The notes under the pieces were generated by a model that did no database searches, had not been told where the DNA came from, and worked only from the letters and a program-made list of their open reading frames with translations. A DNA stretch of 64,000 nt from Thermodesulfobacteriota bacterium (GTDB lineage: Bacteria > Desulfobacterota_D > UBA1144 > Nemesobacterales > JAZGCJ01): NCBI GenBank assembly GCA_036476895.1, contig JAZGCJ010000341.1:18114-82113 (forward strand), written 5' to 3'. Both the position numbers and the translations under genes were made by a program. Shown here piece after piece: positions 1 to 64,000 of this stretch (positions within the stretch are counted from its first letter, which is position 1; every line of letters starts with the position of its first letter).

Positions 1-372
1 CTGTCTGTTTTATTCTTTTAACAATTTCATAAGCGAGAATTTTTGGTTTAGTTATCATTGTTATTGTCTCAATCATGCAAATCCTTAAAGCTGTCACAAA
101 AGGGGATATTTTGCACCGCAGAATTTTTTGTGGTGATTGAGACAGTAAACGTTCTTATTTTGATTTGAATTTCTTCAAGTGTGCATTGCATTTCGTTGTT
201 GAATTGGCATATATTCATACCACATTTTATTTTAGTCATTGTCTTTTTCCTCATTATAGTTAAATTTTCTTTTCATTTATTGTTTGTACTATTTGCCGAT
301 GCTGTATTATGAAATGTTACATGTCTATGCGTCATTGGAACAAAATGCCAACATATAGCACATCTATACCAA

Positions 373-1107
373 TTATAAATCATCGTTTTTTTCCTCATTG
401 TAGTTGAATTTTCTTAGTTCAAACCAGGCTTTAGATACCTTCGAGCCAATCCCTACTATTTCCTCAATCTCCTTTTTAGAGGCCATGTAAAAAGCATCCC
501 AGGTTCCGAACTGTTCCATTATCAAATGTGCTTTGTTCGGCCCAACATGAGGCAGTGTGGCAATCATTTGTTGCAATCTAAACTTGGGATTGGCATTAAC
601 CTTAGGTGTAAGAATTTCAGGAAAGCGAATCATAGCCCGTTCTGAGTTAAGTATCTTGGCTGCTGCGGATATCGCCCGTGCACTGTCCCATTGATCTGCC
701 GTAGTATATACAGAGATAGTTCCCTGCACTCCATCTATACTCCGAGCTAAACAACATCTCATTAAGGCATTATGAGCCCGTTCAAAATTAAAACCATGAG
801 CTATGCACATGCTTTTCAAATTCCCTTCCATCATAAAGATAGAATGATAAAAGGAAGCACTTGAACGATAACATTGTTCATTTAACAGGCCAGAGTTAAG
901 AGATTCAAAAAAATCAGTTGCTTTTCTCTCAATCGATAGATCTATTCGTCTTATTATTCCTTCTTCAATACCTGGAACAATATATCCATCGTAGATGTGG
1001 TAATCGCCTATTTTAATAGTTCCTCGTTTGACTAAATGTCCCTGTTCTTTCAAAAGGTTCGGTACTTTAGATCGATACTCGGTTTTGTCAGCTAAGATTA
1101 TAGCCAT
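373..1107 (-). CDS. XPF/Mus81/Hef-family structure-specific endonuclease (ERCC4 nuclease domain plus C-terminal tandem helix-hairpin-helix)
   Basis: 244-aa ORF. ERCC4 signature KIGDYHIYDG...IDLSIERKATDFFESL (GDx(n)ERKxxD). C-terminal HhH pair LPHVGPNKAHLIMEQFG...IVGIGSKVSKAWFE. Confidence 0.75.
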   Translation of the reverse strand: MAIILADKTEYRSKVPNLLKEQGHLVKRGTIKIGDYHIYDGYIVPGIEEGIIRRIDLSIERKATDFFESLNSGLLNEQCYRSSASFYHSIFMMEGNLKSMCIAHGFNFERAHNALMRCCLARSIDGVQGTISVYTTADQWDSARAISAAAKILNSERAMIRFPEILTPKVNANPKFRLQQMIATLPHVGPNKAHLIMEQFGTWDAFYMASKKEIEEIVGIGSKVSKAWFELRKFNYNEEKNDDL

Positions 1108-1108
1108 T

Positions 1109-3487
1109 TTATTTCACACCCAGTGAATCAAATAACGAACTTTGTCCTAGGATCCTGTTCCAATGATATCCAGCCACCTGTAAAATTAATTCGATTGGAC
1201 TTTTAATTGTTCGTTCAATGATCTTTGTGTAATTGGGGATTATTTTGGGTAGTTTCTTCTCATCATAATAACAAAGGATATCAGTTGCTGGATAACCCTT
1301 TACTTCTTTTACGAATAACATTTTTATTCTATCTCCCTGTCCGAATTTCCAGCCAAAGTTCTTTGCGGAATAGATACAACCTCTCTTTTGAAGGTTGTTA
1401 CCTTTGTATTCATTAAGTTCTTTTCCCAGGTTCATAGCTATGCAAATCTCATCGTAGGAGTATTTACCATTTTTAATATCTAGAATCAGTTTTTGCACCC
1501 GTTTGACAAACGGTTCAATATTATCATTGAACACAGCTTTGAAGCATTCTGATTGAAGTTCTTTAGTAATCTTTGAAGAGTCACTCCGAACAGCTTCAAA
1601 GCCTTTAATTATAGTGTATGGAGTGTCTAATTCGATTCCATCCTTTTCTATAACCAACATTGCATATTTAGTTCGTGCCCCATCGTCTTTTCGTTTTCCT
1701 AGTCTTGATTTAGCTGGTGTGAATAGAACTTTTGAGGCATAGGATTCAAATTTAATTTCCCATAACGTTTCTACACCTTCATTCTCTTGATAAGCCTTTA
1801 AAGCTTTATTAAGGGCATCTTGAATCATTGAAGCCTCATCTCTACCGCATGCTACCATGATGGAATCGGTGTGGCCATAAATGACACGGTAACCTAGTTT
1901 CTCACTTTCTGTTTTGAGTAATCGTAAACCGTCCATGGCCTTGGCCACCATCTTAGCTACTTGTTTAGAACTATACAAACGAAAGTTAGGATAGGCACAG
2001 GCTCCATAAACTGCGTTTAACAAGAATTTGGCGTTGTCTCGATGAATTTTTTGGAGTTTGTACTCTTCTGTATCCGGCCCCACTGTTTCTAGGATTTCCT
2101 GTAGTTTGTCATCTTCCTTAGCTCGATTATCAATCAAGACTTTAGCAATCCAGTACAAGATCCCTTTTGGCTTTTTTAATCGTTCTTCAGTTGTTAATCC
2201 TTCAAACTCCGGACTGAAGTTATAAGCCATGATTGTTAAAGGAAAGAACCTAGAAAAATCAAACAAGGCTATATTATTGTAAATTCCCGGTGTTGGAGGG
2301 AAATTAATGGCTGCTGGATAAGTTTCATGTTTGCGTTTCACAGCAGTGGGTAAAATTACGTTCAAAGGAGAATTAAACTGTCCCTGTGCCACACGTAAGG
2401 CAATCGCATCTATAACGTGTGTGTTAGAAAGTGATTCAGCTATGTCATATTGGCCACAGGCATCCTTCCGCCCAGTAAAGGCTAAATCAATACCATATCT
2501 CTTGATTAGTTCCACGCAAATGAAAACATCAAAGCAATTATATAATATTAAGTCGTCATGGAGAGAACTGTCTTTATAATAGATTGGATCAAATTCGTCC
2601 ATGACAAGCTCATCCTTATCGAGTATTTCCTCTTCGATTGCTACAAACTTGAGTTTTTTGCCTAAATTTTTCTGTGCAACCTTCGGAAAAAATAGCATTA
2701 TATCGAAAGGCATCATTCCACGTAGATTAATTTTGATGTCTAAGAAGGCCGCTCTAGCCACCAGGTTGTCAATGTCAAAATCCACATTCCAACCGGCAAT
2801 TAAGGTTGGTTGCAATTGTTCTAAATACAATTTAATCGATAAGATCAAGTTAATTTCTTTTTCAAAGCGAATCACAAGCCAGTTCTCAATTTTATCTTTG
2901 TACTTGCGTTTTACAGCTTTTTGATCATAACCAGCTAAGAAGTAGGTAATGTAGGTTTCTAAGCGATTGTCAAAAACGGTTGCTGAGATAATTGTAAAAA
3001 CCGGGTTCTTAGGATTGGGTAATTCTTCTGCATCCATCTCTAGGTCGATTACAGAATACAATGGACGGGATGTATAGTCAATCGGAGCTAATTGATTATG
3101 ATTGATTTGTTTTTTTTCTATATTATTAAAAGTTCCCCCAATTGTAAAGCCTGATCGGATACCCATATCAATTATAAACCTGAGAACGTACCGAATATCA
3201 GCTTCCCATGTTCGTTCAAACAGTCTATCATCACGTAATTGCTTGACTTGCAGCGGATCATGAGTAAAAACACGTTTTAATTTATTGCCCCAAAGATCTA
3301 TAAACTCACCCTCTTCCACACGTTTGATTCGGGGATCTTCAGGAACCGTTTCATGTTCTAAAATGTAAAAGTAGGGTTCGAAGCCTGTGACCTCAAATTG
3401 ATATCGAGTCTTTAGATCTTGGCGGGCCCATACTACGATGCTTCGGTTATAATGGTTATATTGTCCCGTTTCAAATTGGTATGCCAT
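1109..3487 (-). CDS. polB: Family B DNA polymerase (3'-5' exonuclease + polymerase)
   Basis: 792 aa. Exo I VIDLEMD, Exo II YNCFDVFI, Pol motif A DFSRFFPLTIMAYN, motif B KFLLNAVYG, motif C IYGHTDSIMV. Confidence 0.9.
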   Translation of the reverse strand: MAYQFETGQYNHYNRSIVVWARQDLKTRYQFEVTGFEPYFYILEHETVPEDPRIKRVEEGEFIDLWGNKLKRVFTHDPLQVKQLRDDRLFERTWEADIRYVLRFIIDMGIRSGFTIGGTFNNIEKKQINHNQLAPIDYTSRPLYSVIDLEMDAEELPNPKNPVFTIISATVFDNRLETYITYFLAGYDQKAVKRKYKDKIENWLVIRFEKEINLILSIKLYLEQLQPTLIAGWNVDFDIDNLVARAAFLDIKINLRGMMPFDIMLFFPKVAQKNLGKKLKFVAIEEEILDKDELVMDEFDPIYYKDSSLHDDLILYNCFDVFICVELIKRYGIDLAFTGRKDACGQYDIAESLSNTHVIDAIALRVAQGQFNSPLNVILPTAVKRKHETYPAAINFPPTPGIYNNIALFDFSRFFPLTIMAYNFSPEFEGLTTEERLKKPKGILYWIAKVLIDNRAKEDDKLQEILETVGPDTEEYKLQKIHRDNAKFLLNAVYGACAYPNFRLYSSKQVAKMVAKAMDGLRLLKTESEKLGYRVIYGHTDSIMVACGRDEASMIQDALNKALKAYQENEGVETLWEIKFESYASKVLFTPAKSRLGKRKDDGARTKYAMLVIEKDGIELDTPYTIIKGFEAVRSDSSKITKELQSECFKAVFNDNIEPFVKRVQKLILDIKNGKYSYDEICIAMNLGKELNEYKGNNLQKRGCIYSAKNFGWKFGQGDRIKMLFVKEVKGYPATDILCYYDEKKLPKIIPNYTKIIERTIKSPIELILQVAGYHWNRILGQSSLFDSLGVK

Positions 3488-3496
3488 AAATCTGTA

Positions 3497-3853
3497 TCAC
3501 TCAGCAAAGATTAATGTCCTTAAGATATAGTATATTTCTTCTGGTAAAAACGGATATTTTTCACGTACAGCATTTCCATGATTTGATTCCATATCAATAA
3601 TCACCACATCAGACTTAGTTCTCTCAACTATTAAGGTTTGAGGGTAAAAAGTGAAATAATTAGTATATTTAGAACCAGAATATTTATATGATTCATTTTC
3701 CAAATCTTCAAGCCAAATCTCCCTTAGAACGGTTATATCTACAATGGTACTTCTAAATTCTGGTACTAATACAGAACAGTTAGTAATACATGGATCTTTT
3801 CTGCAATACTCACAGAACTGCTTTTCTGAAGTGACTTTCAATAGTGTCTGCAT
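3497..3853 (-). CDS. hypothetical Cys-rich protein (replication module)
   Basis: 118-aa ORF packed between polB and primase on the same strand. CxxC pair near the N-terminus. Confidence 0.4.
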   Translation of the reverse strand: MQTLLKVTSEKQFCEYCRKDPCITNCSVLVPEFRSTIVDITVLREIWLEDLENESYKYSGSKYTNYFTFYPQTLIVERTKSDVVIIDMESNHGNAVREKYPFLPEEIYYILRTLIFAE

Positions 3854-3990
3854 CTCACAAAATAATCATTGATTATATAGAGTTCTAATCTCCCATTCTT
3901 GATTTAATTCACATTCTGAAGAACAAAACAGTATATTTTCTGAAAATTCTATTGGTTTAAAGCAATATTTACATTTTTGTGTTATTTTTT

Positions 3991-4995
3991 TTAATAATGT
4001 CTGCACCCCGGAAAGTGAATGTTATATTTCATTAAGGTGGTATTCTTCATTGGCTTTTTCCCCTCAAGGCTTTTCAAGTGCTTTCGGGTGATGTCCTCAT
4101 CCCAATCAAACCAACCTATCTTACGGAATAGGCTTACAATTTGTTCAAGCCCAAAACTAGCAAAGAGTTCTAAGGCAGCGGCTACCCTGACCATATGCCT
4201 GGGATTCCAGCGTACAATGTGATTCAGGATACATGGTCTAATATATTGACCTAATAACAAACCTACCGGAACAGGAACCACTACTTCTCCTTCATCTTCA
4301 AAATTATCGCTTATTTGTCCTCTATAAATTTTCTTTGGTCGGTCTGGGAAAACCTTTTCAGGCTCAATGTGGTCAAACTCTTCAAAGTCTGGAAGGGTAC
4401 AATTTTCATAATCATAGTATTTAGGTTTATTTAATAGACCTTTGATTTGGCTTTCGTTGAGCTTATGAAAGTCAGGTGGTAAGTATGTGCAATATTTTAC
4501 GTTTTTTGGGGGTCGGCTAGAAGCAGGGATGCGTGTCATTTGTCTGATATCCCCAATCACACTGGTATCTACTTCTTTAGGTAATTTTTTAAGTACTAAG
4601 TTGATTAGACCCAATGCAGCCCGTTCCAGTGTTTTTTTTCGTTCCTGTTCGTCATCGATAACAGTCTTTTTAAATCTCACATACAGATGATACCCTTTTT
4701 TTCCCGATGCCACAGGAATAACACAAAATCCATAATCTATCCATGTTGTGTATAGGTATTTTGCCAGCAAGAAAGAACGTCCAAGATCAAGATCAAAAAA
4801 GACCTTATCAATGGTTTTGTTGTTCCCAAAGACCCCAATAAGTAAATTATGCATTCCTAGATTAGACTCAAAAAATAAATTTAATTCCTGTCGGCTCTTT
4901 ACCACCCTTCGTTGTGGAATCCCAACGTCCCGAGGACTAGTTGGTGTTACAGGAAATAAGCTATGAGTAATGGTGTGAAGTGCCACAATACTCAC
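3991..4995 (-). CDS. Archaeo-eukaryotic primase (AEP / PrimPol-like)
   Basis: AEP motif I VFFDLDL, motif II SGKKGYHLYV, motif III GDIRQMTRIPASSRP. 334 aa. Confidence 0.75.
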   Translation of the reverse strand: MSIVALHTITHSLFPVTPTSPRDVGIPQRRVVKSRQELNLFFESNLGMHNLLIGVFGNNKTIDKVFFDLDLGRSFLLAKYLYTTWIDYGFCVIPVASGKKGYHLYVRFKKTVIDDEQERKKTLERAALGLINLVLKKLPKEVDTSVIGDIRQMTRIPASSRPPKNVKYCTYLPPDFHKLNESQIKGLLNKPKYYDYENCTLPDFEEFDHIEPEKVFPDRPKKIYRGQISDNFEDEGEVVVPVPVGLLLGQYIRPCILNHIVRWNPRHMVRVAAALELFASFGLEQIVSLFRKIGWFDWDEDITRKHLKSLEGKKPMKNTTLMKYNIHFPGCRHY

Positions 4996-5915
4996 TCCAC
5001 GTTGGAGGGTTCTTCTGGTTCATCCTCTTCTTGTTCTGCAGTGTTTTCCATTGGAGCCATGAGGAAAGTAAATTTGGATTTTTCCGACTCAAAAATAACT
5101 CTAACAGCCCCTTCGTGATTATAGTGTAATTTTACATTATTTTGTAAATCTAGTTTTGTTAGATGTTCTAAATTTTCCAGGTCATAAGTAGATGCAATTG
5201 TTTTTTCTAAGCCATTCAAAGAAATGGATTCAATCTCATTAACCTCGTTTCCTTTTAGTCTTACCTTCACATCCGCTGCAACCGAACTTTCTGAACCACT
5301 AAGCAAACTAAAATTAACTTTTTTATCATCCAAAGTTTCTATGTGAATGTATCTTGTAGATTCATCTCCTACGTGGAGATCTTCTAATATTGTCTTGTAT
5401 CCTCCTCTTGTAAAGATAAGTTCACAATTCATTTCTTTTGTTAGGGCTACATTGGCCAATTTTTGTGTATGTTTGTAATCTATAGAATCTGAAGTTTCAC
5501 TATGCAATCTTAATCTGTAAGTTCGACTTCTTGAGGAATTAATGGATTGTATAGAGAGAGTTGCTCTTGAATCACCAGATGAGGCTTTTATTGTAACAAT
5601 GTCATCCGTTTGAGCTTTGGCTAAAATATCTTTGAGATCTTTTAAGTCTAACCAAAGAACAATATCTTCATCTACCTTTAAATCTGAAAACGCATCAGCT
5701 TCAAAGCTAAATTGGAAGAACATGGCTCCTGAACTTTCCATTGTGACACAGACACATCCCTGTTCTGAAAAGGCAAAGGGTTGTGTTCCACCTACAAAAG
5801 AGAGCAATCTTTCGACATAATTTTTTAATTCTTTTACTGTTCCGTTTTTAAATGTTGCTAACATAGTTTTTTCCTCATTGATTTTTATATTTTGTACTTC
5901 TGGAGTATTTCCCAT
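4992..5915 (-). CDS. PCNA-like sliding clamp
   Basis: 307 aa, two-domain size. C-terminus KFTFLMAPMENTAEQEEDEPEE resembles the PCNA C-terminus (..YYLAPKIEDEE). Operonic with primase and ATPase. Confidence 0.5.
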   Translation of the reverse strand: MGNTPEVQNIKINEEKTMLATFKNGTVKELKNYVERLLSFVGGTQPFAFSEQGCVCVTMESSGAMFFQFSFEADAFSDLKVDEDIVLWLDLKDLKDILAKAQTDDIVTIKASSGDSRATLSIQSINSSRSRTYRLRLHSETSDSIDYKHTQKLANVALTKEMNCELIFTRGGYKTILEDLHVGDESTRYIHIETLDDKKVNFSLLSGSESSVAADVKVRLKGNEVNEIESISLNGLEKTIASTYDLENLEHLTKLDLQNNVKLHYNHEGAVRVIFESEKSKFTFLMAPMENTAEQEEDEPEEPSNVE

Positions 5916-7195
5916 CCTCTAGGTGATTGATTATCGGGTGTTGTGATATCAACCGTCTTTCCGTTTTTGTAACCCCGTTTCATGGATTCTGTGTAAACAT
6001 AATATTTATTTTCATTTTCGCTTTCTTCATAGAAAACTTCGACAAGGTTTTGAGTGTTCTTTTCAATGGCATCCTTCCATCGGGGCTTCTTTGTCTTTTC
6101 ACTTTTCCCAAATCGTTTGATTGTTTCTTCAATAAATGGATAAGTAGTATAAATCACGCCTTGCTTAGCTACGGCATAACTTTTGGCATGGAGCTGTTTT
6201 AAAAACATATTCCGTGTTTTCCAGTATGCAAACTCGCTAAACCCTTCTGACATTTTCAAATTATGATAATACCGCATAGCGTTTTCGGCATATTCCATAT
6301 ATACTTCGACATTATCCAAAATAACCCGATCAACACCACCATTCTTTTTGACATCGTTCATGACCTCATTCACATATCCCATAATGCGATTGCTACTTTC
6401 AAGGAAAGTTATTGGATCATCAAAGTCAGCTAAACTTGTCACATCAACAATTTTAATGCGAGGGTCACAATTAAACTGCTGTTCCCACACAATAGATGAT
6501 GTTTCATCAAATTGAACCACAACCAATTCGCCAGGGAACGACATAGCAAGTGAAGTTTTGCCAGAGCCCTTACTCCCATAGATTGTCCAAACATCACCTT
6601 TAGGAACATCTTCTGGGGTCATATACTTAATTGGAGGAACATCAGTTACTATGGCCTTGGCAAAGGGTGGAGTTTTGACTGCTTTTGTTGCCCTGCGTGA
6701 GGGAGGTTTTTCTGTAGGAGATTCTATGACTTCAGGTTCATCAGATTGTTGAGGCTTCTTTTTTACTTTCTTTTTTGTGGACTTCGGTTGAACTACTGTA
6801 TTTTCTAAGAAAGAATTAACCTCTTTTTCGTTGGTTGTTGTTTTCATTGGTTTTTTCTTTGTTGAGGTCGCTTTTGCAGCTTCAGTTTCTATGTCCTGAG
6901 TAACCAACATGATAGCAGCTTTCCTTGAGATTGCACCGTTGGATTCATCAATTTTCATCTCAATTAGTTTATTTATTGTATCAGCTTTATCGGGGCCAAT
7001 GACAGAGGTTAATTTATTTAGTAATTCATCCTCTTGCATTGGGTCTTTCTTTTTGACCTTCTTAGGTTCTTTCTTAGTTGGTTTTTTTCGTGGCTTCTCA
7101 GGTTCCTTGGGAGGCTCCTTTTGTGGTTCCTGGTCTTTATCCTCTTCAAAGAACTCGTTTATAACATTACCATACTTTTTCCGACTATCACTCAT
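5885..7195 (-). CDS. AAA_24/Sak4-like RecA-fold ATPase with Lys/Glu-rich N-terminal extension
   Basis: Walker A WTIYGSKGSGKTSLAMSF, Walker B-like VVVQFDE. About 200-aa low-complexity K/E/P-rich N-terminus. Confidence 0.5.
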   Translation of the reverse strand: MSDSRKKYGNVINEFFEEDKDQEPQKEPPKEPEKPRKKPTKKEPKKVKKKDPMQEDELLNKLTSVIGPDKADTINKLIEMKIDESNGAISRKAAIMLVTQDIETEAAKATSTKKKPMKTTTNEKEVNSFLENTVVQPKSTKKKVKKKPQQSDEPEVIESPTEKPPSRRATKAVKTPPFAKAIVTDVPPIKYMTPEDVPKGDVWTIYGSKGSGKTSLAMSFPGELVVVQFDETSSIVWEQQFNCDPRIKIVDVTSLADFDDPITFLESSNRIMGYVNEVMNDVKKNGGVDRVILDNVEVYMEYAENAMRYYHNLKMSEGFSEFAYWKTRNMFLKQLHAKSYAVAKQGVIYTTYPFIEETIKRFGKSEKTKKPRWKDAIEKNTQNLVEVFYEESENENKYYVYTESMKRGYKNGKTVDITTPDNQSPRGWEILQKYKI

Positions 7196-8142
7196 TCTTC
7201 TTCCTCCTCAGGGGGCGTGTAAATTGGATACACAAGATAGGCATTCATTACAGCCTGCTCCTCTCGTTCGGGGTACTGATCTGTGGCAGGCCGTTCCGGG
7301 GAAATGGATGTTGGACCATAAAAGTCAAGGTAAGATGTTTTTGGATACACCGCCATATCATGTGGGGTATATATAGTGAAATTCTTATCAGTGTATTCTC
7401 CGTCCTCGCTTACTTCCACTTTTCTTAGGTATGCAAGGTTACCATCTGACACCATATAAGTTCCAGATTTCTGTCCTGTTTCTCTATCTACTCTTTGAAA
7501 AACCCGCATTACAGTTGCTCGAATGTGGAACCAGTCACTTTTCACGGCCCATTCTCCATCTAGTTCGGAGATATACAAATAGTCATCATCATCATCGGTA
7601 TCCATGGCCTTATCTAAAGAGGGCAATCGGGTAATATTTAATTTTTTGATAACCTCTTTTATTCCGCCATTGACTTGGGTTGGTTTTTCCCACTTCATCC
7701 GGTCATCCAGGAACATTCCCTTATCCGAACTATTAACTAAGATGTCATATTTCATTCCTAGTGACATCTTTTCAAGTCGCTTATGACTCTTCTTACCCTT
7801 GGTTCTAATTTCTTGAATGTTCCGACTTCTCCCACTTGTCTGAGTATAAAAAATTGTGCTCCAGTCAGAGCGTTCCTCAGTCTTCCCAATCATTATCCCC
7901 GAAACGGTGTCCGGCAACCCCCGAGCTGCCTTGGAATCGATATGCTTCTCAAAAAGTGTAGTAACAGTATGGGAATGTAATTCTTCCCTACTTTCAAAGA
8001 CATCTTCTAAATCATCGAATAGATCCTTATACTCTTTTAGAAGTGTTTTAAAATGAATTTCATCGGGTTTACCATCTCCCCTGCTCAATTTCTGAGCAAT
8101 GAGATCTAATTTTTCAACTGAGTCATCTGGTATGTTATCCAT
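7192..8142 (-). CDS. hypothetical protein with acidic C-terminal tail (possible ssDNA-binding protein)
   Basis: 316 aa ending ...YTPPEEEEE. Sits in the replication operon. The SSB call is inferred only from the acidic tail and the context. Confidence 0.3.
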   Translation of the reverse strand: MDNIPDDSVEKLDLIAQKLSRGDGKPDEIHFKTLLKEYKDLFDDLEDVFESREELHSHTVTTLFEKHIDSKAARGLPDTVSGIMIGKTEERSDWSTIFYTQTSGRSRNIQEIRTKGKKSHKRLEKMSLGMKYDILVNSSDKGMFLDDRMKWEKPTQVNGGIKEVIKKLNITRLPSLDKAMDTDDDDDYLYISELDGEWAVKSDWFHIRATVMRVFQRVDRETGQKSGTYMVSDGNLAYLRKVEVSEDGEYTDKNFTIYTPHDMAVYPKTSYLDFYGPTSISPERPATDQYPEREEQAVMNAYLVYPIYTPPEEEEE

Positions 8143-8149
8143 TATATAT

Positions 8150-8314
8150 TCACGTCTCTTTTGGCCAATATTCCAAATGATCGGGAAATTTCTTGACTAC
8201 GAGTTTATTCCCAGGAGTGAGCTTATATTTTCGGGCCCAATCTACAGGGACCGTTACTCTAAAGCTATTCTTCCCTGAACTTGTCACAGAAACCTCTGTT
8301 TCACCATAGCTCAT
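8150..8314 (-). CDS. AbrB/SpoVT-like (swapped-hairpin) small DNA-binding regulator
   Basis: Unlisted 54-aa ORF MSYGETEVSVTSSGKNSFRVTVPVDWARKYKLTPGNKLVVKKF..., AbrB/MazE-like pattern (tVPkeiRekl.l.pGd.l.v). It is the first gene of the minus-strand replication operon, next to the divergent promoter region. Confidence 0.4.
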   Translation of the reverse strand: MSYGETEVSVTSSGKNSFRVTVPVDWARKYKLTPGNKLVVKKFPDHLEYWPKET

Positions 8315-8525
8315 ATTTTATTCCTCTTCAAACTGCATTGATTACACATACAGTTAATTTGGTTTATTTGGTTCACTAAAAGGTAGATTAGCTTTTTCAA
8401 TTTGCCTTTAAAAATGTACAGGGTAACCTAAAACTGAACCTGTCAGCAGTTTTTAGAAAATCTTTTTTAAGTGAATGCATTGACAATCCATTCAAATTAG
8501 TTTTTTTGTTTGATATGGTGTTATT

Positions 8526-9548
8526 ATGGAAGTTGTTCTGCATAAAGTATCCTATGAGCCTGAGAAGGTTGAAAAAAGCGTAATTGAAAAAACCCTCGAG
8601 GAATTTGATAGGATTTATCCTCCACTAGCTTCTGAGGATCAATTCATAAAGAAATATTGTGCGGTTCACAATCATTTTACATTTCAACGTCATCCCTATA
8701 TGGACGAACGGCTTAAGAAGAGATTAACTACTGCCACAGGCCAAAGCATTATTTTTGTCAAGTCAGTTCCTGCGAGTACGCCTAGTGGTTGGTTACCTAC
8801 TTATGACGGGTTCAGTGGTTACTTGTTTAGGAAAGGTAGACGTGGTGGAGTAACGAAATTCAATAATGGATCACTTCAGACAAACAAAATTTCAATAGAG
8901 GACAGTTTTGCTAACCAACACAAAAACATCATTGCTAGAACGGCTAAAGAAGTCTTTGGGCCTTTGAAAAGTAATGTCAAATATATTTCAATGGAAAAAG
9001 GAGGCCAAATGGAAAGGACTCTGAAATTGGAAACTCTTAAAGGAGATAGACACGTAAGAACCTATAAAAAGTTAAACGATGCAGTTAAAAATTCCAGAGC
9101 AGGTTTGAAATCTCCTGTCCTTGGAGAACCGAATATTCAGAAGTTCGAGGATCTGGTCAATACTCGGATTGCAGAAAAACAAACAGCAATTACTGAAAGA
9201 GACTCCGAGAGAGAAGCCGCTGCTGCTGAACGTGTTAGGGCAGAAATGGTACGGCAGGCTGCAGAGCGTGAAAAATTATTTCAACGAGGGAAGAAACTTA
9301 CTGAAAAGGCAAAAAATACAGTTACGAACATGAAGAGTCAAATTGGTAGTGCTGTTTCTCAATTTGAAACTAATTTAAGAAAGAAACAAGATTCCTTAAA
9401 TCAAGCAGTAAAGGATATTGAAAATAATCTTAGGGATATCCCTGAATTAACACCAATGCATAATCAACTTCAGCGTTTACAAGTTGTCTTATTAACAGCC
9501 AAGGATGACATATTAAGAACCAGAAAAATCCTTGCTAGTGTTCGTTAG
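8526..9548 (+). CDS. coiled-coil protein, unknown function
   Basis: 340-aa ORF with an ATG at 8526. C-terminal half rich in E/R/K/Q heptad-like sequence. Followed by a hairpin and T/A runs. Confidence 0.5.
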   Translation: MEVVLHKVSYEPEKVEKSVIEKTLEEFDRIYPPLASEDQFIKKYCAVHNHFTFQRHPYMDERLKKRLTTATGQSIIFVKSVPASTPSGWLPTYDGFSGYLFRKGRRGGVTKFNNGSLQTNKISIEDSFANQHKNIIARTAKEVFGPLKSNVKYISMEKGGQMERTLKLETLKGDRHVRTYKKLNDAVKNSRAGLKSPVLGEPNIQKFEDLVNTRIAEKQTAITERDSEREAAAAERVRAEMVRQAAEREKLFQRGKKLTEKAKNTVTNMKSQIGSAVSQFETNLRKKQDSLNQAVKDIENNLRDIPELTPMHNQLQRLQVVLLTAKDDILRTRKILASVR

Positions 9549-9600
9549 GCCAAAAAAAAAGGAAGCCAATCAAACCAAAAGGTCCGATTAACTTCCGTTT

Positions 9601-10032
9601 TTAAAAGTTTTTAAAAGTTTTTAACATTGTCTGAACGAATGTAAAGTATCCATTGGGTGAGGTTTTCACTAACATATCATTAAAGGTACATCTAACTGCT
9701 TTATCTGGTAAGATATCCATAGTCGTTTCATCTACATAAAAGAGAGAGTGTTCTGTGACTTTATAGGTCTCTGCAGGGAAAATAGTTGTATGAGCACGAA
9801 ACTCATAATAGTTTATTGCTTTGCCAGACAGATTATAAAAAATAAAATCTTTTCTGTCAGGGTATTCAATTTCCCGTTCATCCCCTGTAAAGGCTTTGTT
9901 CCATTTTTTGACACTCTTTAGGATAGGTGATTTAGCATCTATTAAGACATATTTTGACAACCCGTTCCCAAAAGAAACGCCAATATATTTGTTCACACGT
10001 TCCAGGTCTTCAAAAAATATTTGTTGTTGCAT
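9601..10032 (-). CDS. hypothetical protein
   Basis: 143-aa ORF. Its upstream region carries a conserved promoter (AATGCATTGA box, acttataaagtc TATA-like box) and a GGAG 7 nt before the ATG. Confidence 0.45.
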   Translation of the reverse strand: MQQQIFFEDLERVNKYIGVSFGNGLSKYVLIDAKSPILKSVKKWNKAFTGDEREIEYPDRKDFIFYNLSGKAINYYEFRAHTTIFPAETYKVTEHSLFYVDETTMDILPDKAVRCTFNDMLVKTSPNGYFTFVQTMLKTFKNF

Positions 10033-10170
10033 GATAATCTCCTCGAGATTTCAATAAGTACATTATTGTTTCGAGACTTTATAAGTCTGACCAATTTGAT
10101 ATCAATGCATTGACGGAAGATACAAAAGTATTTAAAGTCTGGAATGTAATATATTACTTGTGAACAAATA

Positions 10171-19816: not shown

Positions 19817-20278
19817 TCAAACTTCAATTGGCTTGCTGTACGATACAAGCCGGAAATCCTTATTAAAAACGATTTTATTGATATGATTATGGCTGTCGTC
19901 ACTACCCTCAAGCTCGAGTAAAAGTTGCCACTCTAATGATGTGTGTGGGCGGTTTCTACTTTTGTCTGTGATTCTTAACATTTCCTTTCGGGCTTGTATT
20001 CCTCGGGCTCGAGTTCGGGAAATAACTTGTGTTGTTATGATTATCCCTCTATCCCGATTTGTATCTTTCAATTCTGTTCTTTCAAAATCTTGAGTCTGTT
20101 CTCGAATAAAAATAAAATTATCATCGGTTGTTAGAATTTTGGGAACCGCCATATCTTGATCTCCCGGTTTCCCAATAGTGGGTCTAGGTCTAAAATTGGT
20201 GAAAGTCCAATTATCTTTTAACAGGCTAATAAACATATCTATAGGTCGGTCACGAATAGTTAAAGCTGGATTGACCAT
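19817..20278 (-). CDS. putative head-tail connector component
   Basis: 153 aa. Positional. Confidence 0.3.
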   Translation of the reverse strand: MVNPALTIRDRPIDMFISLLKDNWTFTNFRPRPTIGKPGDQDMAVPKILTTDDNFIFIREQTQDFERTELKDTNRDRGIIITTQVISRTRARGIQARKEMLRITDKSRNRPHTSLEWQLLLELEGSDDSHNHINKIVFNKDFRLVSYSKPIEV

Positions 20279-20879
20279 AATAAAAAAGGAATAACTTATG
20301 TGGGTGAACTACCCCTTCCTTCGGGTAGGGGCTTCAATCTTTTTAAAGGTCTTTTTAACCAAACCAGATACCTCAACCGAAGTCAAGTACTGGAACGATA
20401 TCTTTTTCCCTGCGAGTCCGCCGAACTTCCGAAGAAGAAACTTTCATTTTACCTTTGGCTGTGTGTCGCAGAAAACCTCTCTTTCGAGAGATTCCCGGTT
20501 CATACGGGGTTCGTGCAATAGATTCTGATGAATCACAATAACACATGCAATAAAATTCCTGATTATGAAGAACGTATCTTCAATTTTTTTTTCATGGTGA
20601 GGAGCACATCCTCAAACATCATTGATTTTCATGTTGTTAAAAAAGTTTCCTCAGAAAAAGAAATGGATGAGATCACTCTCAAAAAGTCTTATCTCTTCTC
20701 CTGTGAACCAATATAATGGAGGTAGGTTGGTAAGCAACTGGTGAACCAACAGACAACTATGGTGAATACAAACACCGAATCTGAGAACAGACAATTGAAC
20801 AGCGGCTTACCTTTGCCTGTTAATTAAGTATTGTGCATATGGATTTAAATAGTGTTTGATTAAACTTAGTATCTTCTGT

Positions 20880-21578
20880 TTAACGTACTATGAGTTCTTT
20901 ATATCGGTTAATAATCTGTGCCACTCTTACACGGAAAGCCTCGGCTTTAACCTCTTGTTGTATGGCTTGGGGGTTGTCAGGAAACAGGTGAATATAATCT
21001 TCGCCTACCAAAAAATTAACGGCAGTTAATTTCTTTGCAGCCTCGTGGATATCCGATGGTACAGTTAATCTGCCATGTCGGTAAGTCACACGAATTGTAC
21101 CCCGTCCTCGTTGGGCTTCTCCTGTGTACAATTCAATTCTTCCTGCACGTAAATCTACCCAATAATCTCCATCCCTGGGTCCAACTCCTGGTGTACCAGT
21201 ATCAACCAAATCAATATAAGAGGCTCCATTCCAGACCTCTAGTTTGTCACCCGCAGCTTTACTTAAATCAAAAATATTTCTTTTCTCTAAATAGACAATG
21301 ACAGCCGAACTATGCCGAGGAATGCCATGTCGAGTGTAATGTCGTCTGTTATGTCGCAGATTACTATGTGTTTCTTCTGTGACAATAGTAGTACGCCAAG
21401 CCTGTCCGGTTTCCTCATCTATCCATCTTTCGGCTTCTAATATCCATCTTTCAACATCTTTACGACTAGGATGACTCTTAGCTGAGAATACAATCCGTTT
21501 ATCTTTTTCCACTAGTCGTAGAAGGGATGATACATCTCGGGGTAAACAATAGATTGGTGAACCTGTTTCAATTGCCAT
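20880..21578 (-). CDS. hypothetical virion protein
   Basis: 232 aa. Separated from the next gene downstream by a 600-nt ORF-free structured region. Confidence 0.35.
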   Translation of the reverse strand: MAIETGSPIYCLPRDVSSLLRLVEKDKRIVFSAKSHPSRKDVERWILEAERWIDEETGQAWRTTIVTEETHSNLRHNRRHYTRHGIPRHSSAVIVYLEKRNIFDLSKAAGDKLEVWNGASYIDLVDTGTPGVGPRDGDYWVDLRAGRIELYTGEAQRGRGTIRVTYRHGRLTVPSDIHEAAKKLTAVNFLVGEDYIHLFPDNPQAIQQEVKAEAFRVRVAQIINRYKELIVR

Positions 21579-21580
21579 AA

Positions 21581-22270
21581 TTAATCATCAAATGGGGAAT
21601 CGCTAGTAAATCCTGTATCAGACTCTTCGCTTTCTTCCGAGGTTGTGTTATCACTGACTTCTGTTAGTGATTCGTCAGAAGGTTCGGTATTCGGTTTCTC
21701 TTCAACAGGTATTTCGTCTTTGTATGGTTTATCTTCAAGGCGTTCCTCTGTTTCTTGTTTTATAATTTTCTTTTTCACAGGTTTAGGACTAGCAGGTTCC
21801 AAAGTTTTTTTTTCATCACTTGGTTTTTGGACAGAGACCGTTTCAGTTTTTGTATCATTTGCGACAGTTTGCTTTTGTATCTTCTGTTCGTTTTTTTCTT
21901 TTTCCTCGTCAGATTCTACGAAGTTTACAGATGATTCAACATCTGGTGAAACTGGAATAATTTCTTTTTCTTTTTTTTGTGGTTTATAAGTAGAACCTAA
22001 ATGTAAGTTGAAACCTGTTGGGTCATGTTTGGGGGGTTCTTTGCTCTTGCGTTCTACATAATCTTTAACAATATAGAAGGCATCACGAACTACATTTTCA
22101 ACTTGGAACCCCTCTCCATCTGAGGTGTCCTCATAAGAAAGAACAAAACCTCTTAGGGGATAGAATATCAAATTAAATGCTGTGATAACCGATTGGGCAT
22201 CATTGAATTGCCCTAATATTTTTAGGCCCTCAAGCCTCGCTTTGCGACTCTTGTTGTTCTCTTGCTGCAT
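21581..22270 (-). CDS. highly charged low-complexity protein (K/E/D/S/T-rich)
   Basis: 229 aa. C-terminal two thirds is disordered-looking acidic/lysine-rich sequence. Possibly a scaffold or internal protein. Confidence 0.35.
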   Translation of the reverse strand: MQQENNKSRKARLEGLKILGQFNDAQSVITAFNLIFYPLRGFVLSYEDTSDGEGFQVENVVRDAFYIVKDYVERKSKEPPKHDPTGFNLHLGSTYKPQKKEKEIIPVSPDVESSVNFVESDEEKEKNEQKIQKQTVANDTKTETVSVQKPSDEKKTLEPASPKPVKKKIIKQETEERLEDKPYKDEIPVEEKPNTEPSDESLTEVSDNTTSEESEESDTGFTSDSPFDD

Positions 22271-22826
22271 TATAGATTTCTGTCCTTATTTGTGTTAATA
22301 GTTCTACTAACTCATTAATGCTATCTACTTCGTTATGATGACGGGAAAAATCAGTTACCATCACATTAACGACATCGTTTAACTCTCTAATAGTTTGTAG
22401 CATGTCTTTATAATTAGTATTGTCTGCAATAAATCCTTGTATAAGAGGTCTCCCATTCTCATTAACAGGTCTAACATGAATGGTTACATCAATTCCTTTT
22501 CCGTCTTTTGTAAGCATCCCGATTTCATGGTATTCAACTTCATGTGTAGATCCTTCAAATCGTCTGAGAAGATTATCAATTACTCTCTCTTGGGAATCCA
22601 CATCAAAAAGTGTCTCAACCATTCTTCTAGGCCTATGTTCTATTGGAATTGCACTAATGAATTTGTTCCAGGATTCTACATCCCAACCTAACATAGCCTC
22701 AAACTGAGAATTTACTTTTTTAAGTAATCCAGTGGTGCCATCCATATAATAAATGCCGTAGGTAGTAATAGTTTCCAGAGAAGTTACTGTTCCAGTTAAT
22801 TTAGCCTCTAAGGATTGGCGTTCCAT
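22230..22826 (-). CDS. PAS-domain-like protein
   Basis: 198 aa. PAS-like core ...YYMDGTTGLLKKVNSQFEAMLGW...GMLTKDGKGIDVTIHVRPVNENGRPLIQGFIADNTNYKDM. An in-frame stop at 22983-22985 prevents upstream extension. Confidence 0.45.
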   Translation of the reverse strand: MERQSLEAKLTGTVTSLETITTYGIYYMDGTTGLLKKVNSQFEAMLGWDVESWNKFISAIPIEHRPRRMVETLFDVDSQERVIDNLLRRFEGSTHEVEYHEIGMLTKDGKGIDVTIHVRPVNENGRPLIQGFIADNTNYKDMLQTIRELNDVVNVMVTDFSRHHNEVDSINELVELLTQIRTEIYNAAREQQESQSEA

Positions 22827-23183
22827 AATCTCTTCTTTGTGGGAATTGATTAAAGAAGCGACATCGTTTTGAATATTAGTATATCTGTTGCCTAGCTCAA
22901 CATTCCTTTTATTGGCATAGTGCCATACTAAATAAATAAAAAAGCCATTCCCAATTATTATAGGAATTAAAAAGAATGTAACTAATTGTGATTCTGGGAT
23001 AATGCCAGAAGTCGATAGAGAAACAGAGATTAAGATAATAACAATAACGATTTGTTTTCCTGACTCTTTTAAAAATAAACTGAATTGTTGTTTGAATTTA
23101 ATTTGAGCATCTTCAACGAATTCATCTACCTTACTTTCTACATTGTCAGGTACTAAATCGGGGCTCAGTCATACCACCAAGCC

Positions 23184-23588
23184 TCAGTTACTTAAATGAA
23201 AGGCTGTTTCAAATGCGTCCACACCAGGATCTTGGGCAGTTGCGTATGACCATTTAACAGAGTAGTTGTCTCCTGCTAAATTGACTTGTTCATCCGCAGT
23301 CAAAACAATATTACCAATATCTGATCCTGCAGTTTGGGTATCGACAATACCGGATTTTAAAAATGCAACGCCACCACCACAATTATCATCTAAAATTCTA
23401 ATAGTATATGTAGTGTCAGTTGTCAAGTTTGGAGACTTACAAATGAGATTCTTGAGTCTGCCATTAAAGGTCAGGCCTGATTGTGTTTTAGAGGATGCAG
23501 AACCAGCCGCACCACTGGTTGCCGTTACCTTCTCTGTATTAAACAGAGGGGTTTCCCGATTTTTGTAAGTTTTGAAAGTTACAACCAC
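23184..23588 (-). CDS. hypothetical virion protein (possible Ig-like/decoration)
   Basis: 134 aa, β-rich, Thr/Gly-rich. Confidence 0.3.
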   Translation of the reverse strand: MVVTFKTYKNRETPLFNTEKVTATSGAAGSASSKTQSGLTFNGRLKNLICKSPNLTTDTTYTIRILDDNCGGGVAFLKSGIVDTQTAGSDIGNIVLTADEQVNLAGDNYSVKWSYATAQDPGVDAFETAFHLSN

Positions 23589-23605
23589 TGAATAGCCTCA
23601 ATGAC

Positions 23606-23887
23606 TTATCTATACCCTTTAGCCGACCACTTGCCTCCTGTCGGGCCTGCTGTCGCACTAGCGTTCAGAGTTAATGTACCACCAGAATCAGAGGCATCTA
23701 TTGGCTTATCCACGACATTGCCAATGGCATTGTAGGATACTAACTTACTTAAACCAGTAGCGATTGCACCGCCACCATCAGTTGCTGCTTGAGTGAATCC
23801 ACCACCAACCTCAACCAGTTCACCCTCACGGGATTCCGATAGAGGAAGGAAAGGCATTTCATAATCTATTGTAAATTCAAACGTCAT
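23606..23887 (-). CDS. hypothetical small virion protein
   Basis: 93 aa, Gly/Ala/Thr-rich. Confidence 0.3.
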   Translation of the reverse strand: MTFEFTIDYEMPFLPLSESREGELVEVGGGFTQAATDGGGAIATGLSKLVSYNAIGNVVDKPIDASDSGGTLTLNASATAGPTGGKWSAKGYR

Positions 23888-23897
23888 GTATAATCAC

Positions 23898-24374
23898 CTA
23901 ATTAGTTGTTATCTTTTTTGTTGCTTTTTTAATTGCTTTTTTTGCTTTGGGATAATAAATTTCTACGTAATTTTTTTCAATCGGGTCATAAGTACCTTTG
24001 ATCTCAGAAAAAGGTCTAAATTTGATTCGGCCCCCGTTTTCTTCAATAACACGAACATGTTCTACTGCACCTTCCTCTTGAACTCTTTTCATAGCTTTTT
24101 TAAGTGATCTATGAAGTGAGTTATACCCCTTTTCACTATATCGTTGTTTGTATATAACAAGGTCAAAATTGGATTGAGGAGCTTCCTTAATAAAATATTC
24201 AAGATCACGGAGATTAATAAGCATTGTCACTTGATCGGGCAAAAGTGGGTAGTTGTTTTTATTTGGCTCAGAACGTCTTGTATGGGGATCTTCACCATGA
24301 TATAGTATTCCAGGGAATAAGAATGCCTTTATTCGTTTTTCTTGTTTTGGAAAATCATCATCTACATAAGCCAT
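23898..24374 (-). CDS. hypothetical protein
   Basis: 158-aa basic protein downstream of the capsid gene. Confidence 0.35.
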   Translation of the reverse strand: MAYVDDDFPKQEKRIKAFLFPGILYHGEDPHTRRSEPNKNNYPLLPDQVTMLINLRDLEYFIKEAPQSNFDLVIYKQRYSEKGYNSLHRSLKKAMKRVQEEGAVEHVRVIEENGGRIKFRPFSEIKGTYDPIEKNYVEIYYPKAKKAIKKATKKITTN

Positions 24375-24813
24375 TGAATTTAGAACCTTTTTTTATACTA
24401 AGAAATGTTAATGTAAATAATTCGGTGGGGATATATAATGTAGGGAAGTCTCAACTCCTTACCTCTCAAATCCCAAGAGAGTGAATCCTCTACGCCAATG
24501 TTAGCCAAGGTTTTGATACCAGCAGCACGGTCCTTACCCTTAGAACTGTTTAACCACTGATCGCAGAGTCCCGGACTTGAGGAGCATCCTGGAGTGCCTA
24601 TATATTCTTGGTAACGAAGTCCCATCAAGTATTTGTATAGAACAAATACATGGTGACTGAGGCTAATCAATCGGGCTCGGTTTTCTAAAAACATAGTTTT
24701 TTATTCCAAGCCCCTGAGTTTTTAGCTCAAGGGTTATTGACTAAAGATTTTGGTTTGCCGAATTATTTCGCTCACTACATAGATTTTTTTCAAGAATTTA
24801 AGTAATTTTTGTT

Positions 24814-26106
24814 TTATTTCAGGTCACGGAGTTTAGCTTGTGAGGGGAATTGTTTGCATATTAATTCCAACATAGTCACAAACATACCTTCGTCTGCGAA
24901 AGTATCCAATGCAAATATGTTTCCATCCGTTGTTAAGCCTGTTTGATAGAATTGCGTAGGCATTAAAACTTTAATAGCCATGTAATTGAAATTCACTAAG
25001 TAGATTCGGCTGATTGTATCTTTTGGTGTATCGTCAGATACAATAATGGGAACACCATCCCAAGTTGCAACATTCAATGCACCTTCCACACCGGGGTTTG
25101 GAGTTTGGATACCACCAAAACCTGGTTGAATGGTTTTAGTATTATCAAAGACCATTTGAGGGGCTCGGAGTTCACCCATTCTTCGATAGGTATCCCATCC
25201 TGTTATTATAGCCCTTGGATGGTTCTTTTTAGTCCATCTACCAGTTTCGGTGAATAGATCATTGATCAGCTTAGGAGTAAGTTCACGGTCTGTACCAGAG
25301 TTGTGATTTACGTGGGCGTTTGACCAGGCATTATTGGCATCACGATCTACTGTTCCGCCAGAACCACCCCAGAGATCTCCATCTCCGGCATCTATACTAA
25401 TCGTAGCATCTGTAACTTCTGAGAAGTTAGTAATCATCCGATCTATTGATTCCATGTTGTTGCCTGCAAGTGTATCTACATCAGTAAAGAAGTGCTCGTT
25501 GAGCAGTTTTTGATGTTCCTCACCAGCTTCCGTTCTCAATTCCTCTAAAGGATTTGTGAACATGTCATCCATACCATTCAAGCCTAATTGCTGTTCTAAT
25601 GCACTTACATTAAAACCATTAGCTACAATTTTTGGTTTTGCAGAGATATCAATCCATTGTTGTTTGACAGTATCAGGCAATGCCGTAGGCAGTTCAGCCT
25701 GTCCTCCAGTATTGGCCGTTGTGGCTCTGGTTGTCATAATTTTGAAACCAGAATGACCCCATGGCATCTTTGGTGTCATACCAAATCCATTTGCTTCTAA
25801 ATTTACAGCTGACCAGACTTCAGCTCCAAAAATAGGATTGAAAGCAGCGGTTGTGGTAGTTAGTAAGGGGGCATCAGCTTTTGCTAAGCCATACAATTGT
25901 GGATAAGATATTCGCATTAAGTCCTCAATTGTTACAATCTTTGCAGATTTTTTGAATGCATGAAGAGCCAGAGCTTCTAAGGTTTCCATTGCATCTCTGC
26001 TCATTTTTTTCCCACCCATTGTTTCTAAGGTAACGGGCAACCCTGATTTTTCAAAGGTAAAGTTAGAAATATGACTATCGTAGGGGCGATCAATGGCTGA
26101 CATCAT
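24814..26106 (-). CDS. major capsid protein (HK97-fold inferred)
   Basis: 430-aa ORF immediately downstream of, and overlapping, the prohead protease/scaffold gene. Size and gene order are typical of HK97-like MCPs. No sequence motif was verified. Confidence 0.55.
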   Translation of the reverse strand: MMSAIDRPYDSHISNFTFEKSGLPVTLETMGGKKMSRDAMETLEALALHAFKKSAKIVTIEDLMRISYPQLYGLAKADAPLLTTTTAAFNPIFGAEVWSAVNLEANGFGMTPKMPWGHSGFKIMTTRATTANTGGQAELPTALPDTVKQQWIDISAKPKIVANGFNVSALEQQLGLNGMDDMFTNPLEELRTEAGEEHQKLLNEHFFTDVDTLAGNNMESIDRMITNFSEVTDATISIDAGDGDLWGGSGGTVDRDANNAWSNAHVNHNSGTDRELTPKLINDLFTETGRWTKKNHPRAIITGWDTYRRMGELRAPQMVFDNTKTIQPGFGGIQTPNPGVEGALNVATWDGVPIIVSDDTPKDTISRIYLVNFNYMAIKVLMPTQFYQTGLTTDGNIFALDTFADEGMFVTMLELICKQFPSQAKLRDLK

Positions 26107-27380
26107 TTTGCCTCCGCTTTGATTTTTCTGATTTTAGTATTGACATAACTGTAAATATTTCCAGTAGTTGTATGTTTGATAATTTCATCCATTGTGAAAG
26201 GATAGTCAGGTTCGACTTTTTGAATTTCCGGGGACTCTTGTGGTTTGTCCATTGGTAGTACAGAGGGCTTTGGAGTGATGGCTATTTCTTTAGTAACGAC
26301 TGGTTTTTCATCCTCTGGTTTTTCATCGGGTTTGAGATCTTGTTTTTTCTTAGTTCCTTTCGCACCTGTGTAAGGATCGTCTGGTTTGGTAGCATCACCG
26401 CCTCGTCTTTTCTTTTTATCCCTACGTTTCTCTTCATCCTCTTCTTCATCATCATCTTCGTGTTCTGCTTTGGTTGTAGAGTCTTTGAGGGCAGTAAAAA
26501 CCGCAAATTCCTGTTTGATAGCCTCAGAAATAGTTTCTGCCGTTATTGTAGGCATAGAGGATTCAAGTTTGATAACCTTCTCATTAAGCAGTTGAAATGA
26601 ATCATTTAGCTTATTAAAGGCATCAAACATCTTAGCCGTCATAGGAACTTCGACATAAGGCTGTATGTGCTCTTTAGATATTCCATCACTATGATCCTCG
26701 CCACAGGTGCAGAAATCTGCTTTCTCGAGATTTGTATTTGGTTCTTGCACAACCTCAGAAGTGGCAGGAGGAGTTTGGTGAATATAAATATCTAGTTTGG
26801 CTCGGTCACTCTCAGTTTTTTCTGTAATGACTTGTTCTGTTTCATCTGTCATAGTTTCACCTGTAGTTTCTTCACATGATTTACAAATAAAATTTTGTTT
26901 GGCAATAATTAACGAATCGTTATTGGCAGGTCTTCGTACTACTGCCACTTCAAATAATTCAAGGCTTGGAATTACATTGTGGCAGTTTCTACCGCCAATG
27001 TCACATTTCCTAAAACGAGAAAATGTTTCTCCACCGATAGAGACTCCTTTGTATTCTCCACTCTTTATTTTATCCCAAACATTGTCATGTATCTTATACT
27101 TATCAAAAATCATAGATTTTAACCATGTGGCTTTGACACCATCAACAGTTCTTACCCCGAACTCTAATCCCTTACCTACAATCTTATTGCTATGACTGTC
27201 TGTAATGGGGGCTCCGAGTTCAAACCAAATGGCCATTGCTTTATTGAGTCCATCTATTAGGACAAGATCTCCTTGAGAATCTATTTTCTCTAGAGATACT
27301 AATGACTCAAAAATTCGCTGATGACCAGTTGTGTTGTCAAAGATTTCGCTAATGGTCTGTTTTTGAATTGTTAGATACAT
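26103..27380 (-). CDS. prohead protease (HK97 S78-like) fused to an acidic coiled-coil scaffold-like C-terminus
   Basis: N-terminal domain ends with ELFEVAVVRRPANNDS, matching the E-V-S-L-V-x-x-P-A-N end of HK97-family proteases. C-terminus has EHEDDDEEEDEEKRRDKKKRR and heptad-like sequence. Confidence 0.5.
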   Translation of the reverse strand: MYLTIQKQTISEIFDNTTGHQRIFESLVSLEKIDSQGDLVLIDGLNKAMAIWFELGAPITDSHSNKIVGKGLEFGVRTVDGVKATWLKSMIFDKYKIHDNVWDKIKSGEYKGVSIGGETFSRFRKCDIGGRNCHNVIPSLELFEVAVVRRPANNDSLIIAKQNFICKSCEETTGETMTDETEQVITEKTESDRAKLDIYIHQTPPATSEVVQEPNTNLEKADFCTCGEDHSDGISKEHIQPYVEVPMTAKMFDAFNKLNDSFQLLNEKVIKLESSMPTITAETISEAIKQEFAVFTALKDSTTKAEHEDDDEEEDEEKRRDKKKRRGGDATKPDDPYTGAKGTKKKQDLKPDEKPEDEKPVVTKEIAITPKPSVLPMDKPQESPEIQKVEPDYPFTMDEIIKHTTTGNIYSYVNTKIRKIKAEAK

Positions 27381-27484
27381 GACACATCAAAAGGTATGAT
27401 TAACCGATGTATCATCAATGCATCTTTTAAACATCTAGCAAATGTGCCAAAACAAACCAAACCTTAACGATATGGTATCTTCTG

Positions 27485-29062
27485 TCACTTAATATTGTTC
27501 TTTACAATGCGGTCAATTTCGGCCACTGTAAGCGAATCAATGGCCCGTCTAAAAAAAGGTCGTGGTAATGTTCCGTTTTTTGCAATGGAAAAACGGATTG
27601 CGTTGGCAATCTTTAGAGCTTCTGCATCTCTTGTTTTTCTTTTCCTACCAGTTCCTGTAGATACTTGAACTCGAATCTTTCGCTTAACCCATGCCAGGAT
27701 TGGGTCTAATGGAGGCATGTGAGGTCGTGTGTTCCCACAAAAGGTTGGCTTCCCATTTCGTCTTACATAAAAGTTTCCATTTGAAACAGATAAACAGTAA
27801 ACCTTTCCTGAGTATGGGTAAAGTGAAACAGTTCTTGCATCCACCCACAAACTATTTGATTTCTTAATATATACAGTATAAGAAGGAAAATTACGTTTAT
27901 ACATTTTATTGTTAATACTGAATTCTCCTCTCAAGTCCCTAACTCCTATATAACTCCAAAAACCACACTTTAAGGCCAGTTCTTGAACATCACTGGCTAG
28001 ACCAATACTACTTGTATGGTACCTAGGATAAGAGCCAGAACTTGTTACAGCAGTACTTCCATCACCCACTAATAGTGCTTCAAGTAAACCCTCGGAAAAA
28101 GTTTTATTGTATTGGAGAAATTCCCGAGGAATTCGCTTAAAAGGAGCAAGTTTGTTTAATCCCTTTTTAGCTAACCAACTAACTAATTGAACATTTGAAA
28201 TTCTGAATTTTTTCCCATCGTAAATATATTTAAAAGGTAGTTTATCTAACACATTTTGGATATACAAGCAACCGTCTTGTTTTGTTTGTGATATATTTAA
28301 TCTATAATTTTTGTTAGGATATCGCTTGTCATTTTCAATATTACCTTCACTAATGATCAGTCCCAAAAAGTTTGCAAAGTTCAACGGATTAATTTTGAGT
28401 GTTGGTTTTTCTAAATCTATATACTCTTTCTGTTTCCCTAAGAAATGTTGTTCCATATATTTGTTAATTTCCACATCGATTAGAGAATTGCCTTTCCAGC
28501 TTCCAACAGTGGGTATGTATCCTCTGTATCCTTTTAAGATTGATTTTGCAGGTCTGAAATGTAGATTCTTTTTGTTCCTGTTATACATTAACATACGATG
28601 ATCTGGTGTGACCAACAGATCCAAATACCTATTTTTAAAATGTAATAAATCTCCTGACCAATCTCTCTCTGTTATTTTTTTAGGGTAGCTATATTCTATT
28701 TTACCACTCCTCACATTTAAAGTGCAGACAATATCATTAATTGTACATTTTGTAATTGATTTCCATCCATGTGTTGTTAGAACCTCTGTATCAGCAGAAT
28801 AACATCCAAACTCGATGAACGGGGCATGAAAAGCATCGAAGATAACTTTTTTCTTTAATCTTTTTCGTTCAACTCTTCCAGAACGAGCTAGTGTTCCTCT
28901 ATCAAAAGCACCTTCGCCTATTGCAGGTGAGAAATTAGCGGACCGTAAGTTTTCATCTGCTTCGCTTAGGACAAAATCAGCCATGTCATCTAAGGCTCGG
29001 TCAAGTTGATCTAAGAAATCATCGTAGATTTTTTCAACTGTATCCCCCAAAAGTTTGACCAT
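27485..29062 (-). CDS. HK97 gp10-family virion protein interrupted by an intein with LAGLIDADG homing endonuclease
   Basis: N-extein ends FHAPFIEFG. Intein starts CYSADTEVLTTHGW (block A), has block B LLVTPDHRML and LAGLIDADG-like FLGLIISEGNI and LLEALLVGDGST, and ends VYCLSVSNGNFYVRRNGKPTFCGN. The +1 residue is T, followed by RPHMPPLDPILAW (gp10-family ...YVEFGT..MPA.P.L pattern). Confidence 0.65.
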   Translation of the reverse strand: MVKLLGDTVEKIYDDFLDQLDRALDDMADFVLSEADENLRSANFSPAIGEGAFDRGTLARSGRVERKRLKKKVIFDAFHAPFIEFGCYSADTEVLTTHGWKSITKCTINDIVCTLNVRSGKIEYSYPKKITERDWSGDLLHFKNRYLDLLVTPDHRMLMYNRNKKNLHFRPAKSILKGYRGYIPTVGSWKGNSLIDVEINKYMEQHFLGKQKEYIDLEKPTLKINPLNFANFLGLIISEGNIENDKRYPNKNYRLNISQTKQDGCLYIQNVLDKLPFKYIYDGKKFRISNVQLVSWLAKKGLNKLAPFKRIPREFLQYNKTFSEGLLEALLVGDGSTAVTSSGSYPRYHTSSIGLASDVQELALKCGFWSYIGVRDLRGEFSINNKMYKRNFPSYTVYIKKSNSLWVDARTVSLYPYSGKVYCLSVSNGNFYVRRNGKPTFCGNTRPHMPPLDPILAWVKRKIRVQVSTGTGRKRKTRDAEALKIANAIRFSIAKNGTLPRPFFRRAIDSLTVAEIDRIVKNNIK

Positions 29063-29329
29063 TTATTTACCCTTCAATTTACGTATGACTCGATCTATCT
29101 CTTTGGATCCATCGTTAAGTCCTACAAATGATTTGTCCAGGCTAGTATAAACAGTATGAGGCAATTTTCTTGTGTGGTAGCCCATACTAATGGCTATGTT
29201 TTTGGCTGCTTTGAGCTTAAGTTTAGATACCTCAGCTAGTTCTAAGCTTTCTTTTAAAACAGTCTTTAATTGTGCTAAATTGCCATCTTTTACAGGCAAT
29301 CCACAATGGTCACAACTCTGGGATTTCAA
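29063..29329 (-). CDS. hypothetical small protein
   Basis: 88-aa ORF with a CDHCGLP Cys pair. Confidence 0.3.
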   Translation of the reverse strand: MKSQSCDHCGLPVKDGNLAQLKTVLKESLELAEVSKLKLKAAKNIAISMGYHTRKLPHTVYTSLDKSFVGLNDGSKEIDRVIRKLKGK

Positions 29330-29783
29330 CTTGCATATTGCCTTCTAATAGTTGCTCGGGGATTATCCAAAACTTACAAAATGCAACTGGTAGGATTTCT
29401 CCCATTACAATTTTGCAGGTGTTGTCTTGATTGAAAAAAATACAATTCCCACATTTAACACCCTCAGCTTCAAAGGGATTGAGTTCTAAATACTGGGCTT
29501 TTTGTTTACTCCATTGACCAAATTGTTCTACGATTTGAATTTGGGCATTCATCAACATAGTATCTTGAGGATAGGGCATTTCTTGTTTATCCACAAAATG
29601 CTCCTTTATTCCACCACATTTCAAACAGACATGTTGTTCTTTAGAAACTCCACACATACTGGCGGCGGCAGCTATAATCCTATCTTCTGGCCAATCTGGA
29701 TCGCCCCGTTTTTCTCGTGTAATTTCTGCAATTTTTCGACTTAGACAATCCTGTCCAGATTCTCCTGAACCTCGTGCTGACAT
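29310..29783 (-). CDS. hypothetical Cys-rich protein
   Basis: 157 aa with several CxxC pairs (CLKCGG, CGNC). Confidence 0.35.
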   Translation of the reverse strand: MSARGSGESGQDCLSRKIAEITREKRGDPDWPEDRIIAAAASMCGVSKEQHVCLKCGGIKEHFVDKQEMPYPQDTMLMNAQIQIVEQFGQWSKQKAQYLELNPFEAEGVKCGNCIFFNQDNTCKIVMGEILPVAFCKFWIIPEQLLEGNMQVEIPEL

Positions 29784-29785
29784 TA

Positions 29786-30049
29786 TTATTTCACCTTAAA
29801 TCGTTGAATAGTTCTTTGATGTGCTTGTGATAAACTGATTATACTTTGAAATCCTGCTGTAAAGACTTTAAGTTTTTGTCTGTCCACTCCGTCCCTGAGA
29901 ATCTCCTGAACTGTGTTGTCAAATTCATTAGTGGTTTCAATTATCTTATCCCGCATTCTAAGTAATAATCTATCCACTGTGTCTGATGGAAATGCAAAAG
30001 TAACTTTCTGTTTCGTTATTTTTCCACACTGACTGCAAACAAGAATCAT
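29786..30049 (-). CDS. hypothetical small protein
   Basis: 87 aa, N-terminal CSQCG. Confidence 0.3.
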   Translation of the reverse strand: MILVCSQCGKITKQKVTFAFPSDTVDRLLLRMRDKIIETTNEFDNTVQEILRDGVDRQKLKVFTAGFQSIISLSQAHQRTIQRFKVK

Positions 30050-30948
30050 GCTCTTATCCTCTTAACTTCAGCTAAATGCTTATTCGCTCTTGTAGTTATT
30101 CGTGTATATTCTGCAAGAACTTTATCAATATTCTTATTTACTGTTTTCTTTGACTTAAATTTTGTACGTTTCCATTTAGCTACTTCAGCACGGCTGAAAA
30201 CAATTCCCTGTCGTGTATCATGATTCATCTTTGATGAAACTCGTGATAACGTGGCTGTAATCTTTTCAACGCCTTCTTGGGGTAGTTTACCTTGACTTGT
30301 GAGTCTCTGACTTATTCTGCCAGAAACGGGAGCCGCTCTGAATCCACCTGCAGCCAATCGTTCTACATTTATAAAGAATGAGTCTCCCTGATTCTTTAAA
30401 CTCTTGATTCCTGAGTCCAGGTTAGTACGAATTAGTTTTGATAAATCAAAAAAGATCCGGCCTAAGTTTTTGCCAAAGCCCAATTCATCGGCTGATCTTT
30501 TTGCACTTACAACAATATTGTTAGCTCTTATCAATAGGGTTCGTAGTTGGCCGGCAAGAGAATTAAATTCGTTCTTTTGCCGTTTGAAATCCTTAACAGA
30601 GGCAACTTTCATAAAGAAGCTAGGTTTATGACAGGTGTGACAATCATGTTTTTGAATCATTGCCATAAAACCGCCTGTGGTATCTAGTTCCATCACATTA
30701 ACAATGGACTGATTACCAGGATGCTGACCAATGTGTAATTTGTGAAACTCTTCAAAATTGCGATAAATAGCTGTGGAGGCGGTAGGTGTATTCCAACGAA
30801 TGACTACTTGCCCGTCCTCGAAAATTATCCCGGTTATAATATGACCAATTCCCGAATGTCCAGATTCGTCGGCTTGTCGAATAACCGTAAACAGTTTGAT
30901 GCCAGTTTCACGTTTTATCAAATTACAAGTCTTGCAGAATGTTTCCAT
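30046..30948 (-). CDS. hypothetical head-morphogenesis-associated protein
   Basis: 300-aa ORF between the portal-MuF gene and the gp10-like gene. Confidence 0.35.
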   Translation of the reverse strand: METFCKTCNLIKRETGIKLFTVIRQADESGHSGIGHIITGIIFEDGQVVIRWNTPTASTAIYRNFEEFHKLHIGQHPGNQSIVNVMELDTTGGFMAMIQKHDCHTCHKPSFFMKVASVKDFKRQKNEFNSLAGQLRTLLIRANNIVVSAKRSADELGFGKNLGRIFFDLSKLIRTNLDSGIKSLKNQGDSFFINVERLAAGGFRAAPVSGRISQRLTSQGKLPQEGVEKITATLSRVSSKMNHDTRQGIVFSRAEVAKWKRTKFKSKKTVNKNIDKVLAEYTRITTRANKHLAEVKRIRA

Positions 30949-30951
30949 TGT

Positions 30952-31248
30952 TTATCCAATCCTTTTTTGAGCACCTACAACTAGATCAACCATTTTTATG
31001 ATATCAAGATATCCATTACTGATGCGGGTTTTAATGCTACCCTGTTTTAAAGTGGTTTCGTTTGGGTCGAGACCGAAAAAGAACTTATCAACTAGTTTCA
31101 GGGTTTCACTGCGTTCTCTTGTTAGATCTTTGCTAGTTTGTTCTAATTGGAACAAATCCGATCTGTCCAAATGTTTTTTCACTGGTTTCCCGCAATTTTT
31201 GCAAATCTCCATTTTTTTTACCTTCTTACATTTAGGACAAATTAGCAT
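30952..31248 (-). CDS. zinc-ribbon small protein
   Basis: 98 aa, CPKCKK..CKNCGK. Confidence 0.3.
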   Translation of the reverse strand: MLICPKCKKVKKMEICKNCGKPVKKHLDRSDLFQLEQTSKDLTRERSETLKLVDKFFFGLDPNETTLKQGSIKTRISNGYLDIIKMVDLVVGAQKRIG

Positions 31249-31507
31249 TCTCTACACCAAACCAGTCGAATATACTTTTTTCTTTCTTTTCTTCTTGTAA
31301 ATATAAAGGAATTGAATTTGGATTCTTTATCCAATGATTGTAAATCCGTTTTATCCAGCGACGGAACTTATCCATCGACATCTCCTTCTTGGCAAAATTG
31401 CACTCACATTGACACAAATACATGATCCTATTGGTATTTGAAGGTACACGCTCTAAAACAGTTAGATTTTCAAATTTCTTACCTATCATGGGGATTAAAT
31501 TTGGCAT
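31232..31507 (-). CDS. hypothetical small protein
   Basis: 91 aa. Confidence 0.3.
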   Translation of the reverse strand: MPNLIPMIGKKFENLTVLERVPSNTNRIMYLCQCECNFAKKEMSMDKFRRWIKRIYNHWIKNPNSIPLYLQEEKKEKSIFDWFGVENANLS

Positions 31508-31522
31508 AGCGACATCTCCTGT

Positions 31523-33967
31523 TTATACCCGCCTAATGAAGCGAGATCTGCAATTTGGATGAATTAACCAGATTTGTCGGGAGTTTACGGGTGGAGTCCG
31601 CCATTTAGGGCCATTAAATTCGGATTGTACATCATGTGCAATCTGTTTTAACTCATCTAGGGTAATACCTTGTCTGCCATCTTTGGCGGCCTCTACTCTA
31701 CGAACCATTTCAATACACTGAGAACTAGTGCGGTCGTCCCTGCGAATCCTCCACACATATAACAATTCCTCTTCACGTTCTTCTTCTAGGTTTCTGTACC
31801 CGACCTCTCTTCCGGCCAGTACAAATCGCTGGGACTCAGACCTGGCAATTCTTTCAATCCTAAATGTATCAGTGGCAATAATTCCTTGCATAGTCCCGAT
31901 GATTTCATCAAGGCTAGGTTTCTGTCCAGCTTGGAATCCTTCTCTAACAACTTCACGAAGGTCATCACTGATATCCCTAGTAAAATCTGTAAAGGACTCT
32001 ATGAAAGGTTGTTCAGCTTCAAACGCATCGATAGCGTCAGTGTCTTCTGGAGACACACCCCCAAGAATTGAGTCAATAGTTAGATCAGGAGTATCTAAAT
32101 CTTGCTCGCTGGTTTGATTAAATGCTGTGTTTTTACCATACTTAAACATAGCTAATAAGTAACGAAAAACCCAGGTGTTAGTAATTCCTTTGGCCTCTAC
32201 AAGAAATCTATTAAATGCTTCTTCGAGTTGTTCGGGTTCGGGGTTTGGGTCTCTCAGGGCTTCGAGTTCTCTTCTTAGTATGTCTTGCAAATTTACGTTT
32301 ATACGCTGATATAAGTCCGAAGCTAGGATATCGTTTACCGTAGATTTTCTCAGCCACTGAGATTTTTTTTTTTCAATTTCCTCTTCTTGTTCTTCCTCTT
32401 GATCTTGCTCAGGGGCGGTTAGTTGTTGTGGTGGTGGTGGGAAAAACTGATTTTGAGGTCCATTTTCTATTTGTTCTTTTGCCTTGCCCGAAAAGATGAA
32501 ATTACCCTCATCATTGAGTTCTACATCAAATCCCAAATCATGCATTGATTGGGCATTGGAAATTTTAATTGCTTCTCGTTCTAACTCGGCAACCTGATCT
32601 TCTTCTAGGGATAGTGGTAAGACATATTTCCAATCAGTAACATTCATGGCTTCCATGATCTTAGGAAATATAAAATTGTTCCAAATTGCTTGTCCTGACT
32701 CTACAACCCGGTTAGTAACTGTAATTTGTAAACTTTCATTATTCAGCCCTCCACTGGTACTGACATCACCACGTAAGGCGGGTTCTACACCATAATAACC
32801 ACCAATGCGATCTGCAAATTCCTTTCGTGTTTCCATATATTGCATTTCATCAAGAGAACTATCAAAGCGGATAAATTCAGGTTTGTTGTCTCCTGTTGTG
32901 GGGTCATAAGCAAAAACGGGTTTGTATTGATTATCATCTCTGACCTTTTCTCTCCAATCATCCCACATGTCCCTGACAGCTTCACGATTGTTTGATGGGA
33001 AGACCATTAATCCGCTTGGAATTTCTCTATAAACATAATAATCAGAAACATAGTTTATTTGTGACATTAAGGTTAGCATGTAGGGCCAACCAGTTAGAAT
33101 GGGGCTGTATCCATATAATCTCCCTTTCCTATATTTCTGTGTGTGGATAACCTCGCCTTTGATGAATGCCTGTGAAGGGGTTTTTCCACCATCCATAGTT
33201 TCAATATAATGGACGGGATAAAGCTCATGACTTCCACAATGAGAACAGGCATCTGGACTGTCAGCAGTTGTAATGAATTGTCGATGGATTAAACAGGTCT
33301 TATGAACAGAACCGATTTCTTGTCTTTCAGACGCAGAGACACGCATGAGGGATGGATCGGCCCGATAAACTTCTTTTAGTAAGTGTCCAAGTTCATCAAC
33401 ATCTGGGTCTCCATTTTCGCTTTTGCGTTTAGTAATAACATATCCTTTAATTAGAACAATATATATGTCATCGGCAATTTGAAAGTCATCCTCTCCAGCT
33501 CTGCCAACCTCTCGGAGTGATTCACCATTTTCATTGGCTAATTTCATTAATCCTTCGGATAGCAGTTTTTGATCGTGGTCAGGAGGACGAATATTCCCAG
33601 TTTCACAGTTTGGACAGGTGAACCCTTCATTGTTAAACTTAAAGTCTGATATTTTGTCAGCAGTTGCTTCAACTACTTTGTTGCGAAATTCTCTTTCGCA
33701 TTGATCACATTTACCCCAAAAATTTGCTTCTAATTCAATTTCTTTCCTCCAAATTTGATTTCCAAGCTCTCTTATACAGGTTCTTGTTACAATCTCTTGA
33801 TCCGCCATTGCATAGATGTCTTGGTAAGATCTGGGGATCAGAGGCAGCTGTATGCCTGATGGTTGTCGGTGAGGAAAAGGAGGTAAAGGTGGTCGGGCCT
33901 CTGTTTTAGTCTCAGTGTTCTTTTGTTTGCCTAAGATTAAATTTGCGAGACTAGACCTTAAATTCAT
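31523..33967 (-). CDS. portal protein fused to C-terminal MuF/SPP1-gp7-like minor head domain
   Basis: 814 aa. Central region ...ADRIGGYYGVEPALRGDVSTSGGLNNESLQITV... is portal-like. C-terminal domain ends ...RQIWLIHPNCRSRFIRRV (the HPNCRC signature of Phage_Mu_F). N-terminal zinc ribbons (CDQCE..CPNCE, CSHCGSH). Confidence 0.5.
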   Translation of the reverse strand: MNLRSSLANLILGKQKNTETKTEARPPLPPFPHRQPSGIQLPLIPRSYQDIYAMADQEIVTRTCIRELGNQIWRKEIELEANFWGKCDQCEREFRNKVVEATADKISDFKFNNEGFTCPNCETGNIRPPDHDQKLLSEGLMKLANENGESLREVGRAGEDDFQIADDIYIVLIKGYVITKRKSENGDPDVDELGHLLKEVYRADPSLMRVSASERQEIGSVHKTCLIHRQFITTADSPDACSHCGSHELYPVHYIETMDGGKTPSQAFIKGEVIHTQKYRKGRLYGYSPILTGWPYMLTLMSQINYVSDYYVYREIPSGLMVFPSNNREAVRDMWDDWREKVRDDNQYKPVFAYDPTTGDNKPEFIRFDSSLDEMQYMETRKEFADRIGGYYGVEPALRGDVSTSGGLNNESLQITVTNRVVESGQAIWNNFIFPKIMEAMNVTDWKYVLPLSLEEDQVAELEREAIKISNAQSMHDLGFDVELNDEGNFIFSGKAKEQIENGPQNQFFPPPPQQLTAPEQDQEEEQEEEIEKKKSQWLRKSTVNDILASDLYQRINVNLQDILRRELEALRDPNPEPEQLEEAFNRFLVEAKGITNTWVFRYLLAMFKYGKNTAFNQTSEQDLDTPDLTIDSILGGVSPEDTDAIDAFEAEQPFIESFTDFTRDISDDLREVVREGFQAGQKPSLDEIIGTMQGIIATDTFRIERIARSESQRFVLAGREVGYRNLEEEREEELLYVWRIRRDDRTSSQCIEMVRRVEAAKDGRQGITLDELKQIAHDVQSEFNGPKWRTPPVNSRQIWLIHPNCRSRFIRRV

Positions 33968-34035
33968 ATTAAACGGTAAACGATTTAAGAAAAAGGTTTA
34001 AAAATTTTTTCAATGTTTGACCAATGCATTTCTGA
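33968..34035 (-). promoter_or_regulatory. promoter of portal gene (AATGCATTGGTCA box + TTTTTAAA TATA-like element)
   Basis: Minus-strand reading: gaaATGCATTGGTCAaacattgaaaaaaTTTTTAAAcc, about 35 nt upstream of the ATG. The same architecture recurs at 37154-37215 upstream of the tRNA. Confidence 0.45.
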
Positions 34036-34076
34036 AACATTCAAAGAAAAGTTAATTAAAATAATGAAAATTATAA

Positions 34077-34367
34077 TTAGCCTGCTTTAGCAGTTTTTGT
34101 TTTCCCTTCAGGTTGTAAGGTCTCCCAATTTAGGGATTGTCCAGCAATACCACAACCAGTACAAATTACCTTAAGAATACCGTCTTTGTCTTTTATCCAT
34201 CCAAAATTTCTATGTCGCCCTGTTTTTGTCTTTTTCCTGTTGCAAACATGGCAAAGTTCGCCATAAGGCACAGGTGAATTAATATCCATTTTGACCATTA
34301 TAAACTCCTGTTTAACATCTTGACAGAATGGTTTAAAAACATACCAAATCTGTTCAGAGCCGTACAA
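34077..34367 (-). CDS. zinc-ribbon protein
   Basis: 96 aa, CHVCNR...CTGCG. Confidence 0.35.
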   Translation of the reverse strand: MYGSEQIWYVFKPFCQDVKQEFIMVKMDINSPVPYGELCHVCNRKKTKTGRHRNFGWIKDKDGILKVICTGCGIAGQSLNWETLQPEGKTKTAKAG

Positions 34368-34691
34368 AATATGTACAAAAAGGTGTATAATATGGCAGAT
34401 ACTTTAGTATTACTTGGAATATATTTTTTCGGGCTACTAGTCCGATATTTAATCCCTGTTCTCCTAAAATCTTGGAAAGCAGGTTACTTAATAGAGTTAG
34501 AAGCTAGATGGGCTATCAGCTCAGCAGTGTCAGCACTGTTTGGTATTGGCTTTGCATTCTTTACCGAACTTGCAAGTTACCCTGAACCAGGTGTGTATTT
34601 CTTTACTTTTTTCCTAGCTTTGGGGCTGAATGAGATTGCGAATTATTTCGTAAAAGGCCGTGAGGTTCAGCAAACAAGAAAGAAGTTTTAA
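34320..34691 (+). CDS. small membrane protein (3 predicted TM helices; holin-like?)
   Basis: 123-aa ORF. Hydrophobic segments LVLLGIYFFGLLVRYLIPVLL, AISSAVSALFGIGFAFF, VYFFTFFLALGL. The true start may be the internal Met. Confidence 0.35.
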   Translation: MTEWFKNIPNLFRAVQNMYKKVYNMADTLVLLGIYFFGLLVRYLIPVLLKSWKAGYLIELEARWAISSAVSALFGIGFAFFTELASYPEPGVYFFTFFLALGLNEIANYFVKGREVQQTRKKF

Positions 34692-34882
34692 TTGTATCCA
34701 GTTATTTTCCGAATGACCTTATTCATACCAAAAAAATACCCATAATGATATTTGGCATCGGGAATATTCCCTAATTCATATAACTCTATTGCTTTGCGGT
34801 AAGCATTATCCCTTTCACGTATTAGTTCATTAATAGTTTTTTGATCCATATTTACATTTTCTTTACTCATTTTTGTCACCAC
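34688..34882 (-). CDS. hypothetical small protein
   Basis: 64 aa. Confidence 0.3.
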   Translation of the reverse strand: MVTKMSKENVNMDQKTINELIRERDNAYRKAIELYELGNIPDAKYHYGYFFGMNKVIRKITGYN

Positions 34883-35430
34883 TTAAACCATTTTGTTAGG
34901 CGGTAGGCTTGGTACATTTTTGGCAGACTAGTTGATGAATTTGGTTTGCCTCTTTTCTCTCGATAGGAGTAGTAAATATAACCAATTCCTATCATTAACC
35001 AAAATACTACCATAAACCACAGGTTTGGGGCCCGAGCTAGTTCCCATGCGAAAATAAGATTAATAACGAGATGTGCTATGATATCAATGCTGAACCGTCT
35101 CCAAAAATTAGGATAAACAATAACCTCAGACATTCGTAATGCGTTTTTCCACCAATCAAGTACTTCATTATCATAAGGGACCTCATAAGTTTTAGGGTAC
35201 TCATTTTCAACTTTCATTTGGATTTGCTGAAGGAAGAGTGTGGTATCCCTTCCATCCATTGCAAATTGTTCATGTTTAGTTATCCCCACTTCGCTCCAGA
35301 TAAAGTGGAATGGATTTAAAAATAGCCAGTACTTTCCTCGCCATCGTTCATAAGGAACATTAAACTCTACGAGAATATAAACGACAGTAAAGAATAGAAA
35401 ATTGTATAATACAGATTCAAAGAAAGACAT
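34876..35430 (-). CDS. membrane protein, paralog of 37338..37718
   Basis: 184 aa. The segment VEFNVPYERWRGKYWLFLNPFHFIW aligns with VDFGIPLRGWKGEYWLVTNPLHALW of the 37338..37718 ORF. Multiple TM segments. Confidence 0.45.
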   Translation of the reverse strand: MSFFESVLYNFLFFTVVYILVEFNVPYERWRGKYWLFLNPFHFIWSEVGITKHEQFAMDGRDTTLFLQQIQMKVENEYPKTYEVPYDNEVLDWWKNALRMSEVIVYPNFWRRFSIDIIAHLVINLIFAWELARAPNLWFMVVFWLMIGIGYIYYSYREKRGKPNSSTSLPKMYQAYRLTKWFKW

Positions 35431-35487
35431 CGTAAGACCTGAATCATTGTCTGTGAATTCCCCTTAATAGTATTATTATTTTGACCA

Positions 35488-35551
35488 TTTCATTAACGGA
35501 AGATACAAAAGTATTTAAATTCTGGAATGAATGAATTACTTGTGAACCACA
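35488..35551 (+). promoter_or_regulatory. conserved promoter/leader cassette (copy)
   Basis: ttaACGGAAGATACAAAAGTATTTAAAttctggaatgaatgaattaCTTGTGAACcacaATG. Nearly identical to 10114-10173. Confidence 0.55.
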
Positions 35552-36013
35552 ATGGTAGCATGCAGACGATGTGGGCGGAGTTTAACACATCCCCGTTCCG
35601 TGAAAAATAAAGTAGGACCCCGATGCCGGGGTAAAGAAATGAGTGAAAGGCAATTTGTGCTTTCCCAAGCCGAGCCTGAGGATCTAACTGTTGAGAGACA
35701 AACCTTAGTTATCTTGCATCAATTAATAGGTAAGGGATCTGGTATTAGCCCTAATACTAGGGGCAGACATACAAAAGATCTCACAAAAGCAGGGTACTCA
35801 GAGGTTAAAGATTGGTCTTACCATAACTTCCCAGGATTAATCGATTATCTTGAAACAGGTAGAGGAAATGGTATTGAATACAAGTATTTGATATCGGATC
35901 AAATCTCGGGCAAGGACAGCGAAGGGAATCTCATAAGTCAGATGGTCATTACTTTGTTTGAAAGAATTTTACGGGAGAAGGTAGTTAGTTCCACCCCACA
36001 AATATTAAACTAG
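35552..36013 (+). CDS. zinc-ribbon protein
   Basis: 153 aa, N-terminal CRRCGRS...GPRCRG. Preceded by the conserved promoter cassette. Confidence 0.45.
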   Translation: MVACRRCGRSLTHPRSVKNKVGPRCRGKEMSERQFVLSQAEPEDLTVERQTLVILHQLIGKGSGISPNTRGRHTKDLTKAGYSEVKDWSYHNFPGLIDYLETGRGNGIEYKYLISDQISGKDSEGNLISQMVITLFERILREKVVSSTPQILN

Positions 36014-36056
36014 GAAAAATCGGGTAGTAGCTCAGCAATGAGTTGCTATCCTTTTT

Positions 36057-36341
36057 TTAGGCCTTATTCATCCATTCGTTAAATATTTTTACCATTTCGG
36101 TGGATGGTATATCAAATCCATATAGATGTCTAACGTGTTCATATACAAATCGGCAATCTGCTGCATTCAGATTTATCTTCTGTATATTTGCTATTGATTT
36201 TTCAATATACTCGATTTGAAATTCGAGTTTCTTTTCCTTTCTTAATTGTTCTATCACTTTTGTTATATACTCGTTCATATTAATCACTTGGATGGGAATA
36301 GCAGGAGAAAGAATCGAACTTTCCAACACCGGGTTTCTCAT
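36057..36341 (-). CDS. hypothetical small protein (true start probably the internal Met near 36278)
   Basis: 94-aa ORF. Its N-terminal 21 codons overlap an orphan tRNA 3'-half-like sequence, so MNEYITKVIEQL... is the more plausible start. Confidence 0.35.
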   Translation of the reverse strand: MRNPVLESSILSPAIPIQVINMNEYITKVIEQLRKEKKLEFQIEYIEKSIANIQKINLNAADCRFVYEHVRHLYGFDIPSTEMVKIFNEWMNKA

Positions 36342-36843
36342 ACGTAAGTCCTAAAGATCTGTAGCCTTTAGGATCCACCACGACTACCACTCTAAAGCAT
36401 GAATACTTCCATATTCAATTTTTATGGTTTCCTCAAAATGTTGCTTACGTTTATAAGCCCGGCTGTCAACCATTGGCATTTCCTGCTTTATACTAAATCT
36501 CTATAGGTTGCGCTTTTATACCCGCATTTATTACATATAAATCTATATCGGGGCGATATTCCACCATCGGGTTGTTTAATTGTTCCTAAATCTATTTTTT
36601 GCATTTTAGTATTACAATGGTTTTTCAGTTTAAGCATTTTATTTACTTCCTGCTTTAATCTTCAATGATAAGATACGCCACTAAACAAGAATGATTATCA
36701 AAATCCTTATCAAACATACGGTTAACACATAAACTTCCGCAGTTATCAATTTTAAATTTATTACCTTTATAGGAGATAATATCATCTGTCTTGTACGTAT
36801 CTAAAATTGGGGGGTATTTTGCATTCATTTTATTTCCTCAGGA

Positions 36844-36938
36844 TGGGAACGCCAGGACTCGAACCTGGGTCACAGTTTGGCACTGTATGTTACCAAGGCA
36901 ACCTTATGTGAAGAGGTTCCCATTAACACCACGTTCCC
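36844..36938 (-). tRNA. tRNA gene, about 95 nt (intron-containing or long variable arm); isotype not resolved
   Basis: Minus-strand sequence has acceptor GGGAACG/CGTTCCC, a GG-containing D-loop, T-arm CCAGG-TTCGAGT-CCTGG, discriminator A, and no encoded CCA. About 20 nt longer than a canonical tRNA. Confidence 0.55.
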
Positions 36939-37081
36939 TTAATGATATTGTTCAATAACATGATGAATGCGTTTTCTTTTTGGTTTCCTTCTGTGAACTA
37001 TCCTACTTTCCTTAGTGAGAGAGGGACATCCACAATCATGTTTTTTTGCCATACTTTGTAATACTATCCTTTTTTATTAAT

Positions 37082-37153
37082 TGGAGGGACGGGTGGGACT
37101 TGAACCCACGACAGTAGTTATCTGCTCGGGCCCGTTCATTTGGTAACCGCCCC
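37082..37153 (-). tRNA. tRNA gene (72 nt including encoded CCA); isotype not resolved
   Basis: Minus-strand acceptor GGGGCGG/CCGTCCC (one G-U pair), T-arm GTGGG-TTCAAGT-CCCAC, discriminator T, then CCA. The D-arm is short or atypical. Confidence 0.5.
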
Positions 37154-37215
37154 ATTTTTTTTTGGGATCCAAGGATTTTAAAAATTTTTCTGTGATTGCT
37201 GACCAATGCATTGTT
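37154..37215 (-). promoter_or_regulatory. tRNA promoter (AATGCATTGGTCA box + AAAATTTTTAAAA TATA-like element about 25 nt upstream of the tRNA 5' end)
   Basis: Minus-strand reading: caATGCATTGGTCAgcaatcacagAAAAATTTTTAAAAtccttggatcccaaaaaaaaa, then the tRNA. Confidence 0.45.
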
Positions 37216-37337
37216 TTTGCATCTAGGAAATACTTTGGGAACAGGATTTCTAGGGATAAAAACGCACGCAGTTGAATCAATGCAGCATCGTGAAAGGTAA
37301 AGTATCATTCAAAAATCAACCTTTGAGGATGCAAAAC

Positions 37338-37718
37338 TTAAGTTTTGATAGTGTGCTGGAGAATTAGATAAACTCCAATTGTAAACCATCCAATCAGAAC
37401 AAACGCAATTGGCCAATAGTAAGCAACAATTAAGGCCATGATAAAATTTAATACTACATGAGCAGTTTGGTCTTTGGCAAGGTGCAACCAGAATTTTCTT
37501 TCTTCTGGTATGAGTGCGTGTTCTCCATAGTCATCGGAAAAATGCTGATAATACTTTGGATGTGTTCTAAACCTAGAGCTATCCCATAAGGCATGAAGTG
37601 GGTTGGTTACAAGCCAGTATTCCCCTTTCCATCCACGCAAAGGAATTCCAAAATCTACTATTGGGTGCAAAATTGTTAGCCATACAAAAACTAGTAAAAA
37701 GTGTTCCAAAGATATCAT
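37338..37718 (-). CDS. membrane protein, paralog of 34876..35430
   Basis: 126 aa. Conserved GxPxRGWKGEYWLxxNPxHxxW block and a C-terminal TM helix. Confidence 0.45.
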   Translation of the reverse strand: MISLEHFLLVFVWLTILHPIVDFGIPLRGWKGEYWLVTNPLHALWDSSRFRTHPKYYQHFSDDYGEHALIPEERKFWLHLAKDQTAHVVLNFIMALIVAYYWPIAFVLIGWFTIGVYLILQHTIKT

Positions 37719-37720
37719 AC

Positions 37721-38443
37721 TTACACCTTAAACATATCAAATAAACTACCTTCGGTTACTTTTTCCTTTGTCGTTTCTTTGGTCATTTCTTTTTGATGTT
37801 TTGGTTCTAATCCAGTAAGTGCCACTTTGCAGACTTCCATATCAGCCTCTACGACAATATAATGGCGATTATTTTGCTGACAGATTAGAGCTGTATTGAC
37901 CCACCATGCACTATTTATCAATACAATATCCATAGGCTCGGAAAAACTGAGGATTATCCACTCATAAAGTTTCCATCTATTACTAAACGTAAGGATTGAG
38001 TTAATTTTCTTAACTGAGGATTTAAAGTGTGAATTGGTAGTGTGGAAAATCAGAACGTTCTCGTGGGCACGATGTATATCCGCAAAAACAAAATCCTTTG
38101 TGATTCCTTCTTTTTGCCAAATCAAATCGCTATATAGAGTATTGCCCCGGTTACTCATTCGGATCAAAGAGGTTAAAGGTTCGACTGAAGTGAAAACACT
38201 AGTTGCTACATCAGTTAAAACTCGATCTAGATGTTTCCACATTGCTGCTAAATCTGTGGGGCGTTCCCAATTTTCGGTTTGTTTATTATATGGAAAATTA
38301 GAGACTACAAGATTTATGGCATCTTCTGTCTTTACTACTGAGAGAAAATCCACAAAATCAGCATTCACAATAACATCCAGGGGTAAATAGCCAATCTTTG
38401 TAATATCATCAAGCGTTAAAATTTCAGTCATTGCTTTATACAC
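37721..38443 (-). CDS. hypothetical protein
   Basis: 240 aa. Contains VVSNFPY, which only loosely resembles an amino-methyltransferase (D/N/S)PP(Y/F) motif. Function left open. Confidence 0.4.
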   Translation of the reverse strand: MYKAMTEILTLDDITKIGYLPLDVIVNADFVDFLSVVKTEDAINLVVSNFPYNKQTENWERPTDLAAMWKHLDRVLTDVATSVFTSVEPLTSLIRMSNRGNTLYSDLIWQKEGITKDFVFADIHRAHENVLIFHTTNSHFKSSVKKINSILTFSNRWKLYEWIILSFSEPMDIVLINSAWWVNTALICQQNNRHYIVVEADMEVCKVALTGLEPKHQKEMTKETTKEKVTEGSLFDMFKV

Positions 38444-38747
38444 CTAAACCAAAAAGAATAAATCTTAATAAAGCAATAATTATTACAAAGTTTTTCATTA
38501 TGCGACTTATGTCCTCAATCCCCCAGCGGATTTTTTCCCACCATGATCTTGTGTTCGGAGGGGGAGTTTCCATTAATCCTCCAGTTTGTAATCTGTCTTC
38601 AATTGTTTGAATTCTTGCTTGAGCCTCTACATAGACTGAATAGCTTTGATGTAGGCAGCTTATGGTATCATGTTCTGGTGTGTTGATATCAATCTTACAA
38701 TAAGGGCAATTTGTTCTCATATCCAATTCTGAGTTATTTTCTGTCAT
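38436..38747 (-). CDS. zinc-ribbon protein with C-terminal TM helix
   Basis: 103 aa, CPYCK...C..H, ending in the hydrophobic FVIIIALLRFILFGLGV. Confidence 0.4.
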   Translation of the reverse strand: MTENNSELDMRTNCPYCKIDINTPEHDTISCLHQSYSVYVEAQARIQTIEDRLQTGGLMETPPPNTRSWWEKIRWGIEDISRIMKNFVIIIALLRFILFGLGV

Positions 38748-39061
38748 TTTGATTCACTTAATTCCTTTATAAGCTCAACTAAGGCTTGAAATTGTTTTAA
38801 ATATAAATCTAAAAAGTTTCTTGCAGATTGGGAAATCATAGTTCCTAGGACCAAAGTCTCAAGGATTGCTATAATACCATCGGTCAATCCTAGAGCATTA
38901 TTAAACTTGCTTTCCTTAATCAGGGATGCTACGGATATGATATCCTCTGCAATAGAATATACTTTTGAATGGACATTATGGCTCTCTGTCAGGTGTTTTA
39001 TATGGGTAATAAGAGATGCTTTTGCCATTACAAGTTTATAAAGCGACTCTGACATTGACAT
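38744..39061 (-). CDS. hypothetical protein
   Basis: 105-aa helical protein. Confidence 0.35.
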   Translation of the reverse strand: MSMSESLYKLVMAKASLITHIKHLTESHNVHSKVYSIAEDIISVASLIKESKFNNALGLTDGIIAILETLVLGTMISQSARNFLDLYLKQFQALVELIKELSESK

Positions 39062-39124
39062 TTCTGTATCATCTATGCAAAAAATAATCTTAAAAACTTA
39101 ATGGTGAAAACCAAAGCGTACCGT

Positions 39125-39176
39125 TTGTCAATGCACTTATAAGTACTTGATACCAATATATTAATTGTGAACCAAA
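39125..39176 (+). promoter_or_regulatory. promoter cassette variant (AATGCACT box, cttataagta TATA-like, attgtgaacc)
   Basis: tcAATGCACTTATAAGTActtgataccaatatattaattGTGAACcaaaATG. Confidence 0.45.
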
Positions 39177-39956
39177 ATGACAAAACGAAAACACAAATTT
39201 GAAGTAAGTCCTCAAAGGAAGGACATCGAGAATGTTAAGGCAGTTACAGAGAAAAATGTCTTACATTCTATAATCTTTGAGCTATACAACTCAGGATATA
39301 AGCCGGCTCCTATAAGTAAGGAGTTAGACATAAACCACTATACTATTAGAGGTTTATTGAATAAGCGGAACGATATCGTTAGGAATGAACAGGAAGATCT
39401 ATTTGATGGGATATCAATTCTGTCAAATGCTTTAATGAGCTACGTGGAAATCTTAAAACACAAAGGTCTCCAGGGATCTGCAAAGCAATCTTTACAGCAA
39501 TTGTCAAATTTTCTTAATGGTGGCTATACATCTTCTATTAATGAAAGTGTAGCTCCGAAAGAAATTGAAAATATTAAAGAGGAACTTAAATTCATAGATA
39601 AAGATGAATTAGAGTTGAATGTTCCAGTAACTAAAGAACCTGAACTCATTGATCAAATGGAATCCTTGTTGAAACTTCCCATTGAGGAAACTATCGAAGA
39701 AATCGTAGAAGAAAAACCATCTAAGTTAGAATTGATGATTGCATCCGCTGTGGAGAATGGCCAACTTTCCAGTACTAGTAAGCGTGGTCGTAAAAGCAGT
39801 AAACAAAAAGACAGTGAGAATATTCTTATGCAACATGTCAAAGCAACTGCTGCCAAACGTGGTATTGTATTAGGACGGGGAAGACCTTCTCCTGCAATTC
39901 AAGATCAGCTAAAAGCAATTGAAACCGAAATTAAAGCAAAATTCAATTTAGGTTAG
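39177..39956 (+). CDS. helix-turn-helix DNA-binding protein
   Basis: 259 aa. N-terminal HTH-like segment GYKPAPISKELDINHYTIRGLLNK. Acidic and basic low-complexity C-terminus. Confidence 0.45.
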   Translation: MTKRKHKFEVSPQRKDIENVKAVTEKNVLHSIIFELYNSGYKPAPISKELDINHYTIRGLLNKRNDIVRNEQEDLFDGISILSNALMSYVEILKHKGLQGSAKQSLQQLSNFLNGGYTSSINESVAPKEIENIKEELKFIDKDELELNVPVTKEPELIDQMESLLKLPIEETIEEIVEEKPSKLELMIASAVENGQLSSTSKRGRKSSKQKDSENILMQHVKATAAKRGIVLGRGRPSPAIQDQLKAIETEIKAKFNLG

Positions 39957-39963
39957 TTTTTTC

Positions 39964-39999
39964 CGGAGTTAAACCATTCGTGGTTTGACTCCTTTTTTT
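39964..39999 (+). terminator. intrinsic terminator (12-bp stem with UUCG tetraloop, T8)
   Basis: GGAGTTAAACCA-TTCG-TGGTTTGACTCC followed by TTTTTTTT. Confidence 0.65.
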
Positions 40000-40009
40000 T
40001 GGCCTTAGC

Positions 40010-40339
40010 TTAGCTTGTGATAGCTTTCCTGGATATGTTGATATCTAAATTTTCAATTCGGACAACCGTAGAATCGAGAAAGACAATCTTTAATTGGGAT
40101 TTGAAGTTTCCATCACCACCGGAAAAGTCGCCTGACGCTGGAGTATAATTACATTTGCCATTTACTGCATCTGTAATAGTACACGCCTTGCTAAATAGTA
40201 GGGTCGTGAAATCTTCATCAAACACAAAAAATGTAATGGTTGTGTCTGTTATATCCACAACACTATCATCATTTGCGTCCTTAATTACAAAGTCTATGCC
40301 TTCTTTAGTATTTTCTTCAATGAAATCGAGTGCAACCAT
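40010..40339 (-). CDS. small β-rich protein downstream of giant fibre gene
   Basis: 109 aa, Asp/Thr/Phe-rich. Confidence 0.35.
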   Translation of the reverse strand: MVALDFIEENTKEGIDFVIKDANDDSVVDITDTTITFFVFDEDFTTLLFSKACTITDAVNGKCNYTPASGDFSGGDGNFKSQLKIVFLDSTVVRIENLDINISRKAITS

Positions 40340-40343
40340 GTTA

Positions 40344-43300
40344 TTACCTCACTGTAGCATCAAATGTATAATCTTTAGTTTTCTTAGCAGTAAATGTATA
40401 TTGAACAGATTTAGTAGCAGTAAATGTATATTGAACAGATTTAGTAGCATCGAATGTGAACGCAATTGTCTTTGTTGGTTCACAAGTAAATTTAATTGTT
40501 TTGGTAGCATCAAAAGTTAAGTCTCCAATGGCAACAATCTCCACTTCTCGAGAAAGTGTCCTGGAGGCTTGTGCATCTTGCTGCACAACACGACTGACAG
40601 ATCGGCTCGCCCGAGCCTCGTTCTGGATTTCTCTGAATAGGCTAATTGAGGCACGTGCTTCGTTTTGGATGGCCCTCGAAACCGATCTACTGGCCCTCGT
40701 TTCCTGTTTCACAATTCTAGTCAAAGATCGACTATTACGTGCCTGAGCTTGTGTCATACGGCTAATTGTTTGACTAACTCTGGTTTCCTGTTGAATCTCC
40801 CTTGAAACTGTCCTTGATTTACGGTCTTCCATCTCTGGAGTTCTGGTTATGCTGCGGGATGCTCTTGCTTCCTGCTGAACCTGTCGAGATACAGTAACAC
40901 TATTACGTGCCTCTTTCTGCACTTCTCGTAACAAGGATCTGGAAGCCCTTGCAGTCAGGATAACTTCACGACTTATTATTCTTGAATCTCGTGCATCTTG
41001 TTGAACCTGTCTTTGGACGGATCTTGATGCCTTAGCTTCCTGTTGTGCAGTTCGGGTTAAACTCCTTGAGGCTAATGCTACAATAATAACCTCTCTGGAT
41101 ACTGTTCTTGATGCCCTTGCATCTTGTTGAACTATTCGGTGAACAGATCGTGAAGCTCGTGCTTCTTGTTGTACAATTCTTGTCAGACTTCTACTAGCAC
41201 GAGCCTCGGACTGTACCACTCTATGAACTGAACGAGAATCCCTTGCAGTTCCAATAACCTCTCTGCTTATTGTTCGGCTAGCTCTGGCCTCCTGTTGAAT
41301 TACTCTCGAAACAGACCGACTGGCTCTTGCCTCACTCTGTACAACTCTATGTAGCGATCTTGACGCTCGTGCTTCTTGGAGTACATTTCGTGTGACGCTT
41401 CTACTCGCACGATCATCCTGTTGAACGACTCGGTGAACTGATCGAGATGCCTGTGCATCCTGTTGGATTTCCCTGGATATGGTTCGACTATTACGTGCCT
41501 CTTGTTCGACTATTCTGTGAACTGAACGACTAACTCTGGCCTCAGCCTGGGTTTTCCTTGATATCGTCCTACTCGCACGGGCCTCCTGTTTTACTTCTCT
41601 TGTAACACTTCTTGAGGCTCTGGCTTCCTGTTTTACAACTCTTGTGACTGATCTGCTAGCCCTTGATTCCTGTTGAACCTGTCTGCTCACTGATCTGCTA
41701 GCCCTTGCCTCAGACTGTACTATTCGATGAATTGACTTACTAACTCGGGTCTCTTGCTTTACAACCCTGTGAACAGACCTGCTAGCACGGGCTTCCGCTG
41801 ATCCTGCACTTCTCGTCACAGATATGCTCTGTCTTGCTTCTTGTTGAACTTCTCGGCTTATGGTACGTGAGGCCCTGGCAGAATTAACAGTTTCTCGTGA
41901 CACAGTTCTTGATACACGAGCTTCTTGTTCCACTATTCGGTGAACAGACCTGCTAATTCGGCCCTCATCTTTGATGGTACGAGCTAGTCCCCTACTAACC
42001 AAAACAAGACATTCTGGTAATCCAAGCGTGTGAAAGGTCGAAGGACTATTTTGATTATTATATTCAGATAAAATCCATCCCGCAGTATGGACTATATCAG
42101 AAATCCGAATTTCATCCATAATTGCATTAACGGCTTGACTAGCATGAGATACAAGAAACGGATCTGAATTAGCGAGACTACTATCTACTTCGTCCATATT
42201 ATCATTATTATCCTCAACTCCATTTTCATAAATCCTTAATAAAGCTGGTATTCTATCAACTTGACCAACAAAATAAATCCATATCCCTGTTGTTGGTATT
42301 GGAACTCTTGATGTATCCTGAGTATCTCCATCAGCATCTTCTACCTCAAACTTCATTCCGTTAACAAGAGAAGTAAGATTAAAAGAATATCCAGCATTAC
42401 CAGCAAATTCTCCTTTGTCAATAGGTCGTCTTGGCCCCCCTCCCGAATTAAAATTAATCCACATAGAAACAGTTAAATCTAAAGCAAAGTCTAAATGCCC
42501 ATCCCCGGGATCTCCCATACTAACTTGCCCATTAAATCCATCAAAATTATAAGCATCCCCAATTTTACCAGTCGATCCTTGTGTTGTACCTCCAGATATA
42601 ATCCCGTCTGTATTATGAATAGTAGAATCTTTAGCATTACCAGATGCTTCTTGGAAGTGCCAAACTCCTTTATAATTGGAATTCCAAGTTCCTGGTTTGT
42701 TTTGTTGGTCAGTTGCCCCAGAATTGTTATAATACATATAGATGTCTGTATCTATGGAACCGCTAATGAAAGGAAGGTTTACCCAAGCAATCAACTCTCC
42801 TGTGCCAGTGACATATAGCACACGTTCGTGATTAAGTTTTGTCACACCATCGGAGGATGTAAAGAGAATATCAAATCCATCTGACCGTGCATCATCCGAT
42901 AGGTTAGCATCGCTAGTTAATCTAATGAGTACGGGAAAATCAACTAAATTCTCGGCAATCTTAGTAGAGTCGATGGTGACTTTCTTTCGGCAAATCCAAT
43001 CATTATCAAACCATTGAACTGCAGGTGCTACCGTCCTTGACAAGGGACGACTAGCTCTGGTCACTTGTTCTATAGTCCTTGTTAAAGATCTGGATGCACG
43101 TGTCTCTTGCTGTACTTGTCTGGATAGAGATCTGCTCACACGAGCTTGATCGAGTACTTTTCTTGTAATTGATCTACTAGCCCGTGCAGTAAAAACAACT
43201 TCCCTGGATATTGTCCTACTAACTCTGGTATCCTTTTGAACAATCCGGTGAACACTTCTTGAGGCTTGAGCATCCTGTTCTACTTCTCTGGATAGGTGTC

Positions 43301-44672
43301 TTGACGCTCGTGCTTGATCAGTCATTGTTCTTGTGACTGATCGTGAGGCTTGGTCAGAGTTAATAGCCTCTCTGCTGATGGTACGGGAAACCCTTGTTTC
43401 CTGTTGAACCACTCGATGAACAGAACGACTATCTCTAGTTACCTGTTCAACCGTTCTTGATAAGGATCTGGATGCCCTTGCGGATTGTTGTTGTTCAAAT
43501 TCAATTACGAAGAACGTTCTATTTCTGGCTGTATCGGCAGTGGCAACCTCGTCATTCCCGAGATCCTCCCACTGGAAGCTAAATGTGGTCGATGCGGTTA
43601 TCCCTGTTTTTGCCCAAATTTGGCAAAGCCCCGTCACTTCGTGATCATGATCTACAAACGTAGTGAGTTCAGATCCCTCTCTTGTACCTGCTACGGCTAT
43701 TCTATATTGGGTAGTACTTTCAGCGGAGCCACCAGTCGCATTTGACGGATTAAAGTTAGCTACAATTAAATGAATGGCATTTGAGGCATTAGGGGTATAA
43801 GTCCCTGTCATGCCAGTCATATCGGCATAACTGACCGGGGATGTGGCAGACGAGGTAAGATTGACATCAACTTTTAAAACTGCATTACTTTTAATTTCTA
43901 CAATTTGAAAGGTTCGCAGTCTGCCGGTATCTACACTTGTAGTCTGCCCTTCTCTTGTCTGCCATTGTAATTCAAATCCATGACTTCCTGATATTCCATC
44001 AAGAATGTGCATTCCAGACCATCCCGGCCCCTCATCAATTTCGTCCTTAAATACACTGGTAATTGCTCCCTCTTTAGTGCCATCTACAGAGAATTGAAAA
44101 TCCGCAGTGTCGTCTGAAGAATCTGATAAATCAATTGGCACATTTGCAATCATTAAAAGAACACTACCAGTTCCTGCAACAGAGATACTGCTAGCACTAA
44201 ACAGATTACCCCACGTACTTGGGGAGGCTGCTGCCCCAGTTGAGGATTGGTTTACTAGAATACTAGCGTCCCCATCTGTAATTTCAATGACTTGGAGTGA
44301 CTGCTCTCGAGCAGTGTCCATGTTCGCATCAGATATTACATCTTGCCATTCACATTTAAAACTATTAGATGATCCTGATAGCCCAGTAACCGCAAACATT
44401 ATAGTCATAGGATGAACACCCCCTACTGAGTGAATGTTATCCGTAAATGCAGTAACTACAGGGCTCCCAGTGGCAGACCCATTGACACTGATTCTGAATT
44501 CGGCAGTTGCATCCCCCTCATCCTTTAAAGGAACTTGAGCAATTATAAGTAATACGCTACTGGTATTCTTTACAGTGATACCACTTGCTGTCAAACCTGG
44601 GACAATACCCCACGTAGCAGGGGCAGTACCTGAACTTAAAGAGGTTATATCAACCAGTAGATTTGAAGGCAT
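40344..44672 (-). CDS. giant fibre-like structural protein with about 50 tandem Arg/Ser-rich 14-aa repeats flanking a LamG/concanavalin-like domain
   Basis: 1442 aa. Repeat unit about RASRSVxRxVQQEA (42-nt DNA periodicity) in two blocks. Central domain ...FDGFNGQVSMGDPGDGHLDFALDLTVSMWINFNSGG... is LamG-like. N-terminal β-rich Ig-like region. C-terminus has short 10-aa repeats (TKSVQYTFTA) encoded by 30-nt tandem DNA repeats at 40380-40450. Confidence 0.6.
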   Translation of the reverse strand: MPSNLLVDITSLSSGTAPATWGIVPGLTASGITVKNTSSVLLIIAQVPLKDEGDATAEFRISVNGSATGSPVVTAFTDNIHSVGGVHPMTIMFAVTGLSGSSNSFKCEWQDVISDANMDTAREQSLQVIEITDGDASILVNQSSTGAAASPSTWGNLFSASSISVAGTGSVLLMIANVPIDLSDSSDDTADFQFSVDGTKEGAITSVFKDEIDEGPGWSGMHILDGISGSHGFELQWQTREGQTTSVDTGRLRTFQIVEIKSNAVLKVDVNLTSSATSPVSYADMTGMTGTYTPNASNAIHLIVANFNPSNATGGSAESTTQYRIAVAGTREGSELTTFVDHDHEVTGLCQIWAKTGITASTTFSFQWEDLGNDEVATADTARNRTFFVIEFEQQQSARASRSLSRTVEQVTRDSRSVHRVVQQETRVSRTISREAINSDQASRSVTRTMTDQARASRHLSREVEQDAQASRSVHRIVQKDTRVSRTISREVVFTARASRSITRKVLDQARVSRSLSRQVQQETRASRSLTRTIEQVTRASRPLSRTVAPAVQWFDNDWICRKKVTIDSTKIAENLVDFPVLIRLTSDANLSDDARSDGFDILFTSSDGVTKLNHERVLYVTGTGELIAWVNLPFISGSIDTDIYMYYNNSGATDQQNKPGTWNSNYKGVWHFQEASGNAKDSTIHNTDGIISGGTTQGSTGKIGDAYNFDGFNGQVSMGDPGDGHLDFALDLTVSMWINFNSGGGPRRPIDKGEFAGNAGYSFNLTSLVNGMKFEVEDADGDTQDTSRVPIPTTGIWIYFVGQVDRIPALLRIYENGVEDNNDNMDEVDSSLANSDPFLVSHASQAVNAIMDEIRISDIVHTAGWILSEYNNQNSPSTFHTLGLPECLVLVSRGLARTIKDEGRISRSVHRIVEQEARVSRTVSRETVNSARASRTISREVQQEARQSISVTRSAGSAEARASRSVHRVVKQETRVSKSIHRIVQSEARASRSVSRQVQQESRASRSVTRVVKQEARASRSVTREVKQEARASRTISRKTQAEARVSRSVHRIVEQEARNSRTISREIQQDAQASRSVHRVVQQDDRASRSVTRNVLQEARASRSLHRVVQSEARASRSVSRVIQQEARASRTISREVIGTARDSRSVHRVVQSEARASRSLTRIVQQEARASRSVHRIVQQDARASRTVSREVIIVALASRSLTRTAQQEAKASRSVQRQVQQDARDSRIISREVILTARASRSLLREVQKEARNSVTVSRQVQQEARASRSITRTPEMEDRKSRTVSREIQQETRVSQTISRMTQAQARNSRSLTRIVKQETRASRSVSRAIQNEARASISLFREIQNEARASRSVSRVVQQDAQASRTLSREVEIVAIGDLTFDATKTIKFTCEPTKTIAFTFDATKSVQYTFTATKSVQYTFTAKKTKDYTFDATVR

Positions 44673-44683
44673 TCACCAGTTTC

Positions 44684-45109
44684 CTAAACGATGACTGACC
44701 CAGTTATATCAGATGATGTGAAGTTGCCAGGAGAAGTTTCCTCAATTTGAACCCATTCTTCCCCACTTACAGGAGTTTTAATCACACGGCAGATCGCCAG
44801 GGGTTTTCTAGATTTTTGAATTGTCCCTATCCAACCTTGTGTCACATGGATAAAATCATCTACCTTTCTTCGGAAAATAGTTGATAGGACATCCCCCATA
44901 TAAGCGGCAACTTCTTGTCCGCCCACACCTTCTTTAAACACTGTGAAATTAATTTCATGTTGTTCGGCTATGTTATTTAGCCGTAGTAAAACGCCACTGA
45001 GTTTATAGACTTTGAGATCATCCCCAAGGTTTCTCTCAAATGTCTCTGTATTTCGTCCTAAAAATAGGGTACCAATTTCTGCTAATAATGTTGCTTTAGT
45101 TAGTGCCAA
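44684..45109 (-). CDS. hypothetical virion-associated protein
   Basis: 141 aa, directly upstream of the giant fibre gene. Confidence 0.35.
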   Translation of the reverse strand: MALTKATLLAEIGTLFLGRNTETFERNLGDDLKVYKLSGVLLRLNNIAEQHEINFTVFKEGVGGQEVAAYMGDVLSTIFRRKVDDFIHVTQGWIGTIQKSRKPLAICRVIKTPVSGEEWVQIEETSPGNFTSSDITGSVIV

Positions 45110-45824
45110 GAGTTATTTCCTCGTTGTTTTGTGTCAAACGAGGAGGATAACCCTGACCGTCTATACCTGTGACCGTTCCGCCAATGACTTGCCCAGTAAA
45201 CTCATCTTTAATGGGTGTACACTTCTGTCCATCCAGAGAGAAGTGGTCATAGCCTATGCGTTTATCAAATATGTTTTCTTCAGCAAACTCCACCCCAGTA
45301 CTAAACTTAAATGGATGAACAACCAATTTATCAATTAATCCCTCAATTTGTTTATGATCATCCTTAGTTTTCAAAATCTTCTTTAAACTATACATTGAAT
45401 CGATAATATTTCCCCGATGATGAACCTGTTCCACAAACTTTTGATTATCCAGTTCAATGCTTAAGGCATCACCATCTTCATTATAACAAAAACCAATCCG
45501 TTCTGAGTCAAAGGGAATTTTTGGCATTCTTGGGCCCATTAGTCCCTGCCGTCCTGCTTTGATGTGATAAAAAAAGCCTTGGGCTAAGCCCGGCACTGTT
45601 TCCCCATTTTTGGAAACTTTAATCTTCCGAGTAATGGTGTATTTTGAACCTTTCAAGTGCAACCGAAGAGCAATGATATCAGCTCTTGTGGTTTTATCTA
45701 TATCATAAAAGGCTTTAATTGTTTTAGAAGTAAGTGTTCGTCCATCACTAAGATTAGCTGACCATGTAGCCGGCTCCAGGATTTTATACATGGCGTTCAT
45801 TATTCTGGAAGTAGGATGACTCAA
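45096..45824 (-). CDS. hypothetical structural protein
   Basis: 242 aa. Positional. Confidence 0.4.
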   Translation of the reverse strand: MSHPTSRIMNAMYKILEPATWSANLSDGRTLTSKTIKAFYDIDKTTRADIIALRLHLKGSKYTITRKIKVSKNGETVPGLAQGFFYHIKAGRQGLMGPRMPKIPFDSERIGFCYNEDGDALSIELDNQKFVEQVHHRGNIIDSMYSLKKILKTKDDHKQIEGLIDKLVVHPFKFSTGVEFAEENIFDKRIGYDHFSLDGQKCTPIKDEFTGQVIGGTVTGIDGQGYPPRLTQNNEEITLGTN

Positions 45825-45896
45825 ATGTATTGTTCACCAATGCATTTTTTGGAAATACAGGGGAATTACGGAGCGAGTAACCTTTAAAGGTCATTC

Positions 45897-45953
45897 AGCA
45901 ATGCATTGATTACAGACCATTTAAGAATTTTGTGATTTCAGGAGGTACCTCCC
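45897..45953 (+). promoter_or_regulatory. promoter with AATGCATTGA box and palindromic Shine-Dalgarno (GGAGGTACCTCC)
   Basis: cagcAATGCATTGAttacagaccatttaagaattttgtgatttcaGGAGGTACCTCCcATG. The SD GGAGG lies 8 nt from the ATG inside a perfect 12-nt palindrome. Confidence 0.45.
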
Positions 45954-47075
45954 ATGAAAAAAATTGGCCTCTCAATTATCGTTTCTGACAGGCATGAAGA
46001 ATTAGACAGAGCTATTCAGTCAGCCGAAGGGCTTTATGATTATCTGTCGATTACCTTGGTCCATGCAAAGGGTTTGGACTTAAAACAAACCGAAGAAGTA
46101 GCCAGGAAGTATAATGCCATTATTAGTCACTATCACACAGATGAAAAATGGAAGCATTCCTTTATTGATGATTTTGGGGCAGCCCGTAATATAGCATGGC
46201 AAGGGCTTCCAGAAGACTGCACTTGGGTTTTTCTTATGGATTCCGATGATATCCTTAAAGATCCAAAAGATGCACGTAAGATGATTTTGAAATATGAACC
46301 TAATTTTGTTATATTTGTTCGTATAAACAACTTACTAGCTCATGGATCATTCCTGCAACAACGGATCTGGATGCGTGGCACTGCCAGGTTTAAGGACCGC
46401 ATTCATGAAACTCTAGTTTACAATAAAAAACTCATTAAAGATTATGTAGAAACTAAAATTGTCATAGTACATGATTCTAAAACACAAGAGGACAGTGGTA
46501 AGAGAAATTTTATTATTCTTAAAGATGTAGTCGGGAATGGGCAAGCAAGCAACCGAATTTTGTTCCATTATTATGAAAAAGTTTATATTCAAGAAATAAA
46601 AAAGGAACGTGCATTATCTACAAGAATGAGGAAGGCTATTAAGCAATTTTCGTTATTGACAAAAAAGAAAGATGTCAGCCCTCAACAACGATTCCGTTGT
46701 CACTACTTTATGGCCGATTTTTATTCGATGAAAGCCAGGGAAGAAAAAGGTACCTTTGAGTCTGCAATTGCACATATTATGGAATGTCTTAAAATTGAAA
46801 TTGACAAGGCAGATCCTTATTTTTTAATGGGTCGTTTGTTATATGCCTCAGGTCGATTTCAAGAGTCAATTTTGTGGCTCAACATTGCCATTGGTCTCCC
46901 GAATCACTTGACTTATTGGCATGATATCAAAGAATTCCGTACTTCAATGCCCCATGCACAATTGGCCCTGTGCTACAAGGCTTTGAATAAACCCAAAGAG
47001 GCTGTACAACATCATGCCTTAGCTCGGGCTTATGATAAAAAATTTGAAAAATATGACGGTACTTATTTCAGGTAA
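45954..47075 (+). CDS. family 2 glycosyltransferase with C-terminal TPR-like repeats
   Basis: 373 aa. N-terminal GT-A signature GLSIIVSDRHEEL...DSDD (DxD). C-terminal helical repeats ...AIAHIMECLKIE...GRLLYASGRFQESILWLNIAIG...ALCYKALNKPKEAVQHHALARAYD. Confidence 0.55.
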   Translation: MKKIGLSIIVSDRHEELDRAIQSAEGLYDYLSITLVHAKGLDLKQTEEVARKYNAIISHYHTDEKWKHSFIDDFGAARNIAWQGLPEDCTWVFLMDSDDILKDPKDARKMILKYEPNFVIFVRINNLLAHGSFLQQRIWMRGTARFKDRIHETLVYNKKLIKDYVETKIVIVHDSKTQEDSGKRNFIILKDVVGNGQASNRILFHYYEKVYIQEIKKERALSTRMRKAIKQFSLLTKKKDVSPQQRFRCHYFMADFYSMKAREEKGTFESAIAHIMECLKIEIDKADPYFLMGRLLYASGRFQESILWLNIAIGLPNHLTYWHDIKEFRTSMPHAQLALCYKALNKPKEAVQHHALARAYDKKFEKYDGTYFR

Positions 47076-47736
47076 AGAAAAATCGATATGTCAGCTCCAC
47101 CGTTTCTACTCCTGCTGTGCTATCATCCATAACGAATAAGTGAATCGCAATCCGATTCTGATTCCCTGCTGACAAAGCAGTTGTGAACGTGATTTTCCGA
47201 GTATCACCTTGTAGCTGGTAGGTTGTGGTTTGAGCCGTCTGGCTTTGGTAAGCCGCCGGCATTGATCCCGCTCCAGCTCCAGGAGTGACATTACTGGAGG
47301 TTTCAACAGCTCTAAGTTGAGAGTGAACGCCTAAGGCAGATGCACCACCATCAAGGATCTCTTTGGTTGTAGCATTAAAACTAGTATCATCCCATGCCTC
47401 TAATTCTGCAGCCTGAGTTTCGGGGTTCGTATCTGCCTGAATAGCTAGGACATTTGTGTTTGTAGGATTACTAGCAAACATGTCCACCGTGAATGAGTCG
47501 GTTTCTTGTCCACCGGCATCATACAGCGTAATTTCGGCATCTGTGCCTTTATCTATCCATAATTCATCAGCAATTCGGACTACATCACCACCAGACGGAA
47601 CTGGAATTGGTTTTAAATTTCCCGCTGTACTACCCGCCCCGGTAAATGTAATCGTTTCTGCTGCAAGAATGTCTGTCCATGTAGGAGATGCTTCTGTATT
47701 GGAATTGTATTTAAACACAATGGTAGGTGATGCCAC
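47068..47736 (-). CDS. hypothetical β-rich virion protein
   Basis: 222 aa, Thr/Ala/Gly/Ser-rich. Downstream of the terminase gene. Confidence 0.35.
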   Translation of the reverse strand: MASPTIVFKYNSNTEASPTWTDILAAETITFTGAGSTAGNLKPIPVPSGGDVVRIADELWIDKGTDAEITLYDAGGQETDSFTVDMFASNPTNTNVLAIQADTNPETQAAELEAWDDTSFNATTKEILDGGASALGVHSQLRAVETSSNVTPGAGAGSMPAAYQSQTAQTTTYQLQGDTRKITFTTALSAGNQNRIAIHLFVMDDSTAGVETVELTYRFFFT

Positions 47737-47817
47737 ATCAAAACCTCGAATTTAATAAAATTTGATTAATGATTTAACACCAAATTTTTAAACTTTTCTC
47801 ACCCATGCATTGATCGG

Positions 47818-49497
47818 TCATCTATTCATGCTTGTTACGAGTTCCGCCCCTGAGCTAATTCTGTCAGATCCAATAACCGTTAGCCATAAAGACATCATAC
47901 AATCGTTATGAGCCGTTACATGTTCTATTTTACTTTCCTCATTCATAATATATCCCCGCATTTCAAAGAATAAATTTTCCATTCCATCTGATAATGGGGC
48001 ATAAGCAGGATAACGAAGCCTCTCATTTTCCATGTGCATCCGTAATTTTGGCAATCCCATTTCGAGATCTTTTACCTCAGATCCAGTATGGTAAGGTAAA
48101 ATTGGAATACTTGTGGTTTGTGTCAATTCTTGAGCTAATACTTTCTGGTATTGGTTGGATTCAATGACTAGTAAGTCAAAATTATATCTAATGTTAAAAT
48201 CTTTGATCAATTGTTTTTGTTGAATATAAGGCAGACCTTTTCTCCGTTCTACCCATAATACATCATAGCGATAATTTTTGGTAATGCCAATCACTGTAAT
48301 TACAAAGTAGTCTGCCGAGGTTTCTGCTGATATGGCAAGATCTACTCCGCCTACAATGTTTTTATACCATAATGATTTACCATTTTCATCATAGAATCTC
48401 TGGTATAGCATTTCTCGGTCAAGATCGTGGCATCTCTCAACTGTTGCGTCAGGATAGAGTTGGGAGCCTGCAGCAATATATCTACATAGAAAATTCCTGG
48501 TAAATGCTAAATTGCCGATTCCTTTGAGCCGTTTTAACAATCGTGCTCGTGGCCATCGTTCCTTCCACAATACAGGAGATCCAGGATGTTTTTTAAAATA
48601 GGCAATTTCCTTTCCTAACAAGGCTTCATGGCGGAAAATTTTGCCACTTTTCGCCATGAATAGTTCATTCTTTTTGAGTTCATTTATAAGATCAGTTTGT
48701 CGGTAAGGAGTGCCAACTACTATAAATAGTGTGTCCTCACCTCCGAGATTCAAGACAATATTGAAAAACCAGCGTTTTGTTTGTCGGTCTGTCATATTGG
48801 CTTTGTCAAACGGAACAATGTCGTCACACACAATTATGTTAGGTCGTTTCCGAAGTGCTCTAGCCCCGGCAACTTGTTTACCCGAACCTCCGGCTAAACA
48901 TTTTGAGCCGTTCAAGAACCGAAAACTTTCGTTGCCCCATTTTCGGGGATGTTTTAGGATATGGAAAATTGTCTCATTGAGGAAATCCTTAATATTTTCA
49001 CTGCGTTCCTCAGCTTGTCCTTTGGTGGATGAAAAAATAACTACGTAGCTGCCGGGATGGAAAATCATATACCACAGGATATATATTTCCATTAACGTAG
49101 ATTTGCCATGTTCTCGGGGAATTTCTATTAATATATGGGTATTGTTTTTATCCCGCAGCTCTTTGATGATTGGCTTTTGAAATTTCGCTATTTTGAAGCC
49201 GTAATAATGCTCCATAAAGAAGTTAAAATTTTTGGAGGCTTTTTGCATGTAATAGCGTTCGAGAGGATCTTTGATATCAGTCAGATATGCTTTCCATTCC
49301 GTGTCTTTGGCATGGCATGCTTTGCATAAGTCTAAAGCCCTCCCAATTGGATAATCTTCAGTTACAACGATATCGCAAGAAGTGCAATGCACAGTACGAT
49401 TTAATATTGCCTGGCATTCCGCACAGGTTGGTCCCTCAACCACAGGCCGCTTGCAGTAATCGCAAAATTGTGTCTCGACTACCGCCCTCGCTTTCAT
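47818..49497 (-). CDS. terL: terminase large subunit (N-terminal zinc ribbons, ATPase, nuclease)
   Basis: 559 aa. Walker A IEIPREHGKSTLMEI, Walker B NIIVCDDIVPFD, nuclease-domain acidic motif GGVDLAIS...DYFVITVIG. N-terminal CDYCKRP...CAECQ...CTSCD...CKACH. Confidence 0.75.
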   Translation of the reverse strand: MKARAVVETQFCDYCKRPVVEGPTCAECQAILNRTVHCTSCDIVVTEDYPIGRALDLCKACHAKDTEWKAYLTDIKDPLERYYMQKASKNFNFFMEHYYGFKIAKFQKPIIKELRDKNNTHILIEIPREHGKSTLMEIYILWYMIFHPGSYVVIFSSTKGQAEERSENIKDFLNETIFHILKHPRKWGNESFRFLNGSKCLAGGSGKQVAGARALRKRPNIIVCDDIVPFDKANMTDRQTKRWFFNIVLNLGGEDTLFIVVGTPYRQTDLINELKKNELFMAKSGKIFRHEALLGKEIAYFKKHPGSPVLWKERWPRARLLKRLKGIGNLAFTRNFLCRYIAAGSQLYPDATVERCHDLDREMLYQRFYDENGKSLWYKNIVGGVDLAISAETSADYFVITVIGITKNYRYDVLWVERRKGLPYIQQKQLIKDFNIRYNFDLLVIESNQYQKVLAQELTQTTSIPILPYHTGSEVKDLEMGLPKLRMHMENERLRYPAYAPLSDGMENLFFEMRGYIMNEESKIEHVTAHNDCMMSLWLTVIGSDRISSGAELVTSMNR

Positions 49498-49498
49498 T

Positions 49499-50008
49499 TT
49501 ATCCCCTCAGAATTTCTTGTATTTTAACATTTAATTTTCGGTTGCAGTTGTTCTCACAAAGAGTCCATTCAATTATTAATTCTATGATTAATTCTAGTTT
49601 GTCTTCCAATTTCCGCTCTTTGATACTTTCTAACTGTTCGTTGAGGTCACGGCTTCGGTAGCGGTCTCCGCTCCATAGCTTAAATATTGCCCCCATCAGT
49701 TTCCGTCTTTCCAACAGATCATAGGTTGTCTCCGAATCAAACTGATAGATTATATTGCCTTTTTTATCTTTTCCGATCTTTTGTCTTTCCTCTAAGAACT
49801 TAATTTCTATATAGGTCTGTCGTAGTTGATCCCGCAACCAGCTTTGTTCATCTATTTCTAATCGGAGTTGAGTTGCCAAAGTCGGCTCTTTGTTGCTTTC
49901 TAGGATTGACAGGTCTCTTTTTTTATCTTGTATCTGTCGCATTTGGTTTTTTTCATCTAATGGCTCCTTTAGAAGTTCCATTCCAACATCTAGTAATTTT
50001 TTAGCCAT
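49499..50008 (-). CDS. coiled-coil protein upstream of terL (possible small terminase subunit)
   Basis: 169-aa basic/acidic helical protein immediately 5' of terL. The role is inferred from position only. Confidence 0.3.
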   Translation of the reverse strand: MAKKLLDVGMELLKEPLDEKNQMRQIQDKKRDLSILESNKEPTLATQLRLEIDEQSWLRDQLRQTYIEIKFLEERQKIGKDKKGNIIYQFDSETTYDLLERRKLMGAIFKLWSGDRYRSRDLNEQLESIKERKLEDKLELIIELIIEWTLCENNCNRKLNVKIQEILRG

Positions 50009-50226
50009 CCTATTACCACCTGCATTTCTAGCTTTGTCAGACTTTTAAAAAAACGAGTTTTTTCATTATCTGGTATTAATTCTTCATTCCGTGCCATCAA
50101 TTCTAGTGTCTTCTCAAACGCCGTTACCTTTGCCTTTTCCCTCTTTCTATACCGATCTATTGACTCCTTCCGCTTCTCTGTATATGTCCCCTTCCCTTTA
50201 TTTCCATATAACCCAGTTACTTCCAC
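49990..50226 (-). CDS. hypothetical small basic protein
   Basis: 78 aa, Lys-rich. Confidence 0.3.
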   Translation of the reverse strand: MEVTGLYGNKGKGTYTEKRKESIDRYRKREKAKVTAFEKTLELMARNEELIPDNEKTRFFKSLTKLEMQVVIGWLKNY

Positions 50227-50325
50227 ATCTAAACACTGTCTTCTTTATAAACTAAAATCTATTTAAGGATCTAGCTACGTTTTTTGTAGCTATACCGCCC
50301 CCGTTTCGCCCCTATCCCCATCTAC

Positions 50326-50643
50326 TCATGTAGTTGATTCTTTATCTTCCTGCCACAATACTTCTTTTACGCCAAACCATAGCTGAATCCGAATTCTATC
50401 AAGAGTATGGAGATAAGGTTTTAAATTGATTGAATAAAAACATTGATATCGTTTTTTGCTTTGTGGAAATATTATATAGATGGGCGGTAAGTCAGTCATA
50501 TGAAACAAATTAAGCTCATCATTTTCAGGCAGGTCAAACTCTAAATCAATTATGGAATGGTCAGAATTAAAGTCATAACTCAATAAAGGGATTTCATAAT
50601 CGCCTTGTCTTAAAATAGCCTTCTCCTGGGATGTAGTACTCAT
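50326..50643 (-). CDS. hypothetical protein
   Basis: 105-aa ORF. Confidence 0.35.
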   Translation of the reverse strand: MSTTSQEKAILRQGDYEIPLLSYDFNSDHSIIDLEFDLPENDELNLFHMTDLPPIYIIFPQSKKRYQCFYSINLKPYLHTLDRIRIQLWFGVKEVLWQEDKESTT

Positions 50644-50822
50644 GATTTTTCTAACTCTAATGTTTTTTGCATAGAGGTTTCATGCTCTCTGGCATGCTCT
50701 TCTGCATCTTTCTCCGTAAGAAAACAAAGTTCACACGGATCACAGATCCATCTCCACAGAGATATCGACGTTACAGGATCTTCCCCCCAGGTCCTTATTA
50801 TACTTTCGTGTGTCATAGTCAT
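50640..50822 (-). CDS. zinc-finger small protein
   Basis: 60 aa, WICDPCELCF...H..EH. Confidence 0.3.
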   Translation of the reverse strand: MTMTHESIIRTWGEDPVTSISLWRWICDPCELCFLTEKDAEEHAREHETSMQKTLELEKS

Positions 50823-51097
50823 TCTGCCCTAGGGTAGCCTTTTGGGATAGGGATATCAGGTCGATATGTTTTCGGGTTTTGGATGGGTTTTATCTTAGAA
50901 ATAAAAGGTCTTCTATTGTTTTTATTTGGTCTGCCCTTGCAAACATTTCTATCTGCATTACAGTCAGCACAAGGATCTTGCCCGTCATTAACTAAAGCTA
51001 AAACCAGTTGCCCATCCAAAGTACAACCAGAAGGGACATAACCTTGTTGTTTGGAGATTATCAAAAAATGGTCTTGATTCGGGTTTGCACTTCTCAT
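50819..51097 (-). CDS. Cys-rich small protein
   Basis: 92 aa, DPCADCNADRNVCKG. Confidence 0.3.
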   Translation of the reverse strand: MRSANPNQDHFLIISKQQGYVPSGCTLDGQLVLALVNDGQDPCADCNADRNVCKGRPNKNNRRPFISKIKPIQNPKTYRPDIPIPKGYPRAE

Positions 51098-51100
51098 AGC

Positions 51101-51391
51101 TTACTCATCCTCGAATAGTTTCATGAATGAATCAATCTTTTCTAATAAGATCTTTTGTTCCATGTCCTGAGCTAAGGTCAATAGCTCCTGAGCAATCCTT
51201 TTGATATCAGATAAACTGAAACTCACACCCAAATTATCGTTTACTCGGTTAAATTCTAGATAAGAGCCTCCGATAAATATGGCAGGTTCTCCACTAGAGA
51301 ATTTAGATGGGAAGGCCCTGAGATTGGCTACTTTGAATCCTGACCGTAATTCATCTTCTGAAAAATGTTGGGTAATTTCTGTGCTTGTCAT
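51101..51391 (-). CDS. hypothetical protein
   Basis: 96 aa. Confidence 0.35.
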   Translation of the reverse strand: MTSTEITQHFSEDELRSGFKVANLRAFPSKFSSGEPAIFIGGSYLEFNRVNDNLGVSFSLSDIKRIAQELLTLAQDMEQKILLEKIDSFMKLFEDE

Positions 51392-51392
51392 G

Positions 51393-51605
51393 CTAGTACC
51401 CCATTCGTTCTTCCCTGCCTAAAAAGGTGGCCCACTGAGAATGACTATATTGTAATTGCCGTTCCAGGTGTTTAAGATCTACAAAGGCCGGAATTCTCCC
51501 ATCGGATTTAAATTTATAAATGAATTTTAATTTGACTATCCAGGTTTCGTCATCGACTTTTAGTTTTTCCATTGAAGGTTCACTAATTGAGCCAATTGGA
51601 ACCAA
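51393..51605 (-). CDS. hypothetical small protein (listed TTG start; internal ATG more likely)
   Basis: 70-aa ORF. The listed start codon is TTG; MEKLKVDDE... is the first ATG. Confidence 0.3.
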   Translation of the reverse strand: MVPIGSISEPSMEKLKVDDETWIVKLKFIYKFKSDGRIPAFVDLKHLERQLQYSHSQWATFLGREERMGY

Positions 51606-51672
51606 TTCCTTAAAAATCTATTGCATCTAGGCCAAAAAAAAAGAGTGATTGTTTAATGCATTGATTAAACAT

Positions 51673-51930
51673 TCACTCATTTTTGATTATACATCTGACG
51701 AGTTCGTCCAATTGTTCAAAAGCAATTCGTTCCTTCTCAAAGAGAAAAGGAGAAATAGTTCGGAAAGTTAAATATGTTGCGTAAGGCATGACCTCATAAA
51801 GGTCATTCAATCCTTCACGAAGGGCCAATAGGCCAGATTCGAGTTGTAGTAACATATATCGGTCTTTCATAGCTAAAGGAAAGCGTTTGAAAATTAAGTT
51901 GATTCGTCCTGATAGTTCTTGATACATCAT
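51673..51930 (-). CDS. hypothetical protein
   Basis: 85 aa. Preceded by GTGAACC 6 nt before the ATG and by a hairpin-pair leader element. Confidence 0.4.
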   Translation of the reverse strand: MMYQELSGRINLIFKRFPLAMKDRYMLLQLESGLLALREGLNDLYEVMPYATYLTFRTISPFLFEKERIAFEQLDELVRCIIKNE

Positions 51931-52011
51931 GGTTGGTTCACTTGCAATTTACATTGCTTCCCCTAAAAAGGGAAACGTGATGGTTTTGAAACCATCTTTA
52001 TTTAAACTCAA

Positions 52012-52521
52012 CTAAATTAAACCAAATTTTCTAAGAACGGAATCTTCACTATCGGCTTCAACTTTATCGCCAGTAGGTGATAAAATATCGCCACCAAAGA
52101 TCTCATTCTCTAACGAGTCTAATAATTGTTGATTTGTTCCTTTTTTTTTCAGATCTATTATCAATTGGACATGATCATCAACAGGAGCACTTTCATTTTC
52201 AAAATATCGGTTATAACATCGGTTTCCTTTTAATCTGGATAAAGGTTCAAAACACATCCAAAGATCTACCCCGGTAACATTTCCTTTTTCATCCTTCTCC
52301 GGATAATGAGGAATTTTTAGTATAAGCAAATCTTTGATTTGTTCTTCTGATGGATGATAGCTAAAACCGTCTCCGTTTTCATCTACCAACCTGTTACAGA
52401 TTGCACAGTGTTTTATATATCCAGCAATACCACAATGAATACAATATCTTGGGTATTTAGGTGCTCTTGGAGAATCACGATCTCCACAAATTTTACAATA
52501 GCTCATTTTTGTTTTCACCAT
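52012..52521 (-). CDS. zinc-ribbon protein
   Basis: 169 aa, CKICGD...CIHCG...CAICN. Preceded by a hairpin-pair leader element. Confidence 0.4.
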   Translation of the reverse strand: MVKTKMSYCKICGDRDSPRAPKYPRYCIHCGIAGYIKHCAICNRLVDENGDGFSYHPSEEQIKDLLILKIPHYPEKDEKGNVTGVDLWMCFEPLSRLKGNRCYNRYFENESAPVDDHVQLIIDLKKKGTNQQLLDSLENEIFGGDILSPTGDKVEADSEDSVLRKFGLI

Positions 52522-52586
52522 AGCTAATAATATAGCTCTTCCCTAAAAAGGAAGAGGTGATTGCTTAAGGCAATCAATCTGAATAC

Positions 52587-53003
52587 TTAATAGTCTTCTG
52601 GCAACATTATGGTATAATGAGGGGCATTTTCCTCAATCTCATTCATACAAACCCAAACTTCAATTTTTACGCCATTGGGGGATTCAACTTTGATATTGTA
52701 GAAATGATCAGGCTCGGTTGTCAAATTTTTTGTCTTAAGTTTAATGGCATGTAAGCTATTATTCAAAAGATCAATTAAATTTGGTACATTGACTGAATCT
52801 TCTTCCGAATTCCAATAATTATGAGTTCTCAAGAGATTCATAGTTGCATGGGTTATCAAAGAGTTAAATAGATTCACGTTTTTGAATTGGGTTCTGATAT
52901 CAAATAAGATACCATCTTCTGTTGCTTGCTGACTACTGTATTCGCTTATGACGAATAAATCGTCAGATTCCTTTTGTGTCATGTTTGGTTCACTAGCCTC
53001 CAA
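52587..53003 (-). CDS. hypothetical protein
   Basis: 138 aa. Confidence 0.35.
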   Translation of the reverse strand: MEASEPNMTQKESDDLFVISEYSSQQATEDGILFDIRTQFKNVNLFNSLITHATMNLLRTHNYWNSEEDSVNVPNLIDLLNNSLHAIKLKTKNLTTEPDHFYNIKVESPNGVKIEVWVCMNEIEENAPHYTIMLPEDY

Positions 53004-53071
53004 AACCGATTAACTCGGTTGGCGAAAGCTCGCCGGAGAAAAAATTGAGGAAGAAAGGGAGACTGAATTAA

Positions 53072-53353
53072 TTACTCGGTCTCGGATGCTTCACTCGCCC
53101 GTAAGGGCCTAGTAACGCTCCCCGAAGGGAGTCTCTCCTCGCCAATGTTATCATGGCTTGTTCGGCCTAACACACTGTTCGCTACCCCGGCAAACTGTTT
53201 AATGTTAGACGACATTGCTGCAGACTGGAGAAGCATCCACAGGTGTCCTAACCATAATAACGGAGTCCATACAATCACTTGCATATCATTCCAAGGCTGG
53301 TCAAGCAGTTGTTTGGGGAGTTCTTGACCGTTGATATCATTCCTTACCAACAA
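53072..53353 (-). CDS. hypothetical small protein
   Basis: 93 aa. Driven by the conserved promoter cassette at 53354-53410. Confidence 0.35.
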   Translation of the reverse strand: MLVRNDINGQELPKQLLDQPWNDMQVIVWTPLLWLGHLWMLLQSAAMSSNIKQFAGVANSVLGRTSHDNIGEERLPSGSVTRPLRASEASETE

Positions 53354-53410
53354 GTAAATATACCATTCTAGACTTTAAATACTTATGTATCTTCTGTTAA
53401 TACATTGATG
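53354..53410 (-). promoter_or_regulatory. conserved promoter cassette (minus orientation) with AATACATTGA box shared with divergent + gene
   Basis: Minus-strand reading: tcAATGTATTAACAGAAGATACATAAGTATTTAAAGTCTAGAATGgtatatttacttgttggtaaggaATG. Homologous to 10102-10173. Confidence 0.5.
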
Positions 53411-53456
53411 AAAAACCAAAACATTTTTGTAGATATCCTTCCCCGATGGACTTAGT

Positions 53457-53948
53457 ATGGACCCACAAATTATAGATGGAAAAATCTTTTGTAAATGGTG
53501 CCGGAACCCCTGTACCGAAGGGGATGTTCATCCCGAGTGTCAAAACCTTGTGGATTCATTTACAGAAGATAGCACGGTATTCACTCCTATTAGTAATCTA
53601 AAAATCATAGAGTTTGAAATTACACAGAATACTAATGATGAGTACCAGTATTTCATGCACAGCCCCGAGCCTCAAGCTATTTATGGCAATCCCACTAAAA
53701 AAATCACTGCCAAAATAATCTTAGATTCGGAAGCCTATGAGCAATTTGTTTTAGGCGAGGAAAAAGAAATTGACTTTTCAGATCAACTGCTTGACGGTAC
53801 ACAGCTAAAGGTTCGCTTTCGGATTACTCAAATAAGGGTTTCCCATCTTACAAATGAGATTCCGGTAATGGAAGTCCGGGGCGATATAATTGAAATGAGT
53901 GTGTCTGCACAGGAACAAGATGGAGAAAATAATTTTTATAATACATGA
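53457..53948 (+). CDS. zinc-ribbon protein
   Basis: 163 aa, CKWCRNPC...HPECQ. Followed by ncRNA-like copy C. Confidence 0.4.
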   Translation: MDPQIIDGKIFCKWCRNPCTEGDVHPECQNLVDSFTEDSTVFTPISNLKIIEFEITQNTNDEYQYFMHSPEPQAIYGNPTKKITAKIILDSEAYEQFVLGEEKEIDFSDQLLDGTQLKVRFRITQIRVSHLTNEIPVMEVRGDIIEMSVSAQEQDGENNFYNT

Positions 53949-53961
53949 ATTGCCCCCAAGC

Positions 53962-53989
53962 AAAAAAAAGGTAACTCCGAAGAGTTACC
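53962..53989 (-). terminator. intrinsic terminator for minus-strand transcripts (8-bp stem, CGAA/UUCG loop, flanked by A8/T8)
   Basis: aaaaaaaa-GGTAACTC-CGAA-GAGTTACC-aaaaaaaa on the + strand. On the minus strand the hairpin is followed by U8. Confidence 0.55.
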
Positions 53990-54039
53990 AAAAAAAACCC
54001 CGCAAAAACTTATAAAGTCAAGACCTTGTTTTTGTTTTG

Positions 54040-54260
54040 TAAGTACTTCGGTACAAGCCTAGGTCGGGAATCGACCAATGTTACGCCTATCTGAGGTTAT
54101 GGCCTCTGCTGATCTGTAGTCGGTTGTTTTTAAATGGCTCATTGCAGGAACGTAAGCTAGATCAATGAAGTAGGAAACTCAGTTTTCTGAGTAGTTCATA
54201 AGATGCCTAAGGATTCCAGTTAAGAGGGATCAAAATTTGGGTAAGGGAGTATTTTTTTTC
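54040..54260 (+). ncRNA. candidate structured ncRNA, copy C of a 2-member family
   Basis: ORF-free GC-rich segment with GTAC-UUCG-GUAC and GGTCG-GGAAT-CGACC hairpins. Shares blocks GGCCTCTGCT (54101), CGGTTG (54121), GATCAATGAA (54160) and GTTCATAAGATGCCTAAGGATTCCAGTTAAG with 10600-10800 at matching spacing. A TATA-like cttataaag lies about 30 nt upstream and a T8 run at 54253-54260. Confidence 0.45.
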
Positions 54261-54354
54261 TAATTCGGTTTTCCATATCATAGTTGGTTCACCTGTATAA
54301 GGCTTTCCCCTAAAAAGGGAAAGGTGATTACTTAAGGCAATCAATCTGAGATAC

Positions 54355-54648
54355 CTAAGAGCCCCATTTATAGCGATGTATTAAATCTCTAGCTTGGGGT
54401 TCAGTGATGTTGTATCTAATATTACGGTCTCCGACGTGTCTCATTATGTGGATATATTCATAATTACCAGAGAATTCAAATTCCATACCCAATTTTAAGT
54501 GAGTATCTAAGAAAAATTGTTTATTACTTGTATCATAATCCAGATACAATAAGTGCGAGCCGAAATCCTCTAACAAGGTAATAAATCCTTCTTTAAATTT
54601 TGCAACACGGTCTTCAAAGTTTTCTATTTTTTGTTCGATTGATATCAT
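54355..54648 (-). CDS. hypothetical protein
   Basis: 97 aa. GGTGAAC 9 nt upstream of the ATG. Confidence 0.4.
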   Translation of the reverse strand: MISIEQKIENFEDRVAKFKEGFITLLEDFGSHLLYLDYDTSNKQFFLDTHLKLGMEFEFSGNYEYIHIMRHVGDRNIRYNITEPQARDLIHRYKWGS

Positions 54649-54735
54649 AGTTGTTGTTCACCTGAGCTAATAAGCTCCTCCTCTTAATTGGTGAGAAAAA
54701 AAGGAAAAAGATTGTTTAGGACAATCAATCCAATT

Positions 54736-54975
54736 TTAAACTGTTTTCCATTTGTCAATACCATCAAGCAAACTTAATCCAGTGCCTATATCCCATTTAA
54801 CGTCTAATTTCCATTTTCCTGCTTCTAAAGACCATGCACTTGCATAACCTTGATCTCCAGGAGATAAATTAGTGTATGGGTCATCTGTGTAAACCAATTC
54901 AATTTTAACTGGTTCATCAAACACTAAAAATTTGCTATTTCGTGGTTTTGTTGGAAGTCTGTTTTGTGTGTTCAT
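54736..54975 (-). CDS. hypothetical small protein
   Basis: 79 aa. Directly downstream of the conserved promoter cassette at 54976-55058. Confidence 0.4.
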   Translation of the reverse strand: MNTQNRLPTKPRNSKFLVFDEPVKIELVYTDDPYTNLSPGDQGYASAWSLEAGKWKLDVKWDIGTGLSLLDGIDKWKTV

Positions 54976-55058
54976 AGTTGTTCACAAGTAATATATTGCA
55001 TTCCAGACTTTATAAGTTTATGTATCTTCCGTTAATACATTGAACCGAAATGCATTGA
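54976..55058 (-). promoter_or_regulatory. conserved promoter cassette (minus orientation)
   Basis: Minus-strand reading: tcAATGCATTtcggttcAATGTATTAACGGAAGATACATAAACTTATAAAGTCTGGAATGcaatatattaCTTGTGAACaactATG. Near-identical to 10102-10173. Confidence 0.55.
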
Positions 55059-55117
55059 TATCATCCCCTTCCTGTGGGAAGGTCTATTGAAAAAAGTTTA
55101 TCAAATTACGTTTATAT

Positions 55118-55534
55118 TTATCCTTCATATCTTTTCCTTGCAAGTTCTGTGGCATATTCAGGATCATAAGCCTCTCTAGGTTCTTTGCCTAAATCAGAAA
55201 CAGGATCTTCTATTATATGCCAAATCCGAAATTGGCAACCACACTTACAACGAAATTCGTCATAATTTTCATCAGAATCTTCAAATTCGGAAGTTCCTTG
55301 TTCTCCACATTCAGGACAATAATATTTTTTTGCTTCAGCTCTGTCCATCTCATTTTGACAAGCAAAGCATCCATCCATTCGTAAAACCATTGGAGGAACT
55401 TGATGTCCTTTTCCACAGTCAATCTTACCCTGCTTGGGGCAACTAAGGACATGATTCTCCCAATATTCTCCTGGTGCATCTCCATCTGGATCGCCTTCAT
55501 TTAATATTGCATTACAATATTCACATCTTATCAT
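55118..55534 (-). CDS. multi-zinc-ribbon protein
   Basis: 138 aa with at least 4 CxxC pairs (CEYCN, CPKQ..C, CFACQ, CPECG, CKCGC). Confidence 0.4.
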   Translation of the reverse strand: MIRCEYCNAILNEGDPDGDAPGEYWENHVLSCPKQGKIDCGKGHQVPPMVLRMDGCFACQNEMDRAEAKKYYCPECGEQGTSEFEDSDENYDEFRCKCGCQFRIWHIIEDPVSDLGKEPREAYDPEYATELARKRYEG

Positions 55535-55961
55535 TGTTTTCTATCTCAGTTTTAACTAAGTGATGCTTAGCATAATTAACCAAATAATCACTTAACCAGG
55601 TACAGTATCCAAATTTTATTCGCCAAATGGCCGCTTTACCAAGATCGACTTTTAGTAGAGGAAAAAAAACAAGATCTGTTCTGCCTCCGGTTGTAGTAAG
55701 TTTTTGAACCTTCCACAACTCAGGATTAGCATCACTAATTATGTTTTCTTCTTTCATAGCATTTGGAATGCCGGTAAGCCATTCCTTTAGTTCTCCACCA
55801 CACCCGAGGAAAACAAAGGCTTCTTTTTTTGTAGGTAAAGACTCAAAAGTTATATTTTCTATTGTTGTCATAATTTGTTCACATAAAAACCATTCAGTTC
55901 CAAAGTTTAAAAGGTTTTGTTGCCTTTGTAAGTGTATCGAAGGCCAATGCATTGATATCAA
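55521..55961 (-). CDS. hypothetical protein (probable true start 55871, MTTIENITF...)
   Basis: The ATG at 55869-55871 is preceded by tatGTGAACaaatt, a TTTTAAAC TATA-like element and the AATGCATTGA box at 55946-55955. The listed 146-aa ORF over-extends upstream. Confidence 0.4.
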   Translation of the reverse strand: MISMHWPSIHLQRQQNLLNFGTEWFLCEQIMTTIENITFESLPTKKEAFVFLGCGGELKEWLTGIPNAMKEENIISDANPELWKVQKLTTTGGRTDLVFFPLLKVDLGKAAIWRIKFGYCTWLSDYLVNYAKHHLVKTEIENNDKM

Positions 55962-55987
55962 TCAAAAACATATAAAAAGGAAAGCGA

Positions 55988-56677
55988 CTAAATTGTCCCT
56001 GTTAGTTGTATGTTTAATAAAGATACAACCAACAAAGCAATAACAAAAAGCAAGCCCCACGCAACTCTGGTTCGCAAACGCTGCCGGATTGTTTTCTTTT
56101 TTTTATTAACGCTACCTTCTCCAATCCTTCTATCAGAAGTTAGATTCGGGGCATTTGATGGTTTTCCTCTAGGTTTGTCAAATTGGACAAATTCCACGTT
56201 TGCATCCTCAGGCAAAGCAAAGACAGGTATATAATCAGGATCTTGCTTCAATTTCTCTTGCCATTCATCCATAGCCATTTTTACTTGTTCTGGAGGTATA
56301 TTGGAAAACTTAAGAATGCCTTTAGGCGTAACTGAGGGTGTGATGTTCGTATAGGCATCGGCAATGTCTGAAAAGGTGGATTCATATAGACCAGGATAAG
56401 ATGGTTTCAAAAAATCATCTATATTGCTACCATCTCCTCTAATGATTTCCCGTTTTATTTTCACATCTTTACGATCCACTGTTCTAAAGGGAACTTCCCA
56501 AGAGACTTCATTCATTGGAATAGCCTTCATATTCACTATTCTAGACACATCCCTAGAATCAACTGCACGTACACCTTTACTAGGAACATGGTGGACAGAA
56601 CTGTATTCTTGGCCACAATTAGGACAAAATAGGTCGTCATCTAAGCCGACAGCAAAGCAGGATTCACAATATTTCAT
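55988..56677 (-). CDS. N-terminal zinc-ribbon, C-terminal membrane-anchored protein
   Basis: 229 aa. CESCF..CPNCG at the N-terminus, hydrophobic AWGLLFVIALLVVSLL at the C-terminus. Confidence 0.4.
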   Translation of the reverse strand: MKYCESCFAVGLDDDLFCPNCGQEYSSVHHVPSKGVRAVDSRDVSRIVNMKAIPMNEVSWEVPFRTVDRKDVKIKREIIRGDGSNIDDFLKPSYPGLYESTFSDIADAYTNITPSVTPKGILKFSNIPPEQVKMAMDEWQEKLKQDPDYIPVFALPEDANVEFVQFDKPRGKPSNAPNLTSDRRIGEGSVNKKKKTIRQRLRTRVAWGLLFVIALLVVSLLNIQLTGTI

Positions 56678-57113
56678 CAGGATTTTCTCCTCTGAAAATT
56701 TTTACTGTATTCACAATCGTTTCTAAGAATGCTTCATGCTCACTACTATCAGGAAACCCAACGTAATGGTTACGATATATCGGATAATATTTATCCGTGA
56801 TCCCTTTCATTTCTTTCTCTATGGGATCTAATTGCTGTCTAATTGGTGTCAAATCTCTATACTTAATTTGTTCAATAATATCTCGGAAATATTGTTTTTC
56901 TTCCGCAGTTCCGTAAGAACTAACCCAATAATAACTCCTACCATCTGGCGTTTGATATTTTTGGGAATTATACCAAACTTCCGAAATTTCTCCTTTTTTA
57001 TCATAAGATTCTAAATCTTGACTTTTCTTTCTTAATTGCTGTCTTAGCAAATTTTCTTGATTTAATAGATCCATATATCTATTAAAATCTTTTTCTATAT
57101 TATCTAAATTCAT
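56664..57113 (-). CDS. hypothetical protein
   Basis: 149 aa. Confidence 0.35.
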   Translation of the reverse strand: MNLDNIEKDFNRYMDLLNQENLLRQQLRKKSQDLESYDKKGEISEVWYNSQKYQTPDGRSYYWVSSYGTAEEKQYFRDIIEQIKYRDLTPIRQQLDPIEKEMKGITDKYYPIYRNHYVGFPDSSEHEAFLETIVNTVKIFRGENPDEIL

Positions 57114-57631
57114 AGTTTTTCAATCCATGGGGTAGCTTTATCCAGGTTCGAGATTTCCAATTCCAATCCAAAATTCATTTCATGCATGTAATAAGCATAC
57201 TTGGTCAGAACCTCTGCACTTAAGTTTAAAACAATAAAGTCAATTGGAGGTTGTTCAAGCCAATAGCTAAAACGATATTGAGCAATCGAGATAGGAACGT
57301 CTGTGTTTTTTGTCTGGAGTGTCAAAAATTCAGAGGTAATAAAATCGGCCAAGGATTTTCCAAACACAGAAATAAAACCACTTTGCACGTATTTTTGAGG
57401 AATTGGAATATTGACATGAAAATTATAAGATGAGCTTTTGACAGAGGTAATCCTAATTCGAGAAACATATTGTCTAGTGTCTAAATAGAACCTAAAGCCT
57501 CTTACTTTAATTGTCCAAAATTGCTTACCATAGGTGCTCATATATGTTCTGCACTGGTCAGCACATTGGTTAGTTCCTGGAGTGACCGGCTGACGGCACA
57601 GGCAAAACTCTTGGGTTCCAATTACATTCAT
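57110..57631 (-). CDS. hypothetical protein
   Basis: 173 aa. Confidence 0.35.
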   Translation of the reverse strand: MNVIGTQEFCLCRQPVTPGTNQCADQCRTYMSTYGKQFWTIKVRGFRFYLDTRQYVSRIRITSVKSSSYNFHVNIPIPQKYVQSGFISVFGKSLADFITSEFLTLQTKNTDVPISIAQYRFSYWLEQPPIDFIVLNLSAEVLTKYAYYMHEMNFGLELEISNLDKATPWIEKL

Positions 57632-58116
57632 TTGTAAACCCCAAGGTCATAATCGTGTTCTAATTTCCTGATACTAAGATATTTTTCAGCGTTATTTTGG
57701 TCAAAATTGTAGAGCTCAATTTTAGCAATTATCCCCTTGAATTTATTTGCAGATTTGACAAGATCGACTAATGGAACATTGTGGGTTAGTGGACAGGTTA
57801 GACTGACGAACAGGCTATGCTGATGTTTCCATTTAACGGGAAAGGTGGCACAGATAACAGGTTTCTTTTCCTGGATTGTACACATAATCGTTTCCTCATC
57901 AAAGAACATGCAAGGCTCTTCATTTGAGTCATAAATCCAATTACCTTCTCTCTCAACACTATCTGTAAGTTCATGACCTTCGGGTAATTCACCTGCATAA
58001 TATTTTTCCAGAAATATTTCTCCTGCAGGCTCTTTTTTGTTAATAGCGATCCTTACTGAACGACAACACTGGCCACCACAATCATAACAAACTTTTTCGG
58101 CTTTTGATTTATCCAT
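57628..58116 (-). CDS. CxxCxxCC zinc/iron-chelating domain protein
   Basis: 162 aa. N-terminal CYDCGGQCC signature of the YkgJ-like CxxCxxCC family, plus additional conserved Cys. Confidence 0.45.
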   Translation of the reverse strand: MDKSKAEKVCYDCGGQCCRSVRIAINKKEPAGEIFLEKYYAGELPEGHELTDSVEREGNWIYDSNEEPCMFFDEETIMCTIQEKKPVICATFPVKWKHQHSLFVSLTCPLTHNVPLVDLVKSANKFKGIIAKIELYNFDQNNAEKYLSIRKLEHDYDLGVYK

Positions 58117-58129
58117 TTTTTTTAGTCCA

Positions 58130-58468
58130 TTATGTTTGTGCAGTGGATTGATATCCGGACGTGATATTTATTGGCTCATAAAAACTCTGTGTTGATGCAC
58201 TCTTGGATTGGTGATGAAATTTACACAAATAAAAAAAAATTACTCGGTGAGGGGCTTTTTGATCTTTATGACGATATCTAGGTAAGTAGTTACAATCACG
58301 CTCCATACAATTATGCCATGCTGGTTGATAAGTTTTGTGGCAATGACAACTGCAGTATTCTCCTGTGGATATATAACCCAAGCAAGGACTATAATGATTA
58401 GCATGCCGGTAATTACGACAGCTAGAACTAATTTTTGAGTATTTTGGTTGCATCATCTGGTAAGTCAA
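58130..58468 (-). CDS. Cys/His-rich small protein
   Basis: 112 aa, CLGY...CSCHCH...C..RDC. Confidence 0.3.
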   Translation of the reverse strand: MTYQMMQPKYSKISSSCRNYRHANHYSPCLGYISTGEYCSCHCHKTYQPAWHNCMERDCNYLPRYRHKDQKAPHRVIFFYLCKFHHQSKSASTQSFYEPINITSGYQSTAQT

Positions 58469-58907
58469 AACCTGCCCATTTGTTTATTTTTTCAATAGTA
58501 CGTTTTAATAGGATGTTCCAATGGTAGTGGCCGAGTTCCTTTTGGATATGTGGATTAAAGCAATCTGCAAAGTCGCCAATCATCTCGGCTTCCGAGTGAT
58601 CGGTGACATCAAAGGTCACTAAATTGCAGCCTTCCAATCGTTCATGATCTTTATCAGAGACAAAGTACTTGTTTCTGGCAACATTCCGATTATACATATA
58701 TATTTCCCTGCGATCCCGATTCTTTCCACCTTGCTCGGCAAGTACCTCAACAAAAATTTCTTTGCGTTTAGTTTTGGTCAAGGCAACATCAATGAGTTTT
58801 GGAAAGGTCTTTACTTTACAATCTATAAAAGCCAGGATTACTGGAGCTAGCTTTTTTCTAGTCTGTTTAAGATGTTGAATACTTCGGCTCATTGACAATC
58901 GAGACAA
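58428..58907 (-). CDS. hypothetical protein (true start probably ATG at 58892)
   Basis: 159-aa ORF. The listed start is TTG, and the first ATG is 15 nt downstream. Confidence 0.35.
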   Translation of the reverse strand: MSRLSMSRSIQHLKQTRKKLAPVILAFIDCKVKTFPKLIDVALTKTKRKEIFVEVLAEQGGKNRDRREIYMYNRNVARNKYFVSDKDHERLEGCNLVTFDVTDHSEAEMIGDFADCFNPHIQKELGHYHWNILLKRTIEKINKWAGFDLPDDATKILKN

Positions 58908-59006
58908 TTGTTAAGAAAATGCTTAATAAGTGTTTTGTTTGTTAATGGTCCATACCAAAAGGTTAAACTTTTAAAGTCTCGAGTGGCAGAAGAGACATGT
59001 GAACCA

Positions 59007-59420
59007 ACTATGACAAACACAGTGAATATATTAAAACAATTTTGTGTGTATTGCAGAGGACAAACTCAAAACAAGAGTTTTCATGAAAGTTGTCTAATTC
59101 CTATTATGGAATTGAATATTAAGGAGCTTTTTAAGAATAATTTTAAAAGATCTTTTCCTGCACAAAGAGAATCGTTTGAAAATTCATTATATGCCGATAT
59201 ATTTGAATTAGATAAGAGATATATATATTGTGATTATTGTGGAAAGAGAAGAACTCATAAAGGGATAATTTCTTACAAATGTAGTCATAATTACTGTAAA
59301 ATGAAGATTAAACAGAGTTGTAGAGTTATTGCTCTATTCTTTGAAGATAAATGTATTTTTTGTAATAAAAATAATCAGCTACAAGAAAAGAACCTTAACA
59401 AATACGATCCACTAAAATGA
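59007..59420 (+). CDS. zinc-finger-rich protein (start trimmed to ATG preceded by GTGAAC)
   Basis: MTNTVNILKQFCVYCRG...CDYCGK...CSHNYCK...CIFCNK. Upstream: aaacTTTTAAAGtctcgag...catGTGAACcaactATG. The listed ORF 58908-59420 begins at an upstream TTG. Confidence 0.4.
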   Translation, partial: TMTNTVNILKQFCVYCRGQTQNKSFHESCLIPIMELNIKELFKNNFKRSFPAQRESFENSLYADIFELDKRYIYCDYCGKRRTHKGIISYKCSHNYCKMKIKQSCRVIALFFEDKCIFCNKNNQLQEKNLNKYDPLK

Positions 59421-59632
59421 GGAATTATATTATTATGGAAATAAAATTTGATGATTTATGGACTTTAAAAGAAAATATGAAGGGAATAAAGAAGGAAATA
59501 CAGGATATTAGAAAGAGAACTAAAAGTCTTCATATTCGAGAAATTCTGATTGATGAACGCATTAATGAAACCTTAGAAAATAATTTAAGAATACTGAATA
59601 AGTGTTTCGAAGAGAACGGGCATATTTTATAA
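59417..59632 (+). CDS. hypothetical small coiled-coil protein
   Basis: 71 aa. Confidence 0.3.
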   Translation: MRNYIIMEIKFDDLWTLKENMKGIKKEIQDIRKRTKSLHIREILIDERINETLENNLRILNKCFEENGHIL

Positions 59633-59738
59633 AAACTGACCAGAATTTATCCTAACCAAATATAGCAAGCCTTGTCTGTGAGGTAAAACACAGACATCCC
59701 ATTCTCCTTTTTCTGAAAGGGGTAGGGTGAACCCTACC

Positions 59739-60353
59739 ATGTACAACAGATATAGAGACCACTCGACTAATTCGCTTCTGTCCGAGTTAGACAAAAGAGT
59801 CAAAGAAATGGAACAGAATAAGATTGATGAAATAGATAAGCTCAAAGCTGAAGTTTCTAATATCCAAAAACGGACAGCCAATTTGAAAAAGGCTAACTTA
59901 GATACCGAAATGATTCGTGGCCAGTTGAAAGCTATTAATTTGGTAGAAATGGATTTCCGCTATATTATCCAGGATCTCAATAACTATTTTGAGCAATTGC
60001 ATCACCTTCGACAGCGGATTGATCCGGAGAATAAAATCTATAAAACACGGTATAAACAACTTTTCTACACAATTCCACCAACTGTTTTTCAAATAGGAAA
60101 GGAAATCTTTGTAGTTTATGATGAAGAATCTTTGGATCATACCAAAGAGGACATCGACAAAGGTGTAAAGAAATTTCTTGCTGAAATGGAAGAAGATAAC
60201 TTAGAATGGGATGCCGAAGAAGTTATTACTCAGATTTTTGCAGGTAAGGGTCGTTATGAGCAAATAGAATATTTCCATTATGAGGAAACCGAACAGTTGA
60301 TTGACACGCCTCTAGTGAACGTGATCTATTTCAAACCCTCCAAATACTACTAA
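59739..60353 (+). CDS. coiled-coil protein
   Basis: ATG at 59739 preceded by a GGTAGGG-TGAA-CCCTACC hairpin containing GTGAAC. The listed ORF starts at the GTG at 59727. Confidence 0.4.
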   Translation: MYNRYRDHSTNSLLSELDKRVKEMEQNKIDEIDKLKAEVSNIQKRTANLKKANLDTEMIRGQLKAINLVEMDFRYIIQDLNNYFEQLHHLRQRIDPENKIYKTRYKQLFYTIPPTVFQIGKEIFVVYDEESLDHTKEDIDKGVKKFLAEMEEDNLEWDAEEVITQIFAGKGRYEQIEYFHYEETEQLIDTPLVNVIYFKPSKYY

Positions 60354-60363
60354 GTGAGCTAAT

Positions 60364-60543
60364 ATGAAAACTAGATATGCAGTCCAATTGACTGATCCGA
60401 CTTTACTCGTGCAACCATATTTACCCTGGATAAAACATGTAGATTCTCTAGAAGATGGTTTACCCTTTGTAGAGGAAATTCGGACTAAAAACATTGGCAA
60501 AGAATACTATATACAACTTGTTATTTCTCAACGAGAGAGATAA
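60364..60543 (+). CDS. small protein, tandem paralog 1 (59 aa, below ORF-track cutoff)
   Basis: MKTRYAVQLTDPTLLVQPYLPWIKHVDSLEDGLPFVEEIRTKNIGKEYYIQLVISQRER. Next to a second copy beginning MKTRYAVQLIDP... Confidence 0.4.
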   Translation: MKTRYAVQLTDPTLLVQPYLPWIKHVDSLEDGLPFVEEIRTKNIGKEYYIQLVISQRER

Positions 60544-60545
60544 AT

Positions 60546-60713
60546 ATGAAAACCAGATATGCAGTACAGTTGATTGATCCAAATCAACTCGGTTCATCTC
60601 TAATTTCTATGGAAACATTGGAAAAAGCTTTAGAGTTTGTAAAAGGTCTTGAAAGGGAAAACAAGAATAAAGAATATATTATTCAGATTGTTATTTCCCA
60701 TCGAGAGAAGTAA
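60546..60713 (+). CDS. small protein, tandem paralog 2 (55 aa)
   Basis: MKTRYAVQLIDPNQLGSSLISMETLEKALEFVKGLERENKNKEYIIQIVISHREK. Followed by a terminator. Confidence 0.4.
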   Translation: MKTRYAVQLIDPNQLGSSLISMETLEKALEFVKGLERENKNKEYIIQIVISHREK

Positions 60714-60716
60714 CTA

Positions 60717-60751
60717 GGAAAACAGACGACAGTTTGTCTTCCCTTTTTTTT
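60717..60751 (+). terminator. intrinsic terminator (10-bp stem with one mismatch, T8)
   Basis: GGAAAACAGAC-GACA-GTTTGTCTTCC followed by CTTTTTTTT. Confidence 0.5.
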
Positions 60752-60757
60752 ATCACT

Positions 60758-61198
60758 TTACAAGTATTGACTTAATACCGTTAGTTTCTTCGTTTTCAGT
60801 TTATTTAGAATTAAATCTGCCTTGGTTTTTCCCTTATGACAAGTTTCGCATAAGGTTCGAAGGTTATCTTTGTCAAAATAATCTCCTCCATTTACAACAG
60901 CTACTATATGATCAATTTCTAAATAATCGGGGCTTTTGCAAAGCACACACTTATATTTATCACGTTCTAATATTAATAATCTTAATCCCGTCCAAGAGAA
61001 ATTTAGCCAATATTTTTTATAACATTTATCTGAACAATAAGATTTACGTCTTCCTAATAATATTTTTCCACAATAAAAACATTTACCGTGTTGTTGTGGA
61101 TAAAGAAACCTACCTCTTGGATGATACAATTTACCCGTTTTTATATTAGCGTAATAACGTTTTTCAGGCTCTATTGGATAGGTTTCGTAATTGATCAT
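60758..61198 (-). CDS. HNH endonuclease
   Basis: 146 aa. Zinc ribbon CFYCGK...CSDKC. HNH core YLEIDHIVAVVNGGDYFDKDNLRTLCETCHKGK. Confidence 0.7.
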   Translation of the reverse strand: MINYETYPIEPEKRYYANIKTGKLYHPRGRFLYPQQHGKCFYCGKILLGRRKSYCSDKCYKKYWLNFSWTGLRLLILERDKYKCVLCKSPDYLEIDHIVAVVNGGDYFDKDNLRTLCETCHKGKTKADLILNKLKTKKLTVLSQYL

Positions 61199-61570
61199 TT
61201 TCGACTCCTAACTTACTAGTATTTACAAATCTGGTTCAGCTATAACCGTTATTTTATAATTAGAATCACGCATTAGTTTTTCTAATTTCTCTTTAAATAA
61301 TTCATATTCTTCTAATTTTGATTTTCCAGAAATTTCTAATGTAATTTTCATAATTTTCCTAAACTCCAAACTTTTATGATACCAATTCAACTCAAAAGTC
61401 TTGCAATTCCATATAGAAAATCTCTAAAGTGTCATCAGAATCATCATCTGCCAGGGTAACATAAACATCCCACATAGGATGCCTTTTTAGAAATTCTTTA
61501 TGTCCAGGAGTTAATTCACTAAAGTCTTTCCATTTTTGCTTCTCTGTTTGGCTCATAATAATCCACTAAC

Positions 61571-61831
61571 TTATTCTGGGTCATAGAGGTACGCACAATA
61601 GGGACAAGCAATTTCATCCCCGTCATGGGATTTCTCGCATTTTGGGCATTGAACCTTTAAGATATCCTTAGCCTCTTTATCTTTTTCATACCCATCAGGC
61701 CATCCATACTGCTCACGCCTCAGCCATTCTTTCTCTGCCTCAGGTAGATTATCAGGTATGAAATTTATAATACCAATTTTTTCTTTCTTTTTTGACATAA
61801 TTTTGCACATCCAAATTCTACCATTATTCAA
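61571..61831 (-). CDS. zinc-ribbon small protein
   Basis: 86 aa, CPKCEK...CPYCA. Confidence 0.35.
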   Translation of the reverse strand: MNNGRIWMCKIMSKKKEKIGIINFIPDNLPEAEKEWLRREQYGWPDGYEKDKEAKDILKVQCPKCEKSHDGDEIACPYCAYLYDPE

Positions 61832-61848
61832 GTTTTTAAATAGTTTCC

Positions 61849-62130
61849 TTGTATCATCGGATCATGGAAGACTTGATGGGAATTGTTGTTTTGGCCGCAT
61901 TAACGGGAGCAGGAGTTGCATTTGTATTATCTATATTCCTATTACCTGGGATGGATTTTCTTTTAGCCCTAATAAGAGAGGCTTTTTATAGAGCTAGAAC
62001 TAATTGGCTAATTAAGAAAGGGGTAATTAAAATAGAACACCGCAAATGGGAGTTCACTGGAGTAGATATTGAAACAGGGGTATTAAAAATGCGTGAGGTT
62101 TTGGACCTTAACGAGGAACTCGATACTTAG
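61849..62130 (+). CDS. small membrane protein
   Basis: 93 aa. Hydrophobic N-terminal half LMGIVVLAALTGAGVAFVLSIFLLPGM. Confidence 0.35.
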   Translation: MYHRIMEDLMGIVVLAALTGAGVAFVLSIFLLPGMDFLLALIREAFYRARTNWLIKKGVIKIEHRKWEFTGVDIETGVLKMREVLDLNEELDT

Positions 62131-62384
62131 GGATATCCAATTGCATTTCCAAATTTTTTTGGACCCTGACCTGGACATTTAAGCAACCCGTTTCTGTCGT
62201 TCTTTCTACTGGTAGGGAAGGAGAAGACCAGGTTGAAGCATCGTAAAGCTGTTTTAAATGTGAAAAACCTCGTTAAATTCAACGAGGTTGGAGACACATC
62301 TTGACAGATGATGCACCTGCTTTGAAGTCTGGTGCTGGTTATAGAACGAGAGGTCGGGAATTTTTCCCGTTTATTCAGTTCTTC

Positions 62385-62459
62385 GGAAAATTTCTTGATT
62401 ATTCAAAAGTTGGGAAAATTTCCACATTATTCAAAAGTTGAGAAAATTTCCAAAAAAAA
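62385..62459. repeat. tandem 28-nt direct repeats (2.7 copies), iteron-like
   Basis: GGAAAATTTCTTGATTATTCAAAAGTTG / GGAAAATTTCCACATTATTCAAAAGTTG / AGAAAATTTCCAAAAAAAA. Lie within a 560-nt ORF-free, hairpin-rich region. Confidence 0.6.
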
Positions 62460-62693
62460 TAGTGAAAGTAGATCAAAAAAAGAATTATAGGCCAGATCTA
62501 CTTTCGTTGTCCAACTTTAGGAATACATGACAATTGGTAGTTATAATCTAATCTTAAAAATCTATTGGCACGGATTTCGTGCTAGTGGCCAAGTTTTTTG
62601 GCCAACAAAGATTTAAAATGAAAAAAAAAGATTCTAACTTCTTTGTTAGTGATTTCATTCTAAAATTGTCTTATACATATACTATTTAAAGGG

Positions 62694-63299
62694 GTGTCCT
62701 TTGTCGTAGGCTTGGTTTTTATTATGACAATAATTAAATTTAATCATCGATTAACAATTGAGCAAGGCATTGATCTCGATCCTGCAATTAAAAAAGGGGA
62801 TAGTTATCATGACATGCTTTCAACTTTTAGAATCTCTCAGGGTGAATTGTGCACAAAAAGTTATTTGGCAGAACAGTGTAAAACTCCCAAACAGATAACT
62901 CAAATATTATTGATGCTTATATTAGAGAAAAAAATTAATAGATACTATCTTAGACTAACAAAGGATAGTACCTTTCATTCTTTTTATGTCTATGGTGATG
63001 TAAACCCCGCCCGCCATGAGCAAGAAATTATTGGGTTTGATGTGTTCAGCTGTAGCCAAGAACACCTTTTTTCATTTTTAAAACAGCATCCTATGAAAGG
63101 GTTTACACTTAAGGAATTGAGGCAAATTGGATTTGAAGGCTCATTATGGGATAAGCTAAAAAAACTATGGAATAAAGGGTTAATTGTCCGGGAGAAAATC
63201 ATTGTCACATATCGTCCCCAACATCGATATTATTATTATTCTTCCAAGGATATCGAAAGATTACTTGTAAAAGATAAGGATGACGAAAAAAACGAGTAA
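62694..63299 (+). CDS. hypothetical protein, tandem paralog A (true start likely ATG near 62724)
   Basis: Block KKINRYYLRLTKDSTFHSFYVYGD...SQEHLFSFLKQHP...FTLKELRQIGF is paralogous to the next gene. A TACTATTTAAAGG TATA-like element lies about 35 nt upstream. Confidence 0.45.
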   Translation: MSFVVGLVFIMTIIKFNHRLTIEQGIDLDPAIKKGDSYHDMLSTFRISQGELCTKSYLAEQCKTPKQITQILLMLILEKKINRYYLRLTKDSTFHSFYVYGDVNPARHEQEIIGFDVFSCSQEHLFSFLKQHPMKGFTLKELRQIGFEGSLWDKLKKLWNKGLIVREKIIVTYRPQHRYYYYSSKDIERLLVKDKDDEKNE

Positions 63300-63918
63300 C
63301 CGTCTTAGTTTTGTGATGTCAATGGAATATAAAACATTTAATGAGCACATGAGCTTTGAAAATCCAGAAGATTTCTCCGACCTTGAATATGTTTGGAATG
63401 ATGAGTCCTATTTTAATTTTGAAAACCATTTGAAACAACACTCTGGAGAACCGCAATGTATAGATGTCTTCTTTAAAGCACTCGGAAGAAAACCTTATGT
63501 ATTGCATGCCCTTAATCAATTAGTAATTGAGAGAAAAGTAGATAGATATTATTTGCGGTTACCTAAAGAAAAAAAGTTTAAGAGGTATTACCTTCATGGT
63601 AGGCCTAATGCTGAATTGATTGACCAGTTTGTAGGATTTAGCCCTTTTGCCAACAGTCAAGAACATCTCTATGACTTTTTCTATGAACACCCAGGGGAAA
63701 CTTATAATTTGAAACAGCTTAAGGAAGTAGGATTTACAGGACGAATAGACAGGAAGTTAGCGATTTTAGTTTCCAAAGATCTCATTTTTGATTTTGGCAC
63801 AGGGAAAAAACAAAACCGTAATAAGGTATATTTTTATTTACCTCCGACAGGAGAGACTCAATTAATGGAGGATGGAGCTGAAAACAAGTTTTTGATCTTG
63901 CCTGATCCAGAATATTAA
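63280..63918 (+). CDS. hypothetical protein, tandem paralog B
   Basis: Block RKVDRYYLRLPKEKKFKRYYLHGR...SQEHLYDFFYEHP...YNLKQLKEVGF is paralogous to 62694..63299. Confidence 0.45.
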   Translation: MTKKTSNRLSFVMSMEYKTFNEHMSFENPEDFSDLEYVWNDESYFNFENHLKQHSGEPQCIDVFFKALGRKPYVLHALNQLVIERKVDRYYLRLPKEKKFKRYYLHGRPNAELIDQFVGFSPFANSQEHLYDFFYEHPGETYNLKQLKEVGFTGRIDRKLAILVSKDLIFDFGTGKKQNRNKVYFYLPPTGETQLMEDGAENKFLILPDPEY

Positions 63919-64000
63919 AAAAGGCCGTAAATTGCCGAGAAAGCCGCCGGGAAAGTCACTTAGAAATCCCCCTCACACTCCCCCTAGTTACTAGTAATAC

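What the first reader, a model, noticed from the sequence alone, without database searches (positions are those of the whole stretch)
51931..54735. Repeated hairpin-pair leader element upstream of four consecutive small minus-strand genes, with compensatory stem changes
Four minus-strand starts at 51930, 52521, 54282 and 54648 each carry a TATA-like box upstream, followed by the same arrangement of two elements. The first is GATTGATTG-CC-TTAAG-CAATC (GATTGCCTTAAGCAATC, GATTGCCTTAAGTAATC, GATTGTCCTAAACAATC, or GATGGTTTTGAAACCATC). The second is a hairpin, CTTTCCC-CTAAAAA-GGGAAAG or CTCTTCC-TTTTTAG-GGAAGAG, absent at the fourth site. The GTGAAC motif and the ATG follow. The stems differ between copies but stay complementary: GC changes to TA in one copy, and another copy has a wholly different 8-bp palindrome. 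This argues for a conserved structure (5'-UTR RNA hairpins or a dyad-symmetric protein operator) controlling a co-regulated set of small genes, most of them zinc-ribbon proteins.
Basis: seen in the sequence. Interest (0 to 1): 0.5.

Follow-up and report, generated by a model that had tools for sequence, protein, structure and literature searches.

The report
Repeated hairpin-pair spacer between phage genes
An uncultured tailed phage carries four related copies of a 65-90 base spacer between small genes. On the gene-sense strand the spacer folds into two or three small hairpins just before an unusual GTGAAC start signal, so it is a real but modest, phage-specific regulatory RNA module of a kind already seen in other phages.

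Summary
The core observation holds. Four homologous intergenic modules lie on the minus strand (54735-54649, 54354-54282, 52586-52507, 52011-51931). Each is hairpin H1, 1-2 bases, hairpin H2, a small AU-rich hairpin H3, GTGAA(C/A), 4-7 bases, ATG.

H2 keeps 27/27 cells paired across three copies. Three of its nine pairs changed on both sides, while its loop is invariant. All wobble pairs are G.U on the gene-sense strand, which folds better than the antisense strand. A covariance model built from three copies independently finds the fourth copy and nothing else.

These details fail:
- No promoter or TATA box is supported; the modules start 8-15 bases after the upstream stop codon, so they are intercistronic.
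- Only one of the four downstream ORFs is a zinc ribbon, and one has just 24 codons.
- H2 is degenerate, not absent, at the fourth site.

The symmetric arm changes argue against a protein operator on double-stranded DNA. My best reading is a transcribed intercistronic RNA module. It would set segmental mRNA stability or processing, and would keep the atypical ribosome-binding site free. The mechanism is inferred.

No relatives carry the module, so deeper covariation tests are not possible. The closest analogues are mycobacteriophage SAS/ESAS, T4-type PeSLs and T7 RNase III sites. Interest is modest.

The parts
52507..52586 (-). Copy c1, a complete module between the 131-aa ORF (52587-52982) and the 164-aa zinc-ribbon ORF (52012-52506). 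H1 is 52576-52558, the junction C is 52557, H2 is 52556-52536, H3 (AGCUA/UAGCU) is 52537-52522, and GTGAAA is 52518-52513. The ATG at 52506 lies just outside this range.
54282..54354 (-). Copy c2, a complete module between the 97-aa ORF (54355-54648) and a 24-codon ORF (54207-54281). H1 is 54343-54325 (with a G.U pair), H2 is 54323-54303, a weak H3 (CCU/AGG) is 54302-54292, and GTGAAC is 54292-54287. The ATG at 54281 lies just outside this range.
   Evidence: (family D13, 87% to c1)
51931..52011 (-). Copy c4, a module between the 164-aa ORF and the 85-aa ORF (51673-51930). Its H1 has an unrelated stem (GAUGGUU/AACCAUC) at 51996-51979. The junction AC follows, then H2 at 51976-51956 (G-C swap and a U.G pair), H3 (GCAAU/AUUGC) at 51957-51944, and GTGAAC at 51941-51936. 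The ATG at 51930 lies just outside this range.
   Evidence: (z = -5.06)
54649..54735 (-). Copy c3, a variant module between the 79-aa DUF4314 ORF (54736-54975) and the 97-aa ORF. H1 is 54726-54710 (C-G changed to U-A) and is followed directly by a U-rich run. A degenerate, G.U-rich H2 pairs 54708-54699 with 54685-54676 across a 13-nt loop. H3 (GAGCU/AGCUC) is 54677-54664 and GTGAAC is 54661-54656. The ATG at 54648 lies just outside this range.
   Evidence: (independent covariance-model hit, E = 3.6e-4)
51573..51676 (-). Possible related spacer c5. An H1-like hairpin (GUUUAAU/AUUAAAC inside GUGA/UCAC) at 51676-51645 ends in AAUCAC and is followed by U9, which looks like a terminator. Another small hairpin follows, then GTGAAC at 51583-51578. 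The ATG at 51572 lies just outside this range. The resemblance is in architecture and in the AAUCAC motif only; the covariance model does not find it.
   Evidence: (z = -0.64)
54993..55043 (-). Promoter-like module (TTAACGG-N17-TAAAGT) that most likely starts the transcript carrying c3 and c2.
   Evidence: (D15)
53358..53408 (-). Second copy of the promoter-like module. It most likely starts the transcript that carries the HEARO RNA, the 131-aa ORF, c1, c4 and c5.
   Evidence: (D15)
53970..53989 (-). Canonical intrinsic terminator (GGUAACUC-UUCG-GAGUUACC followed by U8), bidirectional. It shows what a normal terminator looks like in this genome and separates the two transcription units.

Best explanation
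The four elements are copies of one intercistronic RNA module. It is transcribed as part of polycistronic minus-strand mRNAs of an uncultured tailed phage.

Each spacer folds locally into H1, H2 and usually H3. A single-stranded, A/C-rich translation-start segment follows, and its GTGAAC sits where a Shine-Dalgarno sequence would.

Proposed mechanism (inferred, not shown):
- The stable local hairpins act as segment boundaries of the mRNA. H1 lies just after the stop codon and would protect the upstream cistron from 3'-to-5' decay or mark a processing point.
- H2 and H3 would cap the downstream cistron and absorb the spacer sequence, so that it cannot pair with the ribosome-binding site.
- The invariant H2 apical region (CCYUUUUUAGGG) and the invariant AUCAC junction may be read by a host or phage RNA-binding factor or endoribonuclease.
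- The same repeats could also serve as homology patches for swapping gene cassettes.
For: SHOWN
- The four copies are homologous only within the spacer; the flanking ORFs are unrelated.
- H2 pairing is kept in 27/27 cells, with 3 pairs changed on both sides. The c1/c2 difference pattern has P about 4e-4 under random substitution.
- All wobble pairs are G.U on the sense strand. Sense-strand folding beats antisense in all four copies: -17.6 vs -17.4, -15.3 vs -10.4, -18.4 vs -12.0 and -11.2 vs -9.8 kcal/mol. The c1 difference is negligible. Only the sense strand of c3 keeps the two-hairpin layout.
- Loops and junction are invariant while stems vary.
- The modules begin 8-15 nt after a stop codon and have no promoter match.
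- Promoter-like modules lie upstream of both groups, and a canonical terminator lies between them.
- GTGAAC sits 4-7 nt before the ATG at 12 real starts (P about 3e-5). It occupies the position of GAGGT in the homologous leader of a related phage.
- With the native spacer, the RBS hexamer is as accessible as, or nominally more accessible than, with shuffled spacers in c1, c2 and c3. Unpaired probabilities are 0.55-0.69 against about 0.46, within one shuffle sd or so, and therefore not significant.

INFERRED
- The roles in stability or processing, insulation and factor binding.
Against: - There are only four copies in one genome.
- No relative carries the module, so covariation rests on three or four sequences that share ancestry.
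- There are no transcript data, so transcription through the elements is assumed from gene order.
- Whole-spacer fold z-scores are uneven: -5.1, -2.9, -1.6 and -1.3.
- In c4 the RBS is predicted to be mostly paired (P unpaired 0.22), which does not fit a pure insulator role.
- G.T pairs are also tolerated in single-stranded DNA, so a sense-strand DNA hairpin is not excluded.
- Conserved loops could simply reflect recent common ancestry.
Confidence: 0.5

Rival explanations
1. The elements are transcription attenuators or weak terminators. The hairpins stop or pause RNA polymerase between cistrons, either alone or with a factor, and so grade expression along the operon.
For: - In c3, H1 is followed directly by UUUUUCCUUUUUUU. 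In c5, an H1-like hairpin is followed by U9.
- The lenient scan flags c1's H1 and H2 as terminator-like.
- The U5 run lies 9-13 nt after H1, a spacing compatible with a hairpin-stabilised pause. This spacing rule is my own knowledge, not tested here.
Against: - In the three complete copies, neither H1 nor H2 is followed by a U tract within 0-2 nt. The U5 run is inside the H2 loop.
- The H1 stems have only 2-3 G-C pairs.
- The genome's clear terminator (53989-53970) is a GC-rich stem followed by U8, which looks quite different.
- Termination after every small gene would starve the downstream terminase operon unless antitermination exists, and no antiterminator was identified.
Confidence: 0.15
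2. The repeats are cassette-boundary sequences, comparable to PeSL-like mobile regulatory cassettes. They persist mainly because recombination between them shuffles ORFan cassettes. The hairpins are carried-along regulatory remnants.
For: - c2 and c1 are the most similar pair (87% over 53 nt). They form direct repeats 1767 bp apart.
- They bracket a self-contained insert: a 24-codon ORF stub, a non-coding stretch, a bidirectional terminator, a plus-strand ORF, a promoter module, a HEARO RNA and a DUF6573-like ORF. Its GC content is 0.37-0.46 against 0.33-0.35 nearby.
- All copies flank small ORFans that have no homologues.
- PeSLs behave this way in T4-type phages (PMC2839356, PMC4122927).
Against: - Neutral recombination scars would not keep pairing through compensatory changes.
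- No promoter is present in the module, unlike PeSLs.
- No pair of close relatives is available to show insertions or deletions at these sites.
- This reading is compatible with the best explanation and is not exclusive of it.
Confidence: 0.15
3. The palindromes are operators on double-stranded DNA, bound by a dimeric phage repressor or activator that co-regulates the downstream genes.
For: - H1 in c1 is a perfect 7+7 palindrome with a 5-bp spacer, a typical operator geometry.
- Several small zinc-ribbon proteins are encoded nearby.
Against: - Both arms change together in H2 (3 pairs) and in H1 (1 pair). One copy has an entirely different H1 stem. One protein could not read all versions.
- The strand-asymmetric G.U pairs become A.C mismatches of symmetry on the other strand.
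- The conserved parts are the loops and the junction, not the arms.
- No promoter overlaps the sites.
Confidence: 0.07
4. The hairpins form in single-stranded DNA and are read by a DNA enzyme. Candidates are a hairpin promoter for a virion RNA polymerase as in N4, an IS200/IS605-type TnpA end, or an HUH nicking site linked to the nearby HEARO element.
For: - Covarying stems with conserved loops, in one orientation, are also typical of hairpins recognised in single-stranded DNA.
- G.T pairs are tolerated in DNA.
- A HEARO (IS200/605-associated) RNA lies between c2 and c1.
Against: - No TnpA, HUH or giant virion RNA polymerase was recognised among the proteins scanned, which were the large ORFs plus the ORFs of roughly 49.5-61 kb. 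The other small ORFs of the window and about 14 kb of the contig were not checked.
- The second HEARO copy at 24741-24481 has no such hairpins beside it.
- The boundary expected for an IscB-type element is at the 5' end of the RNA (about 53330). That is not at c2, which lies 1 kb away (element anatomy is my own knowledge).
- The tight link to stop codon, RBS and ATG fits an mRNA role better.
Confidence: 0.05
5. There is no function. The copies are recently duplicated spacer sequence whose palindromes are retained by chance.
For: - There are only four copies, all within 2.8 kb.
- Tandem small hairpins as such are not rare in this AT-rich genome: 23 were found against about 15 in shuffles.
Against: - The compensatory pattern has P about 4e-4.
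- Pairing is 27/27 cells, against 44-79% in slid controls.
- A phage with 92% coding density keeps 65-90 nt spacers exactly here.
Confidence: 0.05

Closest known systems
[quoted passage not shown]
   Same: - A short asymmetric motif lies a few bases upstream of the start codons of a subset of non-structural genes, all in one orientation.
- About half of those motifs are preceded by imperfect inverted repeats with a variable spacer.
- A role in translation or expression is suspected but has not been shown.
   Different: - The sequences are unrelated: GGGATAGGAGCCC and 17-bp arms there, against GTGAAC and 7-9-bp arms here.
- This module has two or three separate small hairpins, not one long inverted repeat.
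- There are only 4 hairpin modules and 12 GTGAAC starts here, against 11-19 SAS per genome.
- The host phylum is different.
PeSL (promoter-early stem-loop) cassettes of T4-type phages (PMC2839356, PMC4122927)
   Same: - Conserved composite regulatory sequences with a stem-loop are repeated between small ORFan genes in a plastic region.
- The stem sequence varies while the structure is kept.
- They are candidates for recombination-mediated cassette shuffling.
   Different: - A PeSL contains a near-consensus sigma-70 early promoter next to a terminator-like stem-loop. No promoter match is present in these modules.
- The phage's own promoter module is a separate repeat.
RNase III processing sites between the early genes of phage T7 (my own knowledge; not retrieved from the paper library)
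   Same: - Homologous structured RNA elements are repeated in intercistronic spacers of a phage polycistronic mRNA.
- They sit between a stop codon and the next ribosome-binding site.
- They leave protective hairpins on the processed mRNAs.
   Different: - T7 sites are single irregular helices of about 20 bp or more with an internal loop.
- Here the helices are 7 and 9 bp, too short for canonical RNase III substrates unless H1 and H2 stack coaxially.
- No cleavage data exist for this phage.
Lambda nut (boxA + boxB) and HK022 put antitermination RNAs (my own knowledge)
   Same: - Small phage RNA hairpins with conserved loops act in cis on the transcript.
- put consists of two adjacent stem-loops separated by one base, which is the geometry of H1-H2.
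   Different: - nut and put occur once per early operon, just downstream of the promoter. They do not occur between successive cistrons.
- put is about 70 nt with bulged stems.
- boxB has a 5-bp stem with a GNRA-like pentaloop.
- No N-like protein was identified and there is no Rfam hit.
Rho-independent (intrinsic) terminators
   Same: - The hairpins lie right after stop codons.
- c3 and c5 have a U run after the H1-type hairpin.
   Different: - The complete copies lack a U tract after either stem. The U5 run lies within the H2 loop.
- The stems are GC-poor.

Membership tests
Any curated RNA family (Rfam 15) | A match to a family covariance model at or near its gathering score | tested here: not met
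   The whole window searched at gathering thresholds, and 51300-55300 searched at E up to 5, give only the HEARO hits. Nothing matches the hairpin modules.
Intrinsic terminator | A GC-rich stem followed within 0-2 nt by a U-rich tract | tested here: not met
   For c1, c2 and c4, no U tract follows H1 or H2. Only c1 passes the lenient scan, through the tail CTATATTATT. The H1 stems of c3 and c5 have a U run but fewer than 3 G-C pairs, so they are not called.
PeSL (T4-type promoter-early stem-loop) | A sigma-70-type early promoter joined to the stem-loop | tested here: not met
   No site matching at least 9 of 12 promoter positions lies in or next to the four modules. The phage's own promoter motif is absent from them.
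PeSL (T4-type promoter-early stem-loop) | Insertions or deletions between close relatives with breakpoints at the repeats | not testable with these tools
   The nearest relatives have only 43-49% TerL identity and lack the module.
SAS/ESAS (Cluster K mycobacteriophages) | The 13-bp consensus GGGATAGGAGCCC 3-8 bp before start codons | tested here: not met
   The motif here is GTGAAC(C)AAC. The resemblance is in architecture only.
SAS/ESAS (Cluster K mycobacteriophages) | An asymmetric start-associated motif, with inverted repeats upstream of a subset of its copies | tested here: met
   12 GTGAAC sites lie 4-7 nt before real ATG starts. Four GTGAA(C/A) starts, three of which are among those 12 (c1 has GTGAAA and is not counted), carry the H1/H2 hairpins upstream.
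RNase III processing site (T7 type) | A double-stranded RNA helix of roughly two turns, usually with an internal loop | tested here: not met
   H1 is 6-7 bp and H2 is 7-9 bp, and they are separate hairpins. Coaxial stacking was not tested.
Dyad-symmetric protein operator | The same half-site sequence conserved across all sites bound by one protein | tested here: not met
   The arms differ between copies with symmetric double changes, while the loops are conserved.
IS200/IS605-type transposon ends (linked to HEARO/IscB) | Subterminal hairpins at both ends of an element that carries tnpA, iscB or tnpB | tested here: inconclusive
   c2 and c1 flank a HEARO RNA, but there is no TnpA or IscB ORF. 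The other HEARO copy lacks such hairpins, and c4 and c3 are extra copies.
Shine-Dalgarno-type ribosome-binding site (for GTGAAC) | Complementarity to the 3' end of the host 16S rRNA, 5-10 nt upstream of the start codon | tested here: inconclusive
   The position is right. The homologous leader of the relative L143 has GAGGT at that place. GUGA can pair with UCAC of the common ...GAUCACCUCC tail, which is my own knowledge.

The most novel reading that the evidence does not exclude
The hairpin pair and the GTGAAC(C)AAC motif together form a phage-specific translation-start system, evolved independently of mycobacteriophage SAS/ESAS.
- In it, GTGAAC replaces the Shine-Dalgarno sequence at independently initiated early genes.
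- Initiation would use non-canonical pairing to the 16S 3' region, or a phage-encoded factor.
- The invariant H2 loop and the AUCAC junction would be the binding site of a dedicated RNA-binding regulator or endoribonuclease that times expression of the ORFan genes.
- AUCAC resembles the 16S 3' end and is complementary to GGUGA.
Probability: 0.12. Interest if true: 0.6.

Novelty: new variant of a known kind. Interest (0 to 1): 0.3.

Why it matters
If the reading is right, this would be a second, independent example of start-associated regulatory repeats in a phage from a very different lineage. The mycobacteriophage SAS/ESAS were described in 2011 and their function is still untested.

The example is compact: four copies, with natural compensatory variants already present. 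That makes it a convenient case for testing how phages partition and tune polycistronic early mRNAs.

It also flags an atypical start signal (GTGAAC) that gene callers and RBS models would miss.

In itself it is a small, lineage-restricted regulatory element. It does not change any general picture.

Tried and rejected
1. Looking for the module elsewhere.
- Exact or degenerate DNA patterns were scanned in IMG/VR, GTDB genomes and JGI metagenomes. All hits were single chance matches inside coding sequence.
- blastn near and distant searches against GenBank phages found nothing.
- Covariance-model and regex searches of 9.6 kb more of the same contig, and of three distant relatives, found nothing.

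2. Finding close relatives through proteins.
- The best non-self TerL match is 49% identical.
- The 164-aa ORF has no homologue other than itself.
- Cultured phages reach at most 25% identity.

3. RBS sequestration or translational coupling by pairing of the post-stop flank with GTGAAC.
- Duplex energies stand out from shuffles only in c4 (2% of shuffles as good).
- Partition-function accessibility shows the RBS is not less accessible than in shuffles for c1, c2 and c3. Rejected as a general mechanism.

4. The AUCACC junction as an anti-RBS.
- Only 4-6 bp of complementarity exists. Between 2% and 5% of shuffles do as well in three copies, and c4 does not stand out (17%). This is too weak to claim.

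5. A promoter inside the module. No sigma-70-like match and no copy of the phage's own promoter motif were found.

6. Generic 'tandem hairpin' enrichment. The count is 23 against about 15 in shuffles, so tandem hairpins alone are not distinctive.

7. The non-coding stretch after the 24-codon ORF as a structured RNA. It has z = -1.5, no tRNA or tmRNA, and no Rfam hit.

8. HEARO guide-like segments matching elsewhere in the window. None do.


Full report
CONTEXT

The window is 64 kb of an 88,028-bp contig, NCBI GCA_044345325.1 JAZHCF016853949.1, labelled as a Thermodesulfobacteriota MAG. It is a tailed-phage genome.
- GC content is 37.7% and about 92% of the sequence is coding.
- It has recognisable DNA polymerase B, tape measure, major capsid, portal and large terminase genes.
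- Almost all genes run on the minus strand.
- The finding lies in a run of small ORFan genes (58.9 to 50 kb) upstream of the terminase gene (49497-47818).
- No near or distant DNA match exists among 50,697 GenBank phages.
- The best non-self terminase relatives are 43-49% identical.

WHAT IS THERE

Read on the minus strand, four intergenic spacers share one layout. After the upstream stop codon come 8-15 nt, then H1, 1-2 nt, H2, H3, 0-3 nt, GTGAA(C/A), 4-7 nt and ATG.

The copies are c3 (54735-54649), c2 (54354-54282), c1 (52586-52507) and c4 (52011-51931).
- H1 is UGAUUGC-CUUAA-GCAAUCA in c1.
- H1 is the same in c2 but with one G.U pair.
- H1 is GAUUGU-CCUAA-ACAAUC in c3, where a C-G pair has become U-A.
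- H1 is an unrelated stem of the same size, GAUGGUU-UCAA-AACCAUC, in c4.
- H2 is CUCUUCC(UU-UUU-AG)GGAAGAG in c1, CUUUCCC...GGGAAAG in c2 and GUUUCCC...GGGAAGC in c4.

The apical CCYUUUUUAGGG and the AUCAC that joins H1 to H2 are identical in c1, c2 and c4.

H3 is a 5-bp AU-rich hairpin with a different sequence in c1, c3 and c4, and is only 3 bp in c2.

IS IT MORE THAN CHANCE?

- The 23-mer spanning H1 occurs twice, against none in 100 shuffles.
- c1 and c2 are 87% identical over 53 nt.
- In H2, all 27 pair cells are standard pairs. Three of the nine pairs changed on both sides and one changed on one side (U-A to U.G). No double changes appear at slides of -3 to +2 and one at +3, and pairing falls to 44-79%.
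- c1 and c2 differ at 7 of 53 positions. Four of these make two compensatory pairs and one makes a G.U. A random-substitution simulation keeps all 14 pairs with at least two double changes in 4e-4 of trials.
- The 41-nt cores fold with z = -5.6, -3.9 and -5.4.
- A covariance model built from c1, c2 and c4 recovers c3 independently at 25.5 bits (E = 3.6e-4). The next hit is 11.8 bits. There is no other hit in the window, in 9.6 kb more of the contig, or in three related phages.
- That alignment shows H2 is not missing in c3. It is degenerate, G.U-rich and interrupted by a 13-nt loop insertion.

The flanking ORFs show no protein similarity. Their DNA identity is at background level, 50-62%, against 79% for the c1/c2 spacers. 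Whole-gene duplication is therefore excluded.

Tandem small hairpins as such are not unusual here (23 against about 15 in shuffles). The signal is the homologous family with covariation.

CORRECTIONS TO THE FINDING

- The 'TATA-like box' is the AT-rich sequence around the upstream stop codon. No sigma-70-like site is called there.
- The phage's own promoter-like module is absent from the four spacers. That module is TTGACGG or TTAACGG, 17 nt, TAAAGTCT. It is present at 10103+, 35486+, 55043- and 53408-, with weaker copies elsewhere.
- The spacers are therefore intercistronic. c3 and c2 lie downstream of the 55043 module.
- A canonical terminator (53989-53970) follows c2's short ORF. The 53408 module then precedes a HEARO RNA, the 131-aa ORF, c1, the 164-aa ORF, c4, the 85-aa ORF and a fifth, looser spacer, c5. 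In c5 an H1-like hairpin ends in AAUCAC and is followed by U9.
- The second start is more likely ATG 52506 than 52521.
- The third start is at 54281 and opens only 24 codons.
- Only one of the four downstream ORFs has CxxC motifs.

RNA OR DNA, AND WHICH STRAND?

- Every non-Watson-Crick pair is G.U on the gene-sense strand and would be A.C on the other strand.
- As RNA, the sense strand folds at -17.6, -15.3, -18.4 and -11.2 kcal/mol. The antisense strand folds at -17.4, -10.4, -12.0 and -9.8. The c1 difference is negligible.
- In c3 only the sense strand keeps the H1-H2 layout.
- Stems vary with compensation while the loops and junction are fixed.

This is the signature of a hairpin read as a single strand. 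It is the opposite of what a dyad operator for one DNA-binding protein predicts. I therefore favour a transcribed RNA element. A sense-strand DNA hairpin is not strictly excluded.

THE GTGAAC MOTIF

- Of 45 GTGAAC sites in the window, 12 lie 4-7 nt upstream of an ATG that opens a real ORF (binomial P about 3e-5).
- These are the first genes after promoter modules or after long spacers. Tightly packed or overlapping genes mostly have GGAGG- or GGTGA-type sequences instead.
- A relative with 49% TerL identity (L143) has the same promoter-leader module. Where this phage has TTGTGAAC, the relative has TTGAGGTAA.
- GTGAAC therefore occupies the Shine-Dalgarno position.
- GUGA can pair with UCAC of the usual 16S ...GAUCACCUCC tail.

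MECHANISM

I tested whether the spacer hides the ribosome-binding site.
- Pairing of the post-stop flank with GTGAAC stands out from shuffles only in c4.
- Partition-function accessibility of the RBS hexamer is nominally higher than with shuffled spacers in c1, c2 and c3, but within about one shuffle sd. It is lower only in c4.
- The junction UCACC is complementary to GGUGA, but only over 4-6 bp. Between 2% and 5% of shuffles do as well in c1, c2 and c3, and c4 does not stand out.

Sequestration is therefore not supported as the general mechanism.

The complete copies are not canonical terminators, because the U5 run lies inside the H2 loop. The H1-type hairpins of c3 and c5, which are each followed by a U run, could attenuate weakly.

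The most economical reading is that the spacers are self-contained structured segments of polycistronic mRNAs.
- H1 caps the upstream cistron.
- H2 and H3 cap the downstream one and keep the A/C-rich start region single-stranded.
- The invariant H2 loop and the junction offer a sequence-specific handle for a factor or an endonuclease.

All of these steps are inferred.

c2 and c1 are direct repeats 1767 bp apart. They bracket a self-contained, slightly GC-richer insert with its own terminator, promoter, a plus-strand ORF and a HEARO RNA. The repeats may therefore also have served as recombination patches, as proposed for PeSLs.

COMPARISON WITH KNOWN SYSTEMS

- There is no Rfam family match.
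- The nearest analogue in layout is the SAS/ESAS system of Cluster K mycobacteriophages. It has a start-associated motif with inverted repeats upstream of about half its copies, its function is unknown, and it was still untested in 2025 (PMC3203893, PMC12699233). The sequences and dimensions differ.
- PeSLs of T4-type phages share the repeated stem-loops between ORFans and the shuffling idea, but they contain a sigma-70 promoter, which is absent here (PMC2839356, PMC4122927).
- T7 RNase III sites share the intercistronic, repeated, structured nature, but they need longer helices. This comparison rests on my own knowledge.
- nut and put elements share small cis-acting hairpins, but not the position or the copy pattern. 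This comparison also rests on my own knowledge.

VERDICT

The feature is real and statistically supported, but it is small and confined to one phage. The promoter and zinc-ribbon parts are wrong, and the operator alternative is unlikely.

It is a new sequence family within a known kind of phage regulatory repeat. The function is inferred at moderate confidence. The decisive tests are transcript-end mapping and compensatory-mutation reporters.

Noticed in passing
window 53328-53127 (-) and 24741-24481 (-): Two full-length HEARO RNAs (Rfam RF02033, 108 and 109 bits; this is the IscB omega-RNA family) lie in a phage genome with no IscB-sized ORF beside them. The ORFs downstream are 131 aa (weak DUF6573 match) and 158 aa (no Pfam hit). 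The 53328 copy starts about 30 nt downstream of one copy of the phage's promoter-like module, so it is probably expressed. The other copy sits directly after the major capsid gene. The 15-16 nt segments 5' of each scaffold have no second match in the window.
   Followed up: partly
window 10160, 35542, 39167, 58999, 59727 (+); 55882, 54985, 54661, 54292, 52993, 51941, 51583 (-): GTGAAC(C)AAC lies 4-7 nt before the ATG at 12 real gene starts (P about 3e-5). It occupies the Shine-Dalgarno position. The homologous leader in a distant relative (L143) has TTGAGGTAA at that place. Other genes in the window use GGAGG- or GGTGA-type sites. Gene callers may miss this atypical start signal.
   Followed up: partly
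window 10103-10176 (+), 35486-35556 (+), 55043-54970 (-), 53408-53335 (-); weaker at 39138 (+), 58970 (+), 10083 (-); L143 8164, 11653, 13688: A promoter-leader module is repeated: TTGACGG or TTAACGG, 17 nt, TAAAGTCT, a short AT palindrome, then the start signal. Its core, AAGTATTTAAAG(G/T)CT, is conserved in a phage with only 49% TerL identity. This suggests a lineage-wide promoter type.
   Followed up: partly
window 40500-43500 (-), inside ORF 40344-44672: The 1442-aa ORF contains many diverged 42-nt (14-aa) periodic repeats. A weak DUF2341 hit is on record for it. It is probably a fibre- or decoration-type structural protein.
   Followed up: no
window 54281-53960 (-): After c2 there is only a 24-codon ORF. 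About 200 nt of non-coding sequence follows, containing a T-arm-like hairpin (GGTCGATTCCCGACC), then two terminator-like hairpins. There is no tRNA, tmRNA or Rfam hit, and the fold z-score is -1.5. It could be a truncated gene or the edge of a mosaic insertion.
   Followed up: partly
window 52724-52695 (-): A near-consensus sigma-70 promoter match (TTGACA, 18 nt, TACAAT; 11 of 12 positions) lies inside the 131-aa ORF, about 110 nt upstream of c1. It is not conserved at the other copies.
   Followed up: no
window 47818-58116 (-) and 53457-53948 (+): Small proteins with CxxC or zinc-ribbon motifs are unusually dense here. They are the N-terminus of TerL and the ORFs 50640-50822, 50819-51097, 52012-52506, 53457-53948, 55118-55534, 55988-56677 and 57628-58116 (the last has a CxxCxxCC domain). 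None has an assigned function.
   Followed up: no
whole window / contig JAZHCF016853949.1: The 88-kb contig is deposited as part of a Thermodesulfobacteriota MAG, but it is a phage genome with no host genes in the 74 kb examined. The host assignment is therefore unverified.
   Followed up: partly

Follow-up and report, generated by a model that had tools for sequence, protein, structure and literature searches.

An evolutionarily conserved structured RNA with two diverged copies in the genome of an uncultured tailed phage

Comparing two sequences, we show that the + strand of the window (the whole stretch of 64,000 nucleotides that was analysed) encodes an evolutionarily conserved structured RNA, which occurs once as copy C and once as copy A. 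By sequence comparison and database search, the element is a two-member, previously uncatalogued family of phage structured small RNA. Taken as a whole, the data are best explained by a ~240-nt structured non-coding RNA gene on the + strand, one of two old, diverged paralogs, which would act in trans; we give this reading a probability of roughly 55%. The role of the element is probably regulatory, and we favour a trans-acting regulator or a protein-binding scaffold.

The first-pass annotation had placed a second copy of an ncRNA-like element at 54040-54260 and labelled it copy C. Performing an nhmmer search, we recovered one paralog, copy A, through a match that spans 10619-10787 (+) (E=1.3e-6); blastn at word size 7 on the window missed this paralog. 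A covariance model derived from the pair scored 287 bits on 10596-10850 and 243 bits on 54036-54262, and the next-best match in the window reached 14 bits with the filters off. The existence of a second copy is thus borne out. Using the same model, we found no third copy in the 74 kb covered (the 64-kb window and a further 10 kb of the contig), so that the label "copy C", while given to an element with a genuine paralog, overstates the count. The homology with copy A extends slightly beyond the limits first proposed, over 54001-54262. The box at the 5' border of copy C (consensus CGCAAA..CTT.AT.AAGT) is identical to the box before copy A at 15 of 18 positions (83%). The body is 66% and the 3' domain 73% identical between the copies, and the 5' leaders share 10 of 24 positions after gapped alignment.

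Aligning the two copies by sequence only with MAFFT, we obtained 45 RNAalifold pairs in which 90 of 90 cells hold standard pairs and 14 of the 45 pairs are double compensatory; the structure was derived from the same two sequences, so that the compensatory count rather than the percentage of paired cells is the informative measure, and the covariation is one pairwise comparison because there are only two sequences. When the 3' partners were slid by 1-3 columns, 21-43% of the cells were paired and 0-3 pairs were compensatory. None of 500 shuffles reached the observed pairing and compensatory values. A structure-guided alignment, parts of which (P4 outer and P5) were aligned with the fold in mind, gave 49 pairs, with 23 unchanged, 16 compensatory, 6 one-sided and 3 broken in one copy.

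In the structure-guided alignment, G·U pairs fill 25 of the 98 pair cells. Their complements on the minus strand would be A·C mismatches, which marks the + strand as the folded strand. The minimum free energy of copy C is -61 kcal/mol on the + strand vs -40 kcal/mol on the minus strand, and that of copy A is -62 vs -51 kcal/mol. The body of copy A has an MFE z-score of -2.41 on the + strand vs -1.12 on the minus strand; copy C alone gives a modest fold z-score (-1.3). The G·U content and the strand difference in folding energy of copy C agree with the earlier suggestion of an ncRNA-like element that is functional on the + strand. We found no conserved reading frame: stops interrupt all frames of copy C, and the two copies have no ORF in common. 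Neutral positions (the loops and the 5' leader) are saturated with change, and the helices are kept by compensatory substitutions. Saturated neutral sites, compensated helices and the lack of a conserved frame together show that the RNA fold is under selection in both copies.

Both copies are predicted to fold alike, with two short 5' hairpins, an irregular hairpin of ~90 nt, a further hairpin and a conserved 3' domain (Table 1). P2 differs from copy A by 2 compensatory and 2 one-sided changes; its pair probability in copy C is at least 0.97 for 5 of 6 pairs and 0.41 for the closing G·U. Within the long hairpin, the inner P4 helix (GGUUG/UGGCU) contains 4 G·U in 5 consecutive pairs, and these are kept in both copies. 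The differences inside the otherwise invariant blocks are all compensatory or wobble-neutral (for example, C-G to U-A at 54100/54159). At the P5 site, copy A carries CCACUU-CCUUU-AGGUGG between conserved anchors, and 4 of the 6 P5 pairs are compensatory in the structure-guided alignment; the P5 pair probability is 0.98-0.99 for 5 of 6 pairs and 0.76 for the outermost one. Single-sequence partition functions recovered P2, P4 (both) and P5 (copy C) with high pair probabilities. P3 is strong in the single-sequence fold of copy A and reaches only ~0.55 in that of copy C.

Table 1. Positions of the features discussed in the text, counted from the first letter of the window.
Feature	Position	Strand	Description
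Copy C	54001-54262	+	paralog of copy A
Copy A	10562-10847	+	box 10562-10578, leader, body, terminator 10809-10838 followed by T7
ORF163	53457-53948	+	zinc-ribbon-like orphan gene; 163 aa, CxxC...HxxC; directly upstream of copy C; called in the source record
ORF95	10171-10458	+	orphan gene before copy A; carries the canonical promoter module
Promoter-like box	54001-54018	+	CGCAAAAACTTATAAAGT; likely -10 TATAAA at 54011-54016, predicted start near 54023
Variable 5' leader	54019-54042	+	about 19-24 nt; unrelated in sequence between the copies, whose leaders are ACCUUGUUUUUGUUUUGUA and AACAAUCCAACAAUUAUGA
P1	54043-54054	+	GUAC-UUCG-GUAC; conserved, weak in the copy C ensemble
P2	54062-54076	+	GGUCGG-GAA-UCGACC; GAA triloop
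Long irregular hairpin	54086-54174	+	~90 nt; same nested helices by RNAalifold on the MAFFT alignment; conserved blocks GGCCUCUGCU, UCGGUUG, UGGCUCA, GUAAG, GAUCAAUGAA
P3a	54086-90/54170-74	+	
P3b	54095-103/54156-63	+	
P3c	54107-09/54152-54	+	
P4 outer	54113-21/54140-48	+	
P4 inner	54122-28/54133-39	+	GGUUGUU/AAUGGCU
P5 hairpin	54177-54192	+	ACUCAG-UUUU-CUGAGU
3' domain	54191-54242	+	GUAGUUCA 54191-98, CCUAAGGA 54206-13, AAAAUUUGG 54232-40; blocks identical in both copies
P6 hairpin	54205-17/54226-42	+	probability >0.9 in copy C; copy A equivalent uncertain
T-run, presumed 3' end	54250-54260	+	GGGAGTA, then T8 at 54252-54259
Intrinsic terminator	53962-53997	-	T8-hairpin-T8 on the minus strand; 8-bp stem, 4 G-C pairs, TTTTTTTT tail
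Mini-ORF	54207-54282	-	24 codons; ATG at 54282, preceded by CAGGTGAACCAACTATG; canonical phage start context
Orphan HEARO/IscB omega RNAs	24481-24741, 53127-53328	-	108-109 bits; gathering score 83
Promoter/5'UTR module sites	10098-10170, 35484-35549	+	
Promoter/5'UTR module sites	55050-54976, 53411-53350, 55961-55870	-	
GTGAAC sites	10160, 35542, 39167, 58999, 59727	+	
GTGAAC sites	51583, 51941, 52993, 54292, 54661, 54985, 55882	-	

The core of the box, AACTTATAAAGT, has an exact match at 55007-55018 (-), which is the -10 region of a recurrent phage promoter; this site belongs to a promoter/5'UTR module that is repeated in the window, and a gene starts ~32 nt after it. The box of copy C has no recognisable -35, and the sigma-70 scan made no call on it. 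From these signals, we infer that + strand transcription of the element would start near 54023, from a phage promoter with a conserved -10, and would end at the T-run, about 54259. The 5' end had been put at about 54040; the box points to a likely 5' end near 54023 instead. At the 3' end of copy C, the terminator scan found no + strand terminator hairpin, and no G+C-rich hairpin is adjacent to the T-run. The 3' end of copy A has a 13-bp terminator hairpin and T7, aligned with the T-run of copy C, and a further terminator-like hairpin (10506-10528) lies between ORF95 and copy A. The proposal of an independent + strand transcription unit is supported in part: the conserved box with the promoter -10 core fits it, but copy C is without a terminator hairpin, and read-through from ORF163 into copy C is possible. 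Between ORF163 and copy C lies a hairpin that has A8 behind it in the + direction; this makes no + strand terminator, so that ORF163 transcripts would not be stopped there.

The A8-hairpin-A8 terminator of the minus strand that had been described beside copy C is present. It consists of A8 (53962-53969), the hairpin GGTAACTC-CGAA-GAGTTACC (53970-53989) and A8 (53990-53997), and the scan calls an 8-bp stem followed by T8. The claim that it insulates the element from antisense transcription has the geometry reversed. A minus-strand polymerase that comes from the genes at 54355-54975 crosses 54262-54040 before it reaches 53989-53962; for this polymerase, the terminator lies downstream of the element, and it thus shields ORF163 and not the element. 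The convergent minus-strand operon is likely to be transcribed through copy C in the antisense direction.

The 24-codon minus-strand ORF that was said to start at 54282 behind a sequence motif also exists. This mini-ORF is preceded by a two-hairpin intergenic module and GTGAACCAACTATG, as are the genes that start at 52521 and 51930. Its peptide is chimeric, with only the first 7 codons outside the homology with copy A, and so the mini-ORF looks like a gene start that was truncated when the island arrived. The two-hairpin minus-strand module (GATTGCCTTAAGCAATC, CTTTCCCTTTTTAGGGGAAAG) is found at 54358-54283, 52590-52522 and 51981-51931, just before gene starts, where it could serve in processing or attenuation.

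The window makes up most of the 88-kb contig JAZHCF016853949.1 of NCBI assembly GCA_044345325.1, where window position x corresponds to contig position 64503-x; it has a G+C content of 37.7% and carries nearly all its genes on the minus strand. It encodes a family-B DNA polymerase, a large terminase, a portal, a prohead protease and a major capsid protein, and this gene set identifies the DNA as the genome of an uncultured tailed phage. The contig was deposited within a Thermodesulfobacteriota MAG although it is a phage genome; the Thermodesulfobacteriota label may be a binning effect rather than an indication of the host. Even in the nearest relatives that could be detected, the terminase is only ~48% identical and gene order is hardly shared with this phage. 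The loci of these terminase relatives hold no copy of the element and no HEARO, and the covariance model matched nothing in three related phages.

Both copies of the element follow a small + strand orphan gene, within + strand islands among minus-strand genes. The ORF that had been reported upstream of copy C (ORF163) is real as an ORF. It has no homolog among 5.8 billion proteins and none in IMG/VR; likewise, ORF95 has no relatives in IMG/VR or in the 5.8-billion-protein set. Neither protein has a Pfam or PHROG match, and the two are unrelated to each other. The AF2 model of ORF163 has a pLDDT of 51, which makes it unusable. A 97-aa neighbour protein has no relatives in IMG/VR. Downstream of copy C, the next + strand ORF of at least 100 aa starts at 58908. 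The neighbouring genes after copy A are all on the minus strand; the convergent gene there stops at 10844, where the terminator lies, and the RNA body is free of any overlap. Since neither copy has a + strand gene directly downstream, we reject a riboswitch or another 5' leader.

Searching the whole window with Rfam 15 at the gathering threshold, we obtained two HEARO matches only, neither of them a copy of the element, and permissive Rfam searches of each copy gave sub-threshold noise only. The HEARO covariance model (RF02033) did not match copy A or copy C even at E<=10 in 300-nt searches; kinship with HEARO, for which there were scattered MAFFT matches only, is therefore rejected. Like the element, the HEARO/IscB omega RNA is about 200-260 nt long and multi-helix, with a scaffold after a variable 5' segment. 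In contrast to it, the element lacks the HEARO signature blocks GGAUGCUUC.CCAGUC, UUAAACAG and AUAACAUUGGCGAGG, lies on the opposite strand and has no IscB present. A match of copy A (10729-10847) to the ribosomal protein L20 leader (RF00558), with 30.9 bits and E=2e-4 in a 306-nt search against a gathering score of 58.7, was rejected as well: it owes its score to the U-rich spacer and the terminator, has no equivalent in copy C and stands in no infC-rpmI-rplT context. A conserved type I toxin-antitoxin antisense RNA is rejected because the 24-codon ORF is found at copy C only, with no counterpart at copy A. We also rejected a CsrB/RsmZ-type sponge, with 6 GGA per copy vs 3.4-3.8 expected (P = 0.11-0.15).

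To look for relatives elsewhere, we scanned with exact words from the blocks invariant in both copies, and all matches were filtered by the covariance model. Four patterns hit 3+10+0+5 loci in viral contigs, and the scans hit 45 loci in metagenome contigs and 14 loci in GTDB genome contigs; all these numbers are at chance level, and none of the loci fits the covariance model. These were exact-word scans and not model searches, so diverged relatives may have been missed. Using blastn ("distant"), we obtained no match of either copy to INPHARED phages or of copy C to PLSDB plasmids. As no homolog was found elsewhere in the searched collections, there is no independent phylogenetic support for the pair.

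Among known RNAs, the trans-acting small RNAs of phages and prophages (DicF, IpeX) have their own promoter and a Rho-independent terminator, and typical base-pairing sRNAs are 50-120 nt long. The element resembles them as a stand-alone phage non-coding gene in a moron-like island, with a promoter-like box and, in copy A, a U-rich stretch and a terminator. Unlike them, it is much larger and more elaborately folded; its long invariant blocks suggest protein or tertiary contacts, and there is no Rfam relationship. In the 6S RNA, Y RNA and SRP RNA, a long irregular hairpin forms the core of a scaffold or decoy. The dominant ~90-nt irregular hairpin of the element, with its conserved internal loops, offers a general analogy to them, whereas its extra 5' hairpins and 3' domain are foreign to these RNAs, none of which it matches in Rfam.

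Two features of the element, the long unpaired blocks that do not vary and the equally invariant G·U helix, look like contact surfaces and point to an RNA that acts in trans as a scaffold or regulator, more than to a simple antisense RNA. Once transcribed, the element would act in trans as a scaffold RNA, in which the unpaired blocks GGCCUCUGCU, GAUCAAUGAA, GUAGUUCA and CCUAAGGA and the G·U helix would be the contact surfaces for a putative protein partner. The scaffold RNA would modulate the expression of the phage "GTGAAC" gene class via GUUCA(C/U) complementarity. We propose this specific mechanism, with its protein contacts and its GTGAAC-class targets, tentatively and judge it unlikely to be correct in all its parts.

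The motif GTGAAC-N4-7-ATG occurs at 12 gene starts, which are clustered at 51.5-59.7 kb and at the genes of the + strand islands. The invariant GUUCA(C/U) block of the element is complementary to the GUGAAC ribosome-binding motif. With the form of this motif found in the promoter/5'UTR module, copy C pairs over 9 bp (GUUCAUAAG + CUUGUGAAC) and copy A over 7 bp (GUUCACA + UGUGAAC). None of the 12 start regions offers the strictly invariant 8-mer a perfect Watson-Crick match of 6 nt. In the anti-GUGAAC match, pair number six depends on the C/U position, and the UUCA part of the block is mostly paired in the predicted ensembles. With only 5-6 invariant bases, partly paired in these ensembles, the evidence is weak, and we treat a possible anti-ribosome-binding-site seed against GUGAAC as a weak lead. 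The ~70-nt promoter and 5'UTR module itself reads CAATGyATTrACrGAAGATACAwAA..TAAAGTCTGGAATG..ACTTGTGAACAA..ATG. Close variants of it stand before two other gene starts, and the genes that carry the module probably form one temporal class.

Both copies come right after a small + strand ORF and lie within a + strand island, a position that would also suit a structured 3' UTR of the upstream gene (ORF163 or ORF95), or an RNA processed from it, that stabilises or regulates that mRNA. The A8 after the ORF163-copy C hairpin, which leaves no + strand terminator, and the copy C box without a -35 point the same way. We consider this unlikely, since a promoter-like box stands between the ORF and the RNA in both copies and the hairpin at 10506-10528 separates ORF95 from copy A; moreover, ORF163 and ORF95 are unrelated, which leaves the RNA and not the gene as the conserved partner. 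Less probable again is a cis-antisense regulator, in which pairing of the + strand RNA to the convergent operon transcript at its 3' end (the mini-ORF and its 3' UTR, up to the terminator at 53962-53989) would trigger processing or transcriptional interference. The minus-strand terminator beyond copy C would make the two transcripts overlap over ~240 nt, and the start context of the mini-ORF is genuine. However, the arrangement is not conserved, as the convergent gene at copy A ends without overlapping the body; a complex fold with G·U pairs is unnecessary for perfect antisense pairing; and the mini-ORF, 7 codons of which lie outside the element, resembles a truncated relic.

A guide-type RNA, with a conserved scaffold and a programmable 5' segment of ~19-24 nt that serves a host or phage effector, analogous to the IscB omega RNA, has in our estimate a slim chance. 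The leaders are unrelated between copies, next to a box at 83% and a scaffold at 66% identity with compensated helices; a leader of about 19-24 nt is within the range of IscB and Cas9 guides; and of the two orphan HEARO RNAs in the window, one lies 700 nt away with a canonical phage promoter. Against this stand the failure of HEARO and every other guide-RNA family to match even at E<=10, and the absence of an IscB/IsrB (RuvC with or without HNH), HNH-RuvC or TnpB-like ORF among the ORFs scanned in the window and the gene calls for 10 kb more of the contig. In particular, no same-strand IscB/IsrB is adjacent, and neither copy is followed by a + strand ORF. The loops of the hairpins are as randomised as the leaders, so that saturation alone predicts the leader divergence, and the leader 11-mers match only low-complexity sequence in the window. 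Copies A and C have no special complementarity to the HEARO RNAs, with duplex energies no better than those of shuffles. We rate as even slimmer an undescribed programmable RNA class that would join a protein-binding scaffold to a copy-specific 5' segment of ~20 nt and by which the phage, without an effector of its own, would redirect or jam host RNA-guided machinery. A functionless relic of a mobile or duplicated cassette, with hairpins left over from transposition or replication, is about as improbable as the IscB-like guide. It would agree with the + strand islands around both copies, with the gene start that appears truncated at copy C, with the loss of the terminator hairpin in copy C and with the uptake of other non-autonomous elements by this phage (for example, HEARO B inside a 5' UTR). 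Yet the 16 compensatory pairs vs 3 single mismatches indicate a fold that was maintained in both copies long after duplication, the G·U-rich helices favour RNA over single-stranded DNA structures, and the homology borders show no terminal inverted or direct repeats and no target duplications.

To our knowledge, few phage-encoded structured RNAs are known outside tRNAs and introns, and most of these are uncharacterised. The element combines purifying selection on a fold in two diverged paralogs with a position outside all catalogued families. Should it regulate one gene class, it would be a case of RNA-timed gene expression in an uncultured phage; should it serve a host protein as scaffold or guide, phage-host RNA interference would have a new form. 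A search for further family members in larger data can start from the two copies and the covariance model. The same genome carries two effector-less IscB guide RNAs, and a phage with guide RNAs but without the nuclease is worth attention by itself.

These two HEARO RNAs share ~60-70% identity, and the window and a further 10 kb of the contig contain no IscB-like ORF. The one closer to copy C (HEARO B) sits within the 5' UTR of a DUF6573 gene, 52982-53411 (-), where the promoter module (53411-53372) is broken after ACTTGT. The ~350 nt that follow are G+C-richer and contain the HEARO scaffold and several GC hairpins, after which the usual GTGAACCAAACATG resumes; the start of the DUF6573 gene is therefore ATG 52982 and not TTG 53003. 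HEARO B looks like a non-autonomous IS200/605-type insertion.

Elsewhere in the window, a 525-aa ORF at 27485-29062 (-) joins an HK97-gp10-like tail-component N-terminus to a LAGLIDADG_3 domain; an intein, or a homing endonuclease inserted into a structural gene, may account for this. A 1442-aa ORF with a DUF2341 match, 40344-44672 (-), holds many diverged 42-nt-periodic internal repeats at ~40.5-43.5 kb. Two gene-poor stretches (36014-37337 and 61199-62693) extend over 1.3-1.5 kb with no ORF of at least 100 aa; the model matches inside them are chance matches, at a G+C of ~0.2-0.3. A 28-nt tandem repeat (2.6 copies) lies at 62381-62452, and this repeat and the gene-poor stretches may be origin or regulatory regions.

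What the first reader, a model, noticed from the sequence alone, without database searches (positions are those of the whole stretch)
62131..62693. 560-nt non-coding block with iteron-like tandem repeats and multiple perfect palindromes: candidate replication origin
This is the largest ORF-free block in the window. It contains 2.7 tandem copies of a 28-nt unit (62385-62459). It also carries perfect palindromes: AACCTCGTT-AAATTC-AACGAGGTT (9 bp), AGTAGATC-(19 nt)-GATCTACT, and TGGCCAA-GTTTT-TTGGCCA. It has A/T-rich tracts and a GGTCGGGAAT motif also found in the ncRNA-like element. Directly repeated iterons plus dyad elements plus AT-rich DNA is the classic origin architecture. It lies between the small-gene region and a pair of paralogous genes.
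Basis: partly seen in the sequence, partly recalled or inferred. Interest (0 to 1): 0.5.

Follow-up and report, generated by a model that had tools for sequence, protein, structure and literature searches.

The report
Repeat-rich control region, possible viral origin
A 560-base gene-free stretch near one end of a novel archaeal tailed-virus genome carries four evenly spaced palindromic boxes, long hairpins and A-tracts next to two virus-specific DNA-binding-type genes; it is a real protein-docking control region that could be the replication origin, but the sequence alone cannot tell this from a transcription switch.

Summary
Window 62131-62693 is the largest gene-free block. It holds the contig's only non-coding tandem repeat: four 28-bp units, not 2.7, each with a GGAAAATTTCC-type palindrome. 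It also holds two of the ten perfect inverted repeats of at least 9 bp, including the longest (11 bp).

All these motifs occur only here. The window is an archaeal tailed virus: PCNA, XPF, PolB and AEP primase are present, and the capsid protein matches only archaeal viruses. So sigma-70, DnaA and Dam logic do not apply.

The origin reading is plausible but unproven. The cumulative GC-skew minimum (61858) lies about 0.3 kb away, but it coincides with the switch of gene strand. AT-richness is high but not extreme. No Orc1/Cdc6, Rep or ORB-like element is present. The flanking paralogues are orphan winged-helix-type proteins. No related genome exists in any collection searched, so conservation and repeat-number variation could not be tested.

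Best reading (about 0.35): an iteron-like protein-assembly site that acts as an origin. The close rival (about 0.3) is an operator or activator array for local promoters. It is a new member of a known kind, of modest interest.

The parts
62131..62693 (.). Whole gene-free block between the 93-aa membrane-type gene and the first winged-helix paralogue. It may extend to 62723 if the ATG at 62724 is the real start.
   Evidence: Gene calls on the source contig leave a 563-nt gap. Only short ORFs lie inside: the few with an ATG start are at most 34 aa, the longer ones (up to 56 aa) start with GTG or TTG, and none looks like a gene. No Rfam family matches.
62149..62164 (+). Hairpin TCCAAA-TTTT-TTTGGA containing a T7 run (62154-62160). 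Probable archaeal-type terminator of the upstream 93-aa gene.
   Evidence: Read from the sequence. The function is inferred from the oligo-T rule for archaeal termination (my own knowledge).
62208..62339 (+). Imperfect palindrome of about 130 nt (a rod-like hairpin), centred on the perfect 9-bp palindrome.
   Evidence: RNA fold of the + strand gives -44.2 kcal/mol, z -3.5, 0 of 200 shuffles as good. The - strand gives -34.3, z -3.1. The DNA fold gives z -3.2. It ranks 28 of 5366 GC-corrected windows, so it is notable but not unique.
62266..62289 (.). Perfect palindrome AACCTCGTT-AAATTC-AACGAGGTT.
   Evidence: The perfect dyad is found only here; the single arm also occurs at 5241.
62353..62464 (+). 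Array of four 28-bp direct repeats. The dyad cores lie at 62356-62368, 62385-62395, 62413-62423 and 62441-62451, with centres exactly 28 bp apart. Three TTATTCA boxes alternate with them.
   Evidence: A PWM of the unit finds no other copy in 64.5 kb: the next best hit scores 14 bits, against 27-36 for the array copies.
62452..62481 (+). A8 and A7 tracts. Together with the A4 tracts of the last repeats they form a run of A-tracts, all on the + strand and roughly 10-11 bp apart. On the - strand they read as T-runs.
   Evidence: list of homopolymer runs. Bending of the DNA and blocking of leftward transcription are inferences.
62464..62505 (.). Perfect 11-bp inverted repeat GAAAGTAGATC / GATCTACTTTC with a 20-bp spacer. 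The spacer holds the TATA-like AATTATAG (62483-62490).
   Evidence: longest perfect inverted repeat in 64.5 kb. The arm motif occurs only here. Fold z is -4.9 and -3.6.
62562..62604 (+). Two adjacent small hairpins: CTATTGGCACG-GATTT-CGTGCTAGTGG and TGGCCAA-GTTTT-TTGGCCA. The second has a T6 run in its loop.
62612..62690 (+). AT-rich promoter zone of the paralogue genes. It has TATA-like ATTTAAAA (62612-62619) and TATTTAAA (62683-62690). This is the least stable duplex in the block.
   Evidence: It matches the virus's own promoter box WTTTAAAG seen upstream of many genes. Duplex stability is at the 99.6-99.8th percentile.
62694..63299 (+). Paralogue 1 (201 aa by the contig's gene call, GTG start at 62694; 191 aa from the ATG at 62724). 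Orphan protein with a predicted winged-helix C-terminal domain.
63280..63918 (+). Paralogue 2 (212 or 198 aa). The C-terminal winged-helix domain is modelled at pLDDT 70-82.
61849..62130 (+). Upstream 88-93-aa gene with a hydrophobic N-terminus. It is leaderless-type, with the TATA box TTTTTAAATAG at 61832-61842 shared with the divergent gene at 61571-61810(-). The cumulative G-C minimum (61858) lies here.

Best explanation
The block is a single-copy, cis-acting DNA element of an archaeal head-tailed virus. It lies about 2 kb from one end of the 88-kb contig.

Its core is an array of four dyad-symmetric boxes (GGAAAATTTCC type, invariant GAA-N3-TTC) spaced exactly 28 bp apart. On the left is an imperfect palindrome of about 130 nt. 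On the right are A-tracts and a perfect 11-bp inverted repeat.

The most likely mechanism is as follows. Dimers of a sequence-specific DNA-binding protein occupy the four boxes. The simplest candidates are the two virus-specific winged-helix paralogues encoded immediately downstream. The bound dimers build a higher-order nucleoprotein complex. That complex distorts or melts the neighbouring A/T-rich and palindromic DNA. The virus-encoded replisome (AEP-type primase, DUF3987-type helicase-like protein, PCNA, RFC-like loader, PolB) can then start. In other words, it would work like an iteron-type origin, such as the lambda O-some or a plasmid Rep-iteron origin.

Shown here: the repeats, their symmetry, their spacing, their uniqueness and their statistical excess; the archaeal nature of the virus; the winged-helix character of the neighbouring gene products (weakly); and the position of the skew turn.

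Inferred: who binds, that binding occurs at all, and that the output is replication rather than transcription.
For: - Four phased dyad boxes with no indels, and invariant core bases despite divergence of the spacers. Unit 1 differs from unit 3 in 8 of its last 13 positions, yet it keeps a perfect 5-bp-arm dyad.
- The box, the 11-bp inverted-repeat arm and the paired 9-bp palindrome occur nowhere else in 64.5 kb, as expected for a one-per-genome site.
- Inverted repeats are in excess (P about 0.01), and the longest perfect one in the contig lies here.
- Order of elements: repeats, then A-tracts, then an inverted repeat, then genes for two tandem winged-helix-type proteins. This recalls iteron replicons, in which WH1-WH2 Rep proteins bind 3-7 iterons (PMC4980987).
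- The cumulative G-C minimum is at 61858, within 0.3-0.6 kb of the element, and the windowed skew keeps one sign over the other 19 kb viewed.
- An archaeal precedent exists for a stem-loop of about 100 nt acting as an origin for a primase/SF3-helicase/winged-helix replication protein (pRN1, PMC4234260). Here a hairpin of about 130 nt abuts the array.
- No integrase was found, so a lysogeny-switch reading loses weight.
Against: - The skew turn coincides with the change of gene strand, so it is not independent evidence.
- 28 bp is 2.67 helical turns, whereas classic iterons are 17-22 bp and in helical phase.
- The DNA next to the repeats is not the least stable in the block or in the genome.
- The paralogues match no initiator family. 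Their structural matches are MarR/PadR/ScpB/C34-type winged helices, all above E 0.001, and none is a Rep protein.
- The replication genes are more than 54 kb away on the contig.
- No ORB-like elements are present.
- There is no comparative support at all, because no relative was found.
- Repeat arrays in phage genomes have been judged not to be origins elsewhere (phage BIP-1, in PMC4234260).
Confidence: 0.35

Rival explanations
1. Transcription control region. The four dyad boxes would be operator or upstream-activator sites for a dimeric winged-helix regulator, probably the adjacent paralogues acting on themselves or on a short local transcript. The 11-bp inverted repeat would bracket a TATA-like box so that a bound dimer blocks TBP/TFB. 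This would make the block a temporal (early) switch at the genome end.
For: - Dyad-symmetric sites in regular arrays are typical of operators.
- The inverted-repeat arms flank AATTATAG symmetrically.
- The block sits in the small-gene, mixed-orientation region that looks like an early or regulatory module.
- The neighbouring proteins resemble MarR/PadR-type regulators as far as anything can be said: PDB profile E 0.05, Pfam PadR E 0.03, and Foldseek hits dominated by MarR/PadR folds.
- BJ1 and phiH-type archaeal viruses carry winged-helix repressors (PMC2194725).
Against: - The boxes lie 230-330 nt upstream of the best promoter of the paralogues (TATA at 62683-62690). They are also more than 220 nt past the end of the upstream gene, so they overlap no promoter of a recognisable gene.
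- The TATA-like box inside the inverted repeat matches the virus's own promoter consensus only partly.
- No integrase was found, so a lysogeny switch is not expected.
- A different palindrome, CAATGCATTG, is the motif actually spread over this virus's promoters.
Confidence: 0.3
2. RNA-level features. The left half would be a structured 3' UTR or a small non-coding RNA on the + strand (long hairpin 62208-62339, ending at the CGGGAA-TTT-TTCCCG hairpin plus T-run at 62355-62372). The other hairpins and T/A runs would be terminators that insulate neighbouring transcription units. The repeats would be incidental.
For: - The + strand hairpin is 10 kcal/mol more stable than the - strand version, through G-U pairs, with z -3.5.
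- This part has 42-50% GC in a 37% GC genome.
- Terminator-like sites on the + strand at 62355-62369 and 62562-62588.
- T-runs bound the segments: + strand at 62154, 62361 and 62594; - strand (as A-runs) at 62452, 62475 and 62621.
Against: - No Rfam family matches, even at E up to 10.
- The hairpin ranks only 28 of 5366 windows, and its GC is at the 92nd percentile.
- The repeat array itself does not fold better than shuffles on the + strand (z -0.9).
- The dyad cores would make RNA stems of only 4-5 bp.
- There are no homologues for a covariation test.
Confidence: 0.12
3. No dedicated function. The array would be a recent slipped-strand tandem duplication of a 28-bp segment that happened to contain a palindrome, lying in a spacer that also holds ordinary terminator hairpins.
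For: - Units 2-4 are very similar (86% by TRF).
- Tandem duplications are common in non-coding viral DNA (my own knowledge).
- No conservation data exist (and the searches listed under the best explanation).
Against: - Unit 1 has diverged in the spacer yet keeps both the dyad core and the exact 28-bp register.
- The unrelated perfect 9-bp and 11-bp inverted repeats cluster in the same 563 nt (P about 0.01).
- It is the largest gene-free block in an otherwise tightly packed genome.
Confidence: 0.1
4. Another DNA transaction site near the genome end. This could be a packaging-recognition site (pac/cos-like), a centromere-like partition site for an episomal carrier state, or an attachment site.
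For: - The block lies 1.8-2.4 kb from the contig end. The last 584 nt of the contig are also non-coding, as at the left end of HVTV-1, where the first gene starts at 541.
- Tandem arrays of dyad sites are typical of plasmid centromeres (my own knowledge).
Against: - The large terminase (47818-49497) and the gene next to it are 13 kb away.
- No ParA-type ATPase, integrase or tRNA is present in the 83.8 kb seen.
- The true genome ends are unknown, because the last 4.2 kb of the contig could not be fetched.
Confidence: 0.08

Closest known systems
Iteron-type origins: phage lambda ori (four dyad-symmetric O-binding repeats, then an AT-rich region, then a palindrome) and Rep_3 plasmid replicons (pPS10, pSC101, F, R6K, P1)
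   Same: - Three to seven direct repeats bound by an initiator built of winged-helix domains.
- An adjacent A/T-rich segment and an inverted repeat.
- The gene for the winged-helix protein lies next to the repeats (PMC4980987; the lambda layout is from my own knowledge).
- Here there are four repeats, A-tracts, an 11-bp inverted repeat, and then two tandem winged-helix-type genes.
   Different: - The period is 28 bp (2.67 turns), not 17-22 bp in helical phase.
- The repeats have internal dyad symmetry, which is like lambda but unlike plasmid iterons.
- There is no sequence or fold match to Rep_3 or lambda O.
- The host is archaeal, so DnaA boxes and Dam logic do not apply.
- The AT-rich part is not the genome's stability minimum.
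pRN1-type origin of Sulfolobus plasmids (a stem-loop of about 100 nt used by a prim-pol/SF3-helicase/winged-helix replication protein)
   Same: - An archaeal mobile element with an AEP primase and an SF3/D5-like helicase.
- A long imperfect stem-loop in non-coding DNA (PMC4234260; hairpin 62208-62339).
   Different: - In pRN1 the stem-loop lies directly downstream of the replication gene. Here the helicase-like gene is more than 70 kb away on the contig.
- The hairpin here is not an outlier in the genome.
- pRN1 has no repeat array.
Archaeal chromosomal origins (ORB / mini-ORB repeats around an AT-rich unwinding element, next to orc1/cdc6)
   Same: Repeated short dyad elements near A/T-rich DNA in an archaeal replicon.
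   Different: - The window shows no cluster of ORB-like TTCCAGTGGAAAC elements (the consensus was recalled from memory).
- No orc1/cdc6 gene lies in the 83.8 kb seen.
- The boxes are direct repeats, not inverted around the AT-rich part.
Operator / UAS arrays of archaeal and phage winged-helix or HTH regulators (for example lambda OR/OL, Ss-LrpB's three regularly spaced 15-bp boxes, the phiH/phiCh1 repressor-operator regions)
   Same: - Regularly spaced dyad-symmetric boxes in a control region.
- Next to the gene of a small winged-helix protein.
- An inverted repeat around a TATA-like box. The named examples are from my own knowledge.
   Different: - The boxes do not overlap the promoter of any recognisable gene.
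- There are four boxes spread over 100 bp, more than 230 nt from the regulated candidate.
- There is no lysogeny module.

Membership tests
Iteron-type replication origin (lambda ori / Rep_3 plasmid oriV) | Three or more direct repeats of one binding site in one orientation. | tested here: met
   Four units at 62353, 62381, 62409 and 62437.
Iteron-type replication origin (lambda ori / Rep_3 plasmid oriV) | Repeats of 17-22 bp spaced in helical phase (about 11 or 22 bp). | tested here: not met
   The period is exactly 28 bp, or 2.67 turns. Only units 1 and 4 (84 bp apart) are in phase. The iteron lengths come from PMC4980987.
Iteron-type replication origin (lambda ori / Rep_3 plasmid oriV) | An adjacent DNA-unwinding element that is the local stability minimum. 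| tested here: inconclusive
   A8/A7 tracts at 78% AT abut the array. However, the least stable DNA of the block is 62591-62690, and about a dozen loci elsewhere are as unstable or more so.
Iteron-type replication origin (lambda ori / Rep_3 plasmid oriV) | A cognate initiator of a known family (Rep_3, lambda O, RepA_N) encoded nearby. | tested here: not met
   There are no Pfam or PHROG hits at the default cut-off. Only a weak PadR hit (E 0.03) and a weak MarR hit (E 0.05) appear. No Rep protein is among the 50 listed Foldseek matches for either model.
Iteron-type replication origin (lambda ori / Rep_3 plasmid oriV) | Supports initiation or autonomous replication. | not testable with these tools
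   This needs coverage profiling, 2D gels or an ARS assay.
Archaeal ORB/Orc1-Cdc6 origin | ORB or mini-ORB elements flanking an AT-rich region. | tested here: not met
   A consensus scan gives only scattered 2-3-mismatch hits. The single hit in the block (62202-62214) has 3 mismatches.
Archaeal ORB/Orc1-Cdc6 origin | An adjacent orc1/cdc6 gene. | tested here: not met
   The Pfam scans of the window's larger ORFs and the precomputed Pfam marks on the gene calls of L001, L002 and L124 show none in the 83.8 kb seen. The last 4.2 kb of the contig were not seen.
pRN1-type stem-loop origin | A long (about 100 nt) conserved stem-loop. | tested here: inconclusive
   A hairpin of about 130 nt is present (z -3.5), but it ranks only 28 of 5366 windows and its conservation cannot be tested.
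pRN1-type stem-loop origin | Location directly downstream of the primase-helicase replication gene. | tested here: not met
   The AEP-like gene is at 3991-4995, and the DUF3987-like gene lies about 10 kb beyond the window's left edge.
Operator array of a winged-helix regulator | Dyad-symmetric sites that overlap or abut a promoter (TATA/BRE/TSS). | tested here: inconclusive
   The boxes are dyad-symmetric. The only promoter-like element nearby is the weak AATTATAG inside the 11-bp inverted repeat. The strong TATA boxes lie at 62612 and 62683.
Operator array of a winged-helix regulator | A regulator gene with an HTH or winged-helix domain adjacent. | tested here: met
   The C-terminal domain of paralogue 2 is modelled at pLDDT 70-82 as H-H-H-beta-beta. 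Single-domain Foldseek alignments to MarR, ArsR and Z-alpha winged helices have probability 0.95-1.0 and rmsd 2-3.4 A, but their E-values are above 0.001.
Any described RNA family (Rfam 15) | A covariance-model match at or near the gathering score. | tested here: not met
   There are no gathering-level hits in the block. The best sub-threshold hit inside it scores 20 bits against a cut-off of 72.

The most novel reading that the evidence does not exclude
The block together with the two orphan tandem winged-helix genes is a self-contained Rep-iteron-like replication module of an archaeal head-tailed virus. The origin would be opened by a new family of winged-helix initiators that then recruit the virus's own PolB/PCNA/RFC/primase machinery. 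This would be the first defined origin-initiator pair for the large archaeal Caudoviricetes, and an archaeal counterpart of bacterial iteron replicons.
Probability: 0.15. Interest if true: 0.6.

Novelty: new member of a known kind. Interest (0 to 1): 0.3.

Why it matters
My literature searches found no mapped replication origin for archaeal tailed viruses that carry their own eukaryote-like replisome. A defined cis element with a candidate binding protein would give a concrete handle for studying how such viruses start replication. It could also provide parts for building shuttle vectors for uncultured archaeal lineages.

As it stands, the finding is an annotation-level candidate in a single orphan metagenomic contig. 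Its value is mainly as a precise target (62340-62520 plus the two paralogues) for binding, coverage and transcript-mapping experiments.

Tried and rejected
- Relatives of the locus were sought and not found.
  - blastn of 60000-64000 against 50,697 phage records gave no match.
  - The search for related loci in IMG/VR with paralogue 1, the CxxCxxCC protein, the 208-aa protein and the terminase gave nothing.
  - An exact repeat pattern gave nothing in IMG/VR or in JGI metagenomes.
  - The 11-bp inverted-repeat pattern in metagenomes gave two unrelated chance palindromes.
  - The word-index search and the full HMMER search of 1.84 billion representatives with the paralogues returned only the proteins themselves.
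  - So conservation, covariation and repeat-number variation could not be tested.
- A loose two-box pattern in genome contigs returned more than 119 scattered single hits across all phyla, which is chance. That scan was wasted.
- Walking along the contig:
  - A query with the N-terminal 115 aa of the DUF3987 protein found nothing.
  - A second walk reached record position 83,794 of 88,028.
  - The far end of the contig, and therefore circularity or terminal repeats, remains unseen.
- The sigma-70 reading (TGGACA-18-TATAAT on the minus strand, 11 of 12 matches) was rejected once the virus proved archaeal.
- The Dam/GATC idea was rejected: 234 GATC against 220 expected, and only two in the block.
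- The GGTCGGGAAT link to the 53949-54354 block was rejected as chance.
- Coding potential inside the block was rejected. The ORFs there are short: those with an ATG start reach at most 34 aa, the longer ones (up to 56 aa) start with GTG or TTG, and none looks like a gene.
- An analogous repeat region was sought in HVTV-1; none was found in its first 50 kb.
- Structure prediction gave low overall confidence (pLDDT 41 and 48), so only the C-terminal domain assignment is used.
- L002 never appeared in the script sandbox. The cumulative-skew script therefore covers the window plus the 502-nt tail only. The rest of the skew picture comes from composition_profile.
Full report
WHAT THE WINDOW IS

The window belongs to an 88,028-bp metagenomic contig (NCBI GCA_044345325.1, JAZHCF016853949.1). 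Window position 64000 lies 502 nt from one contig end. The same proteins are also filed under a Thermodesulfobacteriota MAG, which is probably a binning error.

The contig encodes a head-tailed virus:
- large terminase, portal, prohead protease, SU10/HK97-type capsid protein and tail tube;
- replication genes of the archaeo-eukaryotic type: ERCC4/XPF-HhH nuclease, family B polymerase, an AEP small-subunit-like primase and PCNA;
- further left, a RecB-like nuclease, an RFC/Rad17-like AAA+ protein and a DUF3987-type (faint) helicase-like protein.

The capsid protein matches only archaeal tailed viruses among 50,697 phage records: HVTV-1 and HCTV-1/5 at 33-35% identity (E 5e-42), and a Methanofastidiosa virus. 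Upstream regions show TATA-like WTTTAAAG boxes either about 27 nt or about 50 nt before start codons. I therefore treat it as an archaeal virus. I drop the bacterial signals (sigma-70, DnaA boxes, Dam) that the 'classic origin' picture implies.

THE OBSERVATION

The tandem repeat is found by TRF: period 28, 2.6 copies, 86% matches, 62381-62452. It extends to a fourth, more diverged unit upstream. The units start at 62353, 62381, 62409 and 62437. Each unit has a dyad core (GGGAATTTTTCCC, GGAAAATTTCT, GGAAAATTTCC, AGAAAATTTCC). The centres are exactly 28 bp apart and the bases GAA-N3-TTC are invariant. Units 1-3 also share a TTATTCA box halfway between the cores.

The perfect palindromes are:
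- 62266-62289: 9-bp arms, loop 6;
- 62586-62604: 7-bp arms.

I add one feature. The 9-bp palindrome is the tip of an imperfect palindrome of about 130 nt (62208-62339). On the + strand it folds at -44.2 kcal/mol, z -3.5.

The block is the largest gap between called genes: 563 nt, with 492 and 406 nt next.

IS IT MORE THAN CHANCE?

Yes.
- Two perfect inverted repeats of at least 9 bp in 563 nt, against 0.14 expected from dinucleotide shuffles (P about 0.01). Only ten exist in 64.5 kb, and the 11-bp one is the longest.
- This is the only non-coding three-copy phased repeat; the only comparable array lies inside a tail-fibre-sized gene.
- A weight matrix of the unit finds no other copy in the contig.
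- The dyad box, the 11-bp arm and the paired 9-bp palindrome are unique to this place.
- Both strands of the block fold better than shuffles, z about -5.

The shared GGTCGGGAAT 10-mer is compatible with chance. The AT-richness (up to 78%) is high but is matched or exceeded at a dozen other loci.

CONTEXT

On the left is an 88-93-aa gene with a hydrophobic N-terminus. Its leaderless-type TATA box is shared with a divergent gene. A T7 run just after its stop codon (62154-62160) probably ends that transcript.

On the right are two paralogous genes: 31% identity, E 5e-25. They have no homologue in 5.8 billion clustered proteins or in a full HMMER scan of 1.84 billion representatives, and no Pfam or PHROG family. 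AlphaFold models are poor overall (pLDDT 41 and 48). The C-terminal domain of paralogue 2 is the exception: it is modelled at pLDDT 70-82 as helix-helix-helix-strand-strand. Foldseek matches for both models are almost all winged-helix proteins: MarR, PadR, ArsR, ScpB, Pol III C34 and RTP. All have E above 0.001, and none is a plasmid Rep protein. Weak sequence hits (MarR in PDB at E 0.05, PadR in Pfam at E 0.03) fall on the same domain. So they are probably DNA-binding winged-helix proteins, possibly with two such domains. Nothing says whether they regulate or initiate.

No Orc1/Cdc6, MCM, Rep, integrase, ParA or tRNA was found in the 83.8 kb of the contig I could see.

The cumulative G-C minimum over the window plus its tail is at 61858, about 270 nt left of the block. 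The windowed skew keeps one sign across the further 19.3 kb fetched. So the refuting result ('minimum elsewhere') is not seen.

The minimum, however, falls exactly at the divergent promoter where gene orientation switches. All called genes from 58.9 kb leftwards but a few lie on one strand. The skew may therefore simply follow transcription. The same caution was voiced for archaeal virus BJ1 (PMC2194725).

WEIGHING THE READINGS

An array of four identical dyad sites with strict spacing, which kept its cores while the spacers drifted, argues for a site where dimers of one DNA-binding protein assemble. Its uniqueness in the genome argues for a one-per-genome function.

The order of elements is repeats, then A-tracts, then an inverted repeat, then winged-helix genes. 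This resembles lambda ori and iteron plasmids, whose Rep proteins are WH1-WH2 proteins binding 3-7 iterons (PMC4980987; the lambda layout is from my own knowledge). The adjoining long hairpin recalls the pRN1 origin used by a primase/SF3-helicase protein in archaea (PMC4234260).

Against an origin:
- The 28-bp period is not in helical phase.
- There is no distinguished unwinding element beside the repeats.
- No known initiator is present.
- The replication module is far away.
- No ORB-like elements are present (the consensus is from memory).

The same features fit an operator or activator array almost as well. There are dyad boxes, an inverted repeat symmetrically bracketing a TATA-like AATTATAG, MarR/PadR-like neighbours and a regulatory-looking small-gene region. 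Yet the boxes overlap no promoter of a recognisable gene. The palindrome that actually recurs at this virus's promoters is a different one, CAATGCATTG.

RNA-level readings get some support. The + strand hairpin is stabilised by G-U pairs, the left half is relatively GC-rich, and T-runs delimit the segments. But no Rfam family matches, the structure is not an outlier, and the repeat array itself is not structured as + strand RNA.

Confidences:
- origin-like assembly site: 0.35
- transcription control: 0.30
- RNA or terminators: 0.12
- neutral duplication: 0.10
- other end-proximal DNA site (packaging, partition, attachment): 0.08

The first two are not mutually exclusive.

COMPARISON WITH WHAT IS KNOWN, AND NOVELTY

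The element works most like an iteron origin or an operator array. It cannot be filed as a member of any defined family. It fails the spacing and initiator criteria of iteron replicons, the ORB and Orc1 criteria of archaeal chromosomal origins, and the positional criterion of pRN1-type origins.

It is best described as a new, orphan member of a known kind of cis-acting repeat and dyad control region. Interest is modest (0.3). The sequence features are solid and the virus is unusual, but the function is undecided and there is no comparative support. If the block and the two orphan winged-helix genes proved to be a self-contained origin-initiator module (probability about 0.15), it would be, as far as my literature searches show, the first defined origin for archaeal tailed viruses with their own replisome.

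Noticed in passing
window 24481-24741 (-) and 53127-53328 (-): Two full-length matches to HEARO RNA (RF02033, 109 and 108 bits; the omega-RNA of IscB-type nucleases) in what is an archaeal tailed virus. Each is followed on the same strand by an ORF with no Pfam hit: 23898-24374 (158 aa) after the first, and 52587-53003 (138 aa) then 52012-52521 (169 aa) after the second. None is a full-size IscB.
   Followed up: partly
window 8473, 10103, 34022, 37204, 45838, 45899, 47803, 51654, 55048, 55945 and others: The palindrome CAATGCATTG is enriched: 13 sites with up to 1 mismatch against 3.2 expected, and 0 of 100 shuffles reach that number. Most sites lie in intergenic promoter regions. It is probably the binding site of a genome-wide regulator.
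   Followed up: partly
upstream of the genes starting at window 10171(+), 35552(+), 54736(-), 9601(-) and 39177(+): A conserved promoter and 5'-leader cassette of about 80 nt recurs...ACGGAAGATACAAAAGTATTTAAAGTCTGGAATGyAATATATTACTTGTGAACAAnnATG. A GTGAAC(C/A)A motif lies 4-8 nt before the ATG of at least 10 genes, and looks like a Shine-Dalgarno site of the GGTGA type.
   Followed up: no
window 27485-29062 (-): A 525-aa protein combines an HK97-gp10-like tail-component domain at its N-terminus with a LAGLIDADG_3 homing-endonuclease domain (residues 325-380). This suggests an intein or a homing-endonuclease insertion in a structural gene.
   Followed up: no
window 53949-54354, 22692-23183 and 63919-64000 (the last continuing to the contig end at L001 11223): Three other gene-free blocks of 406, 492 and 584 nt. 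The last is the contig terminus, and it resembles the 540 nt that precede the first gene of HVTV-1. It could be a terminal repeat or a genome end.
   Followed up: partly
window 10225-10847 (+): Three adjacent 143-nt windows here have the most negative or nearly the most negative GC-corrected folding energies of the contig (residual z -3.4 to -3.8), stronger than the hairpin in the finding. This is a possible structured RNA or a set of structured leaders.
   Followed up: no
window 60364-60543 and 60546-60713 (+): Two tandem paralogous mini-genes of 59 and 55 aa, both starting MKTRYAVQL. Their DNA is 84% identical over 49 nt.
   Followed up: no
whole contig (L001, L002, L124): The proteins of this viral contig are labelled in NCBI as coming from a Thermodesulfobacteriota MAG (locus tags V3U54_13320 and V3U54_12825). 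The replication genes and the capsid are archaeal-virus-like, so the binning is probably wrong and the host is an unidentified archaeon.
   Followed up: partly
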